DNA of 63,413 nt, counting the filler, from Pelomyxa schiedti (Eukaryota; Protista; Evosea), in NCBI GenBank assembly GCA_020536535.1. It is 6 parts of 6 records of this genome, joined end to end, with 100 filler letters (N's around TTAATTAATTAA, not from the genome) between each part and the next. Parts side by side here need not be neighbours in the genome. Positions count along the whole stretch, not along the records: positions 19,360 to 42,518 come from JAHLWZ010001059.1; 5 more parts are not named here. One strand, 5' to 3'. The notes beneath the pieces were generated by a model. The model was given only the letters and a program-made list of their open reading frames with translations. It made no database searches and was not told where the DNA came from. Positions 1 to 63,413 of this stretch are shown here, piece by piece. The position numbers and the translations under genes are program-made. How positions within the stretch are numbered: position 1 is the first letter of the stretch; every line of letters starts with the position of its first letter.

Positions 1-425
1 CGTGGGTCTCGTCGATGCACTTTGACGTGTACCGCCTCCAGAACGACGGCCCAGAGTCCCTCTCACACATCGCAATGGAAAACAGCAACGGGTGGGCGTT
101 CACTCTTGTGTGTGTCGGGTTGTGTTAGTTGCTTGTTATTAATAAAAAAGGCTAGACGGCGCCTACAACATACAGGGCGAATGTGCCCACGGTGCAAATG
201 TCAGCCTTGCCCGCGGCGTCCACGGCAGTCACCATCGCTATTGGCAGCGACGACATCACTCCAGAGCAGAAACCGGCATCTCCTGGGTTCTTCGTCACCC
301 TGTTGGAAGGAACCCTGTTGGTGAGAACACCACAGCAAAGGCTGTACATTACCAACACCCCGAAGGCCAAAACTCACCAGCAGTTGCTGTCCATTCTCCT
401 TTTTTCCAAATCAAGGCAGGACTGA
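1..425 (+). CDS. 3' end of an unidentified intron-containing gene (truncated by window start)
   Basis: Open frame 3-91 (WVSSMHFDVYRLQNDGPESLSHIAMENS), then a GT...AG intron-like stretch and ORF 183-425 ending SKSRQD*; no family recognised. Confidence 0.35.
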
Positions 426-458
426 AACGAAACGGGTCTTTTATTAAAAAATCAGTTG

Positions 459-3128
459 TCAAGAGGGGGTCCACACTTCAATTTCACTGACCAGCCATGA
501 GGAGTATGTTCCAGCAAGGTATTCGTTTGGGGGGTTGTGCTGTGGTTGCTCACAGTAACTGGGGCTCAGGCTTGTGTAGCTGCCTGTTGTTGTGTTGCTG
601 TTGTCGCATACATACAAGGAGAATCCACCACCATATGTTGGTCCATAATCAGGTCTGCAATAAATGCAGTAGGTGTGGCCTTTGCACCTGAGGATTGTGC
701 CTGTTGTGGTTCCCGCCCGAACAAGGCTGTATAAAAACGTGCGTCCCCCACACCCTCCTCGAGAGGCGTCGCCGTTGTCAAACTGAATGTTTGTGTATCC
801 TCCACATATATCTGCGGATTATCACTTAATATTCATTCATTAACTGAGGTGATAACACACAGTTTGTTGTGGTCCTGACAATGGACAGCGTTGGGGTGAT
901 GTTGTTGCACAGTTCATGGAACTTGGCACCACCGAAACCGTGGTCTGATCCACGCCACAACAGCCGCCACGTTGTGTTTGTCATCTTGTGGCCCATGGCA
1001 CCCTCCGCGCCGACAACCATCTCGTGCAACTTGTTGTCGAGTTCACGTGTCGTGAGTATCTTGCTTCCTCGGAATGCTCTGCGCAATATTGTGCAATGTG
1101 AGACAGAGAGAAGAGTGAGCGATGTGATGAACGTCACTGTTTGCTTAGGCTTCGAGAGATTGGGCAGTAACACACACCGATCAACAACAGGAATGACGAG
1201 AGGCGATCCAACGATGTGAACGTTGTTGAATTTGACTGTGAGAGTGTGATCACCAGTTGGACTCGGTGTCATTCTCACTGTCAGGTGTCCTTGTCCCTTC
1301 TCCGCGTTTTCTTCCATCAAAATGTGGGATTTCACCCCATCATTCCCTGGTCTCTGGACGAATTGGCACAAAGAAAAAGGAAGAAGGGAGGAGGAGAACC
1401 GAGCAAAAACAAGTGAGTCCCGATGTGCACGTGGAGGGTTTCCCTGTTTTGTCACACACTTGTATTGTTGCAACAACAATCGGCTCATTTCCGAGGGACA
1501 TTGGCCCCGTCTCTGTTCTCACAATCTTGCTTTGTGTTGCATCAACTGTGCATTTTGGGATTGTTCAGTTACATGGTATTTACGAGTAGTGGAGGAAAAA
1601 CCTGGAGGAAGAAGCTGCAAGTCCCTGATGACGGCGAAAATGTGACTGCAGTCAAGTGGCGCTTCCTCGAGTTGTGCTGATGCACCTGGAACGAGCATGC
1701 TCCCGCTTGGGAACTGTGTTACCGAATCGGTTGCATGCATTGCAATAGCTCCAAAGCTCACAAACTCAAACGGATCTTCTTCAGTAACTCTTAGTTTTGA
1801 CATCTTAACACATGAAATCTAGAACAGCGTTATACTAATTAGACACTGAAAACAACACACCCCGCAGTCGGCTGTTGATATTTGGTCATTGACAGATTGA
1901 ATTTGTGCCTCGAGTGTATGAACTTTTGATTTTTGCTTCCTTTCAACAAAGGCGCACAGCTCGTTATGCTTTGCTTCCAATGCTTTGGACACTTGGGTGA
2001 TCTTGCATGAGAAAAGTCAGGGGAGTGAGAGAGGAGTTGGTGCAAACAGTTTCTGTGATGGACTTGCATCGGTTCCTTTCTTCCTCTTCTGTTTCTCCTT
2101 TTATTGTTTGAAGCTGTGACTTAAAGGTCTGTAAAACAAAGGTGGGTTTCCAGAGCGTGAAACAAGCAAGAATAGTGAAAAATGGATACCATCAGCTCAG
2201 CCTTGCGCTGTGAAAGGTAAACATCTTTTGTACCAAGTTGTGGGACAAGTAGCTTTCTTCCCTCAACGAGGTCGACGCATTCATGCTGTCTGTGCTGTCA
2301 ACCAAAAAAAGGGGAGTTCCATATAAACTCGTTATTTTCGAGAATGGAGAAGAGATGTGGTACATACGGCACCTACGATCCAACACATGGAGCAGATTAA
2401 TTCATTGCACTGTTTGCAAAACAGCTGCCGTTTTTCTTTGGTGTGGGTCCTGCAATACTTTGGTGGTTTCTTGACAGGCACAACAGGACTGACTGATAAG
2501 GCTACAGCCACATGTGTCTTAAATGCAGGCATTGCATGCAATTTATTCAGGTGCTTTGCACAGAGCTTGATGAATAATGTGTGAGGTTCAAGAAAAAAGC
2601 CCAAGTTAAAGCACACCATCCCACAAGTTTGGCACTCGAATGTTGCAGGTTTATCTTGACACATAGTGCACAGGCTCGCGGCGTTTGTTGGTGTTCCGTG
2701 CTGTTGCTGTTGCTGTTGCTCTTCCAATAGTGTTGCACCACCAATGACTGATCTCAGGTCCACGTTCACAGTCAGTGACGTCGACTTGAGTGCTGTTCCA
2801 CATCCAAATCCACACTTGATCTCCTGTGTTTTGAAGGACAAAAGTGTGAGGTTGAAAGAAACACCAAAGGAAAACACGCGTAACACAAACACGCATACGG
2901 AGAGGGAAGGATCAGTCGAGAATTTTTTCTGAGCGCAAGCGAGACACACGCTGTGGAAGCACACGGGGAACGTAACGGGTTCCACTAGAACACCCCCGCA
3001 GATGTTACACCCAAATGTCTGACAGTCACCAATTAGCCATTTGCGTTATTGTTACTGTACCAACAAACCCTTGTTGTCCCGTAAGTTTGGGAAGTTGCAG
3101 TAGTGGTTCCGGGCAAGCTTGATGCCAT
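459..3128 (-). CDS. TRIM-like E3 ligase: RING, two B-boxes, coiled coil, filamin-type Ig repeat, C-terminal TLDc domain (multi-exon)
   Basis: Spliced RING CNIC..CFH..CLAC..CGFGC; B-box CTMC..CQTC..LCAKH..H and YCRTH..FCKQC..ICSMC; filamin-like TVRMTPSPTGDHTLTVKFNNVHIVGSP; TLDc WRLLWRGSDHGFGGAKFHELCN..GGYT..YGPTYGGG..EYLAGTYSSWLVSEIEVW*; TGA at 461-459. Confidence 0.85.
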
Positions 3129-3321
3129 TTTTTGTGGTTTTGACGAAAGGAGTTTCAAGTTGGGTCTATCGATGCAAGCATTACAGCAGGAACTTCCATT
3201 CCAAGAAACAGGAATCCTCCAACTACAGAAGCCCAAATGGATGCGTGGTCCAGAATCTCAAGCAGTGCCCTCTCCGATCTGTTGATTACTTTTGGGAGGC
3301 ATCAAAAGTGTTGTTTCACGA

Positions 3322-4941
3322 AACATGTCATCGAAGCCTCGCCGTAGCAAGAAGCAAATGCCAACAAGAAAGCACAGACGAATATCCACTCTACAACGCG
3401 AGGCACTGCAGCCTCCTTCTGCTCCTGCTCCAGCGCCAAAGCAAAAACCAAATAAAGCACATGCAAAGAACCATGCAAATCAATCAAGTCCAACAACACA
3501 ACAAGAAGAACCTCCACCCAGACTATTGATTCCGTCTTTGAATCTAAGTTTACCCCCAGATGAAATGGCCAGGTTCGCTCTTCTCATTAGCGCAGCTCGC
3601 GCGGACCGTACCAGCACAACCAAAACAACTGGAAGAACACCGACTTCATCGTCCACTGATAATGGAATTCCCGGGGAACGAAAAGGAGGCCCACACAGGG
3701 ATATAGAAATGACGTCGTGCATTCGTGCTCGGAGTCAGTTCATTGCATTTGCAGCGGCTTCACTTCCGCGGTGCGGGATTAAAAGCCCGGCGAAGCTCAT
3801 AGCTACAATATCAGGTCACCTTTACAGAGAACTGTGGTGCAATTGGATAGCAGGCACTGTGCAGGAAATCATGATTACGGCGTGGATATCACCTGATGAT
3901 GCCGCAAATCCAGATGTTCCGCTGGATGGCGTGGCGGTTAGGACCTATTCAGTTGCAATCTCGCGTTTGACACTTGGAATCACGGGTGAAAATCGTGGCG
4001 ATGTGGAGTTGGAGACAAAATGGATTGACTGGAAAAGGGCTGTGATGAAGGGGGACTTTAGCAAGATTATGCTATGCGATAGTAGCTTGGGTCCGAAACC
4101 CCAGTATTTCTCTCTGAATGACAAAAGTACTATGATTGGGGTGAGTAACGTGGCTGTCAGTGCTGACTGGGTCATATTTGATGGAATCGGCACTTCTGGG
4201 GTGTTCCAGTCAGAACCAGTGATAGGAATATCACGCATTTCACCGCATATGCTGTTAGACGGATCTGCAGAAATTACAACTGTTCGTATTCCCAGTGAAT
4301 CTATAGTGGTTAGAATTGATTTCCTCCTGGGGCAACCAGTTATTACGCTTCTACAGTTTCCAGTTTCTGGAATTATGGTCAAGTACTGGTTTATTGTTAT
4401 CGATCCGGAGCAAACACAACAAGTAGGGATGCTAACTTCAGAAACCCGAACCAGTATAAATATGTCGTCATCAGAGAGGGTTGACGCTCTACTGAGGATG
4501 AAGAGAAGAGATGATGTGAATGTTTTCTTTGTGGGCTCCTCTCTGCAGGGGCACCACGGCACCGTTGTGGTGATGGAAGGATCAGAAGATTTGTATCGAG
4601 ACCTTTCGTGGCTTGAATCCAACGGAAGAAATTTATCGCAAATCAATGAGACTCTATTCTGTGTTGGCGTGGATACCGCCTCTGCCACAACCAGATTGTG
4701 TGAGATATGGGATTGCAATGACACCCATCAGCCACTGAAGGTGATCAATCTTTCAATTCCACCCTCGCCGTGGGTCGGAAATGGCAAATGGAAGCTTGTG
4801 GCAAACTCTGGGTTCATCTTTCACTTTGTTGGCCGAGAGGTGCAAGTTGTTGAAGCCGCTTCAGGAGAAACTGTCATAACACTATGTGTTCCCAGGTACA
4901 AAATTCCACCCGTTTATAATCAGAAGTACAACCTGCGTTAA
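3322..4941 (+). CDS. Intronless hypothetical protein of a lineage-expanded family (paralog of 14905-16068)
   Basis: 549-aa ORF (first ATG 3322); shares N-terminal RSQF.A....RCG..SPA motif and C-terminal E.WDCN....PL.VI / SGF.F / VEAASG motifs with ORF 14905-16068. Confidence 0.75.
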   Translation, partial: NMSSKPRRSKKQMPTRKHRRISTLQREALQPPSAPAPAPKQKPNKAHAKNHANQSSPTTQQEEPPPRLLIPSLNLSLPPDEMARFALLISAARADRTSTTKTTGRTPTSSSTDNGIPGERKGGPHRDIEMTSCIRARSQFIAFAAASLPRCGIKSPAKLIATISGHLYRELWCNWIAGTVQEIMITAWISPDDAANPDVPLDGVAVRTYSVAISRLTLGITGENRGDVELETKWIDWKRAVMKGDFSKIMLCDSSLGPKPQYFSLNDKSTMIGVSNVAVSADWVIFDGIGTSGVFQSEPVIGISRISPHMLLDGSAEITTVRIPSESIVVRIDFLLGQPVITLLQFPVSGIMVKYWFIVIDPEQTQQVGMLTSETRTSINMSSSERVDALLRMKRRDDVNVFFVGSSLQGHHGTVVVMEGSEDLYRDLSWLESNGRNLSQINETLFCVGVDTASATTRLCEIWDCNDTHQPLKVINLSIPPSPWVGNGKWKLVANSGFIFHFVGREVQVVEAASGETVITLCVPRYKIPPVYNQKYNLR

Positions 4942-5238
4942 TATGTTCTGCGGAACAACAACAAACAGGGATGAACTCAACATTGGACAACCTGCAATGA
5001 CAGTGTGGTCTCCAACTGTCTTTTTGCCACCCCCTGTGGAGTGGGACCCAGATTTTCCCCTGGGTTTCGATATGTGGTAAAAAAAATACATTGCCTGAGC
5101 TCTTATCTTCTCAGTCCTCACACTTGTTGCAAGAGGGAGGGGAGACCCTCTTTTTTCATAATCAAACAAGGATGGTGTGTCCACTTATTGCACATAATTT
5201 TGGGAACAGTAAAAAATTAATGAAAAGCCAATTGTTTT

Positions 5239-8200
5239 TTATATGAAAATATACAGCAACAAAGATAGGAGGAGGACAGCAGCTCCAAGACCAACACCCA
5301 GTGGAATCCACAGCTTCTGTGGCCCTCCCCATCTGTGCAGTAATTTGTAAAGTATCACGAGTACCATCATCCTCCTGACACTCAGGATGTACTTCACAAA
5401 GTGCTCCTCCTTCTGAGTGAGGCCCACAGTATAGCTAGATAAGTAACCGTGCTGCTTTTGACCGCACATCGCAAATCTAGCCGCCATGAGTGCAAGTTCG
5501 GATGTCATAGTCCTTGAAGTTCCGGGTTGATGAGTGCCAGGTTCCACATTCGAGGGTGAGAGTGCCGCGAGTGCCCAGGTTTCAAACGAGCCATCCAGTA
5601 CTTCAAAGAGAAGTTTATAGCATCCACTCGCGGCAATGTGAGGGAGCATTGCGTTGTATAAAGAGCTGGCAATTCCAAGTGATCTTTTATTGTTTTAGAA
5701 ATTAGGTTTTTGTGTTAAAAAAGGAAGGTATTTGTGTTCATACCTCCAGTGATCTGCAACCCAGGCAGTAATGACTTCGTAACATCCGGTATCAAGAAAT
5801 TCCCCAACGGAGTACCCAACAATGGAATCGCAGAAGCTGCTGAAGCTATTGACGTCGATATCGGGGTTCTGTAGCAAGGAGGATACTGCGACCAATCCAG
5901 GGAATGGTTGATAGGTGATTCCTGTGTTATTATCCACGGCAGTGTGTGTTGCCAATGATTTGTACATGAAAATGTTTTCTGTTTCAGGCCTGCCCCCTCG
6001 GTTCCTCCACACGTGATCCTCTTTTCTGAAAATCCATACCATCACTTGTTCTCTTTGTTCTACTGTAAGTGAATTGATTGGCACGAGTTGAATCTGAAAG
6101 GATGATTAGAAAAGCTCAAAAGAACCAAATACTTACCGATGCCCTGGTGAAGGTTTTTACATGGCGAAGTTGTAAGATTCTATCATGCTGGGAAATGATA
6201 GAAATTTCGGGAAGTGAAAGATGTGCAATCAGCTCACCCAAAAGGTGAGGTTTTTCCTTGAGAAAGATGCAAACATTTGTTGGAGAGTATAGATTTTCCT
6301 TCAAAATATTTTCAACTGTCAGTCCAATTCTTTCAACAACGGCAGTTTTGTCACTTTGACTCAATGTGCCACAACTTGCCCCTGGAACAGAGGCAGAGGT
6401 ATTGCGCTTCTGTGGTTTTGTTGTTTGTTTTTTATTCCACAAGTCCAAATTGAAACCGTTCGAAAGAATGGACAAATTGAGAGACCCTTTGTGCAAAAAT
6501 CTGGATGTAGCTGTAATCCAGTAACAAATAGGAGGGAAAAATACGTGGAAACAAAGGTAGTCAAGTATTTTCCAAAGGCCTTGAGAGTATCTTTATGCTT
6601 CACGAAGTCCGGATCATTCTTGAGACTTTTTATTGCCATGTCCTTCAAAGTTCCTGACAGGTCATACAAAACGGATTGCTTTTGTCTCACGGCAGCAGCA
6701 TAAGTATCTTTTTTGGCCGGTGTACTCTGCGTTGAAATTGCGGGTACTACTTTTGTATCAGGTGTACTTGTAGGATGTGACACTTCTGTGGAATGTGGAA
6801 GTATTGGCGCTATATACACAGGTATTACTTGTGGCTGGGAAGAAAGAGCCGGAGGCATTGCTGTTAATGCACTTGGAGGGGGTATTGTGGGAGATACTGA
6901 TGGATTCGGACAGGGGGGTTGTTGCAGTTCAGGGGTCTCTGGAGCAGGTGGTCGAAAGGAGGGAGAAAAATGAATTGATCCAGAACTGCGAGTGAGTGAA
7001 CCACGACCAGCAGACTTTTTTGTTGGAAGCTTTGCAAAGTTCTTACTGGTTACATATATATCCCCAATGGTGATTTTCGTGGGCTTCACATAGCCTGGAC
7101 CATCATACCAGCTTTCGACTCCGTGCTTCTCAAAAACGCTATCCCTCATTGTGATGATGGAATTTGAAGTTTGTGGAGGAATTTTTTCAGCTATGAGTGC
7201 ATAGGTCTTAGGATCAGGGTACATTTTTGGAATGATAACGCCTGGAACCAGAGAGGCTGCCATAAGTTCCCTGAAGAATGAAACCCAGGCAAGAGAAGTA
7301 TCATAAGGATGACCTGTAGAATGTAAGTGTGAAGCAGCCAAGAGGAAAACGTGGTAACCATTAGTGTAAAGCTTGTAAATATATAAACCTTGATCCGTAA
7401 ATACTATCTGAATAGGTGAGACTGTTCACATGAATTGGAAGTACTACCTCAAGGTTTTCCATCTCAGGTTGCCAGATATCACCTTTCTTTTCTTCCAAGC
7501 TGGCAAATGCAACATTGGCTTTGATGGAGTTTTCTAAGGGTTTTTCTGCATGGTCACCATCTGGAGCGTAACATCCAACTATGTTGCTATTACAACAGGC
7601 TGCAGTTTGCAAAAAAGTAGTCAGCAATCGTACTCGGTATGTTGCTTGATTATTTGGAGTGCTAGATTGGTGCTTTGAATTCAACAAAGCAGCATCTGCT
7701 TCCAAAGACACTTCTCGCACTTGAAGAGCCTGTTTCCTATTGAGTGCATGTTCAGCACTCCTTGGACTCGAACGAACAGCACTCTCAATTGTCTGAGGAA
7801 TAAGTTTTCAGTTAATTCAGCAAAGAAAAACCTGAACGGCAATACGTCTTCGAAGCACAAGATCGTCGTGTGTAAGATTATCACCAGCGAAAAGCTTTTC
7901 TATTGGAGTTGGCATTGCCTCTCCACTTAGGTTATCAGGTACATTGACTGAGGTGACGCCTAATCCTTTGAGGAGATCTACATATTCCTGTGGCTCATGA
8001 AAACTTCTTTCAAAATGGACGGCACACCTCAAAAAGGCTGCGTAGAGAATTCATCAAACTACGTTGTACATTCCGTGTTTGTGTTAAGGTGACTTCAAAT
8101 TGCAAACCACCAACTTTTGAGTCTGTATAGCGTTGCCAGAGTAATTCCTTGTATCCACACTGTATTAAGTGATCCCTGAGCTCTCTGTTCTCAGGCATTT

Positions 8201-11200
8201 GATAAATTTCCTGTACGAATTACAGTTCGCTGAATTGCAAAGACATTTACCTCGTCTACAAATCTCCGTCTCCATAAGAGTTTTTCCTCAGGGGCTACAT
8301 TACATAACTCTGGTGGCAAGGTAAAGGTCACAAATTGAGTAATAAAAGCTATGGCAATATCGGCGACATGTCGGTAGTTGTATCTATGTCTCTTGACATG
8401 GAAAATTCGCCTGCCTAACAGTGACAGTAGATCCATGGACTGCACAATGTTAATATAAAATAAGTGACTGAAGAAATAGTAAATACCTCTGGATCAGATA
8501 AAATTTCCACCGGTAGCTTGTTGGATATTGCTGCAACAATTTGTTGTGTTTGCTGGTCATGTAAACTGGCTAGCTCGGATGAAAATAGAGAACGGTAGAG
8601 CAAGTCAAGGGAAAGTTCGTTTTGCAGCTCTAGAGCCACTGATTCATTGAAGTGAGACTCTTGCAGAGTGGCAGTAAGCTTCGCAATCACAATATCAATT
8701 AGGACTTGAGTAACAGAATCAATCTTTTTCTGTTGGGCAGCTGCTTCAATCTCTTGTGGGGTAGGGGTTGTTGGGTTCAATTGGTCTATGACCACAGGGT
8801 TTCCGAGAACAGTTTTCTGAGCTTGTACAATTTGCACAAGAAGGGGCAAGAACACTTCGAGCTTAGAATGTGTCAGTGGCCACTGCACACCGAACAAGCA
8901 CAAAATGAGGGGACGTATAGTGTCTCTCTTGAGAACAATTGGCACCATTGAAAGATCGGTAATGGCTTTAAGTTCATTCTTTCTTGCTCTCTTCACGGTC
9001 TTCATAAAAAGTACCTTGATGTAGGGAACGTAGTCTGGGAAGTATTGAGAAAAGAGGGTGAAACTGGAGTGTAATTGCATTAGCCCCGGATAGCCTGGAC
9101 TTTCCATGTTTTTGGTCAGTAAAACAAGTACGGCGTTTAGCTGCTCTGATGTGCAAGGAGAAGCGATTTGCATTGCCAGAGGCACAGCAAAAACAAGAAA
9201 TTTTTCAGCACCAAGCTTATCGTCATTGGAACTCCCTGCCCCAAGGATAGCTTGCAAGATATGGAGTCTTTCAAGTGGGTCAACAAAAGAAGTCTGGTCA
9301 AGATCACGGAGTAGTCTTGCAAAGTTGAAGGAGAGTGCTTTTAGATAATTTGAACCAGTTTCAACATCTCGAATTCCAAATTCGACCATCGCTCGTATTG
9401 CTGGCGCACAAACTTCCTTGTTTCCAGCGCACCACCTGTATATTGGTGCTACAACAGAAGCGAACTCCTGTCGGAGGAAAAATGAAAAGGCACTCGCATC
9501 AAGTTTATGCAACGTGATGTGCACTCCAAGACGCAGGAAAAGTATAAGAATAGTTGAAGATAGGGGGTCAAATGACTCCGCTGCTTCACACAAGGTATCC
9601 AGTGTGGAGGTCATAAACTGTTCAGATTGCATGCTCTGAACGGCAGAGCACGTGTAGGCAATTATAGATTCGAAAAGATTTGCCTCACTTTCAGGTCGGG
9701 AATGTTTCATGACTCCAGTAATCTGTGGGAAGACACAGGTAAATACCCAATCCCAACCTAGAGGCAGAGTAAGAGGTTATTGAGTGTTTTTTTCTTTCAT
9801 ACTGGATTCTGCCTCAATGCAAGAACACAAGACTTGTAAGAATGACTGCACTTGCTCTTGTAAGTCCTTGATCAAAGGGCAAAATAGAGAATTGGCATTC
9901 GAAGTGAGGAGTCCAAATAACTGGTGCCAAGCAGATTCTTGGGCAAATGCCGACATTACAACAGATACAAACTCGAATCCAGTTTCGAAGAATAACCGTG
10001 ATGAAGAAATTTGAGCCAGTCTTGACATAAATTTGCACAGTTCTTCTGCTAGACCAATGCAACAGTTGGCGGAGCTGCAATCTATAGCCACGCCAAATGC
10101 ATATAGTACTTTACAGACAGCTGTGTGACTGGGTACTGATAACGTCCACATATGTTCAAGTGTTTGATTTACTGCACATTCAATTGGAGGTGCACATCCA
10201 ATCAACTTTTGAATATGTGAGAATACCAGAGCACGTTCTTCATGAGAAGTGGCTGCAGAGAGCGCTCGAGGAAATGGTGGTGAAGAGGAGAACTGTGCAA
10301 GAACAACTGATAGCTCAGAGAGTTGCGTCTCCAATTTTATACTGAGCAGCAACAGTGGATGATCATCAGTAACACCCATTGCTGCAAAATCATGAAGTTT
10401 CAGAATAAGAGTTATCTGTGGAAGGACTGATGAAATATAGAAGGAGAACATAGAATTAGCAGGCCCCTGAAAAGAGGTTAGTTTTGTATCTGCACATGAA
10501 ATTAGGACTGAGAACATTTTGATATCCCTCGTACAACGCCAGCAATGCTGAGGCAATGGTAGTGACACCTTCTCGACTCACAGAAATTGAAGCCTCTTCA
10601 GCACACATCTATAAAAACAACTATTAGACGGTAACTACATATACATTACTTATTACAAGAGAAATACCAGGGCAAGAAGGTTCACCATCCTATGAAGAAT
10701 CCTTGGCTTCTTCAAAAGCTGAGAATGCATACTAGGCATAACCACATCACACACTGACACTCTTCCAGTAACAAAGTCCTCCACACTACCCTGTGAAAAA
10801 AAAGGGGGGGAATAGGATCACGTCAGTGCCAATGCCCAGACCCATAATTAAAAAAACGGCAAGCCGACGCACATACTTCAGTAGGTTTCGGCTCCTCGCC
10901 GCTGCCACCACCGTGGCTCGAAGTAATTACTCCCTCTGCAGGCGCCGCCGCCGGCTCGGCCTCGGCAGGCCCTTTGCCTGGGTCCGTCGCCACCCCTTCC
11001 CCGCCCGCGGTAGGCGGAGGCGTTGCTGCGGGTGGCGGTATAGGTTCACGCAGGGCAGCGGCGCGGCAGGCGACGAGGAGCACGCCCCCGCTGACGCCGT
11101 AGCCCCGTGTCAGCAGCGTGACCACGCCGCCGCCGTTGTCCGCGTCAGGTGGTGCCCCCAGCTGGTTCTGGTTATTCTGCTGCTGCTGGGTGTTGAGTGC

Positions 11201-11311
11201 GAGGCGGTCGTGGGTGGCCCGCTGCGTGTTGGAGACCGCCGCGGCCTGCTCCAGGTCAACCAGCGCCTTGTGCACGTCCCTCCACGCCAAGTGAGTCACA
11301 CGCCCCTTCAT
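5239..11311 (-). CDS. Large multi-exon helical (ARM/HEAT-like) hypothetical protein with a C-terminal transmembrane tail
   Basis: Chain of minus-strand ORFs; in-frame GT-AG joins checked for 9777-10568 to 8415-9710 (..ESSWDWVFTCVFPQITGVMKH..) and onward to 8191-8445; ATG 11311 (MKGRVTHLAWRDVHKAL); terminal hydrophobic LWIPLGVGLGAAVLLLSLLLYIFI*. Could be more than one gene. Confidence 0.55.
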
Positions 11312-11863
11312 GTTGGTTGCGTTTGTCCGTTGTGATTCGAACACGAGGGAAAAAAAAAACCGGCATTCACGCCCGGTTACTGCCACCATGGCTGCGGAGA
11401 CCGAGTAACGTTGCTTGGGCGCGGGACCAACTCGAGTTGCCCTTGGTGCGTGGATGCTGCTGCCTAGGTGCGGGGCGCGCAGCGGGGCGAGGCTCCTCGG
11501 CGCGTTCCTTATGCGGCGCGAGATCGGCAAACGTCGTGTGCGGTGGGCGTGGAAGGCGACGTGGCGCCGGTACCGGGTATGAAGTGGCGCCAGAGCCGGG
11601 AGAGCAGGAGGTGGTGGTGGTGGTGGTGGCGCTGGAATGTCTGTGTATCGGCGACTCTCGGGGTGGTCCAGGTGTGGGGGACAGAGGTGCCGGGGGCGGG
11701 CAAGCTGTGTCTTGGTGTGTCCGGGAGGGGCCGGTCTGTGGTTGCATATGACGAGCGGGAGAGTTGTATCTTCATCTGTGGCCAGCTGATGTGCAAGCTT
11801 GTCCCGTGGTTCCATAAAATGTCAGATACGCTGCCTCTCTATTTCCACCCATAAGCGAGACAC

Positions 11864-14037
11864 ATGGCCGCTCGCTCCTTTTTGCTGGACGTGACCCCAG
11901 TCCCTCCGCCGGATCTTATAAGTCTGCTCTGGTTCCCGTTCGCACCCTACGTAGCTAGTCATATCCCCGCGCCGATCCAATGGCGCCACTCTGGTGGCTG
12001 TTCATATGTAATGACTGTCCTTACCAAAGGGGTTCCTTGTTCCTTGTGACTGGGTTCAACTCACTCATGTCTTTCAACACCGCTCCGCTCCGACTTCGCC
12101 ACTCACTGCGGAACCTCCTGGCACATCAACTCATGTTTCAGCCGCAGTACCAGAGGAGCCTGAGAAGGCGGTAGTATCTTCAAATATCACCAGTGCATCA
12201 AGTGCAGCAGTCAGGAACAACTTCAGGTGACAATGCGGGATCACCAAAGATTGGACTATTTCTTAATGGACTTACTCAGAAACTTCACGTAGAGGGAGGA
12301 AATGGCTCTTTGGCACTTGCTGTTCACGGCCTCCATGAAAGTGCACGGGAAACATTTTGGAACATTTCGTGTGACTTTGATGTCCCGCGTTTCAAAGTGC
12401 CTATAGTCCTGGATGATCAGAGAAATCATCGGCATAGTGCTACCCCTATGCACACTAGAATCCAACAGTCAGCCCCCAACATTGGTTCCAGTCTGCCAAG
12501 CAGTTGCAATAGGCCCAACAGTATAGTGAGGAATTACAACGACGGGCCAATGAAATACAAAGAAAAGAGAGGGAAGTCATCAAACAACCTGAAGCATTAG
12601 GTTCTCGGCCAGTCCCTCTTTTTTTTTTTTGTATTCTGATTTTTCAAAAAGAAAATGTTCTAGGGTTTGATTCTGGCCTTGTTGGGTAAAACAATTGAAG
12701 TCACCACCAAATTAATAAGTATATCAGCCCTCTCCAGGTCCCAGAAGGCTATACAGTCAAATACACCAAAACAGGGCACCCATACCTGAAAATAATTATG
12801 TTGGCTCTTCGAAGAGTGTTTAGCTATACTTCATGCTAAAAAACCCGGAAAATACATTGGCAGTACAAGCTATCAAAGTTTCCGATGCTACTATGGGGGA
12901 AGCAGTGAAGAGCCGATAGAAGAAGATCAGATAAAACCACCTGGTGTATGTCAAGTGCAACACTTGGGGCATAGTACGTCTGTATGTGAATTTTTTTACT
13001 ACCTGAACTTCTGCAAGTTATGGAATTGGTGTACAGTTGCACTGCATTTGTAATTTGTATTATTAGGATGGTTTGGGAAGTACTTGGTACTTAACTTACC
13101 AAGTTTGAGTGCCACAAGACGTGGATCTCTTTTGAGTATGCTTTCTGTGATTATGTCTTGAAACTCATTCTACCAACAGGAACCATGCCTTACTAAAGTG
13201 GTACTTGTTTAAGGTAACTTCATTGGCCATAAATGTACTCAGTATCTTGTAGCTTATGAGTCTTGCTTCCGTCTATCTATGCCGCTGGCTTGCAGCTGTG
13301 AGCTATGCCGAACAATTTACATTCAACTTATGTTTACCTCCAGACCCAATTCTGAAGATCTGCAATTTGCTATGCTTCTCGCAATCGATTTGATTGTACT
13401 TTTCTATCTTAAGCGCCATTTCTAAATTCCGTGAAGGTATCCAACTTTATGGAAATCGTTCCGCCTATTGTATGGCCAATCATAAAGAAAATTTTCACTT
13501 GCTCCTGCTGCAAGAAAGATAAACATGTGAGAAAATCGAAGCGGGTAAATATTTTTTGGTGCGTCGTATTGCTGACTCCCTGTAGCCGGAATTTGAGGTG
13601 GCTGAGGAGTACCTTGAACTTTTGTACAGGCAGTTTGTAATTTAGCTTGGATTTCCCTTTGTACCAATGATTTCCGCAATGGGTTTAATCATCAACTTAT
13701 TCGAGTTTGTCACACCTGAAATGAAATAGCTAACTTAAGCCAAAGGTCGTTGGTGGATCAATTTCGGCTGGTCAAGATATGCACGTAACCTCCGGTTCTT
13801 CATGGTTCCATGAAAAAGTTAGTGTTTTTTCTTGACTGGTGCAAAAGCATGCTTCCAGTGCGTTTCCTCTTCCTTCAAGTTCGATTTTTCTTTATCCTTC
13901 TTCCACCCCTTCTTTTAACTTTGCTCCCAACTAGGAACGGTGGTTGTTGGATAATTGCCGGTTTCCACTACAGCAAGCGACGTCTGCCCTCCCTTCTGGG
14001 CCTGGATGCTGTAAAGATTTCACTCACCCTTCTTTGA
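11864..14037 (+). pseudogene. TMC (transmembrane channel-like) family gene, apparently decayed
   Basis: Spliced motifs LTKFECHKTW, ALLKWYLFK, PEFEVAEEYLELLYRQFVI*LGFPFVPMISAMGLIIN, DQFRLVKICT*PP, CPPF; in-frame stops TAA 13092-94, TAG 13643-45, TAA 13786-88 and apparent frameshifts; 5' boundary uncertain. Confidence 0.6.
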
Positions 14038-14156
14038 GATATCACAGCTGTAAATACACCACAACAGCAAACAAAAAAAACAAAAGTGACTGGAGGTCCT
14101 CTTACACCATGCCTACATGAATTGAGTAATGGTGCTTCTCATGCTCTTGTTTCAAC

Positions 14157-14798
14157 TCACTCCGCTTTTCGAATGCATTTTGGAACCTCACCGTAAGGTT
14201 GTCCTAAGTTGGTGCCAAATAACAGATGGTTCTTGAACACCACGCTCTCATCGCAAGATGCGCAATGCCTTGCCACAAAAAAAAACCGCCTACACATAAC
14301 AACAACAATCATCATATTTTTACTGGCTGTAACGACACCAATCAGTGTGTTGTTGTTGCGGTAAATGAAAGTGCCTGGGTGGGGAAGCAGATCATTGTGG
14401 GAGGCGATGATTACCGAGGAGTCGGAGCGGAATGCGTGTGTGCATATCAGATGTTGGGAATCACCAGGCAAGCAAACCCGGTTGATGTTTATTGGATTGG
14501 AATATTATCTCCGGATCTCAGGCAAATAGAGGTAAAGGCAAATCTCTGTGCGGTAGTATGTGAGTTTTAACAGACAGCAATCAAGTGCGTTGTGGTTTTT
14601 GTACTGATTCACAATGTAACAATATTTAGAAAAACAAATTTATATTTGCGTATCTACGTCAATCACGTTAAGTTTAGTGGAAATGCTGCTTATGGAAATA
14701 AACAAAATCATCAACTTAGAGAGGTGGTGTTTGTGAGAGAAAGCTGAGACAATACAGGTCCAGAAGTTGTTATTGTGGGACTTACGTTGATTGGCAGA
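14157..14798 (-). CDS. 3' part of an unidentified gene (5' end lost in the gap); weak trypsin-fold resemblance
   Basis: ORF 14157-14471 plus upstream fragments LDCCLLKL and NINRVCLPG. Confidence 0.3.
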
Positions 14799-14898
14799 NN
14801 NNNNNNNNNNNNNNNNNNNNNNNNNNNNNNNNNNNNNNNNNNTTAATTAATTAANNNNNNNNNNNNNNNNNNNNNNNNNNNNNNNNNNNNNNNNNNNN
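14799..14898. other. Assembly spacer: 44 N + TTAATTAATTAA + 44 N
   Basis: Seen directly; 12-mer at 14843-14854 gives stops in all six frames. Confidence 0.99.
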
Positions 14899-14904
14899 CC
14901 CCCT

Positions 14905-16068
14905 TTGGCTGTGCGTTCTCAGTTCCTCGCGTTGATGATGTCAGTGCACGAGCGTTGCGGTCAAGGAAGCCCCGCCCGCTACGTGTGCCGGGTCCCACCC
15001 ATCGCCAGGCACTTATGGGACTTGGCCTCCTCGCACCCGCTCACTTTCGTTCTCAGTCTCTCCGTGTACGACGCGCTTTCCATCCCCCGGGGTTCACGGG
15101 CCCTTCAGTTTGGCGTTTCGCCAGCGACGCTCGGAGTTGTTGGTGACGTCATAGACCGATTTGGCCCACGCCCGATGGTCGACGGTCGGCGCTGCTTTGC
15201 AAAATGTAACCGGGAAATCATCGACGTTGTGACGAACAAAGTTTGCAAAGTTTTTGGTGCACAGAAGGCAGACATTGGTGACTGTTCAATCAATAGCAAG
15301 TGGATCCTTGTTGGGGGCTGTGTGACAGGCAAGTGGGTGTTGGCACTGGAAAGGGTGGAGAACCTGGGGGAAAGCCTGCGATTGGATATACCTATTGATG
15401 CTGCTTCGTCGTTTCCGAATATGTCCTGGCTTGGATTCAACAGTTCCAACCCTGAGCAGGCTGTGGCTGTGAGAGCACTTAAGCGTGGGTATGATGGTGT
15501 CACCTTCTTGATTCAAGTGATCAGTCTCCAACCCACACTGGAAACGAGGCAAGCATCAGTGGTGAGCACAACGAAGCTCAATATTGACAGGTACAACACA
15601 TCCCCCTTCTTATCTTCGGTTCTTTGCATGAGGAGGCAAAATGGAACCGCTGTGTTCATTCTGACACTTCGCATTGACTGGGGTGATGAGGTCCACATTG
15701 TTGACGAATTCGCGGGTCACTCAACTTGCCTGTCACAGGCCGATTTGCCATCCCTGTCACAGCAAGACAACAGTATCTTCTTGATCTGTTCCTCGTCACC
15801 TCCACCATCCTTTCATGCTGAATTCTGGGACTGCAACAACACCACCAAACCACTCAGAGTGATCGAGCAAAATGGTGTCTCCCAATGGTTTGCTGAATCT
15901 GGCTTCTTTTTCAAGGTCAATGACTTGCCTACACCTGAAAGTGGGAAGAGGCAGAAGTGCATTTTGGTTGAGGAAGCAGCTTCTGGCAAACGTGTTCTTT
16001 CATTCCAGTTTCCAGCAGATGCCGACTTCACAATGACCAGGCTCTTTTCATTTCCCGGCCATCACTGA
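14905..16068 (+). CDS. Intronless lineage-expanded family protein (5' end in the gap)
   Basis: 387-aa ORF; AVRSQFLALMMSVHERCGQGSPAR and EFWDCNNTTKPLRVI..ESGFFF..VEEAASG match ORF 3322-4941. Confidence 0.75.
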   Translation: MAVRSQFLALMMSVHERCGQGSPARYVCRVPPIARHLWDLASSHPLTFVLSLSVYDALSIPRGSRALQFGVSPATLGVVGDVIDRFGPRPMVDGRRCFAKCNREIIDVVTNKVCKVFGAQKADIGDCSINSKWILVGGCVTGKWVLALERVENLGESLRLDIPIDAASSFPNMSWLGFNSSNPEQAVAVRALKRGYDGVTFLIQVISLQPTLETRQASVVSTTKLNIDRYNTSPFLSSVLCMRRQNGTAVFILTLRIDWGDEVHIVDEFAGHSTCLSQADLPSLSQQDNSIFLICSSSPPPSFHAEFWDCNNTTKPLRVIEQNGVSQWFAESGFFFKVNDLPTPESGKRQKCILVEEAASGKRVLSFQFPADADFTMTRLFSFPGHH

Positions 16069-16379
16069 TACTCACAGCCAACATTGGAAGAATAAAAAAA
16101 ACCCAACTCACACTTTTAATTTTTTGGGTCTTTGGATCTTGCAATGTGAACACACACAGAAGAGAACCAGGACCTTTTCTGCCCCGTTGATGCCAAAAAG
16201 TGGAGTCCCACATAATGTAAATCGAAGAGACTTGGCTGAATAAAATAATCAACGGACCGGAACGCTGTCATTTTCCTTATCGTCACTCAGGATCGGCGGT
16301 CTGGTGTTTTTTTTATTCAGCCACTTGTTCCAGTGATGGCGCACCACATTTCCGAGTATTCGATATCGGATCAGAAACG

Positions 16380-18156
16380 ATGCAGGCGTTGTTTTTGTTG
16401 TTTGTGGCTCTGGCGGTGAGTGAGTTGCCGGGGCAGTGGCACAGTATTGGCGTCGCCGGGGCTGTTGTTGTGGTTGGGGGTGCGCCGGTTGGAGTGGACG
16501 TGGAGTACCAGCTCGGCGACAGCGAGTACCCGGACACGCCGGCGAATGACACGGTTGGGGAGTCCATTGTGCGCATTATGGGTCTGAGGTTGGTGGCCAC
16601 CAAAAAAAAAAAAACCCCTGGGTGGGTTGTAAATTCTGCTTACATCTGGTGAACACACACAAAATGTCGCAGGGAATCCGCTGGAATGTCAGCCGGTGTT
16701 TTGTTGGTGAACGATAGCAAACCGGCTTTTGTGTGGGAAGGTGCTTATGGGTGGCAGAACCTGTCTACTTTGGAGCCGTAGTGGTGCAATTGGTCCCATG
16801 TTTGTTCTTACGGTACGCAAGGTACACAGCAGATACAGTCATTCGTGTGGCCTCCATTAGCAAGCAGATAAGTGCCATTGCATTGCTACAGCAGATGGAA
16901 CTCGGAAGGTGTCAGGTGCCTAGCCCCCTTTCATTTGTTATTGGCACTCTTTTTTATTTTTTTCGTCAGTTGGATGATGATGTTAGTACACACCTGAATT
17001 TTGTTCTCCGGAATCCATATTTCCCTGATGTACCTATCACTTTGCGCCAGGTTTCTTCCATTTCAGCTGTCCTAGATTCTTATTTACAGCTAGCTTATGG
17101 ACCATACTTCTTCAATTAATGATTACTACGTTGGTAGACCTCACGAGTGTTCAGCTTAACAAAACAAGCAAACAAACAAACAAACTGACAGATTTTGCCA
17201 TGGCTTGCTACACTGCTATTGGCCCGTACTTGTCTATACAAGACCTTCTGCTGCCAGGGGGAGCTTATTACGATGAAGAAGCTCTTTGGAACTCCAAGTA
17301 AGACCGTTCTCTTTTCATTCTTCTAATACAATCAAAGACATTACCCAGGAGATCCAGATGGATATGTCTACAGCAATACAAACCCAATGGTCATTGCCAC
17401 TGTAGTAGAAGTATCTATTTCCCTCCGTCAATTCTCCTTACTTTAGCGCAGGTTCTTTCCGGGGAACGGTTTGATCAATACTGCACAAAACATATATTTT
17501 CTCCACTGGAAATGTATCACACAAGCCTCAACATAATGGATTTTCCAGCGGAAGAAGCCGACACAGACTTTGCTTCCATCTACTACTATCTCTACCCAGA
17601 GGAAGGTAACCTACATTAAGGAGTTCTTAGACCAATTTTTCCCACCAGATAAGCCTGGCTTCTATGTTGCCAATTGTGGATTGAATGACCGACTAACCTA
17701 TGATAATGAGACAATATACCCGATCCCCTATGATGATTATATCATAGGCACAAACGGTATTCATAATATGCATACTTCAAAATTGGCATTCATTTACATT
17801 TATTTAATAGGGGGACTATTTGGACCACAGGGTGGAATGCGCACATCTCTACATGACTTCATGCAGCTGATGCTTCTCCACATAAATAGAGGTTACATTA
17901 TTGACTCCAATGGGGAGGAGAACGAGGTACTCACGCAATCCTCAATGGACATCATGCACTCTCCGCAATGGAGCGGCTACATAGACGGCGAATATCAAAT
18001 GTATCTCCTATCTGTCAACTGTAAAATAACAAAAAGTACAGGTACGGCCTATACCAAGAAATAACCAACAGTTTGGCACCCGATGGTACCACCCTTGTTG
18101 GCCACACAGGCGGCGCTTATGGGTATGCATCGTCATTTATTTAATAATAATTAATA
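16380..18156 (+). CDS. Secreted serine beta-lactamase/penicillin-binding-protein-like hydrolase (multi-exon, 3' end in the gap)
   Basis: Signal peptide MQALFLLFVALAVS; SxxK (SISK 16853-64) in RVASISK; LDDDV..PITLRQ; YSN 17369-77; GPQGGMRTS; GHTG 18100-11. Confidence 0.85.
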
Positions 18157-18256
18157 NNNNNNNNNNNNNNNNNNNNNNNNNNNNNNNNNNNNNNNNNNNN
18201 TTAATTAATTAANNNNNNNNNNNNNNNNNNNNNNNNNNNNNNNNNNNNNNNNNNNN
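18157..18256. other. Assembly spacer
   Basis: 44 N + TTAATTAATTAA (18201-12) + 44 N. Confidence 0.99.
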
Positions 18257-18386
18257 GCTCCTGTTGGTACATCGTCATGTCTTCCCATGGTGCCACAAGT
18301 ATTAATTTTTGATCACTGCCATCATCCTCCACATCTTCATCCATGCCCTCTTCCAGGTCAGTGTACCCACACTCCTCGTCACCCAT
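18257..18386 (-). CDS. Possible acidic N-terminus of a gene truncated by the gap
   Basis: MGDEECGYTDLEEGMDEDVEDDGSDQ.. runs into N. Confidence 0.3.
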
Positions 18387-18755
18387 GTCCTTTTAGTGTT
18401 TGTTTACTTGATGGATAGTAACTTTCCTTTTATCCCCCACACCACGTAGCTTTTAGCTGTGCAGTGCACAGCCTGCCTAAAAGAGACAAGGATACATCTA
18501 ACCGACACCGATCCATCACGATTCCTCGCGGTTCACCGCGGTTAATACGGAGTTCATCGCGATGCACCGCGATTAAATCAGCTTCCGCGATGGAACTCGA
18601 TTGTCCCCGGTGATTTAGGATTTGAGCTAAAGGGTTAACCCATTAATGAGGTCAGGAGGACGAGAACCTCTTGAGGGGGGATTCTGCAAGTTTGTTGTGG
18701 GTTGATGTTGTGTGGCTTGCGATCACAACAACACCATAAGAAAAAGTAATAAAAA

Positions 18756-19259
18756 ATGGCAACATGCCCCTCCGACATCCACTTCCTCCGCCGGCAGGCC
18801 GACGCAGGCAACACCCAAGCAATGAGTGATCTGGCTCGGCGTTACCTCTTCGGACAGCGTGGGGGGTTCCCGAACCTCGACGAGGCCCTGCGCTGGTACA
18901 CCACTGCACGTGATGGCCCTGGCCTGTTCCTGGTTGGACAAAAATACTACAGGTACACCCGTTTTGGTCCCAACCGCGACGTCGACAAGGCGGTGTCGGC
19001 GTGGTCCATGGCCGCCGACTTGGGCAACCGTGGCGCGATGGTTATGCTCGGGTGGTGCTATCAGCACGGCGTGGGTGTGGAGTGCGACAAGCCGAGGGCT
19101 GCGTCGATCTACGCTTCGATCACCAAGCCCAGGGAGTGCACATGGCGGGTTGGTGTGTGTTATTTGCGTGGCGAGGGCGTGGAGAGGGACTGGGCAAAGG
19201 CTGTGGCGATCTTCCAAGAGATCAGTGAGGCCAGAGTTGCACAGGCGTACCTTGGGTGG
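18756..19259 (+). CDS. Sel1-like repeat protein (3' truncated)
   Basis: ADAGNTQAMSDLARRY, AADLGNRGAMVMLGWCYQHGVGVECDKPRA, VGVCYLRGEGVERDWAKAV, AQAYLGW. Confidence 0.9.
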
Positions 19260-19359
19260 NNNNNNNNNNNNNNNNNNNNNNNNNNNNNNNNNNNNNNNNN
19301 NNNTTAATTAATTAANNNNNNNNNNNNNNNNNNNNNNNNNNNNNNNNNNNNNNNNNNNN
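19260..19359. other. Assembly spacer
   Basis: 44 N + TTAATTAATTAA (19304-15) + 44 N. Confidence 0.99.
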
Positions 19360-19543
19360 GACTGACGCCACTCAGGGGAATTGCGTGTGCAGCTCTGCTC
19401 CGCTTTTCCTCATCAGGTTTTCGCCTTTTCATTGTTCCCCCCCTCGGCGCCCCCCCGCGGCCCATCGCCGATCCCCCTCGCGGCCCCGCGGCGCCCCCGC
19501 GGAATGGTTGTGGCTGGCCCCGTCCCTGTGCAGCCTGCATCAT
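19360..19543 (-). CDS. RG-rich N-terminus of a gene truncated by the gap, divergent from the UBR gene
   Basis: MMQAAQGRGQPQPFRGGAAGPRGGSAMGRGGAPRGGTMKRRK.. Confidence 0.35.
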
Positions 19544-19651
19544 CGTCGGTGTTTGGTGCGTGGCGAATGTTATCGAAAGCGTAATTTATCTGTTGAAGCC
19601 GGAAGGAGGAAAAAATAAAAGTTAGCCCGGCAACTGCGGGAATTAGGTTAA

Positions 19652-22600
19652 ATGGACGAAGGTGGTGTTGGTGGCGGTAATGGTGACGATATTTCGGCAC
19701 TAGGCGCCGCGGTTGTTGGACCTACGAATGTCGTTGCCTCTTCCTCTTGTGCCACGGAAAACGAAGATCTGCTGATCAGACTACTTTCGGAGGCGAGCGT
19801 AGCGGAAGCGATGCGGGCAATCAAGGAGAATGCGGGCGGGAATGACGGAATTGTGGGAGATTTGTTGGGCAAGTACCTTGACTTGATGTTCGAGCGGTGC
19901 GAATCTAGCACCCCTGACAACAAGGTTCGTTCCTGGAATCCTTGTTTTTCCATTTTTCTCTATGATCCCTTTGCTTTTTTTTTTTTTTCTTTATGAACAT
20001 ATCTCATTGTTGTGCAGCTGACATCTTTCGACGTGCTCACGTGGGGGCTGGGGATGCAGGAGCCCTCTGCTACTCTTTCTGTTGGTTATTCTTTTTTTTC
20101 GCTGTTTACTATTTATCTGATGAAACCAGCATTTTCTTTTCACGTTACTTCCTGTTATAGGAAATAGCAAAGAATGCTCCTCCACCAAGTGTTTGTGGTG
20201 TTGTTTGGAAGCAAGGGTCAACTGCCTACAAATGCCGTGACTGCGAAAGTGACCCTACTTGTGCAATTTGTGTGCAATGCTTTGCTGACGGTAATTACCA
20301 GTCTTCTTTGTTCAACGAAAGAAATCTCTAAACAAATAAGGGAATCACGCTGGACATGACTACTTTATGATTACAACTGCTGGTGGGTGTTGTGACTGTG
20401 GTGACCGCTCTGCTTGGAAAGAAACTGGCTTTTGCAGGCGGCACCGGGGTCCAGTGAGTGATCCCTCCTCACTTCTGCCGCCGCATATCAGATTTACAGC
20501 CTCTGTATCAATGCGCTCTGCAATGAAGTACATTGTATCTCTTATCAAGAGAAGAGAAAATGGGAGGATACAAATTTTCTTTGAGAAGTTGCTGCAGTTG
20601 TGCAAGCAAGCGGGTGAGGGGATGAGTGCTATTGTAGCATTGGAACTATGCCCCACATTAGAAACTGAGCTCCCTGCATCCACAGAATCTAGGCTAGCCC
20701 CACCAACTACAACTGTGGCGCCACCAGCTGAAGAAAGTGATGTGTGTGCATACGTTTCGAAACTAAGCTCAATGGCCGAAACGGCACTTTCCATGGCACC
20801 ACACACAGCAACAGTATCTCCGATATCTGCTGTACTTCTCAGTGCAGGTGAAATGTCAATTCCAACCCGTGCTGCTATGCATGCACTGTTATTTCATCTG
20901 TTGGGCGATCAGCACTTCAAAAATGAATTCGCCAGAGCTCTCATTCTTAATTATCCAGCTCTCCTCTTGAAATCAATTCAAAAACCAAAATACGATAATG
21001 AGGACATCCTTTCCTTCAGTGTGCAAGTTTTCTCTGTGAAAAGCCTCACATCTGACCTCGTTCTTTCAACCCGCTTGCTTGAGGTACTCAGTGGAAGTGC
21101 TTTGCAATGTTTTAGCACAGCCGTCACTCAGATCCCCAAAGAGAAACGTGTAGAATCTTCACTTCTTCCTGCCTTCCAATTTTCATTGTCAAGCAATCTG
21201 GTTGCACGTAAGCACTACTGGCGCATTTTCCACGATCTTCGATATGTTTTACAGTCGGTTGAGTGCTCCAAAATGCTTTTATTTGAGAATGCTATCGCCT
21301 TAAATGCCTTTATTGGAATGCTTAGTGTAATGGAGGCTATGAACCCTCAATTACGGGCACTTGTGTACCATGTTAACTACCAAAACACTAACTGGAACTC
21401 GACTTTCAATATGGTTGGACAAATTTCTTTCTGCACAAACTAAAACATTTTCCAGGAGTGTGATTTCATGCCAACAATGGGACTTCTTGTTCAAGGGTTC
21501 CAAAGAGGAACGCGCCAAGACCTAGCTTCAATGTGTCTCTCTCAGTTTGGGAGACAACTGAACGATTGGCTCTCCTTTTTACCTGTTTGTCCCCTTTTTG
21601 GAGGGTATGAAATGGTCAAATTCGACCCCCTCTGTGACTACTTGAGTTTACACATACCATTGCATCGGATTTTTACTCGCTTAACAAGGTACACCAGTAA
21701 TAATCTTAGCACAATCTTATGCTTATCCAGGGAGGCAATAAGTTGCTTCAACTTCTCTATTGAAGGTATAAGTGTTTTGATATAATCTACTTTTGATAAC
21801 ATGGTAAAACCAAATCAAGACTTGCACACTCTGTTACCACAGGAGTTCTTACTTCGTTACATAAAGCACCCCCTGCAAATTCAAGCATCCTTATCTCAGG
21901 TCCAATAATAATAAAAAAAAAAGCCAAAAATCGGTCTACATAGTTCTTACCAACAAATCCAATTTCTGTAGATTGCTGCAAATATGTGGGTTAGGAATGG
22001 TGGCAGTCTTTCCCAGCAGGCAGAACTTTACCACAGCTCGACATATCTCTCTGACTACTGTTATGACACTGACATTTTTGCACTCCAATTATGTGCTGTT
22101 TTGCTTGAGCCAACACACTTCCTTGCCATTTGTTTGCATCACTTTTGGATATGCTCTGAGCCACTCTGGCAGACCAAACTCACCCCGGAGTCCAGTGCAC
22201 TCTCTGTGGCATACAGTGTTGTGAAAAAAGCCACTGCAGAAACCAATGTGGAGCCTGGCCCAGCAAGAGCCGTCGTTGTATCGGGACTCAGAGGGGAGAA
22301 TCTCCAACATGGACTTCCTGACCCGAAGTCTTTTACTGAATTGTTGGCAGGATTCCTTTCCCTTTGTGTCATTATTGCCACCGATCGGACTCTGGCAGGT
22401 AACTCCACAGTCGAGACATTGTTGCATACCCAAATTGTGAATTTTCTGGTGGTGGAGAATCTCACACACAGCAAGCTGTTGCGCTTGCTACCTCAACCCT
22501 TGGCCAAGCATCCAAGTTTGGACAGTGTTCTAAAAACAGTCGCCACGTTTATTGAACCTTCTGGAATGGAGCCAGGGAGGTATCAACTAAAACCGGAGTA

Positions 22601-25596
22601 CTGGGAGGAATTTAACCCCTACTTTACGTAAGTTTTTTTTCCTAACAAACTGAAAATAATGCTCACTTCCCCAACAACTATGAAGTCACTTTGTGAGGTC
22701 GGATCTATCAAAGGCAGAAGAACGATACAACACACACATGAAATCAAGAAGCAGCTCTAGTGCTTCCTCTTCACATCCTTTCACTCCTTGTCCAAAGCTA
22801 CAACCACCATTTGCCCCACTTAGAAACATCACCAGGATCCTCCATTCACATCTTCTTCATGCAGTTTTGCTTGCCGTACTTTACAACCATGCAAGAAATG
22901 CCACGACAACTGAAAGGCTTCTCACAGTCACTCTGCATCTTCTAACTCTCGCAGCTAAAACTCACACAGAGTTCAGCACAGAATTACACTCACAAACTCC
23001 GCAACCACTTCAGCAACAATGTGTACTTAGCATACAACTACCGCATGAGAGCAACCTTGTTATCAATGTCAGAGCAGAGGTCATTCCTCCAAATTCAACA
23101 TCACCCGTCAGTATTCTCTCTTTACTTTGTGACCTTGCGAAAAGCACTTCTCATGCAGTGCATCTGCCACAAATAATTTTGGTTCTTCGTGAATTGTGCT
23201 CACTTGACACTGAAATACAATCAATTGTCACCTCTTCAGTTGGTGACTTGATCTCAACCCCTGAAGAGCAACAGGTGGCGGCCAACAAAAGGAGGCGATT
23301 GCAAAATTCACAAAAGCGTCAAGCGGCAATAATGGCACAGTTTGCTGCACAGCAGGAGGCTTTTGCACATAAATTTGCTGATGAAGGCATGTTTGGGGAT
23401 GTGAAAAAAGAGGAAGTAACCACCAGCAATACCAATACAACGAGAGAGTATGTGTGTGTAATGTGCCGTGAGACTGTAACTGATGCTTCGTCCTTGAACT
23501 CTAAACCCATGGGACTCATTGCACAAGTTCAACTTTCTTCAGTTTTACAGAAGGTGAAACTACAGTCTTTAGTGCTGCAAGGAACTGCATTTGACCAATG
23601 GGATGCTCTTAGTGATGTTACTGTAAGTAATGAACAGACTGAAGTGACCTCTCCGCCACACCCTTCGACATCAACAGCACCGCCAGCAACAACACCAGGT
23701 GCGGGCACTGAACAGGCTGCCAGACAAACTGCACCAACATCTACGACAACAAACTCCAGTGCGGAAACGGAACCGAACTCAAGTGGTACCACTACTAGCA
23801 CCATTACTGCTGAAAATGCTGTTGGTAACACTGCTCGTGAACTTCTACGAGATATTGGGAGTACACCTGGCGTATTTGTATCATGTTGTTCACATGCCAT
23901 ACATGCTGAATGTTTCCAAACTTACTTTGAAAGCTTGAGAAAGAGAGACGCAGCAGGGAGTGACTACGAGGGCCGCAGTGCTATCTGTCTAAGCCGTGGG
24001 GAATTTTGTTGCCCAGCCTGTCGCCAGCTTGCAAACTGTATCATACCAATAATCGTTGAACCCTCTGTGAACCAGCCGGAAGTTGTGCAAGGAGATTCAT
24101 CTTCCTCAACCTTGCCATCTGGTGCGTCACCTACAAGCAGTGGTGGAAGGGTAAATACGTTGAAGACTTGGGTAAGTGGACTGTTTGGTTTCTTCCAGAG
24201 CAAGCAAGCCGCAGAACCACTTCCAGCCAGTCCCCTCAATATTTTTGCCCACAGGATATACCAAGCGATAACAAAGCAACGAGATCTCCCGTCTCGTGGC
24301 ACACTCACTTTTCCCACATATGTTTCCGGTGCAATAGCCTCAACTATTGCAACCCTGGAGGTTGAGCTGCGGGCCAAGCCAACCGCCGAAGTGAAACTGT
24401 ATCCTCAGCAGCAGGAGCAACTGCGTTACATGTGCCGTGCCGCACATGCACTTTATGCGGAAGATAGTGCTCTATGCCAGCTCTACAAGGACTTACTCCT
24501 GGGTACACTTACTGGTGAGTTCGAAAAGCACTCAGTACCCCTGGAGCTGGAGGTCTCTCCCCTCGACTGTGACCCATTTGCTTGCGTTGTCCATCTTGTC
24601 TGCATGGAGGGATCAAATGTCTTGGAGTCCATTCTCCCTTCCGCGTTCTTTGCTTGGTTGGTGAAGTCTACCTTAGCACTCAAACTTCCCCGAACTACAT
24701 CGGAAACGGCTGCCACAACAAGCACCAGCACACAGTCTGAGGAGCAACGGGAATCTTTGGACTCCGTATGGGAATTGGGCTACCAAGTGGCAAAGCTGTG
24801 GTTACCAAAGTACTCTGATAAAGAAGCAACTGTTGACGAAGTAACACCTTCATCACTTGTTGAACAACTTGCGACGCACTCCTTATGCTTCCTCAGGAGG
24901 GTGGCCCTATTTATGCACGCATGTTTTGAATGGGAAAACCCCCCCACCGATTTTGAAGCTCTACTAACTTATTTGAAACTAACGGGAATGAAGCCATCCC
25001 TCTCAAACACAAGTTCTGTCCAAGAGACTACAACAAAACAAAAGCAGTTGACCTTCAAAACTCTGCAAGTTTGGCTGCAAAAAACAATAAGGAGCGGCAC
25101 CCAACACCCGCTTGTGGACTCCCCGCTAAAGCCCTTCTCGCTCATTTCGCTCCCCAACGAATATGTCAACCTTTTCCGGATGAGCATTGATCACCCTTGC
25201 TCTTTGTGCGGCTCAGTACCAGCGGAGCCAGCGGTGTGCCTTATTTGCGGAGACATGCTGTGCTGGGGATCACCTATGCCAGGACCCGGCGGAAAGGAAA
25301 TGGGACAATGCAACCTGCACTCTTGCATGTGCATGGGGGGAGTTGGAGTGCTGCTCCTGGTGAAGCAAGTGTCAGTTGTGCTCTTGGCTCCTCACCGGCT
25401 GCATGCCCGCGGCACTGTGTGGTGGTCAATATACCTGGACAGCCACCGGGAAGAGGATATTGGAATGAGGAGAGGCCGGCCGCTGTTCCTGGATGCCGCG
25501 AGATACGCCCAGCTCAACACACTCGTAGTCACCAACAACATCGAGAACTACTGCGTTCAGCACTTCCGTCCTGGCATCAACTGGTTACATTTTTGA
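19652..25596 (+). CDS. UBR1/2/3-family N-recognin E3 ubiquitin ligase (multi-exon)
   Basis: Spliced UBR box [54 protein letters not shown]; winged-helix HSKLL..LDSVLKTVATF; RING-H2 CVMC..CSHAIHAECF..CPAC; C-terminal CLICG..YLDSHREEDIGMRRGRPLFL. Confidence 0.93.
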
Positions 25597-25704
25597 GTGC
25601 CACAGCACCGAAATCCCTAAACAACTAAACGTCATCACACTCTTTTTCGGTTCTGTCAAACGCCAATCAAAACAGACTTCGAACCAAGAGGCGTGTCAGA
25701 CGGG

Positions 25705-28700
25705 ATGCAGGAGCTGCACTACATACAGACGACGAGGCCAGGGGGGGCGCTGAGCGGGTGCGCGGTGACGGCGGTGCCGCACAACGGGGCGCTGACGCTG
25801 GTGGTGGCGGACGGCGACTCGGTGCTGTGCGTGACGGCGTCCGAGTTCCTGGGGGACGACGCGGACGCCACCGCGGCCAGGGACGACGACGGGCGCGGGG
25901 GCTGCGGCGGCGACGACTGCCTGCTGCCGCTGCTGGACGAGCAGCCGCCGTCGTCCCCGCGCTGGTCCGCCGCCGACCCCCCGCCCGGCGAGTGCCCCGG
26001 CGCGTCCACGGCCAGCCCCGCCTACGGGCTGCGGCAGGCGCCGGCCCACCACCAGCAGCAGCCGCCGCAGGCCTCGGCGGAGTCGCCCCCGGCGGTGACG
26101 GGCGGAGGTGGAGGAGGAGGAGGTAGCACCAGCGGGGGGAGCAGCTGCGAGGGCGAGGAGCGGTGGCAGCTGCACTACGGGCACGGGCACAGGGGAGGCG
26201 GGGGGGAAGGGGGAGGAGGCGACGGCGGGGGAGGGCACTTGCACTACCACCACCAGCACCAGCACCAGTACCACAGGCACCCGCTGCAGAGCCACCTGCA
26301 CCGGCACCACGGCCGCTCCCTGTCCCAGGGCGACGTGGGGGGGTCGCAGGCCATGTGCCCCGACTGCGCCGCGGCTGGCGGCTGCGCCGCGGACTGCTCG
26401 GCCTGCGCCTCCACCTCGGGAAGCACCGTCACCACGAGCGTAGTGGTGGGCTCCGGCTCCGGCTCTGGTTCTGCTTCTGGTTCTGTGGGGGCAAACGGGA
26501 CTGGAAGTGGTGGCGGGGGTGTGAGTGGCAGCGGGAACGGGAACGGGAACGGGAACGGCGCAGAGAACGGGAGTGGATGCGGATGCGGAAGTGGAGGTGC
26601 CGCCATTGGAAATGACAGTGCTTGCGGCGGAGGGACACTTACTGGAAGCTGTGGTGGGGCCAGCTCTGCCAATACATCACCTTCGGTGGACAGGTGCAGC
26701 TCGTTGCATTGGCCGGCGGTTTCTGTTGATTTAATGAGCTCCGGAATGGGCCTGAACTTCATTTCACCTGCGCAGTCGGCACTCCCACCCTCACCGTCAG
26801 TTGCGCCACCATCACCACTGCAGTCACCGTGTTTAACGCAGTCGCCGAGTTCAAGTCAAACAGCAACCCTATCATCTTCACCTTCTCCCACCTCCACTTC
26901 TCTACCAGAAAATTGTAATTTGACAGTTGTATCTATTGCTTCCTTCCAAGTGAGTGGGAGGCCTGTTGTGGCGATTCTTGCATGTTTTGCTCAACCACTT
27001 GATGCGTCGGAGGTAACAACTGCACCCTCCAACATTAGTTCCCCTTGTATGTCAACTTTTGTATCCTTCACACTTCAATTCCCAATCCAACACATGCACC
27101 TTTTCCCCCCTTGCTATTCACTCCCCCTTCACTCACAAATCTTTTTTCCCAGATCAACCTCCTGACGTGCAAACCTCCCAGTCACAATCTCAATCTCAGT
27201 CACAGACTCAATCACAGACCCAATCACAACAGCGCCGTCGGATGTCTTGTGCACCTAAACCTGCTCCACCAAAGCTTCATGGAGTATTGTATGTGTGTGG
27301 CGCTCACACAGCTGAGTCCCGTAATCGCCCATTAGCTTCCATTATCAGCACTGACTTCCAGGCAATCCTGTTGAACTTTCCTCCATTAATTATGGAATGT
27401 ATGGAGGTATTTCTTTACTGCAGATACCCTCAACCCCTGACAATTTGATCGCAGGTCCACCGAAGTTGGACATTTGTCATAACAAGGAGTGATTGGTCCC
27501 GTCCAGCACCAAAGAAAGAAACAACCACTCAACCTCCACACCATCCATCACATACGTCGACACCACCCCCTCCTCCATCACCACCTCCACCACCTTATCC
27601 TGTGCATGTATTTGCCGAAAGCCATCATGGTAATTACACTGAAGTTGACGCAAAGATTCGCCTTCCAGAGTTTGACAATCTTCCTACAAGGTTTGAGTAT
27701 TCTGATTTTCTAATGAGCTAAGTTTCACAAGTTGCTTGAGTATTGCATCAAGAACAAGTAATTTAAATCGAATCACTGTTTGCGGGTGCACAAATGGATA
27801 TATTCGAATAGCCAGACACTGTGCTGGTACAATTACCCTCAACTTGTAATATATGACTATACAACTCAAATGGTCTTAGTTTTAAAGTTTTCTTTTTCGT
27901 GCAGAGGCCAAGTGTGAAATCATTGGGGAAATCACACTGGATGGACCAATAAGCTCCGTGTGCTTATTTCCACCTCGACCAACGCTTCCAATTGGTACGC
28001 ACTAGTTTGCTTCTCTCCTTGAACCACTTACCTTTGTTCCAGGGGCAATGCATCCTGTAGCACAACACATCCAGAAGTCTGTTGTTGGGCGTGGTCCAGG
28101 GTCATTCACAAGCAGGAGTACGAAGGAAGCACCAATTCCCACAAGAAGAATTGGTGATGTCGTTCCCCTTCCCATGTTTATGCCCGCTGATGAGCTTCTG
28201 CATCTCGCAGCAGCTTCTGCATTGGGCTATGCAATCGTTTTCAGGTTTTGCCCCTCCTCCACTATCTAGGGCTCAATTCCCGCAGTAATGTTCTGAAAGA
28301 GGGATTCTCAAAGGGGCAAATCCTTCCCGAATCCGACACGCACGATTCCTGCACCGGCGTTCTCGCCGCCGACATTGACTGGGACGGCAACAACGAATTA
28401 CTTGTCACAACCTTTGGACAAGCCATGCTAGTTTACAACCAATGTATCCCAAACTCCCCGCTTTGATGAAGGAATTCTAATTTACACACATACACAACAG
28501 GTGACATTACCGGCTCACCCAATCACGTGCAGTTTGAGCTCCACAAGACATACCGATTCGCCCGGCCTGTATATTCTCCTTGGTGCAGTGATGTCACCGG
28601 TGATGGCCTGGATGAGCTAATTGTGCCTGCAATGGGAGGATGCCACATCATGCAGGCGAACCTGAAAACAGCCAAGGAGAAGGTTCAAATTATCACATCA

Positions 28701-28815
28701 GCCACTATAAGACTTATCTACCAAAAAGGTGGACGCCCAATTGGCTGCACTTGCTGAACTGATTCAACTGGAGGAAGAGGCCAGTGCCAAGAAGAGTTCT
28801 AGTGGATCCTCCTAA
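25705..28815 (+). CDS. KPTN: Kaptin (KICSTOR subunit) homolog with a large low-complexity insertion (multi-exon)
   Basis: LPESDTHDSCTGVLAADIDWDGNNELLVTTFGQAMLVY and RFARPVY..DVTGDGLDELIV..GCHIMQ match the KPTN C-terminal FG-GAP-like region; TVVSIASF..VVAI matches the KPTN N-terminal blade; TAA 28813-15. Confidence 0.8.
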
Positions 28816-29577
28816 AGTTACTCCCATACTATGCAGCTTTGGGAAGGGCAGAGTATGGGGCAGAGAGGTGGAGGAGAAGGAGGGTACCTCTCTTCTCTCC
28901 CTATTCTCCTCTTTTTGCCAACCTAAAAGCACTTAGAGTAAGTGAAGGCAATAATGCATAATCATTGCTCTTCATTTACCATGTTATTTGGTTGCACGTC
29001 CAGCATAACCCCAAGTCGCTGTGTTCTGCCCAAAAATTTTCGGAGAATTTCCCATAAAAATTTTTGGAAACGAAAATTTTGGTTTTTGCGCATTTTTTTC
29101 TTTTTAAGAAAGAAATAGAATAATTTTATTTCAAAAAAAAAAACAAAGTGGATGCAAGGCACAACAAGGCGCATTTGGAGCAGCACAAGGAGTGGGTGTT
29201 GGGAGTGCATTTGAGAGCGGGAGTGGTGGTGCATTTGGGAGCAGCAGCATTTGGATTGGAGCGGTGCATTTTGGAGCTGGGAGTTTGGGGTGGGGGGGGG
29301 TGCAGCATCACATTTGGGGATATAGCAGCAAGCAAGCAGCAGCAAGGGCATAGTTTACAACAGAGCTCTATTATATTTTGCCAAACCTTCTCTGATAGAT
29401 AATACAGGCGGGGGAATTGCCTCGTGCTCCGCACCACCCTCACTCTCCTCTTCTTGGTTGCTTTTAGGTGCCTACGGTTGGTGTTTTGGTGCCGGTTCGG
29501 CCATGAGACGCCAAACCGCTGCTTCAGCTCTCGAAAAGAAAACAAAACCCTCTTCGGAAAACTTTCAAAAAAAAAAA

Positions 29578-32500
29578 ATGATGCTTCGGGGCACCAACGG
29601 GTGCAGGGATGAGATCGCACCAAGTTGGGTGCGAGTGGAGGTAGACATCGTTGGGTGGTTGTCTGTGACCTCGGTGACAATGAGATTCATGAGCAACGAG
29701 GTAATTGGTAAACCGTGTACGTGGGCGGTTTTGAATTGTGGGATTGCAGGCACCACATGGCGAGTCTGTTGCAAAAGATGAATTTGAGTTGATTTTTGCC
29801 CTACCTGAAAATTCAACTGTTTGTGGTTATGCTGCTGACATTGAAGGTTTGTTGTTTTTTGTTTTGTTTTTCTTTCCCTCTGTGGCTTCAAACTACTTTT
29901 TTTTTTTTTTTCACAGTAGAATCTTTTGTTAGGAAAGATGGTTGAAGCCAATGTGATCGAAAAACAAGTTGCACGAGCTGCTCTTGAGACTAGTGTATAG
30001 AAAATTTCTCTTTGGACAATGAAGTGCTAAGTAAACAAGATAAGGGCCAATAAGGGAGCGAGCCTGGCCGAAAAAACTTCTGGCAATCTTTTCAGGGTTC
30101 GAATTTTTCCCGTTCTCCCTGGGATTGCTCGCGTTATCAAAGTTGCCTTCAGTAAAACTCTTGGCTGTGATGGCGTTTATAATTTCCCCTTGAAGTCCTG
30201 TGCTGATTCCACGTCAATTAAAGTTCGTCCCTCTCTTTTCCATCACCTGTGAACCAATTATATTTGGGTCTTGTTATTATTTAGATAAATGTCTTTTCTC
30301 TGTCCCCGAATTCTCCTCTTGTTACTCTTGGTGCTGAGCGCTACTCAATGACTCAACAAAGTGAAAGCAATGGTGTGGTTACTCAACATTAATCTTTTCT
30401 CTTATTTATTTGTCAGCAACTCAATATGAATTCAGCTTCTCCACTGATCTGCATTCTGTAAATACTACCATTTGCATCCACACTGGACTAGAATTGATTG
30501 ACCAAGCCACAATACCTGCGTTTACAGAACGTGGTGACGAGGCTATTGATGACAATGACTTTACATTTTTCTATGCCCCACTGGTTCTGAATTCAACGAA
30601 TATTCCGCAGTCAATGTCCCCCTCGGTTGTTGTGGTTCTATGGGACACTTCCCAAAGTAGATTAGAGTGCAATAAGTCCAGGTATTGTTTTGGTCATCCC
30701 ACCTATCTTAAAAAGAAAAGAGAAGTGGAAGCCTTGCTCTTCCTGCTTAAGAACTTGAATCCTTCCTTTATTGACGTTGTCTGCTTTTCCAATCAAGTTA
30801 CTTCTTATGAACGCTTTTCTGTGTGTAATCCAAGAAACAAAATATATTCTGAATGGTACTGGAGGGATCAGATAGAGTAACAACTACAATGAACTTCATC
30901 ACCAACCTTTCATATGACGGTGGCACCAATTTAAGTGCTGCTGTGAATTGGGCTGCTAAGTCTTTTTCTGCCATTAATGGAGTCATAGGGCTACTCTTTA
31001 GTGACGGTTTAACTTCCTGGGGGGAGGTATTCCCAACAAGAAAGTTTTTTGAGTATTCAACTCTTTTCCTAGGAGTATAAAACCGTAGAGATGCTGAATA
31101 TTCCCTTTTTTACTTTTACTGCCTCTGTGCGTGCCGATTTTCTAGTTTTACAAGTATCCCACCCTTTTTCCCCACTGAGTTTCACACTCCATAGAGAATC
31201 GCAAGTGGGACAGGAGGCCTTTTCTTTAACCTACAAGAGAACAAGTAGCGTTCCCTTCCCTGTTTCTTTTAACAATTAATAGAGACGTGTCTGCTGTCCT
31301 GGCAACTCGTGTTTATTACATGCGCGCAACTGACGTAACTGGTCGAATAGTTTCCGATGTGTATCCGTCAACACCACAACCAGTTGGTACACCCTTCTGG
31401 ATTTCTGGGAAAATTATTACACCAATACATGAAGGTTGGAAAATCAATTTAGACTATTTATGTCTAACATTCACCTTTCAAGACATTATCACGATTCACT
31501 TTTGTGTGCCCTCAACAAACATCTCTTTCACAAAAGCTGTGTCTGTTTCGCGAAATACCGTGACCACAGCACCCATGGGAATAGGTTATTTTCTTCACGT
31601 ATTATAAGGGTCGATATCAAACCAAGGTATAGTATCAAGATTTTGGGCACAGATGCTGGTAAACGAAAAAGCTTCCTTTGGAAACCCAAGCCACAGTAAG
31701 GAAAATATTATCTCCTTGGCAAGAAAATACAAGTTGCATTATCTCCCTTCCAATTATGCACTAAGATAGGATTCCAAAGATTTGTTACAGATGACACTTC
31801 TTTTATGCTACTCGACTCTCTTGATCAAGTATACCCCACGGTTACCATGTCAACACACTTTTTACACCCCCTTTCCTTTTTCACAAGTACTTGGAGCATG
31901 GAATTGAACCTGCCGATTCCCTTCCAGAAATCAAAAAAGAGTATGAAGTGAAAATTGCACTCAGAGAAGTAAGCATGTTTCTTTCACCTAAACCCTGAGA
32001 ATTATCCTTCCCATCAAGGCTGAAAAGGCAAGAGATTTGGTGCAGTATAGCCAGTATGTTGCCAAAATGTGGCGGAGGAGAGTTTCTTGGTGGGAAGCAC
32101 ATTACGATGGCTGTACCCGAGTGTGCTGGTATAGTATAACTTCCTGAACTAATAAAAATCATCAGAATTGCTTGGACTTGAACTTTTTGTCTTTAGAGGC
32201 AGCCCAATACCAGGTCAATGATAACAATCGGCCCTTGGAGCCAGATTTTATTCCTCCCACTCCCGAGCCTGCTCCTAAGCCAGCAGTGGAAGCACCACGA
32301 GCTGCTTCCGGCACCTTCGGTCTCTTTGGACGTAGGAAATTACATCCCCCTCCAGAACCGAGTGAATTGGTTGGCTCTTCATTCTGCCCTCTGTAGCTCA
32401 CTTTCCAATAGATAAAAAATCTGCGCGAGGCAAGTGAAGCTATAGAAAAGCGAGGATACCAACTCGAAAAGAGAATCAAGACAGAAAAAGAAAAAGCTCT

Positions 32501-35289
32501 AGCATTTCACCGAGCTAAGAATAAGCGTGGCACGCCTTTCCCAAGTTTGATGTAATGCTAAATATTGTCTGCAGCATGTATGTTCTCTCTTAAGCAGGCC
32601 AAATTACTATCTTCACAAATGGAGTCCCTGTTTACAAGACAAACTGCGATTGAACAGACTCTTTTGACACTGGAATCAGCAACCACTAACCTGGAATGCA
32701 TGAAAATTGGAGCCGCAGCCCTCGGGCAGGCCCCATCTGTGACCCTTTCAGTTGAGGATTCAATGGACAGTATCAGAGATCAACTGGATTCATGTGAAGA
32801 GATAAGTGACGCTATCTCTCAGCCAATTTCGGAAATATTTGATGAGGAAGAGCTCGAACAAGGTAGAGTTTCGACCAACATAACTAGACGTTAGACGTAC
32901 AACATAGAGCTTGAGGAACTTGTCTTCGCAGAATCGGGCCAGGAAACAATAATGAAAACCATAGCGTGCACTCCCCAGTCATCAGGAGTACAGTTAAATC
33001 GCAGCGAAGATGATGAGTTGGCTGAACTGGAAAGAATGATGATGGGAGATTATAGTCCATCATGTTTTTTTCTTCCCTTTTGGAGTGCATCTTACAAAGC
33101 AAAGTGCCAACCAACACTTCTGAAGAAATATTGCACCAGAATGGATCAGAATCCGTTACTCAGGAATTCTGTCAAGCAACCCAATACCCTGCACCTGATC
33201 CAGTACAATCTTGCGGCCATTTTAGTTTGGAAGCCCCTGTGCAACCATTTTCCTCAAGGCCAGAAGGAGATGAAAAATGTACGAAAGTGTTTGGGATCTT
33301 TACCCACCCTCACTACAGATGATTTTTCTTTACCTTCAGTGCATGATAGAGGCCGCGAAGTATCTGAGAGGTATCCTCACCCTGTTAGAAGTTGCCATCT
33401 CATCCTACACAGTGATGTGGAAAAATCTGGATGGTGTACAAAACAAGGAGGGTCCCTGAAAAGCTGGAAGAGGAGATTTTACGTGCTCAAAGGGAATAAT
33501 TTATTGTACTTCAAGTCCCCAACGGTGGTTATTCTCACCCCAACCTTACCTCTTAATTAAAAAAAAAACCAGGAAAAAGAACCAGTAGCCTGCATTAAAC
33601 TTGACCCAAGAATGGAGATTACCAAAGAAGAACGCCATACGCGTCATGTCCTCACCATAAAAAGTAGCTTCATTAACTTCTTAATCATTTAATAACCCCG
33701 GAAGTTCCCCGAAGATCCTACATAATGAATTTGGACTCTAAAGAGGAAATTGACTCCTGGGTGGATTGTTTACAGCGGAAGCTAGCCACCCTTGGTCCTG
33801 CCTTACAAATTCTGCCAATCCCACAAGGGCAAAGAATTCTACCAAGTTATCCATTATCTTCGCCAGTGCTTGTTGACATTGTTACAGTGATAAACAATTC
33901 TGAAAGATTTTTCCTTTCCCTCCCTGATGTTACCGTTCTCCAAGAATATGGACATGTCCTCAAACGTCATTCAAGTATGCCAGAGTTTTTCCCAGTATTC
34001 TGAGTTCAATAGACATCCTCAACTCTCTGAGAACAATAATTGAAAGCAATAGTGTCCTTTGCCTAAATCCCGCTTTCTTTATCCAAGTGGCACTGTGTCT
34101 TTTTGAACACGGAGGAATGTCACTTTTGTATTTACTCTCCTTAAACTATACAATTACCTCACGTTTCTGTTCCAAGATTCTTAAGTAACATGACTGAAAG
34201 TAATCCTGAAAACAGTCGGGCAATCCGATCGGCTTCTTTCCTTCTTATGCAAGCTGGACTTATCGAGTTTCTTTCATTCTTTTCCCTTGTATCGTGACTT
34301 AAGTGCACATAGTGAGGCTATTTATCTGCTCGAGAAATGCTTGAAACTCCGGCAAGAGGAGCCCCAAGTCATTTTATATTTATCTTTTGATTTCTTAATG
34401 TAATCTTTCAGTCACACCGTGATCTTGCATTAGCTCTGATGCAAACCGGAAAACCAGGTGTGCTCCAACTAAAATCTAGGCTTTGGTGGTAAACTTTTCT
34501 GAATGCAGGTGATCTGGAGAGAGCACTGTCGCTGATGCACCACGTGATTACCCAAAGATGGGACACTAGATTTGCCCAAATTCAAGTTGTTGCCCTTATG
34601 GTTAGTCTGCCTAGCTCTTTTTTTTTCCGAACCAAGGTGTCTGCAGGAGTTTAATTCCATGTTGACAAGATCTGATACCCCAAGGTACTGAGGATTGACA
34701 AGTAGGAGGTTCTGAATTTTGATTCCATAGTACCACTTCTGTGGATCCTGATCCGCGAATAATTTCACCAATTGATGTTGATATCCGCTGTGTAATGCAA
34801 TGGGATACTGATATGACAGGCATACATGAGCCTTTTTTCTTGGGAATGAAAGTCTGCAGATGTGGAGCTTATAGTAATAGAGCCTAATGGGGAAAAGTGC
34901 TTCAGTTTCAACAACCTCAGTAAATGTGGTGCATTAGTTTCCAAGAACTTTAGCCGCGGATATGGCCCAACTGAATATATTGTATGCTAAATAATTCCAC
35001 TTACATTTAAATGCCGCGAATAACCAGTTTCAAGATAAAAAAAGCTGTTCCTGGAACCTACAAGATATTTGCCCGGCTATACCACACGCCGGACCCCAGG
35101 TATTCACACAATTATGCTGTTTTTGACTCACATCAATCATCCTTTCCGGAAAGCATTATTGTTACCACCTGTGTGAGTGTTACTGTGGATTTCGGCAGAA
35201 CAACAGAACAACTCGTGGGATACTGTGTAGCACCCGTCAGTCACAAAACTCCCGAGGTTCTTGTTGGAACAATAGATTGCACGAATTAA
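29578..35289 (+). CDS. Chimeric VIT-vWA-[Snf7/ESCRT-III]-[PH]-TPR-DUF2135 protein (multi-exon)
   Basis: VIT (FELIFALPENSTVCGYAADIEGKMVEANVIEKQVAR..GNLFRVRIFP); vWA (LWDTSQS, GGTNLS, LFSDG); RFWAQ..FVTDDTSFMLLDSLDQYLEHGIEP..WRRRVSWW; Snf7 32316-32925; PH about 33412-33790; [61 protein letters not shown]. Confidence 0.8.
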
Positions 35290-35414
35290 TCCCTTATGGG
35301 CAATCAAAGTTTTTTTTTGTTTTCTTTGTTTAAAGTTTAAACATGGCAAGGTGTTTTGTTGGTTTGGTAAATGTTACAGCAGACTCTCTTTCGTTCTACC
35401 CGGAGATTTCTTGA

Positions 35415-38400
35415 TTATTCTGTTTGAAATGTAAATAAAAGCCCATTGAGAAGGAGACATACCAGTGAGAATCCTACAGGGACATCTGTGTCATCACGCA
35501 CAGTGCGGACTTTAAGGAACCCCGAGTCCCAATCGGGGAGTTCCTGCAGTGCTTCTATGACCCTTTCAGTTGAATAGAAGCCGTGATATAGGGTTCTGGT
35601 CTCTTCGGGTGTTGTTCCCTTGAGCTGATGGCCCCATGTCACGCACTCTATTCCATTCACAACAAGTACATGTCCTTGGTCCAAGACGAGGTTATAAACC
35701 ACTCCACTGGAATTAGGAATTTCGTGGACATCGTCGAGCTTGCCTACCAGCTCTCGTGGTGTAGTCCAGATTCCGTTTATTCTAACGGGATGTCCGGGTG
35801 TGATGCACAGGCCTCCTGGGAAAGATACCAGGTTTTTGTTTGGCCGGCTCAGTTCCACAAGGCACACCACTTTGGCCACCTTTCCGCCGCTTATCTCCAC
35901 TTGGTCTCCTTTCGCCAGCTCACTTATAGGAACATCTCCTGTGCCGCGTAAATGGACGAGGCACTTGCCCGCGAAGCAGCCACCACCTCCACCGCCATAG
36001 TATGCTTCCATGACTGGTGGTGTGGGCTCGCGTGGTGGAGGAGAGGGAGCTTTCGGAGGCACGTAAGCGGCAGCTTTTGCAGGGGTGGGTGCGAACGCTG
36101 GTGTTGGTGTCGGTGGAAGCTTCGGGATTGGTTGAGGAGTGGGTATGGTGTTAGGGGTAACTGGAGTCTTGCCTGATGACTTGACTGTGGCTGTGGGAGG
36201 AGGTAGTGAGATGAAAATCTTGCCGCCTGATTCAGATTTCTGCCTGAATAGTGTGCCACCATACAGCTGGAGCCCAGGATCAAGCATGTTGGTGCATATT
36301 TCAAGTTGATGAGCACGAACTAGTGCGCGTAGGTAATGTTTTCCCCATCGGTTGTAACGAGCATTATCATTGACGGCTTTGGTCATTCTTCCACTTACAT
36401 CAACATAGATTGCTTCAGCAAGAGGACTATTTGCAGCAGGGGCAGACTGAGCAACGGACCTCTCCAGAGAGGACATATCTTGCTTGTATGAACCGGTGTT
36501 AATAAATTTACGAACGGAATCAATAACTGTGCATCGGATGTCTGCAAACATGGAGTCTGGTGTGGGTTGATAGGACGTCCCCGTGGCTGCAACACGCACC
36601 TCCTTTCCTTGTGAATTAGTCCAAACAAGAACTGCCTCTAGGTACTCTCCCTCTCCGCTGGTTGGGAGATAAAGAGGAGCTACAACGTGCTTCACTTGTC
36701 CAAGATGTAGAGCTCCCAGATTCGCAACCCTTCCCCATGTTGCATCCTTCACTAATACTCCCCCTTTTACAGGCCCTGCAAACTTGGAACCTCCTTTTAG
36801 CATTAAGTGAAGCATAGCTTGTTGTGTCAGCGTGGTAATAGAATTTGCAACGCAATTGACAATGCAGGTCCCGATCAACTTTGCGTCTGGGATGAATGCA
36901 AAGCTACCGTTTCCTTCCTCAGCAAGTGCCGTAAGTAACTGGCTGTCTAAGTTGTAGCCAACCCCGAAAATATTGATCTGAAACTTGAAATCGGGGTGTG
37001 ACTCCATATACCGCTTCAACTCTGGAATATGGCCCCGAGGAGGGTTGACATTTGGTTGGCCATCAGTGAGAAGAAGCAGGAACTGTTTGCGCGGGACAGT
37101 GCTTCCTTTAATTTCAGGGCCTGTACGGAGAGAGTCCATGCCCTTTTGTAGGCCTGCCCAGAGGTTTGTAGAGTCTAGGGGTATAAGTTTTGATACAGCA
37201 GCGAAAGCTGCTTCTCTTCCCGTAGAGTCAAGTTGAGTGAGGGGAAGAACTGTCCTGGCTGTGTCATCAAAAGTCACAACAGAAAGTCGATCCTCATCTC
37301 CAAGGAGGTGCACAATAGTGGACACACTATGCTTCACAATATCAAGAACTGTAAGGCCGTCGTCACGAATCACAGTGCCGTTATCATCACGATAAGTCAC
37401 CTCGGTACCCATGGACCCACTTACATCTACACAGCAGCAAATATCAACAGGAACCCGTTGGCAAACATCAGGCACTCGGATAGTTATAGCAACAGGTGTT
37501 TCACGCACAAAATGTTGAGGAAGGTTTCCACTTGGTGCAATCTCGATTGCTACTAAGTCTTCAGACTTTACTTCATCTTCCAAGGGAACACCAGTAACTT
37601 CATCACCCCAACCATCGTCCTCCGCAGTGGCAGTTGTTTTACGGCTCATATCAACATCAGCCATATCTAGTCCCTAGCAAAGTTTCAGTGTCATTTTTCA
37701 ATGAAATCTAAGAATACTGACCTTTGGTGCCTCTGCCTCCTCAGTATCTACAACTCCACAGCTGTAAACTTGAATGAGCCCGGAAATGTGAGACCGGCAA
37801 ATAGGACACTGCGGATTCGCGGAATTCTGCACGGCCGTCAAGCACGGCTTGCACCCACACTGGTGCCCACATGGAACCACCAAGAAATCAGCATTAGCAG
37901 TCAAGCACACCGCACACTTCCCCTGCTTCGGGGTTGACTTGGCAGGAGTAGTGGTGGTGGTAGCAGTAGTACTAGCAGCAGCAGGAGTAGCAGGAGCAGT
38001 AGCGGTAGTAGTAACAACAATAGGCTCGTTAAGAAGAGCCAGCAAATCGCGGAACACAGTGTCCATGTTGCGCTGGGCGTTGAGGGCCTGGACGCGGCCG
38101 CCAAAGCACGGGACGATGAGGCCCAGCTGGGCGTGGAACGCGCGGATGCGCTGGCGCGCGGCGGCCTCGTCGAGGTCGCAGGCGCGGCGGACCAGGCGGT
38201 CGCGGGGCACCGCGGCGGGCGGCGGCGCGTAGCGGTCGTGGTAGATGGCTCCGGTGCGCGAGTCGGTCCAGCGGCCCAGCATGTTGGCGACGCACTGCGC
38301 GTCGGCCATCTGGAACACGACGGCGCGCTCCACCGCGACGTGGCGCAGGAGCTCCTGGGCCTGGCTGACCGTGCGGGGGAAGCCGTCCAGCAGCGCGCCC

Positions 38401-38740
38401 TTGGAGGCGCAGTCGGGCTCCGCCAGGCGGTCCTTGATCAGCTGGACCACGAGGTCGTCGGGGACAAAGTCGCCGGCGTTGACGAACGGCGCAACCTTGG
38501 CGCCGAGGGGGGTGTTGCGAGCGACGGCGTCGCGGAAAATGTCACCGGTGGAAACGTGGACGAGGCTACGGTAAGAACAAAGTAGTGAGTTTTTTCGTCG
38601 GGTGGGCGGCCATATGTTTTTTGTTTGTAATAAAAACGTTTGTGGTACCCTAGTTTCAGACTGAGTTTGTGGCATTGGGTGCCTTTGCCGGAACCTGGGG
38701 GACCAAGAATCACAATAACTCGTGCTGGTGTCGTTGCCAT
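35415..38740 (-). CDS. Adenylate kinase-RING-vWA-Vwaint-Hint(Vint) fusion protein (3 exons)
   Basis: GPPGSGKGTQ, STGDIFR, LDGFPRT; C3HC4 RING CAVC..PCGH..CKPC..CPIC; VDVSGSM, LLTDGQP; RWGKHYLRAL..DPGLQLYG; Hint GG-CFAG..ITPGHPV..VYNLVL..NGIECVTWGH; in-frame GT-AG introns 38648-38566 and 37721-37674. Confidence 0.85.
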
Positions 38741-39028
38741 TCAACTTTTCTGCTTTTTTTTTGTTGGTTTTTTCCTTTGTTGATTTCAGCGGCGGAAACC
38801 AACGTTCTTGGCTTTTTCTCAGACCGGTGTAGGATTGAACCGTGCCCAATTAGCAAAAAGATCGCTCCTAGGCACACCGTGAGTATTGCTCCTTCTGAGT
38901 ATTCTCAATACCCAATGTGTCTACGAACTCCAGAGCGCTTTCTTCACCCTTTTCTTTTCTCAATAGTTTTTCCAGTTGGTGCCTACTTGTGGGACCCGGG
39001 TGGTGTGGAGGTGTTCACAGACGAGGGG

Positions 39029-39870
39029 ATGTCATCACCAGATTCGTTGCTCGTGGGGCTCGCGTCCAGTAACACCCTCAGGGTGTTGGACCTCCTCCGG
39101 AGCCCACAGCCGCCTCCCATAACCAGAGTCCACATCCTCGCCTGCTGCACCAAGCACGGCTCCAAAGACCTCCTCTCCATTCTCCTCCAGCACCTCGACC
39201 GACCCACGAGTCCCCCCGGCCCTGGACTCCCTTCTCAACTCCCCCGGCAGCCCCAGCGGGGACCCCACCCCGCTCTTAGCGGCCTGCCTGAGCCGCCGCA
39301 GCGACCTCGCCCGCCTGCTGCTGGACTACGGCGCGGACCCGGCGGCCCCCAGGCACTCCCGCTGCACGGTGCCGGCGACCCTGAAGGAGTGCGTGCCGCT
39401 GTGGCTGGTCTGCAGCTCCCCGGAGCTCGGGGACGGCCCGCTGCGGGATCCCATAATGGACGCGATGGCGAGGAGGTTCACGTCCGAGCCGTGGCAGTAC
39501 TACGGGTGGCCTTATTACCAGCAGCCCGGTGTCAGGGGTGCGCCTTTGGAACTCACCCCCGCTGTATCGTTCTTGTGTGGCTGGCACCCCCGCGCTGGTG
39601 TGTGCGTTCTTCTATTATGGGACATTTTTGTGCCTCCAGGGTTTTTACACTGAGTTGTTGGACTTTTTAGGCAGCAAGTCTGTACTGTCACTGTGTGGAA
39701 TACCTTATTTTATTGCTCAAGAGGTGCTGACATGCAAATTCACTTGTAGTTATTGTGGCACAGTGGTGATGATAGCACACTGTGCTGTTCCATGGCACCT
39801 GGTATGCGAAATGCCTTTAAACTGGATAATGCTGAACAAAACAAACAAAAAAAAAGAACCCAGCAAATAG
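39029..39870 (+). CDS. Ankyrin-repeat protein with a C-terminal HPRAG motif; 1-nt frameshift at a C6 run
   Basis: TPLLAACLSRRSDLARLLLDYGADP; SFLCGWHPRAG, intron 39598-39670, SKSVL; frame changes at CCCCCC 39212-17; 3' end uncertain. Confidence 0.6.
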
Positions 39871-41526
39871 TGAGCTTTATTGGAAATTTAAAAGGTATTA
39901 CTGTTGTAAAACATATGAATCCAAGGGATGCAGGCTCTGTTACCATTCATGAGTTGTAGCACAGCCTGCATCCCTGGATAAAATAGAGCCACGATGATGT
40001 GAATCCACTGTGTCATTTGCGGGATGTGGGATGTCAGAGAGTAAAACCTTCCTATTTTATTTACTAGTAGAATTTCTGTTTGGAGCTTGGCTGAACAATG
40101 GAGTGGCTTGGTGGTTTGTTGTCTTTTCACATTTCAAGAACCAGTGTTCTTCAGTTGAAGAATACAAGTGCACAAGTAAGACTTGAGGGACTCAAGATGG
40201 TCCCTTTGTGCAAGATTTGGAAGCACAAGAGGACTGTTGTTCAACTGGGGAAATACTGGAAGGTTGGTTCCTGGTTTGTTTGATTGTTCCCATGCTTCCT
40301 GACAGACTTGAAGTAAAGCACTTTTTTGCTCCTCTGTCTGTGGTGGAGCCTGGTTCAAGAATATCCCAATCAACAATGACATGCACTTGAAGCTTAATAA
40401 AGAGTGAGAAAAGCTTTTCAATTTGCAAGTGAAACAAACAAAATTGGTGCATAAACTGAATCCTGGAAGTATAAAGAAATTTTTGCACAGTCCTGAAAGT
40501 ACTCTGCTAGGTGCAGCAGCCTCTTGTTCCCTTCCTGAATTGGAAGTTATTCAACAAGAAGACATGCAAATGGTGCACACCGTGTCAAATGGGGTAAGGG
40601 TAAAGAGGAACATCAGAGAAGCACATAAATAAGAAAGAAGACAGCTTTTCTCGTGCTTCTACCAGTTTATGTGAGATAAAAGTACTTCCAAAGTATTCAT
40701 TCCTACCTTTCTTGCAACATCTCCCTTATGCTTGAAATGCAAAGCACATTGTGTCCTGTTGTTTTAAGGGAAAAAAAGTTGGTAAACTTTCAGAATGAGG
40801 CAATACACACATGGACGATGGATCAGAACTTGAGGCAGTAAACGTGGTGAGTGAGGCCTCAGGAGGTTCTTCACCCGAAAAGGAGGAAGAGGAAGTAAAA
40901 GATACAGAGGAGGAAGGCGAAGGAGAAGGAGGTGATGGCAGAGGTGGCATTCCAGCACCACTCAGAGGAACTGGTTCCGAGTTTGAACTCATTATTGCAC
41001 CAAGTACATGTTCGAGAGAATCCGGCAAAGGGAGCCCCACGCTCTGCGCACTCGGCTCATCGTCCTTGTTGTTCTGAGTACTCAATTCCGCCACGCTTTG
41101 GGGTCCGTTCCCAGGCTGATTCACAAGTACGGTGGTATGCCCAGGAACCCCGGCGTCGCCATTGGGCACCGTTTCGTTTCCCGGGGGGTTTTTGTCGGTG
41201 CATTCGGTCGCGTCGCGGCCGGGGCCGTAACCAGAAGCCGACGTCGTCGCGTCGCGTGCGGCTCGGTCCGCCGTAGTAGCAGCGGCGCATGTGCCATAAT
41301 GCTGTTGTGTCTGCTGCTGTGGGGGTTGTGGTTGTGGGCGGTCTGCACCGTGAATACGACGGTGCGGGAGGTGGCGGTGCTGGGAGCCGCTGTCCCTGCT
41401 ATACGTTCGGGTGGAACAAGAGACTTGTGGGATGTAGGCACCTGGGTCGGACGACCCCGACGCCGGGAAGACACCGTGCCACGGGTCGCCATCGACAACC
41501 GACTTGAGCCTCGTTCCCGGTTGCAT
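39740..41526 (-). CDS. Hypothetical multi-exon protein with a low-complexity N-terminal exon
   Basis: 266-aa ORF from ATG 41526, then plausible GT-AG-bounded exons (EGNKRLLHLAEYFQD; APPQTEEQKSALLQVCQEAWEQ). Confidence 0.4.
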
Positions 41527-42012
41527 TAGGGTTGAAAAACGAAAAAGGAATTGGAAAAGATGTTCCTCCGAATTGCTCCCACTTAGGATTGATTCCTTAG
41601 CAGGTTAAGAGCTGAACATAAAAAGGAAGCTCCCTCCAAAGAGACACATTGCGTTCTTCCCGCGAAAGTTGGATTTGCCCTCCCCACCATCGCCACCATG
41701 TGGAATCCCATCCCATCTCATCATGATCACGAGTGAGATTTGGCCAGTGTAGTAGTGTGGCATGGAAGGGCTAATGAACAACTCTCAGGAGGAAGATATT
41801 CGCAGGTGACTCGTCTCGACAGATTCCTCCCGACCCACAAGCAGAAGGGTTCGCTTTTGCTGTTGGCTCTTATCCCAATCCTCTTTCTCCAACAACACAA
41901 CAACAGAGGTGCAGTGTGGTGCCAAGTCTCAGTGATTTGAGATATTATCAGACAGATGATATATCAAATTCACATTCTTGAGCAATCAAACCCAGCCCTG
42001 CCTCGTGCTGTT

Positions 42013-42058
42013 ACTGCATGACTGCATGACTGCATGACTGCATGACTGCATGACTGCA
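42013..42058. repeat. Octamer tandem repeat (ACTGCATG) x about 5.75
   Basis: Seen directly, perfect copies. Confidence 0.95.
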
Positions 42059-42518
42059 ACCGAAATAGGTAGTTCTTCTCAAGTCCGCCGCAAAAGGTAA
42101 TACATTACAATTGCCGGGTACGGAGTGGGAGCTGCAAAGAGTATAAGAAATTTTAAATTTACACAGCAAGTGGTGCACATACCAAAAGTAGGTAGGTAGT
42201 TCCAGTTCAGTTCTTCTTCAGTCTCAATGTAGTAAGTCCGCACAACAAAAAGTTCAGAGAGCAAGCAGAGTTGTCAAGATACAACACCAAATACCAAGTC
42301 AATGGGGGGTATGGGGCTCTGCAAAAAGTATAAGAAGGAAGAAATTTTACACATTACATACCGCACTGCTGCTGCTGCTGCTGGTGCTTGCTGATGATGA
42401 AAAAGTGAATCACACAACATCCCAAGAGGCCAAGTATCGTGACACAAGTACACAATGACGAGACTGACCACAGTGTGACCCAACCAAAACGCGGAGCCCC
42501 ACAAAAATGCACCACAAC

Positions 42519-42618
42519 NNNNNNNNNNNNNNNNNNNNNNNNNNNNNNNNNNNNNNNNNNNNTTAATTAATTAANNNNNNNNNNNNNNNNNNNNNNNNNN
42601 NNNNNNNNNNNNNNNNNN
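42519..42618. other. Assembly spacer
   Basis: 44 N + TTAATTAATTAA (42563-74) + 44 N. Confidence 0.99.
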
Positions 42619-43049
42619 CCCCCCCCCCCCCCCCCCCCCCCCCCCACCTTCGAAAAATTCGAAGTTTTAGACTGGAAACAGAGCCCCAACAGAAGGAGCT
42701 TCCATAGAGCCAGGCAATTCCACATTGGATATGTGGTGGGTGCCAACTGGATTTACAGGTGTTGCCTGCGCTGCTGTGGAACCAAGAGTGCCTCACGGCG
42801 CCCAGGGTGGGTGCTCTGGGATAGGGAGATTGAACGGGGCCTCTTCGGAAGGCCTGAGTACCCAGTCCTCGGCCCACGCCCTGAACGACGACCGGCCCAC
42901 GCCCCGGTCGTCGTCTGTATCCAGTTCAACATCTAAGGAGGCGGCGGACCACGACTTCCTAGTGACAGTTCCGCGTGGTCGATAACGATAAAAGGACGGT
43001 AGCATTTTCTGGGAAAATTTTTTTTTTCCCTTTGAATCGGTGAAAAGAA

Positions 43050-45696
43050 ATGTCAGGAGGCGAGAGCGACGACGATAAATACACACACGATAACGACAAC
43101 GTTCCATTCCTCCACAACCACGACCACCAATTCGACAGTTTGCGACAGCAGATAGGACTCGTGTGGGATCAAACTGAGGCCATACAAGAGATGCTCTACG
43201 AACATAGCAAGCACCTCGCTACGTCACAGCCCTTTGCAGATCGCAAAGCTGAAATCGAACACGAAGCACTGATTTTATGCCACGATGAATTCACCAGGAG
43301 TACCGTACGAAAAATGGAAGAGCATCGACACCAAATAGAGGCCTCGGTTCTGTCGATTCTCGATCCCACAATTGGGTGTGAACGCGGCCCGTCTTATCGC
43401 ACTGCGTGCGCCGTAGTCGAAAACTTCTGGGCGTACATGCGCGATATCGGCAAAAGCCCTGAGTTCCTGCTGCAGAAAAAGGAGATTGTGGGAGTGGCTG
43501 TGACTGATGGAATGAGCTACGGTCACAGGAGACACTTCGACTTGGTGGCTTGCGCCTGTGCGCAGCAGATAGCAGATTCGTACATTTCCGAGTTCGAGGT
43601 GCTGGATGACATGGTTACTGTGTACATTGGCCCGTTCTTTGGCAGATTGTTTGAGATGGCTTCTAGGGACCCAGTACAGGGCCCAGATTTGAGCGCTATC
43701 TATGAATCAATACACATTCTGAAGAGGCTTATGTGGGTTCCAAATTGCAGGAACTTGTTCGCTGCATTCACAAACCAACTTTGCATTCTGGTAAAGAAGG
43801 TACCAGCCCATGTGCAGCAAGAAATTCTCACATCTTGCGTCAACCTTGTTCCAGTTTTTCCACAGTTAGTTCGTGGCCTATTCGACGCCTACACTTCGAA
43901 GCTGGACCAATGTAGAGCCACTGACGCAGGAGACTTGGAGGATATTCTTTCCTGGGTGGATAAGTGGCACATGTTGCCACTTACTGCCTCCAATGACGTT
44001 GTGGAGTTCCTCAGGCAGGGCAACATCACCACTCGCATCATCAGCAGTGTTCTCGGTCTTTGGAAAAGGTTTTCCATGCACCAAGTCAGCATTGATTGGA
44101 TTGAATCGCTTGTTGGGCGGGTGCTTTCCACGTTGAACATGCTCTGCCATGTTGATCCACATGGGGGTCACAAGCTGGTTCTCCAGTTCGTCGAGGACAA
44201 CATTGAAAGAAGCAACCTGATTCTCCAGTCCGTTTCTGTGTTGGTGCTCATCCCAGTGATTGTGACAGGAGGAACTATTGAAGAGAACCTCTTGATGAAG
44301 GCCTTTACGGTTGCTGGTGGTGATGGTGCACCACCAATTCTCGAGGTTATGTTCTCATTGAAGCAAGCGTTTCACATGTTGAGCTCCACAAAGTCAATCG
44401 AACTTTTGTTTGAGAAAGCACTGGAGAGGCACAGAAAAGGGAGTGACGGGTTACTATTTCAGATGCTGAAGTTCTGTGCTGCCCGAATCAAAGGCCTTCC
44501 TCGTTTTCCAAACGTTGTCCTAGACTTCATTTCCAGTCAGAACAATCAAAATCAAGAAGCAGAAACACGAGTACCAAGAAAACGACCACTGGGGGAAAGG
44601 ATAAGCTGGGGTCTCAAGGAACTTCAGATTAACTCCAGGGACCTGAATTCAGCTTTCAGGCACAACATACGGCTGGAAGTGACAGTGACCACGACTTATT
44701 TGGATACAGGCTGTGTCAACACCTGGATTACGTTGCTGGCGGCGTCATTATACTTCACTGGCGCCCCCTCACACTTTCTATCATTGCTGGAGAAGGGCTG
44801 CTATCAATCACAAGAGATGATTGCGGAGAATCAGGACTCTGTGGCATCTTTTTTGAGCCATGTCCATGGCATTCATGCAGGAAATACTCCAGAAGTGCCG
44901 AAGTGCATTAAATAACTTAGAACCATTGTTGAAAGCACTGGTGATAAGTGAACTCCAGCCACTTGTTCCATCAGAGCCAAGGAAACTTCCTCGTGCACTT
45001 TGTTCTGATGATAGTGCCAAGGGATTTGGAGAACAAATTAACAAGCTAGTCAAGTACCCCACATTCAATGACAGTTTTGGCACGGCTCTGGCGTGGTTGG
45101 TATCTGTGGCAGATCAACATTCAAATGACGAGGACGTGAAGACCCTCTGCATGTTGTGGCCAGTAGGTCCAGAAAAATTCGTCTTCGAGTTCGACAGTCC
45201 TGCTGTGGAGTTTACCGTTATGGAGTGGGCAGTAAGCTGGGGAAAAGCAGGGCTTATTCACCAGCTTCTCCCATTCTGTGAACCAGGACAGATTCCCTCC
45301 AGCCTCATTCTCGACGCAGTTGGACGTGGCTACCGTGACATCGCGGAGCTGCTGCTGTTCCACGGTGTGTCCATTCCTGAGTCCTCACTGAGTGACGGGG
45401 ACACACTGAACATCAAAGGAGAGCTGGTTGATGCACATCACCCGAGTGTGTGGCGGTTCTTCGACCACACACCAACGTGGGACCCACAACGGCACCGGCT
45501 GTTCCCGTGGTGGTTCAAGGTACACATCCTCAGGACTGTTCTCCTCTGTTGGCTGCGCAACGCCAATGTTCAGTCGTCATCACCATTAGGGCCCACTGTA
45601 CATCAACAACAACAAAAACCACATTTTATTGGGAGGCTATCACAGTCCACTGTCCACCTCATCCTTTCTTTCCTTTCCCCTGTGAATTGGTTCTAG
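43050..45696 (+). CDS. Intronless helical-repeat/ankyrin-like protein, tandem copy A (one apparent frameshift near 44858)
   Basis: 621-aa and 278-aa overlapping ORFs; removing one C at 44858-59 fuses them (SFLS-MSMAFMQEIL); ankyrin-like LILDAVGRGYRDIAELLLFHG. Confidence 0.7.
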
Positions 45697-45989
45697 TAGC
45701 AAACAACACCTGAGTTCTTTTTTCCGCATTGGAAACCGGCTCTGTCCTGTATGCTTTTTTTTTTGTCTTTATCCCAAAGTATTTACACTCAATGAGTTTG
45801 GAGAACAGACTGAAGCCGTTAATTCGTACTTTAAGTACAATGCATGTGCTTGTGAATGTTGCCCTTCACTTTCGTGGTATATTCCTGGGTAATGTTAACC
45901 ACAGGAAGTAAAGCAAAGTTGGCTTACGTGAAGCTTGAAGGCGAAGACGGCGACATAGAACACGCTGCCGACATCTACGCTGGAGGCAG

Positions 45990-48684
45990 ATGCGCGACAC
46001 CACCAACGGCAAGCTGGCCATCCTCAAGTCCCAGCTCCGCTCTATGACGGCGGCCGAAGAATCCGCCGCTGTCGCGAATGGAGCAGCACCATCGATTACG
46101 CCTGGGGAAAGGGTCGCCAAACGATTGGCCACGCTGTCTGCGGTCTGCGACGTGCTGAAGAATGCAACAACAACACAAGCTTATGCAGAAAAAACGACAG
46201 GTGGGGAACGAGAGGGTGCATCAACCACATGTTCAACTGTACCAGGGGGCCACAAGGGTTACGAGGGGAACGAGGAAGATGCATGCGGAATTCTAAGCGT
46301 TGCGATTTCGGAGATGCAGATGCGCTCAGATGAAATATCGGCGTGGCTGCCAAAACTTCAGACCCAAGTGGAGCGCAACGTGCGATCCATGCTAAATACT
46401 CCTCCTCCTGGCGCAGATTATAGTCCCACCGAAGTAGTCACTGACTTCTGGAAGTTCATGAGGGCTACCGGATACAGTGCTGAGGAGATATTTACTGTGT
46501 GGCACCAGAAGCCCGAGATCGCGGGAGTGGGTGTGACCACAGGCATGAGCAAGGAGCACAGGCATTACTACAACATGTTGGCCTGTGCGTGTGTGAATAG
46601 AATTGGAGAGTTGTTCATCTCGGAGTTTGAGGAGTTGAACAACTTGGTTCCTATCGGAGTAGGGCCTTTCTTTGGCAGGCTATTTGAGATTACTTCCCCC
46701 AGGCAGATCGACTCCAAGGATGTTGACGATCCAGACGAGTCGGACACCTCTGACTTTTCCAAAACCTACCTCAGAGATGTTTCAGTGGCAATTACCGTTC
46801 TGAAGAGGTTGATGTGGGTTCCGAACTGCAGGCACTTGTTCGTTCCATTTGCAAGCCAATTGCAAGTTCTGCTCAGCATGGTATCATACCCTAATGATGG
46901 GGAACTTCTCACATGTTGTGTTAACCTCGGGCCACTGCTGCCAGAGATAGCTTGTAAGCTCTGTGATACCTTCGTATCCAAGCTGGCTGAAGGTCAAGAA
47001 AAATCGTTGGACTCAAACGACCCGTTACTTCTTTGTTGGGTGGATGGGTGGGATGTACTTCCCAGAGTCTCAAAGGATGTTGTTGAATTCCTCCGGCAGC
47101 ACAATGTCACAGGCCGTGTTATTGGTGGGTTTCTCCAATTTTGTGAAAGCTTTGGTTTGCAGGAAGTTTTCTTTGAGAATATCCCTTGGCTCACAAGTAA
47201 AGTTATTTCCAGGGTGACAAAGCTGTGTTCTGTTGATCCAGTGAATGCACACAAGGCGATTGTCCAGTTTGTGGAGGATCACATTGGAAGTGACAAGTTG
47301 CTTCTGAAGGCCGTTTCTGCCTTGCTGATCATCCCTGTGATTGTCACAGGCGGTTCCATCGATGATAACATCGTTATGAATGCCATCACACTTGCCACTG
47401 CTGATGATTCACCGCCACACCTCGATATTCTGCTCAGTGTCAAGCAGCTGTATAGCGAGTTGAGTTCCAGCTCAATTGTGTCTTTGCTGGAGACAGCAAT
47501 GAAAACACATACAACCAGAGGTCAGGGATTGATGTTTCACATGTTGAAGTTCTGTGCTGATAGAATCAAAGGCCTTCCTCTTTTTTCAGTCGCTGCCATG
47601 CAATACATCACCCAATACAGGCAAGAAGCGCAAAATAGAGCAGCAAGAACAAAAGATGTGGGCGAAACTTCCTGGACTTTTTGCGATTTTGATTGCAAAG
47701 CCTACGTTGTCAAGTTTACCTCAGTTGACTGAAAATGAAACCGAGGATGACATCGTTGCGACTCTGTCATCTGCCGAAGTGAGAGACACAAAATCGGAAA
47801 ATCTGCATCGAAGTTGTCCTGACGACGAGCATTCCACGGAATCTTGTCAAATTCCCCAAATGCACTCTCATCTGCATCGTCGCGATAGCGCTTATTCTGA
47901 TGAATCAATAATGTGTCATAATGTCAGCCCTGTTTGCGACGAGGAGTACGAGCAGGAGGAAGTCATTGACTGCCAACTAATGGGGCAGCATATCCAGGTG
48001 CTTGAAATTTCGTCCACAAAGCTCGAGTCTATGGATAGGTGGTATCAGTCGCACTTTGGTATGAGCGTAAAATCTGACACTGTATCATTAAGCTTTACTT
48101 GCAGTTTTATGGTTCTGTTGACCTCAGAACACCCTGGCACAAGTATACAAACCCTCAGTTCTGGGGTTTTCACGTGTTTGTACTCTTTACTGCAGCAGTG
48201 CTGAATGTCATTTCCGTCTATGATTGAGGAGAACCAAGCTACTGTTGCGTGTCTTTGGAGTTCAACTGGCAGTGCCTCTGATAGAAGGGGACTCATAGAG
48301 GATATTTTTGAGTTTTTCCGCTATTGCACACGGCTTCCGTGACATTGCTGAATTGCTTTTGTACCATGGAGTGACCATTCCAGAATCGATACTAACAGAT
48401 GGGTGCACACTGAAAAGGCTTAAAAGAAAATCCCATTTGATGCCCATCACCCAAGTATGTGGTGGTTCTTCAACAACACACCAATGTGGGACCCACAGCG
48501 GCACCAAATGTTCCCATGGTGGTTCAAGGTACTACACATCCTCAGGACTGTTCTTCTCTGTTGGATCCACAACAGTTCATCCACAATTCCAGCAACTGAT
48601 CAGCAACCATTGTGTAGAGACTGCAGCTCATCAATTGGGGGGCTCTGCATTCTTTCATTCCTTTCCCCTGTTCATTGGTTCTGA
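45990..48684 (+). pseudogene. Tandem copy B of the same family, intact 5' part and disrupted 3' part
   Basis: Shares GPFFGRLFE, LKRLMWVPNCR, MLKFCA.RIKGLP, DAHHPS.W.FF..TP.WDPQRH..FPWWFKV with copy A; frameshifts, in-frame TGA 48202-04 and an internal deletion. Confidence 0.7.
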
Positions 48685-48953
48685 ATAAAAGAAGAATAAC
48701 CACAAATGGGTGTTGTTGTAGTGGTGGTTGGTTGTTGTGGGAGTGTGGTTGGCAGATTTTGTTCTTGGTTTGTTGCTCTCTCAACTGACAGCAGATAGCA
48801 GATGGCTATAGAAATTTTGTGTACATGTGACAAAACCACCAGCCACTTCTGATTCCCGCAGCACAAGTACGATGGTTCTCATTTTGTTGGGGTGTTGCCT
48901 GTCTTTAAGGTCAAGAGCACGACTTCAAGAACGAACATTCGTTGAAAAATCGA

Positions 48954-51900
48954 ATGATCACGGTGAACTGTTACTTGGTAGGTCCCGCCTCGGCCGACAT
49001 ATTTCACTCCCTCGTGGCCTTGATTCGCGGTTGCCCACAAGGAGATGAAAAAACGATAACCGCGATCAACCCACAGTTCGTTCTCCCTTCCTCATCGGAC
49101 GCAACAGACTCGCCGTTGCATACTCAGTCTCAACCTCAGTCGCAGTCTTCTTCTTCATCAACATCCACGGTCTCTGGCTTAGAACCACCGCCAATGCAAC
49201 TGCAAAAACCAAACTTGGAACCAGGGATTTTCTGTGAGGGTGTTGGGAGTGTTATGTTTCACCATTGGGGAGCTGAAACTATGGCAGCAGCGTACGAGGA
49301 TTCAGAGAATTCCGTAGTTGCGGCAGCAATTCCTGCTAGGAGCTCCTTGCCTGGTCCTCAGTTGAGGATTCTGGATAAAGAAGCTGGGCTGTTTCCTTCG
49401 AGGTCTCTGGTACTGCTTAGCTTCAACGAGGATCTGATTTTCAATCGTGGAGAACCTTTTCCTTCTTTTACACCACTTGTTGTTGCATTCAATGTATGTT
49501 GTCTTTTTTTTTTTTTTTTGAAGGGTAATGAATCCGTAGATAAGCGCAGCAAAGCTTCTCAAACATTGTGACAATTCAGAAAGATCGTTGAAGGCACTAA
49601 TCTCATTTGTTTCTCACATGGGATGCACACCAACACAGAATCACACAGGTATCCAACATAACTGCCTTTTTTAATCGTTTTCGTCCAAGGTCCCCCGTAC
49701 TTTCTCACACACCCACGTGTTGCACCCTTCCAACAGGAAGGAGCCGTTGGTATTTCGCAGATGGACCCTTCAACTGTTCGCTCAATGCTACAGCTGGCTC
49801 ACGGGACTTCCTGCACAACAGTTCAGGAAAAGGCGTTGCGAGCATGGGTGAAAGCCAGGAATTGGACTGCTGTAAAAGAGCTCCTATTTTCATGTAATAT
49901 GTGTAATTCGGCCATTCCTCTTGGTAAACAGTCGTTGGATTGTATACCCCCTCAGCTCGAGGGTATCTCGTGTGACACACTGGATATATCCGGCAATGAA
50001 ATCAATGATATCCCAGAATGGCTCCTTCGTGCTAGAGTGAGCACAGTGACTCTTGACAAAAACCCTCTGAAAGGAGTTCCCCAATGCTGTTTGAGGGGTC
50101 GGGAATCCTACGAAGTTTGGAATGTTATTAAACTATTCCTACTGTTTGGTGAGGTTCCAATCAAAGCACCTGTCAACAACAGAATCATTGTTGTTGGTGG
50201 ACCACAGAAAATGAAAGCCGCATTTCTGAGAGCCTTGGTGGAGAACAAATCTAAAGTAACTGGAAAGCCAAACAAAGAATCTGAAGGTCAGGGACTCATC
50301 CAGGAATACAAACCCTTCAAACTATGGAAGAGGTCTTCTATTTTCACTTGGACAGCATGGGACTTGGGTATATCTGCATTCTTTCTCTTTCCTTTTCAAT
50401 TTCAGTGCAAGGTGGTAAAAACACAGATTGGAACTCCTTTTACCCTTGTTTGTTTTTCAGTGATTCAATATTCATGCTCGTTTTTGATGCCTCATTGGAT
50501 TCAGTCAGAGCTGACCCAAAACAACACTTGGCCCTTCCCAAGTTACACTTCTGGCTCAACCATATCAATTCATGCCACATGAGCAAGAGAACCCGTGTGG
50601 GCTACAATTTGGCTCTAAAGCCGAAAGTGGTGGTTGTTGGATTTTACAAAGACAGCTCTCGGAAAAATGCATCATTCCTCAAGGGCTTATTCCCTGCCAT
50701 CACAAGCCACTGGGAAGCAAATATCAACTTTTGCGGATTCTTTGCAGTTAACTTGGCTGACGGCAGCGGCTATACCTTTAGAAGAGAATACCCAGATGGG
50801 CAGTTCAGGCCAAGCATAATATCACTGGACGTTGTTGACGCATTTGAAAGGAATGCATCATCGCCAATGTATGTTCCACCAGGATGGGTGAAACTACAGG
50901 GTTTACTTGGTACCGTGAAGAATCCTGCTCTGACATGGCCTCAGCTCGTTAGACTCGCACACAAATGTGGAGTTGGGAGAATCACAGCCAAAAGAAGCAA
51001 AATTAAGCAAGAAGAGGAGCTGGAGAGGTGCTTTGACTGGTTGTCTGACATGGGTTCTATTTTTCACTTCAGGCACAGCCTCTTTGGCCAAAGCGGTAGC
51101 CAAGGCATGGCAGCAGGCAACAATCAAATTGTTATTTTGCAGCCATCTTGGTTCAATGAGGTGATGACATCCACATTTGCTAAATCCGTGAATATTGCAC
51201 CCACAGGCTCTGGTTTTTTCACCACTTTCCAGAGGACAACAAAATCAGATTTAGAGCTCTATAAGAACCTGGGAATGCTAATGAAGATCCACGAAAAGCC
51301 CCAAGCCTCTTTCTTTCTTCTCCCTGACCCCACCCCCAATCTTCCGAGTATCTTCTCAAACCTTGGAACAACAGAGAAGGCCAATATTGTGAAAACACAT
51401 GGGTGTCTTCTCTACTTTGGGTTCTTTCCTGTTGAAGCGTTTGCAGATGTGCTTTCTTCCCTATGCAACGTTCCAGGTGTTGTTCCAAGTTCGTTTTGGA
51501 GGAATGGAATTTTGGTCTCCCGGACTGCCAGTGATGAAGGCGCCACAACGTTTCACTTGCTTATGAACCGTGTTGTGGACAAAGTTACACAAGATACAAA
51601 AGTTGAAGTTGTCATGAGAACAATCTGTTTAGAGGGAAAGAAAATCACCTGGAAGGATAGCCTGATGACAGTTGCACTTAATCTGCTCCACTCAAAAGCT
51701 CAATCAAGTATCAACAGCCTTGCGGTTACTCCGTTGTTCCTTTGCCCAAGGTGCTTGACAGAATCCTTGTCCTCCACTCCAGAGTGGGGTGTTAGGTCTT
51801 CCATAGACTCTGGTATCCACAGTTACTTCTCCCACAAAGAACTTATGGAAACTGTGATGACAAGCGGCGCAAGGAATGTGACCTGCCTGAAGCACCCTCA

Positions 51901-53215
51901 TGAACTTGTACCTGGTGAAGTTGCGCCAGAAGACCTTTTCCAGCCTCTCACTGTCCTCAAAAGCAGCACCGTGAAAAAGGTCAAAGAAACAGTTCTGCGC
52001 TCTGGCTGTATTTTGGACCGGAACATTGATGAACCAAACCAGGTTGTGAATGTCATGGCGGAACTGTTGCCTGAAGCCAACATGCTGAGAAATGTGCAGA
52101 ATAACCCAAATGTCACACAATTCTTTGGAGTGGGTGTCCGCGGCGCAACTCTGTTGGGAATGAGTGAAGATCTTCCCCCCCTCAAACTTGCTCCTCACTT
52201 GGTTCCCAGAACAGGAAGTCCAAAGCAAGTTCGCTCCTTGGCCGAATTGCTGGAGGTATTGTGCGTTGATCCAGAGAACCAGGGAACCCTGAATGATGTT
52301 CTTCCTATGAGATTGAGGGAAAAGATACTGGGAAACGTGGCACAGGGCCTGTATAACCTGCACAAGCACTGCCCTACCTTCATCCATGGTGATATTCATG
52401 TTGGTTTGTGTTACCTCTTCTATTTTCGAAATCAAGTTCATTCCACAGGGAACGTCTTAATTACTTCACTGGATGCAGAAGGACAGGGGCCTTGGGCCAA
52501 GGTTGCTACCACCGCTTATAATGAGTAATTCTAATGAAGGTTCCAACAAAAAGATCGCGCACAGGGTGATATCAGCAGGCTCCACTGCCGGTCCTACTGA
52601 ACCTATATCAACAGCGGCAAACGTCGAGAGCACTATCAGAAATAAGAGCCCGGAAGCTGTAAGAGGGAATACACTTCCAAGTACACAGGGTGATGTGTGG
52701 GATTTCGGTGTGAGTTCTCAGTCTTTTTTCTTTCTTTCTGCCGGCTTGCCGGCAGAACTCACACAAAACAAGGAATTCTCGTTCACAACGTAGTTGCGCC
52801 GCTGTCCTTTGTTGATCTCAAATCGACATCATCATCGCGATCGCAGCCGGCACCCATAATACAAGGCAAAACCATCACCGCTCTTGGTACCCTTTGCTTT
52901 GTTATGAGCCAGCTAATATTTTTTTTTCCAGAAGGGGGACATTTCCGGGTCGAGAGGTTCCAAGTTGGACACGCACTTGCCAGTGGCTGTTTCGTTGTGG
53001 ACTGCGGAACCGCACCAAGCGCCAAGGTCACGGCGACGTGTTCAGCGAAATCTACGCCGGCAGAAACAGAATCCAACGAGAAATCAACTGCGGCAGCAGA
53101 GATGCCATTGTGGGCCCGGCAGATAATTTCCTGCTGCCTTGTTGCCGACCCATCACAGAGGCCGTCTATGGCTTCCATTATCCGCTTTCAGGGATACTTG
53201 ACTTCTGCCAATTAG
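48954..53215 (+). CDS. Degenerate Roco-type protein: N-terminal domain, LRR, pseudo-ROC, COR, pseudokinase (multi-exon; frameshift or stop near 52526)
   Basis: LRR LDISGNEINDIPEWL..LDKNPL; ROC-like IIVVGGPQKMKAAF, WDLGG, IFMLVFD, VVVVGFYKD; COR WLSDMGSIFHF..ILQPSWF; kinase IHGDIHVGNVLI, SPEAV, DVWDFGIL, DPSQRPSM. Confidence 0.75.
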
Positions 53216-53303
53216 ACTTGAAACCCCCTGTGGGTGGGAGTGACACCTTTCCATTGCTGGACACCGACACATGTAACATTAAAACCGAAAAATTTCCGGA
53301 AAC

Positions 53304-54878
53304 ATGGCTCTTTGCAGGAAAGACCCAAGTTGGTCTGAAGACACGCCCCATAATGATCTTCGTAAACACCTCCCGCCGTTGGTTCCTCAGATGTCGCGGG
53401 GAAGCCCAGGCACCCTCCTGCTGCCGCTGGTTCCTGTCCCACTTCCCCCACGGATCCCACCCACCCCCCATCGGGTGCGGCCCTGTCCCCACAACCACAA
53501 TCACGCCGGCAGCAGTGCCAGGAGGGGGAGAGGACGGGGGAGTGGGAGTGGAGGAGGCAGGGGTGGGGGAAGGAGTGCATGGCTGTGCTGACCGGGCTGT
53601 GCCGCGGGGGTCACCTGGACTCCGCCAGGAGGTTCGTGGACGAAGGGGCGCCCTGGGGGTCGTTGCTGTGGCCTCGAAGCAGGTCTATTGCTTGTGACTC
53701 CCCACGTGTAACAGCAGGGGGTGACCCAATATCTATTGGTTCTACTCTGGAACTCTATGATGATTCTGGCAGTGAAAGGGAGTTTGTGTTTTATCCACTT
53801 CCCACTCATTACGATGCCGCTGGTGGAGATGATGATGACGATAGAAATGCTGTTGCAAGTGGTGGTGATTTTACTGTTGGGAGGCTGGAGAGTGAATTCT
53901 GGGGTGACAAGGGCATTCCAGCGCTCCTGGACATTGTGGCTGAACGAGGGCACCTTGACACACTCAAGTGGGCATTGTCTCGATTCGGTGGGACTGATGA
54001 GTCTTGGTTTCTGAAACGACTTCTATCCGCTGCCAAGGGGTTCCAGTTTGACACGATTGAGTGGCTGGCAAACACCATCGATTCACCGGTGATGTTGACC
54101 CAGATTGTTGAGTGGTGGTGGGGAGTTCCTTGCTGTGCATATGACATCAGGAGGCTCATGAAACTGTTTCCAGAGTGGCGCTTTGATCCCAGTAACATGG
54201 CACAGAGTGCAGTGAAATGCAAGGGATCAGCACACGAGATAATAGCGGTGTGCGAGTGGTTGATGCAGCGGTTTCCGTCAGAGAAAATGGATTTCACTGA
54301 CTCCAGGAACTGTGAGGTACTCAAGTGGGCACTGGATGGTGTGAACTCTTCAACACAGATTGGGGAGTATTCTTCAGAATGTGGATGATGTTGAGCTCGC
54401 AGAGTGGTTGTTGCGGAGAGCAACCCCAACAGAATCTGATTTCAAGTGTGCATGCAGACACAGAAAAGACAACGTGGACATTGCCGAAGTGGTGTGAAGA
54501 AGTCCCTTTAACCTCTGAGCCTCGCAAACGGCAACACGCGTATTGCACAGTTGCTTGAGGAGGTCTTCTTCAATCTCACCGAAACAGCTCCTACTCTTTC
54601 CCTGAGCAAGCTTCTTGAATACAATATAGCCACCACCAAAGGTGTTCCAGCTGCCACGGTTTTGTCCCAGAGGAGCTGATTTTGCTGGAGTTTGATGTTA
54701 GGAATGTTCCCAACCATCACAAAAAAGGGCTGTCATCGACCACTTCCTGCCCATTGTTGCATCTTCACCACTCCTCGTCCTGTGGTGGCCTGACATCGTT
54801 GCAACTAAAAAATATCTCAAAGTGGCAAAGAATGCCGACCAGCTAGAAACCATTTGGTGGTTGAAGGACCAACGTTGA
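53304..54878 (+). pseudogene. Ankyrin-like repeat family gene with multiple frameshifts
   Basis: KECMAVLTGLCRGGHLDSARRFVD, ERGHLDTLKWAL, DDVELAEWLL, NGNTRIAQLL and LETIWWL lie in different frames. Confidence 0.6.
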
Positions 54879-55277
54879 TGTGTGGAATTTTGGTATTTTG
54901 TCACCACCGCAATCGCTTGTTGCCCTCCAACTTTTCAACCAAGAAATCAGCACCAGCAAGAAGGTGACGCCACTGAAATTGAGTTCTCACTGCATGATGG
55001 AGTCACTGGATTTCGCATTGGAGTTGTTCAAATTAGTGATGGTAAACACAAAAACTAAACCAACACATAAAATCTGCTCTTTGTGTTTACCCAGGCAAAC
55101 TAGTGTTTACAGAGCTTAATGATGCTTTGTGCCGTAGGTGTACAACATGAAATTGTGCAATGGAAACCAGCACCAAGTGGGAAAAGACTTTTTTTTTTTT
55201 TATTACATTGGTCCCACACTCGTTAGAACAATAATATATACACATGATCTGAAAAATGTGCATGTGGATGAATCAGG

Positions 55278-55894
<617 letters not shown>

Positions 55895-56453
55895 TTATAT
55901 TTTTGCTTCGGTAGATGGATGTCTTTGTTGTTTGTTGTTGGTTTTCACTTTTTCCAAGACGGCGATAAAAGGGTGCACCCGTAACAACGAAGTGCCCACG
56001 TTGTCATTTTTTCGAAAATCCTTCAGAAAGAGAAAATAATTGGGTTCTGGTCCGTTGATTGTGTCAACACAACGGCTTTTTTCCACACAAAAAATCTGAG
56101 CATGTTGACCACTCAGTGGAAAGGATTCTAGTTCCAAAAAAAAAAAACCCAAGTCGAGCAGCACTGCATTCCAGCAGTGATGCAAACTGCGTGCTGTGTT
56201 TTTTTGGGCAGCTGGTCTGGCAGCTTTGTTGCCATCTCCTGCAGAAAGCACTGCGAACAAGAAAAACGTAAATGCCAGCTGCGCCAGAACGCGCTACAAG
56301 CGCGGGAACATGCTAAAAGCGTTTTTTGGGGTAAGTCTAATGCTGGGAGTCAGCAGGAGCAGCGAAGTTTAACAAAAAAAAACAAGAACGGGTAACGAAA
56401 CAAGCACGCGGGGAGCCTCGCGAAAGACCGGGCCAGAGCCACAGCCCCTGAAG

Positions 56454-58686
56454 GTGTCGGCAACAGATCGTTGCTGTCTATGCTTCGCCCCACGTGTGGC
56501 GCCATACGCCCTGGTGGTTGAGCTCCTTCTCCGGTCCTGCGGCGTACCCTTGATCCACAGGCACATCGTTCGCCCTTCCTCTTCTTCTTCCTCCTCCTCG
56601 TCGTCGTCGTCGTCGTGTTACTGCTGTGCCTATGGCGCATCATCTCCACCAGGAGGCGGGGGGTTCGACTTTGCCATCGCGGTCGCCGCCGCGGGCGACC
56701 AGGCCACTTACGACTGCGCCAGGTCAGCCATCTCGTCAAAGCACCCGCTGGGGTGCTGCTCGAGTGCGGGGCTCCCCCTCATCGTCCTCTTTGGGCGTGA
56801 GACCGACGACCAAGACGGCTTGGCCAGAGACCCCGGGTGCGTGGACGGCGCCTTCAGAATTGTGTATAACGTGGACAGTTCGAGCGGCCTCTCAGGAGGC
56901 ATTACTTCAACTAAGATCTTGTATTCCAAAATTGAGGAAAGGATGACAAAAAGAATTTGGCCAAAATCCGGCACTTCCAATTGGAGTGCTTCTTCAAGTT
57001 CTGCACAATTTTGGCTTTATTTGGAACACAAGACGAGATGCCGCTGCCGATGGAAAATGCGTGTGGTCCCACAATGCGGCGCTGGAGCGTGCCAATGTCG
57101 ACCAACAGCTGTTCTTCCGCTCACTGGCGTCTGCCTGCACGTGCGCAGCGAGCAGCAGTGCGGCCCATAATCACCTCTTTGTTGCGCCCTCGGCGTCGTC
57201 ACAGCCAGTGCCGACTCCAAGTTGCGGTACCGCGGCAACGGCGGCAGAAGTGGAGGCAAAACCACCAGAGACCAAACGACGCCGCGGCAGAACAACCACC
57301 ACAACAGCAACTATTGGCCCCAGAGACAACATTATGGGAGCAGGAGGGGGAGGTTCCCTGGTGTCAGCCATGGAACCTATCAAAGAGACATCATCGGTAA
57401 CACAGGAGAGGGATGGTGATTTTGTGTTTGGTGAGGATACACGCGATTATGGGTGTGGGACTGTGAGGAGGAACTTCAGGCTGGTCAAATTGAAGTCTTA
57501 TTCTAGCACTGGTGTGTTCTTGAGATTAATAGTTTGTGTTATTGCATTCCCCAGTTATCTTATCTTTTTATTATAAGGATTGGACTTTAAGGTGAAGTGC
57601 ACGGGAAAGGGACACCCCAAGTTGTTCAAGCACCAGTCATACATCCTCAAAGTACTTTTCAACTGCCCTGAGAGCATTGGCCTTAGTGGGGGACAACAAG
57701 GTGAATGGGAATCCAAGGCATTTGTGCATCCCAACATTCAGCAGTTTTTCTGCCAGTTCAAGGACACAATACCGCTGGAGTTTTACAAGCAAATCCCAGC
57801 CTAACAAAGGAAAAGGCATTTGGTCCTTCAGCAATACATACATCACGAGTGTTCACTTGTATTGTTCTTGAGAACCACCCTGAGACACTCCAAAAACTCT
57901 TAGTTGCATCATCAACTCATCTTCAAAGCTCATCTCCCACAACAGCAATATCAACAGCAATCACCACCGGCAAAACACCATGGAGTATTGTTCACAAGTA
58001 TTCAAGGGACATCTGTGCCGCTCTTGTTCACCTCTTCGTCAACAAAGTCGTTTACTTCAATCTTTCTTTGAGCAACATTGCTGTCTCTTTTGTGCTGTTT
58101 GTTCTTCTAAATTTGTTAGTGCTCACAAACAAAACAGAAAAAGGAACAAGTGGTTCTGACGGGCCTTATTGGTCACACATTGAAATTTGATGAGGAAAAC
58201 AAGCCACCATTCACCAAGCTTCTTTTAGAATTTGAACTGGTGAGGAACACAAGACACGTGGCACCTGACAATGCAATTTCGCAGCAGGACCAGCCGCAGC
58301 CACATACAATTCTGAACTGTGAAATGGTGCGTGTAGAAGACAACAACAATTTCCACTCTCTTTTTACAAACACACATAGCAAGGATCATTTGGACTTGGG
58401 TGCATTCTGTTTGAACTTGCAATGGGCATTGATACACTTTGAATTTGAGAGTGATGAATCTTTCCCGATGCAGCCACCTTCATTCCCAAAGAAGTTCTGT
58501 GACCTCGTTCGTGGGTTACTTCAGTTTGATCCTTCAAAGAGGACTCCCCTTTGTGAAGCATACAGGATTTTAGTGGATGTCATTGAGCAGCCAAGCCCAG
58601 CTGAACTCCTCTCGTTTTACACTCACATTGTAAATCCCACGCATGCCGGTGTGTATTTGAACACAATTCAATCAAACCTAACCTGA
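56454..58686 (+). pseudogene. Pseudokinase gene with frameshift(s)
   Basis: YILKVLFN, VHPNIQQF, IVLENHPETL, DICAALVHLFVNKVVYFNLSLSNIAVS (HRD lost), LLQFDPSKRTP; frame change at about 57797-57804. Confidence 0.6.
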
Positions 58687-59667
58687 ACAATCACAACAGG
58701 TGCACTGACATGCAAGGCAATATGCCAAGTACAACTTTATGAAGATTTGGATGTGGCCACCCAGGAGAAGTTATTTGATTTACTGGCTCGGTACTTCATT
58801 CATTCATTCAAACCTCTCACTCACCGCTTCAAGATACCCCCATTGCCCGGTGCTGAAGTTCAATGTTCTTTGTACAAAAAGGCAGTGCTGTTCAGATCCA
58901 CCACTTCCTCAGTTAAACACTGCCCCACATCCCGAAGCGACAACTGCAACCAGAGCTGCAGCTGTATTCAGAGCCACAGCCACCCACAGCCACAACCACA
59001 GTCACTGCCACAGGTTCATGTGTAACCTCCTGCCCAATAAACCGCAACCCCAAACACAGTCAAAGCCACACACACACACCTCCCCAGCAACCCGCTAAGG
59101 CAAAGGTATCACCCAGTAAGCCGGCATCTCCTTATTCACCACATTATGCGACTTTCGATATGGATGCATACATCATGCTCCTTTTCTGATCCCAATTACC
59201 CACCAGCAAGAGAGAGGACTCAGGTGGAAATCGATACTGGTTTCACACTTTTCTGCTCATTTTCAAAGCCATGAGTACAAAGTTTCCAACACTGAGAAAA
59301 AGACTGGTGCGCACACAAGCAAGCTTTTAAGTCTTTCTCCCACAAGTATAAATCCCACAAAACAAACGAGTTAAAAAAGAAACGAGCCGGATTTCTAACT
59401 TGGGGTGCGCCGATAGGGGGCATCGGCGTGAAAAACGTGAAACCAACATCCAAATTTCGTACCCGTTAGGCGCCCCGGCAAAAAGCGGATTCTGCTCTTC
59501 AACTCAAAGAAATATAAATCAACAAAGTGCTTCTCAATTCATTTTCAAGGAGGCTTTTCCTGTCTGCAAATGCTTGGAGAAGCACTTTGTTTGTACCACA
59601 GAACATATGAATCAATGTGAGGATACTACAAACAGAGGTACTTCATGTGTTGGGGCATAACTGGATC

Positions 59668-59896
59668 ATGGGGTGGAGGTTTTGGGGCGAAGCTTTATAG
59701 CAGAAAACACTGACACCTTTGCCCTTTTTTCTTCGCCCCATGGGGTGAAGCTTTTTTTCCTCTCAAAACCTTCGCCCAGGGGTGAAGGTTTTGGGGGTAA
59801 CCAACCTCTTCCAAACAACAAGCACAAAGGTCCACGTGGTAGACAAACACCTTACTGAGTGAGCCAAAGTGTTCGCCCCTGGTGGGGCGAAGGTTT
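59668..59896. repeat. Cluster of short palindromic repeats TTCGCCC(C)-loop-(G)GGGYGAA
   Basis: Hairpins at 59731-50, 59765-92 and 59872-91, plus half-sites at 59668-95. Confidence 0.85.
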
Positions 59897-59904
59897 CACT
59901 GAGG

Positions 59905-60004
59905 NNNNNNNNNNNNNNNNNNNNNNNNNNNNNNNNNNNNNNNNNNNNTTAATTAATTAANNNNNNNNNNNNNNNNNNNNNNNNNNNNNNNNNNNNNNNN
60001 NNNN
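59905..60004. other. Assembly spacer
   Basis: 44 N + TTAATTAATTAA (59949-60) + 44 N. Confidence 0.99.
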
Positions 60005-60134
60005 CGGAGCTGCACATTGCGTAGCTGTACGTTGCCACTCGTCGCTTTTATCTTATACAGTTTTACTATGTTTCACTCATTCAAGAAAGTAGGAAGTCAC
60101 TTTCAAAAAAGTTGGGGAAACCAATCAGGAAGCA

Positions 60135-62854
60135 GTGGTGATACAAACAACAAATTCTTCACCTGACATCCCACCCACCAACGCTATTACGCCTGCACAA
60201 TCCCCATTAGTTCCAAAACAAGATCAACTTATCCCCTCACAGTCGCCACCTGCGATTGAGGAAACACGCCCATCAGATTCCCCTGTTGAGTCGAAAGGTA
60301 ATGATGACAGCCACAAATTGAACTTACGTTCCTCTGGAAGTCCCTTTGAAATTTCTCTTCCAACTCTACAAACAGAACCGGAAAGCCAACCAAATCTCCA
60401 ACAGCGCTTACAACAACAGAAACTCATAGCACAATTGCAAACACAGCATATGCAACAGCAACAACAGCTTCTTCAGCTGCATAAACAGCTCAAGCAAACT
60501 GAAATGCAATGTGAAAAGCACCGACTGGAATCAGAAACGCAGAGGCAACAAAACCAACTCCTCACTCAGCAACTGGAGGCGGCCAGAAAACAGGCAGACG
60601 GCTTTGCTACAAAAACCCGTGCCAATGAGGGAGTAGTGAAATTGTTACAGCAAGAAGTACTAAGTGCGAGACAGTCTTTAGCCCTCCAAAAAAAAGAGGT
60701 TGAGACCCTCAGAATCACAACAGCAGAAGTAACTAGTCTGCGACTTCAAGTACAACAGCAAGAAGAGGCACTTAAATTGAAAGGAGAAAAAGGAGATGCG
60801 AACGTAAAGCAATTAAGAGAAGAAATCCAAGCCCAAAAGCAACAGCAACAACAACAACAGCACCAACATCAGCAGGAAGTTCTTCTTCTCAAACAGCAAC
60901 ACATACACGAAGTAGCCGTTTTAAAGCAACAGCATGACAGCACCAACGTAAAACATATTCAACAGCAACAGCAACTCCATCAACAGCTTCACCAGCAGCA
61001 ATTACAGCACCAACAGCAGCAACAACACATCGACAACCTGACTGCCGAATTAACATCTGCCAGGCAATCTTTGACAGATATGGAGCACAAGTACACCACT
61101 GACACAAACTCGGTGAAACAGCAACTACTTGCTGTTCAACAAGAACTTCAAACCTCAAAGCAGCAACTAGCAACTCTCAACGCACAACTTGCAGATGCAC
61201 GGCACGCTGTTGCCACAGCGCACACAGAAAAACTAGCAACAACACAAACTGAAAGAATGAGAATGAGTGCGTCTCATAAGGAAGAGCTGGCAGAGCTGAA
61301 AACGCTTGCAGACTCTGCTACAAAAGAAGTAAACTCCCTCAAGCAACAGCTAGCTGCAAGAACAGCAGCACTGGCCACTGCGAGGGACGATGTTTCTGCA
61401 GCCACAAGAGAAACTGCCGACGTGAAACTACAACTTGGTGCAGCAACTAACGAACTAGGAATCAAAACAAAGAAAGTAGCTGAGTTGGAGAAATTACTCA
61501 GTGACAAAGATACTGAAAATAAGGCAATGGAGGAGCAGTTGCAAGCTGCACAGACTGAAGCTCTAGAGGAAAGCCGTAAATGCAACGAAATCCGGGCCCA
61601 AATAGAAGTTTATGAATCAAGAATTCGAGCTCACGATAATGAGTCCAGAATTCTGACAGCCTGTGTAACGACAGCACAGCGGGAAGTGGAAGTCACCCGC
61701 ATTGCCTTGGACAAAGCCACAGCTGAAGTTACCGATTTACGCTTGCGCTGTGCGAAATTAGAAGCAGAGAGCGAGGTACAACGCCAACACATCACTGAAG
61801 CGGAAAGACAGTTGATGGAAATGGAACTACTCCGGAAGGACCTCACAGAGACCCAGCAAGTACTCCAAGACCTCGAGCAGGAGTTCGATAGAACAAAGAG
61901 AGAACTGGAAGACTCTACAACCGCGAAAAAGACTGCTGAGTCTTTGTGCCTAGAGTGTGAGGAGCAGCTCAACATACTGGAGCAGAAATTCAAAGAAGAG
62001 GAAGCTCATTGCACCCTGGAAGTTTCCCGGCTCTCGCAGATAGTGGAAAAGAACAATTCGGAGTGTCTTCAAAAACTCGAAGGTTGTTACCAGTTACTAT
62101 TTACCATCCAATTAACCTTTCATAGCCGCGGAACAGGACAAGAAATCCGCTTTAGACCGCGTTCAACGCCAACTAGAAAAGTCCCAGCAGGATTTACAAC
62201 AGTGTGCAGCCGACATGGATTCTGCCGCACTTGAGTGCACAATGGTTTGTGAATTCCACGCCCAAGTCGAACCAACATAAAAACTAACTAACACTTTAAC
62301 ACCCGCACTAGGTGGGAGAACAACTGCGAATACAAACAAATGCGGTTGTTCTATTGAACCAAAGACTAGACAATGCACTACACCAAGTTGTGGCCGCCCG
62401 GTCAGAGGCTGCTGAGGCCAAAGGCCTGTACTTCGCGTCACTGTGCACTGGAATCAAGCTTGCTGGGGGTGATAACACCGCCCCTGTGGATGTTGCAGAG
62501 CTACAGAGGCTGGCTACAGAGAACTGCATAGCTGTGAAGGACTGGCCGTCGTGGATAACCACACAGCTGATAAGAGTGAATAATGCAGGTGGGGGAGGAA
62601 GTGTTCACAGTAGTACCGCAAGCTTGGATTCGTCATCATCAAGCCGGTCTACTTCAAGTGTTGGTGGATTTGGAATGTTAGGAGGAGCCCAAGATACTAA
62701 TGATGATGACAGGACTACAAAGCGGCTGTTTGGTACCTTGAAGTCTGTGATATCTTCCCCGACATCATCTAGTACAACAGCATCCTCAGAAACTCCCAGC
62801 AAAAAAACGGCTGGTAGTGGGTGGTGGGGATGGCGATCATCAAACAAAAGTTAG
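60135..62854 (+). CDS. Long Q-rich coiled-coil protein (5' end upstream or in the gap; 2 introns near 62080-62311)
   Basis: 699-aa heptad-rich ORF spliced in frame to ..LYFASLCTGIKL..AVKDWPSWITTQL..GWWGWRSSNKS*. Confidence 0.75.
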
Positions 62855-62946
62855 AATGAACCTCAATTAAAAGATATTGTGTACTATTTCAACCAGCGTT
62901 TTTGTTTTCTACTATACAAACGAATGTTACTCACCAGTAATTCATT

Positions 62947-63413
62947 TCATAACATGTCCCAAAGCTTGTTGGCTGTGGTAACAGCAGAAGTAGATGACCC
63001 AAGACTGAGCGGAACCGGCACTCCCTCCGGCGGGAGTATGACTGGAAGGTGGTTAAACCTCTCGGTAGCGTTGGTGGAAATACCTCCGGATATTTGGTCA
63101 TAAGGAGGAACCCATAGAACGTGAGTTAGCGCTCGGAGCAAGTTGAGTTTTTTCCTGTTGCATACTGGTTAGAATTTTGAACGAGATAACATAAATACTC
63201 ACTGCAACAATAGAAGGGTGAGCTCATGCTCTCGAGAAATCCTCGATTTTTGGGTGAGAAGTGAATCCTGGTGCTCCCTCTCGCGAGCTTGATGTATTTT
63301 TAACTTTCTGGGTATTACTGGAACTTAACCGAAAATGCTTTACATACATTGAGATAGCAGTCTTCTAACCGCTAAATCAAAGTATAATAGAAATCAACAT
63401 AACACCACCACAA
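62947..63413 (-). CDS. 3' end of an unidentified gene truncated by the window end
   Basis: Exon-like fragments (IHQAREREHQDSLLTQKSRISREHELTLLLL) with GT/AG boundaries; terminal frame uncertain. Confidence 0.3.

Follow-up and report, generated by a model that had tools for sequence, protein, structure and literature searches.

Does a single protein of the amoeba Pelomyxa schiedti combine a scaffold of bacterial type with an ESCRT-III module and a PH domain, and what could such a protein do? The question is raised by a locus on contig JAHLWZ010001059.1, which forms part of the window (the whole stretch of 63,413 nucleotides that was analyzed). An earlier note had read this locus as one continuous spliced protein, in which Snf7 and PH domains are inserted into a VIT-vWA-TPR-DUF2135 scaffold.

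A single intron-rich gene is predicted to encode scaffold, Snf7 and PH modules

All sequence motifs quoted in the earlier note were found on the + strand and in the order given, and its coordinates for the start of the gene, the stop and the FGLFGRRK motif agree with ours (Table 1). In GenBank, the locus is split inside the vWA domain into gene A (274 aa; 29680-30880), for which PF08487 (VIT) is recorded, and gene B starting at 30889. The latter encodes KAH3742698.1 (P0001, 1041 aa; window 30889-35289), which maps exactly to the DNA as 29 exons; the introns between them measure 38-59 nt (26 GT-AG and 2 GC-AG). The two halves join in frame via a 47-nt GT-AG intron (30825-30871), and KAH3742698.1 wrongly lacks the VIT end. 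In the full model, introns range from 38 to 86 nt (median 46; GT/GC-AG). Exons 9-36 represent the exact map of P0001, while exons 1-8 were modeled by us using dynamic programming and homology, with two alternatives for one splice choice (29992/30032 or 29994/30040).

Mid-scaffold, Snf7 module, PH domain and tail already reside within one GenBank model, KAH3742698.1. The junction between scaffold and Snf7 lies inside one exon, and translation revealed no in-frame ATG across the open frame 32148-32393. Snf7 and PH are encoded in one open frame, which stays open from 32895 to 33557 with or without removal of three annotated introns. Finally, the introns are tiny and canonical, as reported for the P. 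schiedti genome (PMC8887013). Therefore, the sequence argues for a nuclear, intron-rich single gene encoding a protein of ~1356 aa, and the continuity claimed previously is backed by GenBank model, exon map and the junction exon devoid of an ATG. The Mastigamoeba balamuthi orthologue is collinear with the whole gene span (tblastn).

Table 1. Features of the locus in window coordinates.
Feature	Position	Strand	Evidence or content
Whole gene	29578-35289	+	ATG 29578; stop 35287-35289; 36 exons, 35 introns
VIT-like N-terminal domain, exons 1-4	29578-30222	+	alignment to the N-module HMM of bacteria starts at residue 18
vWA domain, intact MIDAS	30417-31153	+	alignment with bacterial and amoebozoan homologues
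MIDAS DxSxS	30644-30658	+	
MIDAS DGGT	30916-30927	+	
MIDAS SDG	within 30991-31008	+	
Mid-scaffold (beta-sandwich and helices), N-module end	31195-32120	+	N-module HMM aligns to residue 595; alignment
Conserved WRRRVSWWE, closes N-module	32070-32096	+	
Junction exon, Pro-rich linker to Snf7 start	32166-32369	+	frame translation, exon map, alignment to MxLFG start
FGLFGRRK, within junction exon	32316-32339	+	
Predicted complete Snf7/CHMP4-type ESCRT-III module, alpha1-alpha6, 4 exons	32316-33047	+	Pfam, PDB sequence search, AlphaFold, Foldseek
Snf7 Pfam core	32412-32948	+	
alpha6 motif DDELAELERMMMG	33009-33047	+	
Low-complexity linker, Snf7 to PH	33048-33416	+	pLDDT <50
PH domain, basic K-x-G...K-x-W-K-R-R-F-Y motif	33417-33778	+	Pfam, PDB matches, model
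C-module	34018-35277	+	C-module HMM, 231.2 bits, E 1.7e-71
TPR-like helical repeat	34241-34652	+	sub-threshold TPR matches; motif at 34356-34438
C-terminal beta-sandwich	34774-35277	+	GYGPTEY 34958-34978; homologous to DUF2135/YfaP_C-bearing bacterial proteins

The scaffold is related to bacterial VIT...DUF2135 proteins

HMMs of the N- and C-modules were built by us from bacterial homologues, and the N-module of the Pelomyxa protein scored 316.8 bits (E 2.5e-97). Bacterial VIT regions matched the N-terminal domain in tblastn, and the MIDAS columns of the vWA domain are invariant across 65 homologues. When scanned exon by exon, Pfam yielded only weak matches for VIT, located in the fourth exon, and for vWA. 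The C-module is 35-43% identical to bacterial VIT...DUF2135 proteins, and the AlphaFold model of the bacterial homologue P0150 supports its layout. The same model superposes on ITIH1 (Foldseek E 3e-20), in line with an ITIH-like VIT-vWA head and with the assignment of the mid-scaffold. The scaffold proposed in the earlier note thus stands insofar as both modules are homologous to these bacterial proteins, but the Pfam DUF2135 model (PF09906) did not match the Pelomyxa protein even at E<=10 and the TPR matches stayed below the Pfam cut-offs. Despite the missing PF09906 match, sequence comparison clearly points to homology of the tail region with PF09906-carrying bacterial proteins.

The bacterial proteins comprise ~1000 aa and carry PF08487, PF13757 and PF09906. 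They share the MIDAS residues and the motifs TSLxVLE, WxxRVx... and GYGPxEY with the amoeba scaffold, and the slot accommodating the inserts is located at the identical position. In agreement with the variable linker noted previously for this mainly bacterial family, the bacterial slot is short (90-185 aa), disordered and devoid of domains, as judged from the P0150 model and HMM spans, whereas the slot of the amoeba protein holds eukaryotic modules. At least one bacterial member has a start read as signal-peptide-like. In contrast, no such N-terminus was read in the Pelomyxa protein, which we therefore take to be cytosolic and which, unlike the bacterial proteins, is encoded with spliceosomal introns.

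The slot holds a predicted complete Snf7 module followed by a PH domain

Pfam detected Snf7 at residues 354-502 of P0001 (77.6 bits, E 1.2e-21; cut-off 27.3). Named homologues of the insert are SNF7/CHMP4 proteins, and its best match among PDB sequences is yeast Snf7 (E 5.7e-14). AlphaFold predicted five helices with pLDDT values >90 over the hairpin, and Foldseek matched the insert to the Snf7 core and the CHMP4B hairpin. Hence, HMM match and modeled helical fold both agree with the earlier assignment. The alignment of the insert with free-standing Snf7 proteins extends from their MxLFG start as far as their alpha6 ExELxELxxxM end; according to these models, it is a complete module of the SNF7/CHMP4 class with ESCRT-III fold. 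Start (32316) and completeness of the domain had been recognized correctly, but the proposed end at 32925 was too short, as the alpha6 motif reaches 33047.

Residues forming the polymer and membrane interfaces have been mapped in yeast Snf7 (PMC4720517), and we read the PDB alignment against them. At the polymer interface, 7 of 13 hydrophobic positions are kept and M107-E109 are deleted; three of seven membrane lysines and one of the three basic residues in alpha1 are retained. The polymer interface is only partly kept in the Pelomyxa insert. The PH domain that had been placed behind Snf7 was confirmed by Pfam (residues 618-708 of P0001; 57.2 bits, E 2.7e-15; cut-off 25.1), and its AlphaFold model exhibits strands and a C-terminal helix. 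The PH domains of TAPP1, DAPP1 and Grp1/cytohesin are the closest PDB sequences, and the basic motif is predicted to be of the 3-phosphoinositide type.

The Snf7 insertion predates the Pelomyxa/Mastigamoeba split

Searching other amoebozoans, we found Snf7 in the same slot of M. balamuthi protein P0169 (33.8-38.7 bits). This module covers Pfam positions 3-88 only and is more eroded than its Pelomyxa counterpart, and the P0169 model contains no PH domain. Phylogenies of scaffold and Snf7 were run separately. In the scaffold tree both proteins are sisters (SH-aLRT 81), and a sister relation of the Snf7 inserts was not rejected by the AU test (p 0.78), the constrained tree being 25 lnL units better. 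The two proteins are 31% identical in Snf7, 23.5% in the N-module and 36.6% in the C-module of the scaffold. Since the orthologue carries Snf7 in the same slot, the fusion is old rather than an assembly artefact, and the comparison indicates that the insertion predates the split of the two genera. In the literature searched, no paper describing the VIT-vWA-Snf7-PH-TPR architecture was found, as the earlier note had supposed, but the combination is shared by M. balamuthi as far as Snf7 is concerned, without PH. Of note, both sequences are already public in databases, unremarked.

Other host modules occupy the slot in amoebozoan copies

In further amoebozoan copies, the same slot is occupied either by an R-SNARE motif together with a Rab1-like domain, or by ubiquitin, or by part of actin. 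The R-SNARE motif lacks a recognizable transmembrane anchor, the P-loop segment of the Rab1-like domain is placed after alpha5, ubiquitin ends with LRLRG-T rather than GG, and actin is represented by roughly residues 5-68. Six of the 13 eukaryote-type members show no recognizable slot module, and long slots lacking a recognizable domain occur in many members of the family. According to the scaffold tree, the insert type is constant within clades. A Pelomyxa paralogue on a different contig (34 exons) has a comparable slot insertion, and complete transcriptome-derived ORFs of Arcella, Echinamoeba and Rhizamoeba possess long filled slots. What is new, then, is that a slot which is short and disordered in bacteria is filled with other host modules in amoebozoan copies.

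Possible functions and alternative explanations

Judging from its domains, the Pelomyxa protein could be an adaptor or cap directed to membranes and ESCRT-III. Of the readings considered this is the most likely one, although we tentatively give it slightly less than an even chance. PH domain and N-terminal amphipathic Snf7 motif would bring the protein to sites rich in phosphoinositides on endosomes, phagosomes or the plasma membrane, where the Snf7 module would join or cap the ESCRT-III polymer and a partner of the Bro1/ALIX type could bind to its alpha6 helix. In this way, the MIDAS and TPR surfaces would be tethered at ESCRT-III sites and bind putative ligands. Bulky CHMP4 fusions are known to block filament turnover, and the protein may therefore act as regulator or cap rather than as building block. 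Sister copies with R-SNARE and Rab1-like domain, ubiquitin or actin would likewise be directed to different machineries of trafficking or of the cytoskeleton. That the MIDAS/TPR scaffold is recruited to ESCRT filaments on the membranes of phagosomes or symbiont vacuoles, as suggested previously, would be plausible. Against an adaptor role speak the internal position of the Snf7 N-terminal membrane motif, which is not at a free N-terminus, the partial loss of the polymer interface, and the more eroded Mastigamoeba module lacking PH. Moreover, actin residues 5-68 cannot fold as actin and fit targeting poorly.

The slot can hold several host modules, a number of them in truncated or altered form, and an explanation therefore has to account for all of them. 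A role as integrated bait or decoy thereby becomes a serious rival, although we regard it as rather unlikely. By analogy, the scaffold would be a sensor whose flexible slot presents host proteins, as copies or as fragments, which intracellular bacteria and their effectors attack (ESCRT-III, SNAREs, Rab1, ubiquitin, the actin D-loop region). An effector that cleaves, modifies or binds the bait would alter the interplay of VIT-vWA head and TPR/beta-sandwich tail and elicit a response. The host proteins named are well-known targets of effectors; intracellular bacteria occur naturally in amoebae, and Pelomyxa harbors endosymbionts. Five unrelated modules in one slot, which is exposed and disordered in the bacterial model, their clade-wise constancy, and their incomplete or altered state with regard to normal activity, including the eroded Snf7 interface, would fit. 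All this is a pattern, however: the scaffold has no recognizable signaling or executioner domain and no PADLOC or NCBIfam family match, six of the 13 eukaryote-type members lack a recognizable module, the Snf7 of Pelomyxa, being complete and well conserved, is more than a minimal target peptide, and we found no literature supporting decoys in Amoebozoa. Alternatively, and in our view improbably, a Snf7 gene, along with a block of PH exons, was captured once in the ancestor of Archamoebae and now serves only as coiled-coil spacer or self-association element without any link to the ESCRT pathway. Interface erosion, which is stronger in Mastigamoeba, the lack of PH there and the many long slots without recognizable domain agree with such a relic, but all six Snf7 helices persist, including N-terminal motif and alpha6 partner-binding motif, Snf7 identity between the genera is as high as that of the scaffold, and the canonical phosphoinositide-type PH motif is kept.

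It is highly improbable that the Snf7 and PH exons are those of another gene, separate or nested, or that the contig is a chimera from whole-genome amplification, the continuous protein existing only in the gene prediction. The genome was indeed obtained from amplified single-cell DNA and its genes were predicted using Augustus, PASA and EVM (PMC8887013), GenBank mis-split this very locus, and where GT/AG sites are numerous, dynamic programming will always find an open frame of some kind. However, no ATG precedes the Snf7 start in frame within its exon, a nested gene would require a host intron of ~2 kb while the 35 introns of this gene measure 38-86 nt, and scaffold sequence flanks the insert on both sides. 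The independently sequenced Mastigamoeba, the Pelomyxa paralogue and the transcriptome-derived ORFs argue likewise.

Comparison with known systems

The integrated decoys of plant NLRs and the bait region of alpha2-macroglobulin resemble the present case in that a conserved scaffold presents varied copies of host proteins or an exposed bait at one permissive site; this is an analogy only, as neither sequence nor fold is related and no signaling output is known. The VIT-vWA(MIDAS) head is shared with ITIH heavy chains, VWA5A/BCSC-1, PARP4 and Dictyostelium Vwa1 (PMC10539598), and intracellular VIT-vWA proteins are thought to be protein-binding hubs. None of the eukaryotic VIT-vWA proteins has been described with a TPR and YfaP_C-like tail or an ESCRT-III or PH insertion. 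With Snf7/Vps32/CHMP4 (PF03357), the insert has in common the alpha1-alpha6 layout, the MxLFG-type N-terminal motif, the acidic alpha5 and the alpha6 partner-binding motif, and yeast Snf7, fly Shrub and human CHMP4B match it best in sequence and fold. However, these proteins are free and have ~220 aa, while the insert is embedded at both ends in a much longer chain, lacks three residues at the alpha2/alpha3 junction and has changes at about half of the positions mapped for polymer and membrane contact. An environmental protein, P0002, consists of 400 aa of unassigned sequence and a C-terminal Snf7, and is nearer to the layout of CHMP7 than the Pelomyxa gene is. CHMP7, the ESCRT-III protein known to have a large additional region, likewise joins a Snf7-type module to a sizeable part unrelated to ESCRT-III within a single chain, but carries the Snf7-like part at the C-terminus behind ESCRT-II-like winged helices, whereas in the Pelomyxa protein Snf7 is internal, preceded by VIT-vWA and followed by the TPR/beta-sandwich tail.

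Results

A single gene spans scaffold, Snf7 and PH domains

An exhaustive protein search with the largest Snf7 exon of the locus retrieved a 100% identical Pelomyxa schiedti protein of 1041 aa (KAH3742698.1, hereafter P0001), deposited under the name 'Vault protein inter-alpha-trypsin domain protein'. P0001 maps exactly to 29 exons at window 30889-35289, which are separated by introns of 38-59 nt, 26 of them of the GT-AG and two of the GC-AG type. These intron types agree with the figures for the whole genome, which has 7.4 introns per gene (98.4% GT-AG, 1.6% GC-AG) and whose gene models came from Augustus, with later refinement by PASA/EVM on the basis of single-cell transcriptomes (PMC8887013).

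In GenBank the locus is divided into two genes, and the split bisects one vWA domain, leaving its MIDAS motifs on either side. The two parts form a single chain in every homologue, bacterial and amoebozoan, and a short intron joins the two GenBank genes in frame. Therefore, a single gene reaching from the ATG at 29578 to the stop at 35289, as proposed in the earlier note following manual splicing, is the better model, and a mis-split gene of the Pelomyxa annotation is thereby corrected. The full gene comprises 36 exons and 35 introns (38-86 nt, median 46) and its product has ~1356 aa. Exons 1-8 represent our own tight-intron model, in which the splice choices 29992/30032 and 29994/30040 are both possible, and the remainder is the exact map of P0001.

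As read from the DNA, the case for one gene across scaffold, Snf7 and PH is strong. The junction exon starts in the linker just after the scaffold motif and continues uninterrupted into the start of Snf7. The open frame 32148-32393 is devoid of an ATG, the next in-frame Met lying within alpha2, and thus a free Snf7 gene would have no start codon here. At the other end, a single open frame of 221 codons (32895-33557) runs from the last exon of Snf7 into the first of PH, and it is open with or without removal of its three annotated introns (41+40+42 = 123 nt), so that Snf7 and PH stay in frame whether the transcript is spliced or not. That the continuous protein is an artefact and not a real single gene appears very improbable.

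Two further candidates were rejected. A nested gene would demand a host intron of ~2 kb, and all introns of the gene are shorter than 90 nt. A chimera arising from whole-genome amplification is excluded because the fusion is shared with Mastigamoeba balamuthi, the Snf7 insertion having been kept since before the Pelomyxidae/Mastigamoebidae split. Over the entire gene, retention would leave the frame open for 5 of the 35 introns.

Positions of features at the locus (window coordinates) and of slots and their modules in related proteins (residues)
Feature	Position	Remarks
Window piece	19360-42518	contig JAHLWZ010001059.1, 23,159 bp; Pelomyxa schiedti GCA_020536535.1
Separate 274-aa 'VIT' gene in GenBank	29680-30880	ends 8 nt upstream of next gene, 30889-35289
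MIDAS DxSxS	30644-30658	inside first GenBank gene
47-nt GT-AG intron	30825-30871	in-frame join of the two GenBank genes
MIDAS DGGT	30916-30927	inside second GenBank gene
MIDAS SDG	30991-31008	inside second GenBank gene
Scaffold motif WRRRVSWWE	32070-32096	exon preceding junction exon
Junction exon	32166-32369	linker start to Snf7 start
P. schiedti paralogue KAH3731978.1 (P0261, 1688 aa)	slot 593-1401	R-SNARE motif 922-970; Rab1-like domain 1043-1175
JGI protein P0286	slot 636-2074	synaptobrevin 1482-1561
Arcella intermedia transcript P0240	slot 598-1682	whole ubiquitin ~1512-1587, end LRLRG-T
JGI protein P0238	slot 625-1310	actin, only ~residues 5-68
EukProt protein P0275	slot 578-820	actin, only ~residues 5-68
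Echinamoeba, Rhizamoeba, JGI P0239, three Logan proteins	long slots	no recognisable module

The locus is flanked upstream by a UBR1-type N-recognin gene (window 19360-25596), which runs off the edge of the piece, and by a GC-rich (0.68) ORF at 25693-27165, which is Gly/Ser/His-rich and belongs to an annotated 893-aa protein without Pfam family. On the minus strand at 35396-38740 (ORFs 35415-37664 and 37698-38849), an annotated 1056-aa protein is an unusual fusion, comprising adenylate kinase, RING finger, vWA, Vwaint and Vint (Hint-type) domains.

The insert contains a complete Snf7 domain followed by a PH domain

The Pfam Snf7 model (PF03357) matched residues 354-502 of P0001 with 77.6 bits (cut-off 27.3), covering profile positions 3-158 of 171; in the ~1356-aa protein the module is placed at residues 651-850. 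Its nearest named database proteins are SNF7/CHMP4, and yeast Snf7, fly Shrub and human CHMP4B are the nearest solved structures by sequence. In an alignment with 52 Snf7 homologues, the insert spans the whole length of a free-standing Snf7: TFGLFGRRK, internal here, aligns at the sequence level to the MxLFG start, and DDELAELERMMMG to the C-terminal alpha6 motif with its ExELxELxxxM end. Short stretches are deleted where alpha2 meets alpha3 and within the alpha3-alpha4 loop.

AlphaFold was run on the insert alone (P0001 residues 320-740); the full-length alignment was not used for folding, its bacterial rows being misaligned over the Snf7 region. The model shows five helices (31-68, 72-123, 131-155, 164-189 and 203-214) with pLDDT >90 in the hairpin, and Foldseek matched it to the Snf7 core with a TM of 0.70 and to the CHMP4B hairpin with a TM of 0.88 (rmsd 1.3 A). 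The Snf7 domain recognised from the sequence alone in the earlier note is thus confirmed by both profile and fold. When the alignment to yeast Snf7 was read against the protofilament and membrane interface residues mapped in that protein (PMC4720517), 7 out of 13 hydrophobic positions were identical or conservative and three of the seven membrane lysines were kept. E95 and E102 are retained, R25 and H29 lost and M107-E109 deleted.

A disordered linker connects the Snf7 helices to the PH-like unit in the AlphaFold model. The Pfam PH model (PF00169) scored 57.2 bits (cut-off 25.1) on P0001 residues 618-708, and the nearest PDB relatives, the PH domains of TAPP1 (E 6.3e-15), DAPP1 and Grp1/cytohesin, are PI(3,4)P2/PIP3 binders. 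The basic K-x-G ... K/R-x-R-aromatic motif of 3-phosphoinositide binders can be read in the sequence. Six strands and a C-terminal helix were modeled with moderate pLDDT, since this part of the alignment contained no homologues.

The scaffold is shared with bacterial proteins

The C-terminal 320 residues of P0001 matched ~30 bacterial proteins of 940-1180 aa with 30-43% identity, which carry VIT (PF08487/PF13757) and DUF2135 (PF09906, renamed YfaP_C); identity of the C-module to the PF09906-bearing bacterial proteins is 35-43%. Custom HMMs built from 14 bacterial members detected both modules in the Pelomyxa protein: the N-module, in which VIT, the MIDAS-bearing vWA and a helical middle run to the WxxRVxWWE motif, with 316.8 bits (E 2.5e-97, profile positions 45-599), and the C-module, made of a TPR-like repeat and a C-terminal beta-sandwich from the (I/V)KPWxP motif on, with 231.2 bits (E 1.7e-71). 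The vWA has the DxSxS, DGGT and SDG motifs of a MIDAS, and the annotated N-terminal gene has a PF08487 entry. When exons were scanned one at a time, VIT and vWA matched their Pfam models only weakly, TPR matches at P0001 residues 820-894 fall under the cut-off, and PF09906 did not match P0001:720-1041 even at E<=10. PF09906 is a short model of 48 positions, matching bacterial, Echinamoeba and actin-type members. Hence, the VIT-vWA-TPR-DUF2135 scaffold claimed initially stands as regards both modules, with TPR below threshold and with 'DUF2135' resting on homology of the region and not on the Pfam model.

AlphaFold of the bacterial homologue P0150 (65-row alignment, pLDDT 85.6, pTM 0.85) revealed the order beta-rich VIT, vWA, beta-sandwich plus helices, a disordered stretch at 554-625 corresponding to the slot, a helical repeat and a C-terminal beta-sandwich. 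Its head matches the structure of heavy chain 1 of inter-alpha-inhibitor (E 3e-20). The scaffold had no named counterpart among NCBIfam families or PADLOC defence systems, and the gene neighbourhoods of two bacterial homologues had no common context. Possibly, this mainly bacterial scaffold family came to amoebae from bacteria.

The Snf7 insertion arose before Pelomyxidae and Mastigamoebidae separated

The search that yielded the bacterial homologues also found P0169 of Mastigamoeba balamuthi (EukProt EP00727, 1176 aa), which is collinear with the entire window locus in tblastn. Its Snf7 domain scores 33.8-38.7 bits, above the cut-off, and is located between the same two scaffold motifs as in Pelomyxa. 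No PH domain was seen in the P0169 protein model. Of the architecture for which the earlier note knew of no described protein, the fusion of scaffold and Snf7 therefore recurs in a second amoeba, the PH domain being seen in Pelomyxa. P0169 has an extra segment of ~100 aa before Snf7 (residues ~600-690), which looks faintly UBA-like (YPEESVVAALRETGA) and which Pfam did not match even at E<=1.

The scaffold tree, built from 13 eukaryote-type and 28 bacterial members, places 12 eukaryote-type rows in one clade (SH-aLRT 99) and pairs the Snf7-bearing Pelomyxa and Mastigamoeba proteins as sisters (SH-aLRT 81), a grouping that is supportive and not proof given the long branches. The Snf7-domain tree lacked resolution and did not join the two inserts; when they were constrained together, the log-likelihood lay 25 units above that of the unconstrained quick-search tree (AU p 0.78). 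Between the two proteins, identity reaches 31% for Snf7, compared with 23.5% for the N-module and 36.6% for the C-module. Taken together, the shared slot, the scaffold tree, the AU test and the identity levels show that the Snf7 insertion is older than the Pelomyxidae/Mastigamoebidae split and was retained since.

The slot accommodates various host proteins

Further long members of the eukaryote type were found using the N-module of the Echinamoeba homologue, and their Pfam matches were placed against the module boundaries (see table). For Echinamoeba, JGI P0239 and Rhizamoeba, PDB sequence searches with the long slot gave no match. The scaffold tree joins the SNARE-type Pelomyxa protein P0261 and JGI P0286 as sisters (SH-aLRT 80), so insert type tracks clades. 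The slot is a general insertion site in amoebozoan scaffold copies.

P0261 is encoded on a separate contig by 34 exons with tiny introns (JAHLWZ010001277.1, positions 1009-7679; GenBank name 'TonB-dependent receptor'). Its Rab part starts at switch I, with beta1/P-loop/alpha1 following alpha5 in a later exon (5781-5908), and resembles a circularly permuted small GTPase.

Among all representatives of a 1.8-billion-protein library, P0002 was the only other long protein with E <1e-10 to the Snf7 exon. This complete ORF of 563 aa (positions 26-1717 of a 1743-nt environmental contig, JGI sample 3300012469) is the best non-self match of the exon (46% identity). It consists of an unrelated N-terminal part, 400 aa without recognisable family, and a C-terminal Snf7 (128.7 bits), and may represent a second kind of Snf7 fusion.

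Discussion

What is new here is a conserved domain architecture assembled from known domains; the Pelomyxa and Mastigamoeba sequences were already public and had gone unremarked. Neither genome paper mentions ESCRT or Snf7, and in the literature searched DUF2135 was not mentioned and nothing useful on YfaP was found. A complete Snf7 is tethered at both ends within a 150-kDa scaffold. Maintained from a time before two amoeba genera diverged, this module provides a natural experiment in what a tethered ESCRT-III can do, be it as cap, nucleator, address tag or bait.

Architecture and age of the protein are observed; beyond these, we infer, with somewhat less than even confidence, that it is a targeted adaptor, the reading we favour. 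PH and the N-terminal motif of Snf7 would carry the protein to phosphoinositide-rich membranes, where the Snf7 module could join or cap ESCRT-III assemblies and present alpha6 to a Bro1-type partner. MIDAS and TPR surfaces would thereby be positioned at ESCRT-III/membrane sites. The ubiquitin, R-SNARE and Rab modules in other slots may likewise be address labels of the endomembrane system. Against an adaptor counts that the interface mapped in yeast Snf7 is kept only in part, and that the actin fragment of other members cannot be a folding unit. A role of the Snf7 insert as relic or spacer seems unlikely.

The main rival is that slot modules are integrated baits, i.e. targets for bacterial effectors. 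The modules are among the classic targets of such effectors, several being shortened or otherwise changed, and the slot that carries them is exposed. Amoebae are the natural training ground of intracellular bacteria and are under pressure from them. However, there is no visible output domain and no literature support, integrated decoys in Amoebozoa being absent from the literature searched, and we regard bait as rather doubtful for the Snf7 insert. Extended to the whole amoebozoan VIT-vWA-TPR-YfaP_C family, the idea would make these proteins cytosolic sensors whose disordered slot repeatedly captured host proteins, whole or partial, as effector baits (Snf7 plus PH, R-SNARE plus Rab1-like, ubiquitin, the actin D-loop region), which we likewise consider improbable. 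In E. coli, yfaP shares an operon with yfaS, a homologue of alpha2-macroglobulin, which may offer a lead for the bait idea. Through the slot pattern, the uncharacterised DUF2135/YfaP_C family gains a testable link to membrane traffic or to defence against intracellular bacteria, and a common function behind the slot pattern, if found, would be the larger result.

ESCRT-III subunits are nearly always small free proteins, both ends of which serve autoinhibition, membrane insertion and partner binding; Snf7/CHMP4 subunits form polymers on membranes, with recycling by Vps4. The Pelomyxa module resembles Snf7/CHMP4 in its family-model match, its helical hairpin followed by alpha3-alpha5(6) and the presence of the sequence motifs for N-terminal membrane insertion and for Bro1/ALIX binding by alpha6; unlike these free subunits of about 200-250 aa, it is embedded in a much larger protein. 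It also differs from CHMP7, in which a C-terminal Snf7-like domain follows ESCRT-II-like winged-helix domains: in Pelomyxa Snf7 lies inside the chain, VIT-vWA makes up the N-terminal part, and Pfam scans of P0001 reported no winged-helix family. If the bait reading were true, the family would represent an innate-immunity design of amoebae on a bacteria-derived scaffold, alike in design to the integrated decoys of plant NLRs and of separate origin.

Follow-up and report, generated by a model that had tools for sequence, protein, structure and literature searches.

Next to Hedgehog/Hog and the inteins, Vint proteins make up the third HINT lineage of eukaryotes, and we know of no biological role for them. 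In the proteins described by Bürglin in 2008 (PMC2362128), a vWA domain, a Vwaint domain and the Vint domain follow one another in this order, no secretion signal is present, and the Vint domain is Hint-like in motifs A (Cys) and B (TxxH) only, the Hog motifs J-L being absent; some members carry a U-box upstream of vWA, intracellular processing was argued for, and the family was considered absent from Metazoa. A crystal structure of the Vint domain of Tetrahymena thermophila (8r2c) displays the HINT fold with an extra C-terminal sub-domain. The vWA/Vwaint block is also found in rice SOR1 (PMC5924906) and in the Arabidopsis WAV3 family (PMC11047095), which are RING-vWA-Vwaint proteins reported to be E3 ligases, and in the wheat resistance protein Lr9, a kinase-vWA/Vwaint fusion (PMC10260399). 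In these plant proteins a RING or a phosphotransferase lies N-terminal to the block, which is thought to mediate protein-protein interaction.

The locus analyzed here, on contig JAHLWZ010001059.1 of the anaerobic amoeba Pelomyxa schiedti, shares the vWA-Vwaint-Vint order of the Bürglin proteins, all three domains scoring above their Pfam cut-offs, and has the Cys and TxxH motifs without a secretion signal. It differs by an N-terminal head made of an adenylate kinase (AK) and a C3HC4_3 RING, where Bürglin reported a U-box for some members, in line with the original prediction, and mentioned no kinase. Likewise, SOR1, WAV3 and Lr9 share the position of their N-terminal module with this protein but possess neither Vint nor AK, the kinases of Lr9 being protein kinases and not a nucleotide kinase. 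Within the window, i.e. the whole 63,413-nucleotide stretch that was analyzed, the locus occupies positions 38740-35396 of the minus strand as one gene of four exons encoding a 1056-aa protein. Its parts are as follows:

38649-38740, minus strand: exon 1, AK N-terminus, identical to P0001 residues 1-31
38566-38648, minus strand: intron 1, 83 nt, GT-AG, phase 2, inside the AK domain after ..KLSLKLG
37722-38565, minus strand: exon 2, remaining AK (to ~38019), Thr/Ala/Pro linker and C3HC4_3 RING
38040-38579, minus strand: GC-rich island, GC 0.71, GC3 0.96-0.98, AK codons ~51-200 including the LID
37674-37721, minus strand: intron 2, 48 nt, GT-AG, phase 0, between RING and vWA
35463-37673, minus strand: exon 3, acidic linker, vWA, beta-sandwich, Vwaint helical bundle, Pro-rich linker and Vint
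36891-37445, minus strand: vWA, Pfam VWA, exon-3 residues 77-261
36579-36833, minus strand: beta-sandwich between vWA and Vwaint, model residues 224-308
36207-36560, minus strand: helical bundle, including the Pfam Vwaint match at 36422-36240 (exon-3 residues 418-478)
36015-36206, minus strand: low-complexity linker rich in Pro/Thr/Ala, with weak conservation (22-28% identical to the paralogues)
35511-35981, minus strand: Vint, Pfam Vint 5.5e-27, exon-3 residues 565-721
35420-35462, minus strand: intron 3, 43 nt, GT-AG, with a 49-nt counterpart at the same place in the paralogue P0002
35396-35419, minus strand: exon 4, NNQEISG and the stop TAG at 35398-35396

The GenBank-annotated 1056-aa protein (P0001), whose source is the genome annotation, is 100% identical to the locus and maps onto it as four exons separated by GT-AG introns of 83, 48 and 43 nt. 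This agrees with the published P. schiedti genome (PMC8887013), which is intron-dense with 98.4% GT-AG introns and whose annotation combined Augustus, PASA and EVM with transcriptome data. The start codon in exon 1 is the ATG at 38740, which directly follows an in-frame TGA (38743-38741); the exon contains the P-loop GPPGSGKGT (38704-38678). Profile and fold searches were submitted exon by exon, full-length comparisons used P0001, and the exons were joined locally only for the codon-position GC count. Pfam detects ADK in exon 1 through its P-loop, under the curated cut-off (1.2e-4), ADK (3.4e-23) and zf-C3HC4_3 (1.4e-12) in exon 2, and VWA (2.5e-13), Vwaint (5.7e-16) and Vint (5.5e-27) in exon 3. 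The exon matches, the P0001 model, the paralogues and the homologues thus bear out the original prediction of a single AK-RING-vWA-Vwaint-Hint gene, as well as its 48-nt intron joining ..EAPK to GLDMADV.., which is identical in P0001. The prediction left the 83-nt intron within the kinase undescribed and missed the 43-nt 3' intron; the end of the gene that it placed at 35415, where a 749-aa reading frame stops, is superseded by the annotated stop at 35398-35396, with a C-terminus reading ..GFSLNNQEISG. The position of intron 1 is common to P0002 (72 nt), P0003 (71 nt) and P0154 (103 nt), a stand-alone AK-RING gene of the same organism. A second in-frame AG occurs 6 nt past the acceptor of intron 2, at 37669-37668.

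In GenBank, this locus is named a calcium-channel alpha-2/delta subunit, and its paralogue is likewise misnamed as a calcium-channel subunit. Such alpha-2/delta subunits are secreted proteins with vWA and Cache domains. Here Pfam finds neither Cache nor VGCC_alpha2 domains, the Foldseek match to alpha-2/delta runs through vWA only (rank 39, TMt 0.16), and a signal peptide is absent; the name results from an erroneous transfer of annotation. The P-loop begins at residue 13, leaving no room for a signal peptide, and no hydrophobic stretch has a transmembrane-like score, so that the product is predicted to be soluble and cytosolic.

The explanation that we favor, with reasonable though far from complete confidence, is that this four-exon gene encodes a soluble cytosolic member of the Vint family equipped with an AK-RING head, whose modules act together as proposed below. 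From the N terminus, the protein comprises an AK8-like AK, a C3HC4_3 RING, a MIDAS-bearing vWA, a beta-sandwich, the Vwaint bundle, the Pro-rich linker and Vint with its C-terminal sub-domain, and the catalytic or ligand residues of every module are kept across the family, represented by 55 full-length relatives. The RING (C248 to C287 and tail, 37916-37764, minus strand) presents eight zinc ligands with C3HC4 spacing (C248, C251, C263, H265, C269, C272, C284 and C287), conserved in 54-55 of the 55 relatives. The closest solved RINGs are those of cIAP2, CBL, MGRN1, MEX3C, MUL1 and XIAP, all active E3s, and we infer that this one is a putative ubiquitin-ligase finger. In the vWA domain, the MIDAS DxSxS (D395-S399, 37427-37413) is completed by T515-D516, and D395, S397, S399, T515 and D516 occur in 55/55 relatives; the Vwaint helical bundle has an invariant R..RWG.HY motif. 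The core formed by vWA, beta-sandwich and helical bundle was modelled with a pLDDT of 95.2, and its best matches are the bacterial vWA protein 4fx5, archaeal ArnAB (8s05), ITIH1 and Sec23/24. It superposes on these structures, including the trunk-sandwich-helical core of Sec23/24, over ~400-450 columns (TMq 0.5-0.6, E 4e-19 to 2e-12), but at an identity of only 9-16% and without zinc-finger or gelsolin domain. The Sec23/24-ArnB-like resemblance suggested by the model is one of fold, and does not by itself establish homology of function.

The best solved relative of the AK domain is AK8 (9fqr, 5.4e-35), and the highest-ranking hits of the library search are mostly multi-AK proteins. While multi-AK ciliary kinases have several AK domains, a single one is joined here to the E3/vWA/Vint body. 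Among the features of PF00406, the P-loop GxxGxGK is present, together with the Args of the NMP site and with the Args and Asp of LID and core. K19 and R42 are found in 52/52 full-architecture relatives covering these positions, R95, R129 and R170 in 55/55, and R158 and D161 in 54/55; all seven residues are intact in this copy. We take the E. coli counterparts to be R36 and R88 for the NMP site, and R123, R156, D158/159 and R167 for LID and core. The LID had been described beforehand as diverged. As a sign of degeneracy this does not stand, the short pattern GR.xDPxTGxIYHxxFxPP...RL being family-wide and common to AK8 and this protein, yet two residues are unusual: N125, present here and in P0002 where 53/55 relatives, and also the paralogue P0003, have Arg, and W130, unique to this copy where 49/55 have Arg. 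Compared with AK8 and the multi-AK kinases, both are Pelomyxa-specific substitutions. In E. coli Adk, R119 stacks on the adenine of ATP; N125 presumably occupies the equivalent position, leaving this copy without the adenine-stacking Arg. With N125 and W130, the AK of this copy could be impaired.

The near-complete conservation of the catalytic set speaks more for a functional phosphotransferase than for a degenerate sensor, and the domain is, judging from its sequence, most likely an active AMP/ATP phosphotransferase. The strongest alternative, unlikely but with a real chance of being right, is that the AK of this paralogue binds nucleotides as a sensor without catalysis, or is undergoing decay through GC-biased substitution. 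It draws on the replacement of two near-invariant Args, on the composition of codons 51-200, which combine the GC3 value given above with a GARP content of 39% versus 28% in paralogues, and on P0154, which lacks equivalents of R42 and R95 and thus documents that AK decay does occur in the P. schiedti lineage. Against it, the seven catalytic residues are kept here, and identity to P0002 does not drop inside the GC island (62-66%). An assembly chimera was also considered as the origin of the GC-rich patch and rejected: the protein of the patch is still closest to P0002, with which it shares N125 and RAFHAQLGLIVPCF, and three neighbouring genes carry comparable GC islands at their 5' ends.

The assignment of the C-terminal region to Hint holds, in that it has the HINT fold and resembles the solved Vint domain. 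Its AF2 model (pLDDT 92.3) matches 8r2c best in Foldseek (E 5.6e-17, TM 0.76/0.85, 28% identity in the alignment; phmmer 2.1e-18), followed by BIL2, inteins and Hedgehog-C, and as in 8r2c a C-terminal helical/beta sub-domain is added, here extending to the exon end. With the Hog domains, inteins and BIL2 (6y75) the HINT fold is common (E 3e-6 to 2e-4; TMq 0.43-0.50 for the weaker intein and BIL matches), as are a Cys nucleophile after Gly-Gly and a block B TxxH. The putative nucleophile and the TPGH motif that had been predicted are both in place: motif A holds the candidate cleavage site G877|C878 (Cys codon 35978-35976), motif B is T937-P-G-H940 (35801-35790), and a conserved C989-V-T-W-G-H994 follows (35645-35628). 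G876, G877, C878, F879, H940, P941 and H994 occur in 55/55 relatives, C989 in 53/55 and T937 in 52/55; furthermore, C878, F879, H940, P941 and H994 are invariant in 93 Vint-bearing homologues. The domain belongs neither to Hog nor to the splicing elements. Pfam Hint (PF01079) scores 16.6 bits for a cut-off of 29.7 and covers motif A only, and the secreted signalling domain and signal peptide of Hedgehog/Hog proteins are absent. The last HINT strand, NGIECVTWGH, does not end in the HN-C/S/T of inteins and BILs, and the lack of a C-terminal Asn and of a +1 nucleophile implies that this Vint does not splice. Given these absences and that of Hog motifs J-L, only the first HINT step can be argued for from sequence.

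That Vint does not cleave in vivo, and serves as a HINT-fold binding or regulatory module of a protein acting at full length, appears doubtful to us. This reading is in line with a Hint likeness restricted to motifs A and B (PMC2362128) and with the missing C-terminal Asn, and in the literature accessible to us no published demonstration of Vint autoprocessing was found. However, G-G-C-F, T-x-x-H-P and C-x-T-x-x-H are invariant in 55-93 sequences at ~35-45% overall identity, and so strict a conservation would be difficult to account for if the Cys took part in no reaction. Moreover, GG|CF is the cleavage-site pattern of Hedgehog, which also counts against a non-cleaving Vint.

In the mechanism that we favor, the vWA/beta-sandwich/Vwaint core would be a Sec23/24-ArnB-like platform holding a protein or ligand through its MIDAS, and the RING would bring E2~ubiquitin and ubiquitinate the platform-held target, as SOR1 and WAV3 do. 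With the help of Thr937 and His940, Vint would carry out an N-to-S acyl shift between Gly877 and Cys878, and either water or a nucleophile bound to the C-terminal sub-domain would then resolve the thioester, splitting a ~95-kDa AK-RING-vWA fragment from a ~20-kDa Vint. Opening and closing of AK driven by nucleotide, or local nucleotide turnover, may be coupled to the ligase or the platform, and in this paralogue the kinase step may be weakened by N125 and W130. Both autocleavage and nucleotide sensing are inferred. A bolder version, which we regard as improbable, takes Vint for a one-shot conjugation device: a partner nucleophile held by the platform or the sub-domain would attack the GG|CF thioester, and AK-RING-vWA would be joined to the target via Gly-Gly without E1/E2, gated by the nucleotide state of AK. 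The analogy is with Tetrahymena BIL2, which ranks second among the structures matched by the Vint model and for which HINT-driven, ATP-independent isopeptide conjugation is on record (PMC8616854).

The five-domain architecture is not confined to this locus. It is complete in at least 55 of the best 120 homologues, and 18 more combine AK with vWA. AK, vWA and Vint lie on a single transcript in 5/6 transcriptome ORFs whose source was looked up (Gymnodinium, Yihiella, two other dinoflagellates and Pyxidicula), and further entries, in GenBank/UniRef, belong to Polarella, Symbiodinium, Chromera and Rotaria. The entry from the rotifer Rotaria has the full architecture, at variance with the absence of the Vint family from Metazoa stated in 2008. 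Within P. schiedti, P0002 has a 51-nt GT-AG intron at the codon of intron 2, and P0003 encodes AK-RING-vWA in one uninterrupted exon (L002, 3312-4824). Since the paralogues, the homologues and the transcriptome ORFs concur, the fusion is, on these comparisons, genuine and widespread and not an artefact of prediction. It is very improbable that the locus makes two products, as its main state or as an intron-retention isoform, namely an AK-RING protein ending at the in-frame TGA (37700-37698) of the 48-nt intron and a vWA-Vwaint-Vint protein started separately at the ATG 37664. In favor of this reading, the intron has a length divisible by 3, the ATG lies 9 nt past the acceptor, the gene model comes from the genome annotation, and P0154 (314 aa), which ends three codons past the same intron position, makes AK-RING alone a viable product. 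Against it, P0003 reads through, P0002 has its intron at this very codon, the annotated model splices intron 2, the reading frame is unbroken in dozens of homologues, transcriptome ORFs among them, and 48 nt is typical of these genes (41-83 nt for nine introns in three paralogues).

Whether the AK addition had already been described receives a split answer. It is present in many database entries, some of them auto-named 'Adenylate kinase' in UniRef, and the architecture as a whole is common among protist sequences in the databases, but a literature search for an adenylate kinase with Vint, Vwaint or vWA returned no paper describing or testing such an architecture; the AK-RING head on a Vint protein is thus a variant visible in databases and absent from the literature searched. 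There is a large conserved subfamily, represented in Amoebozoa, dinoflagellates and chromerids, in a rotifer and among many environmental sequences, in which Vint is joined to a RING and an apparently active AK. It could reveal links between energy charge, ubiquitination and HINT chemistry in protists, and could inform on the plant vWA/Vwaint modules of auxin signalling and rust resistance.

Other architectures exist as well: some proteins have AK and lack RING or Vint, some have RING/Vint and lack AK, and others consist of AK-RING alone. The modules can thus occur apart, and the coupling of AK, RING and Vint is a proposal. By tblastn, no remnant of vWA or Vint lies beside P0154. In a FastTree phylogeny of the vWA-Vwaint core, AK-RING-Vint proteins are scattered through all the best 120 homologues. 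Many of the entries without AK begin right at vWA and look like truncated contigs, and for this reason the tree was not used to decide between one and several origins of the fusion. The short AK-RING matches of a 1.84-billion-protein search are at least partly artefacts, one fusion gene on contig L005 having been cut into four by the gene calls.

The gene lies on contig JAHLWZ010001059.1 (23,159 bp, window 19360-42518, assembly GCA_020536535.1) of Pelomyxa schiedti, an anaerobic archamoeba. The genome of this species was obtained by single-cell sequencing; transcriptome data entered its annotation by Augustus, PASA and EVM, and its genes contain 7.4 introns on average, 98.4% of them GT-AG (PMC8887013). 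The annotated product of the gene, here P0001, is a protein of 1056 aa called "Voltage-dependent calcium channel subunit alpha-2/delta-2" in GenBank. This database protein, also used for full-length comparisons, was mapped back on the window to yield the gene model below, given with the annotated neighbours.

Exons of the P0001 gene and neighbouring genes
38740-38649, minus strand, exon 1
38565-37722, minus strand, exon 2
37673-35463, minus strand, exon 3
35419-35396, minus strand, exon 4 with stop TAG at 35398-35396
29680-30880, plus strand, 274-aa VIT-domain protein
30889-35289, plus strand, 1041-aa Snf7+PH protein
up to 25596, plus strand, UBR1/PRT6-like N-recognin extending past the low-coordinate end of the fetched stretch L003

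The three introns (83, 48 and 43 nt) are all GT-AG. The original prediction joined a kinase-RING exon to a vWA-Hint frame through a 48-nt intron (37721-37674, junction ..EAPK/GLDMADV..) identical to that of the database model, and its positions for the Cys codon (35978-35976), TPGH (35801-35790), the P-loop and LDGFPRT match as well. The first intron, within the kinase, was left undescribed and the last was missed, so that the protein ends ..GFSLNNQEISG and not with the 749-aa frame. Two in-frame acceptor AGs stand 6 nt apart at 37668-37675 (ttgctAG/ggactAG/at); the distal one would remove a Gly-Leu pair that the paralogue P0002 retains, which favours the proximal one as the probable acceptor.

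Pfam profiles run on each exon separately identified five domains, and neither a hydrophobic segment nor a signal peptide was detected in P0001.

Pfam domains of P0001
ADK, E 3.4e-23
zf-C3HC4_3, E 1.4e-12
VWA, E 2.5e-13
Vwaint, E 5.7e-16
Vint, E 5.5e-27

Three lines of evidence, namely paralogues, homologue architectures and transcript ORFs, indicate that the AK-RING-vWA-Vint fusion is real. The P. schiedti paralogues P0002 and P0003 are 62% and 44% identical to the exon-3 product; P0002 likewise has four exons, its RING/vWA intron (51 nt) falling at the identical codon, while P0003 is devoid of this intron, a single open frame (exon L002:3312-4824) covering residues 67-571 with AK, RING and vWA. 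Of the top 120 homologues of exon 3, 55 have the AK-RING-vWA-Vwaint-Vint architecture, 8 more AK-vWA-...-Vint and 10 more AK-vWA-Vwaint, and the UniRef label "Adenylate kinase" is already attached to some fusion homologues. Assembled-transcript ORFs come from Gymnodinium smaydae, Yihiella yeosuensis, two further dinoflagellates, the testate amoeba Pyxidicula operculata and Tripos fusus (AK-vWA-Vwaint only); genome annotations provide those of Polarella glacialis, Symbiodinium natans, Chromera velia and the rotifer Rotaria magnacalcarata. The 48-nt intron is of normal size, since the nine introns of the three P. schiedti paralogues span 41-83 nt; an isoform retaining this intron and ending at TGA 37700-37698 may occur alongside the fusion.

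In an alignment of 55 full-length relatives, the kinase residues K19 and R42 are present in 52/52 covering sequences, R95, R129 and R170 in 55/55, and R158 and D161 in 54/55; we take these seven to correspond to E. coli K13, R36, R88, R123, R167, R156 and D158/159 (K19, R42, R95, R129, R170, R158 and D161, respectively). All eight RING zinc ligands are kept, the MIDAS residues (D395-x-S-x-S, T515, D516) are invariant, and Vint preserves G876-G877-C878-F879, T937 (52/55) and H940-P941. A second Vint motif on the last HINT strand, C989-V-T991-W-G-H994 (35628-35645; C in 53/55, T in 52/55, H in 55/55), aligns with ECICLGH of the Tetrahymena structure 8r2c and may be likened to the C-terminal Cys that Hedgehog HINT domains conserve. 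C878, F879, H940, P941 and H994 are also invariant among 93 Vint-bearing homologues. With overall identity as low as 35-45%, such conservation speaks for selection on all four activities.

The Vint model (35463-36032, minus strand, pLDDT 92.3) best matches 8r2c, a Tetrahymena Vint crystal structure (E 5.6e-17, TM 0.76/0.85; 2.1e-18 by sequence), followed by BIL2, inteins and Hedgehog-C. The vWA-to-Vwaint model (pLDDT 95.2) divides into vWA, beta-sandwich and helical bundle. It can be superposed on 4fx5, a bacterial vWA protein, on the archaeal ArnAB "Sec23/24 core motif" (8s05), and on ITIH1 and Sec23/24. In the predicted fold Vwaint thus forms the helical limb of a platform that, like Sec23/24, has three parts. 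The match to the alpha2delta calcium-channel subunit is confined to vWA; the GenBank name of P0001 and P0002 (L001:3001-6343) is therefore wrong, an annotation-transfer error through this domain.

What had been read as a diverged LID turns out to be a short LID found family-wide and shared with AK8, the closest solved kinase relative (9fqr, 5.4e-35). Only two of its positions are unusual in P0001: N125, also found in P0002 (Arg in 53/55 relatives), and W130, unique to P0001 (Arg in 49/55). GC3 reaches 0.96-0.98 over AK codons 51-200 (window ~38040-38579) against 0.3-0.5 in the remainder of the gene; the same codons of the paralogues, at 0.28-0.66, lack this island. Its GC-rich composition (Gly+Ala+Arg+Pro share of 39% against 28% in the paralogues) accounts for much of the apparent divergence. 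A chimera was rejected as the source of this patch, since three genes nearby have similar islands of 440-1040 bp at their 5' ends. The islands (38040-38579, 25680-26719, 39020-39599 and 41100-41539; GC 0.64-0.73 against 0.48 for the whole piece) mark the 5' ends of 4/6 fully contained annotated genes and seem to be a trait of the locus that may extend genome-wide; either GC-biased gene conversion or a promoter-proximal mutational bias might have produced them.

The data directly support the architecture, the conservation of key residues in each module and the predicted folds. We propose that P0001 may act as a cytosolic RING E3 whose MIDAS-bearing vWA/Vwaint block would serve as a substrate or ligand platform, a view modelled on the RING-vWA-Vwaint pattern of the plant ligases SOR1 (PMC5924906) and WAV3 (PMC11047095). 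Vint would form a thioester at G877/C878 and shed or transfer the N-terminal ~95 kDa; by analogy, ligation would have a precedent in Tetrahymena BIL2, which performs ATP-independent isopeptide conjugation (PMC8616854). The kinase would be active, its nucleotide-dependent closure or local turnover modulating the remainder of the protein.

Bürglin (2008) defined VWA-Vwaint-Vint proteins, four of them with a U-box, mentioned no kinase and considered the family absent from Metazoa (PMC2362128), a statement at odds with the full architecture of P0110 from R. magnacalcarata, an entry that might stem from horizontal acquisition or contamination. Our literature searches found no paper pairing Vint or Vwaint with adenylate kinase, yet the database check called for by the original prediction reveals the architecture plainly in public protein databases, where the P0001 gene is annotated as one protein; we therefore rate AK-RING-Vint as a variant, without description in the literature searched, of the known Vint kind.

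P. schiedti also encodes a stand-alone AK-RING protein, P0154 (314 aa; L004:4001-5108, contig JAHLWZ010000267.1), whose two introns occupy the same sites as introns 1 and 2 in the fusions, with a stop three codons past the second. No vWA or Vint remnant was found near this gene, and its AMP-site arginines (R42 and R95 equivalents) are gone (STGDxxR to STSRLAY, DGFPRT to DGFPVT). In other variants AK adjoins vWA-Vwaint, and both RING and Vint are absent; they form a subfamily of ~710-760 aa (P0061, P0071, P0079, P0084, P0092 and others) that includes the "complete" transcript ORF of the dinoflagellate T. fusus. A U-box replaces RING in P0118, and P0055 bears an extra myosin TH1 domain. In the bdelloid R. 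magnacalcarata the complete architecture (P0110) sits on contigs of up to 237 kb. On the metagenomic stretch L005 (ENA contig k139_414933), gene calls split a homologous gene into AK-RING, VWA, Vwaint and Vint "proteins", so a short AK-RING match from a large protein collection can be artefactual.
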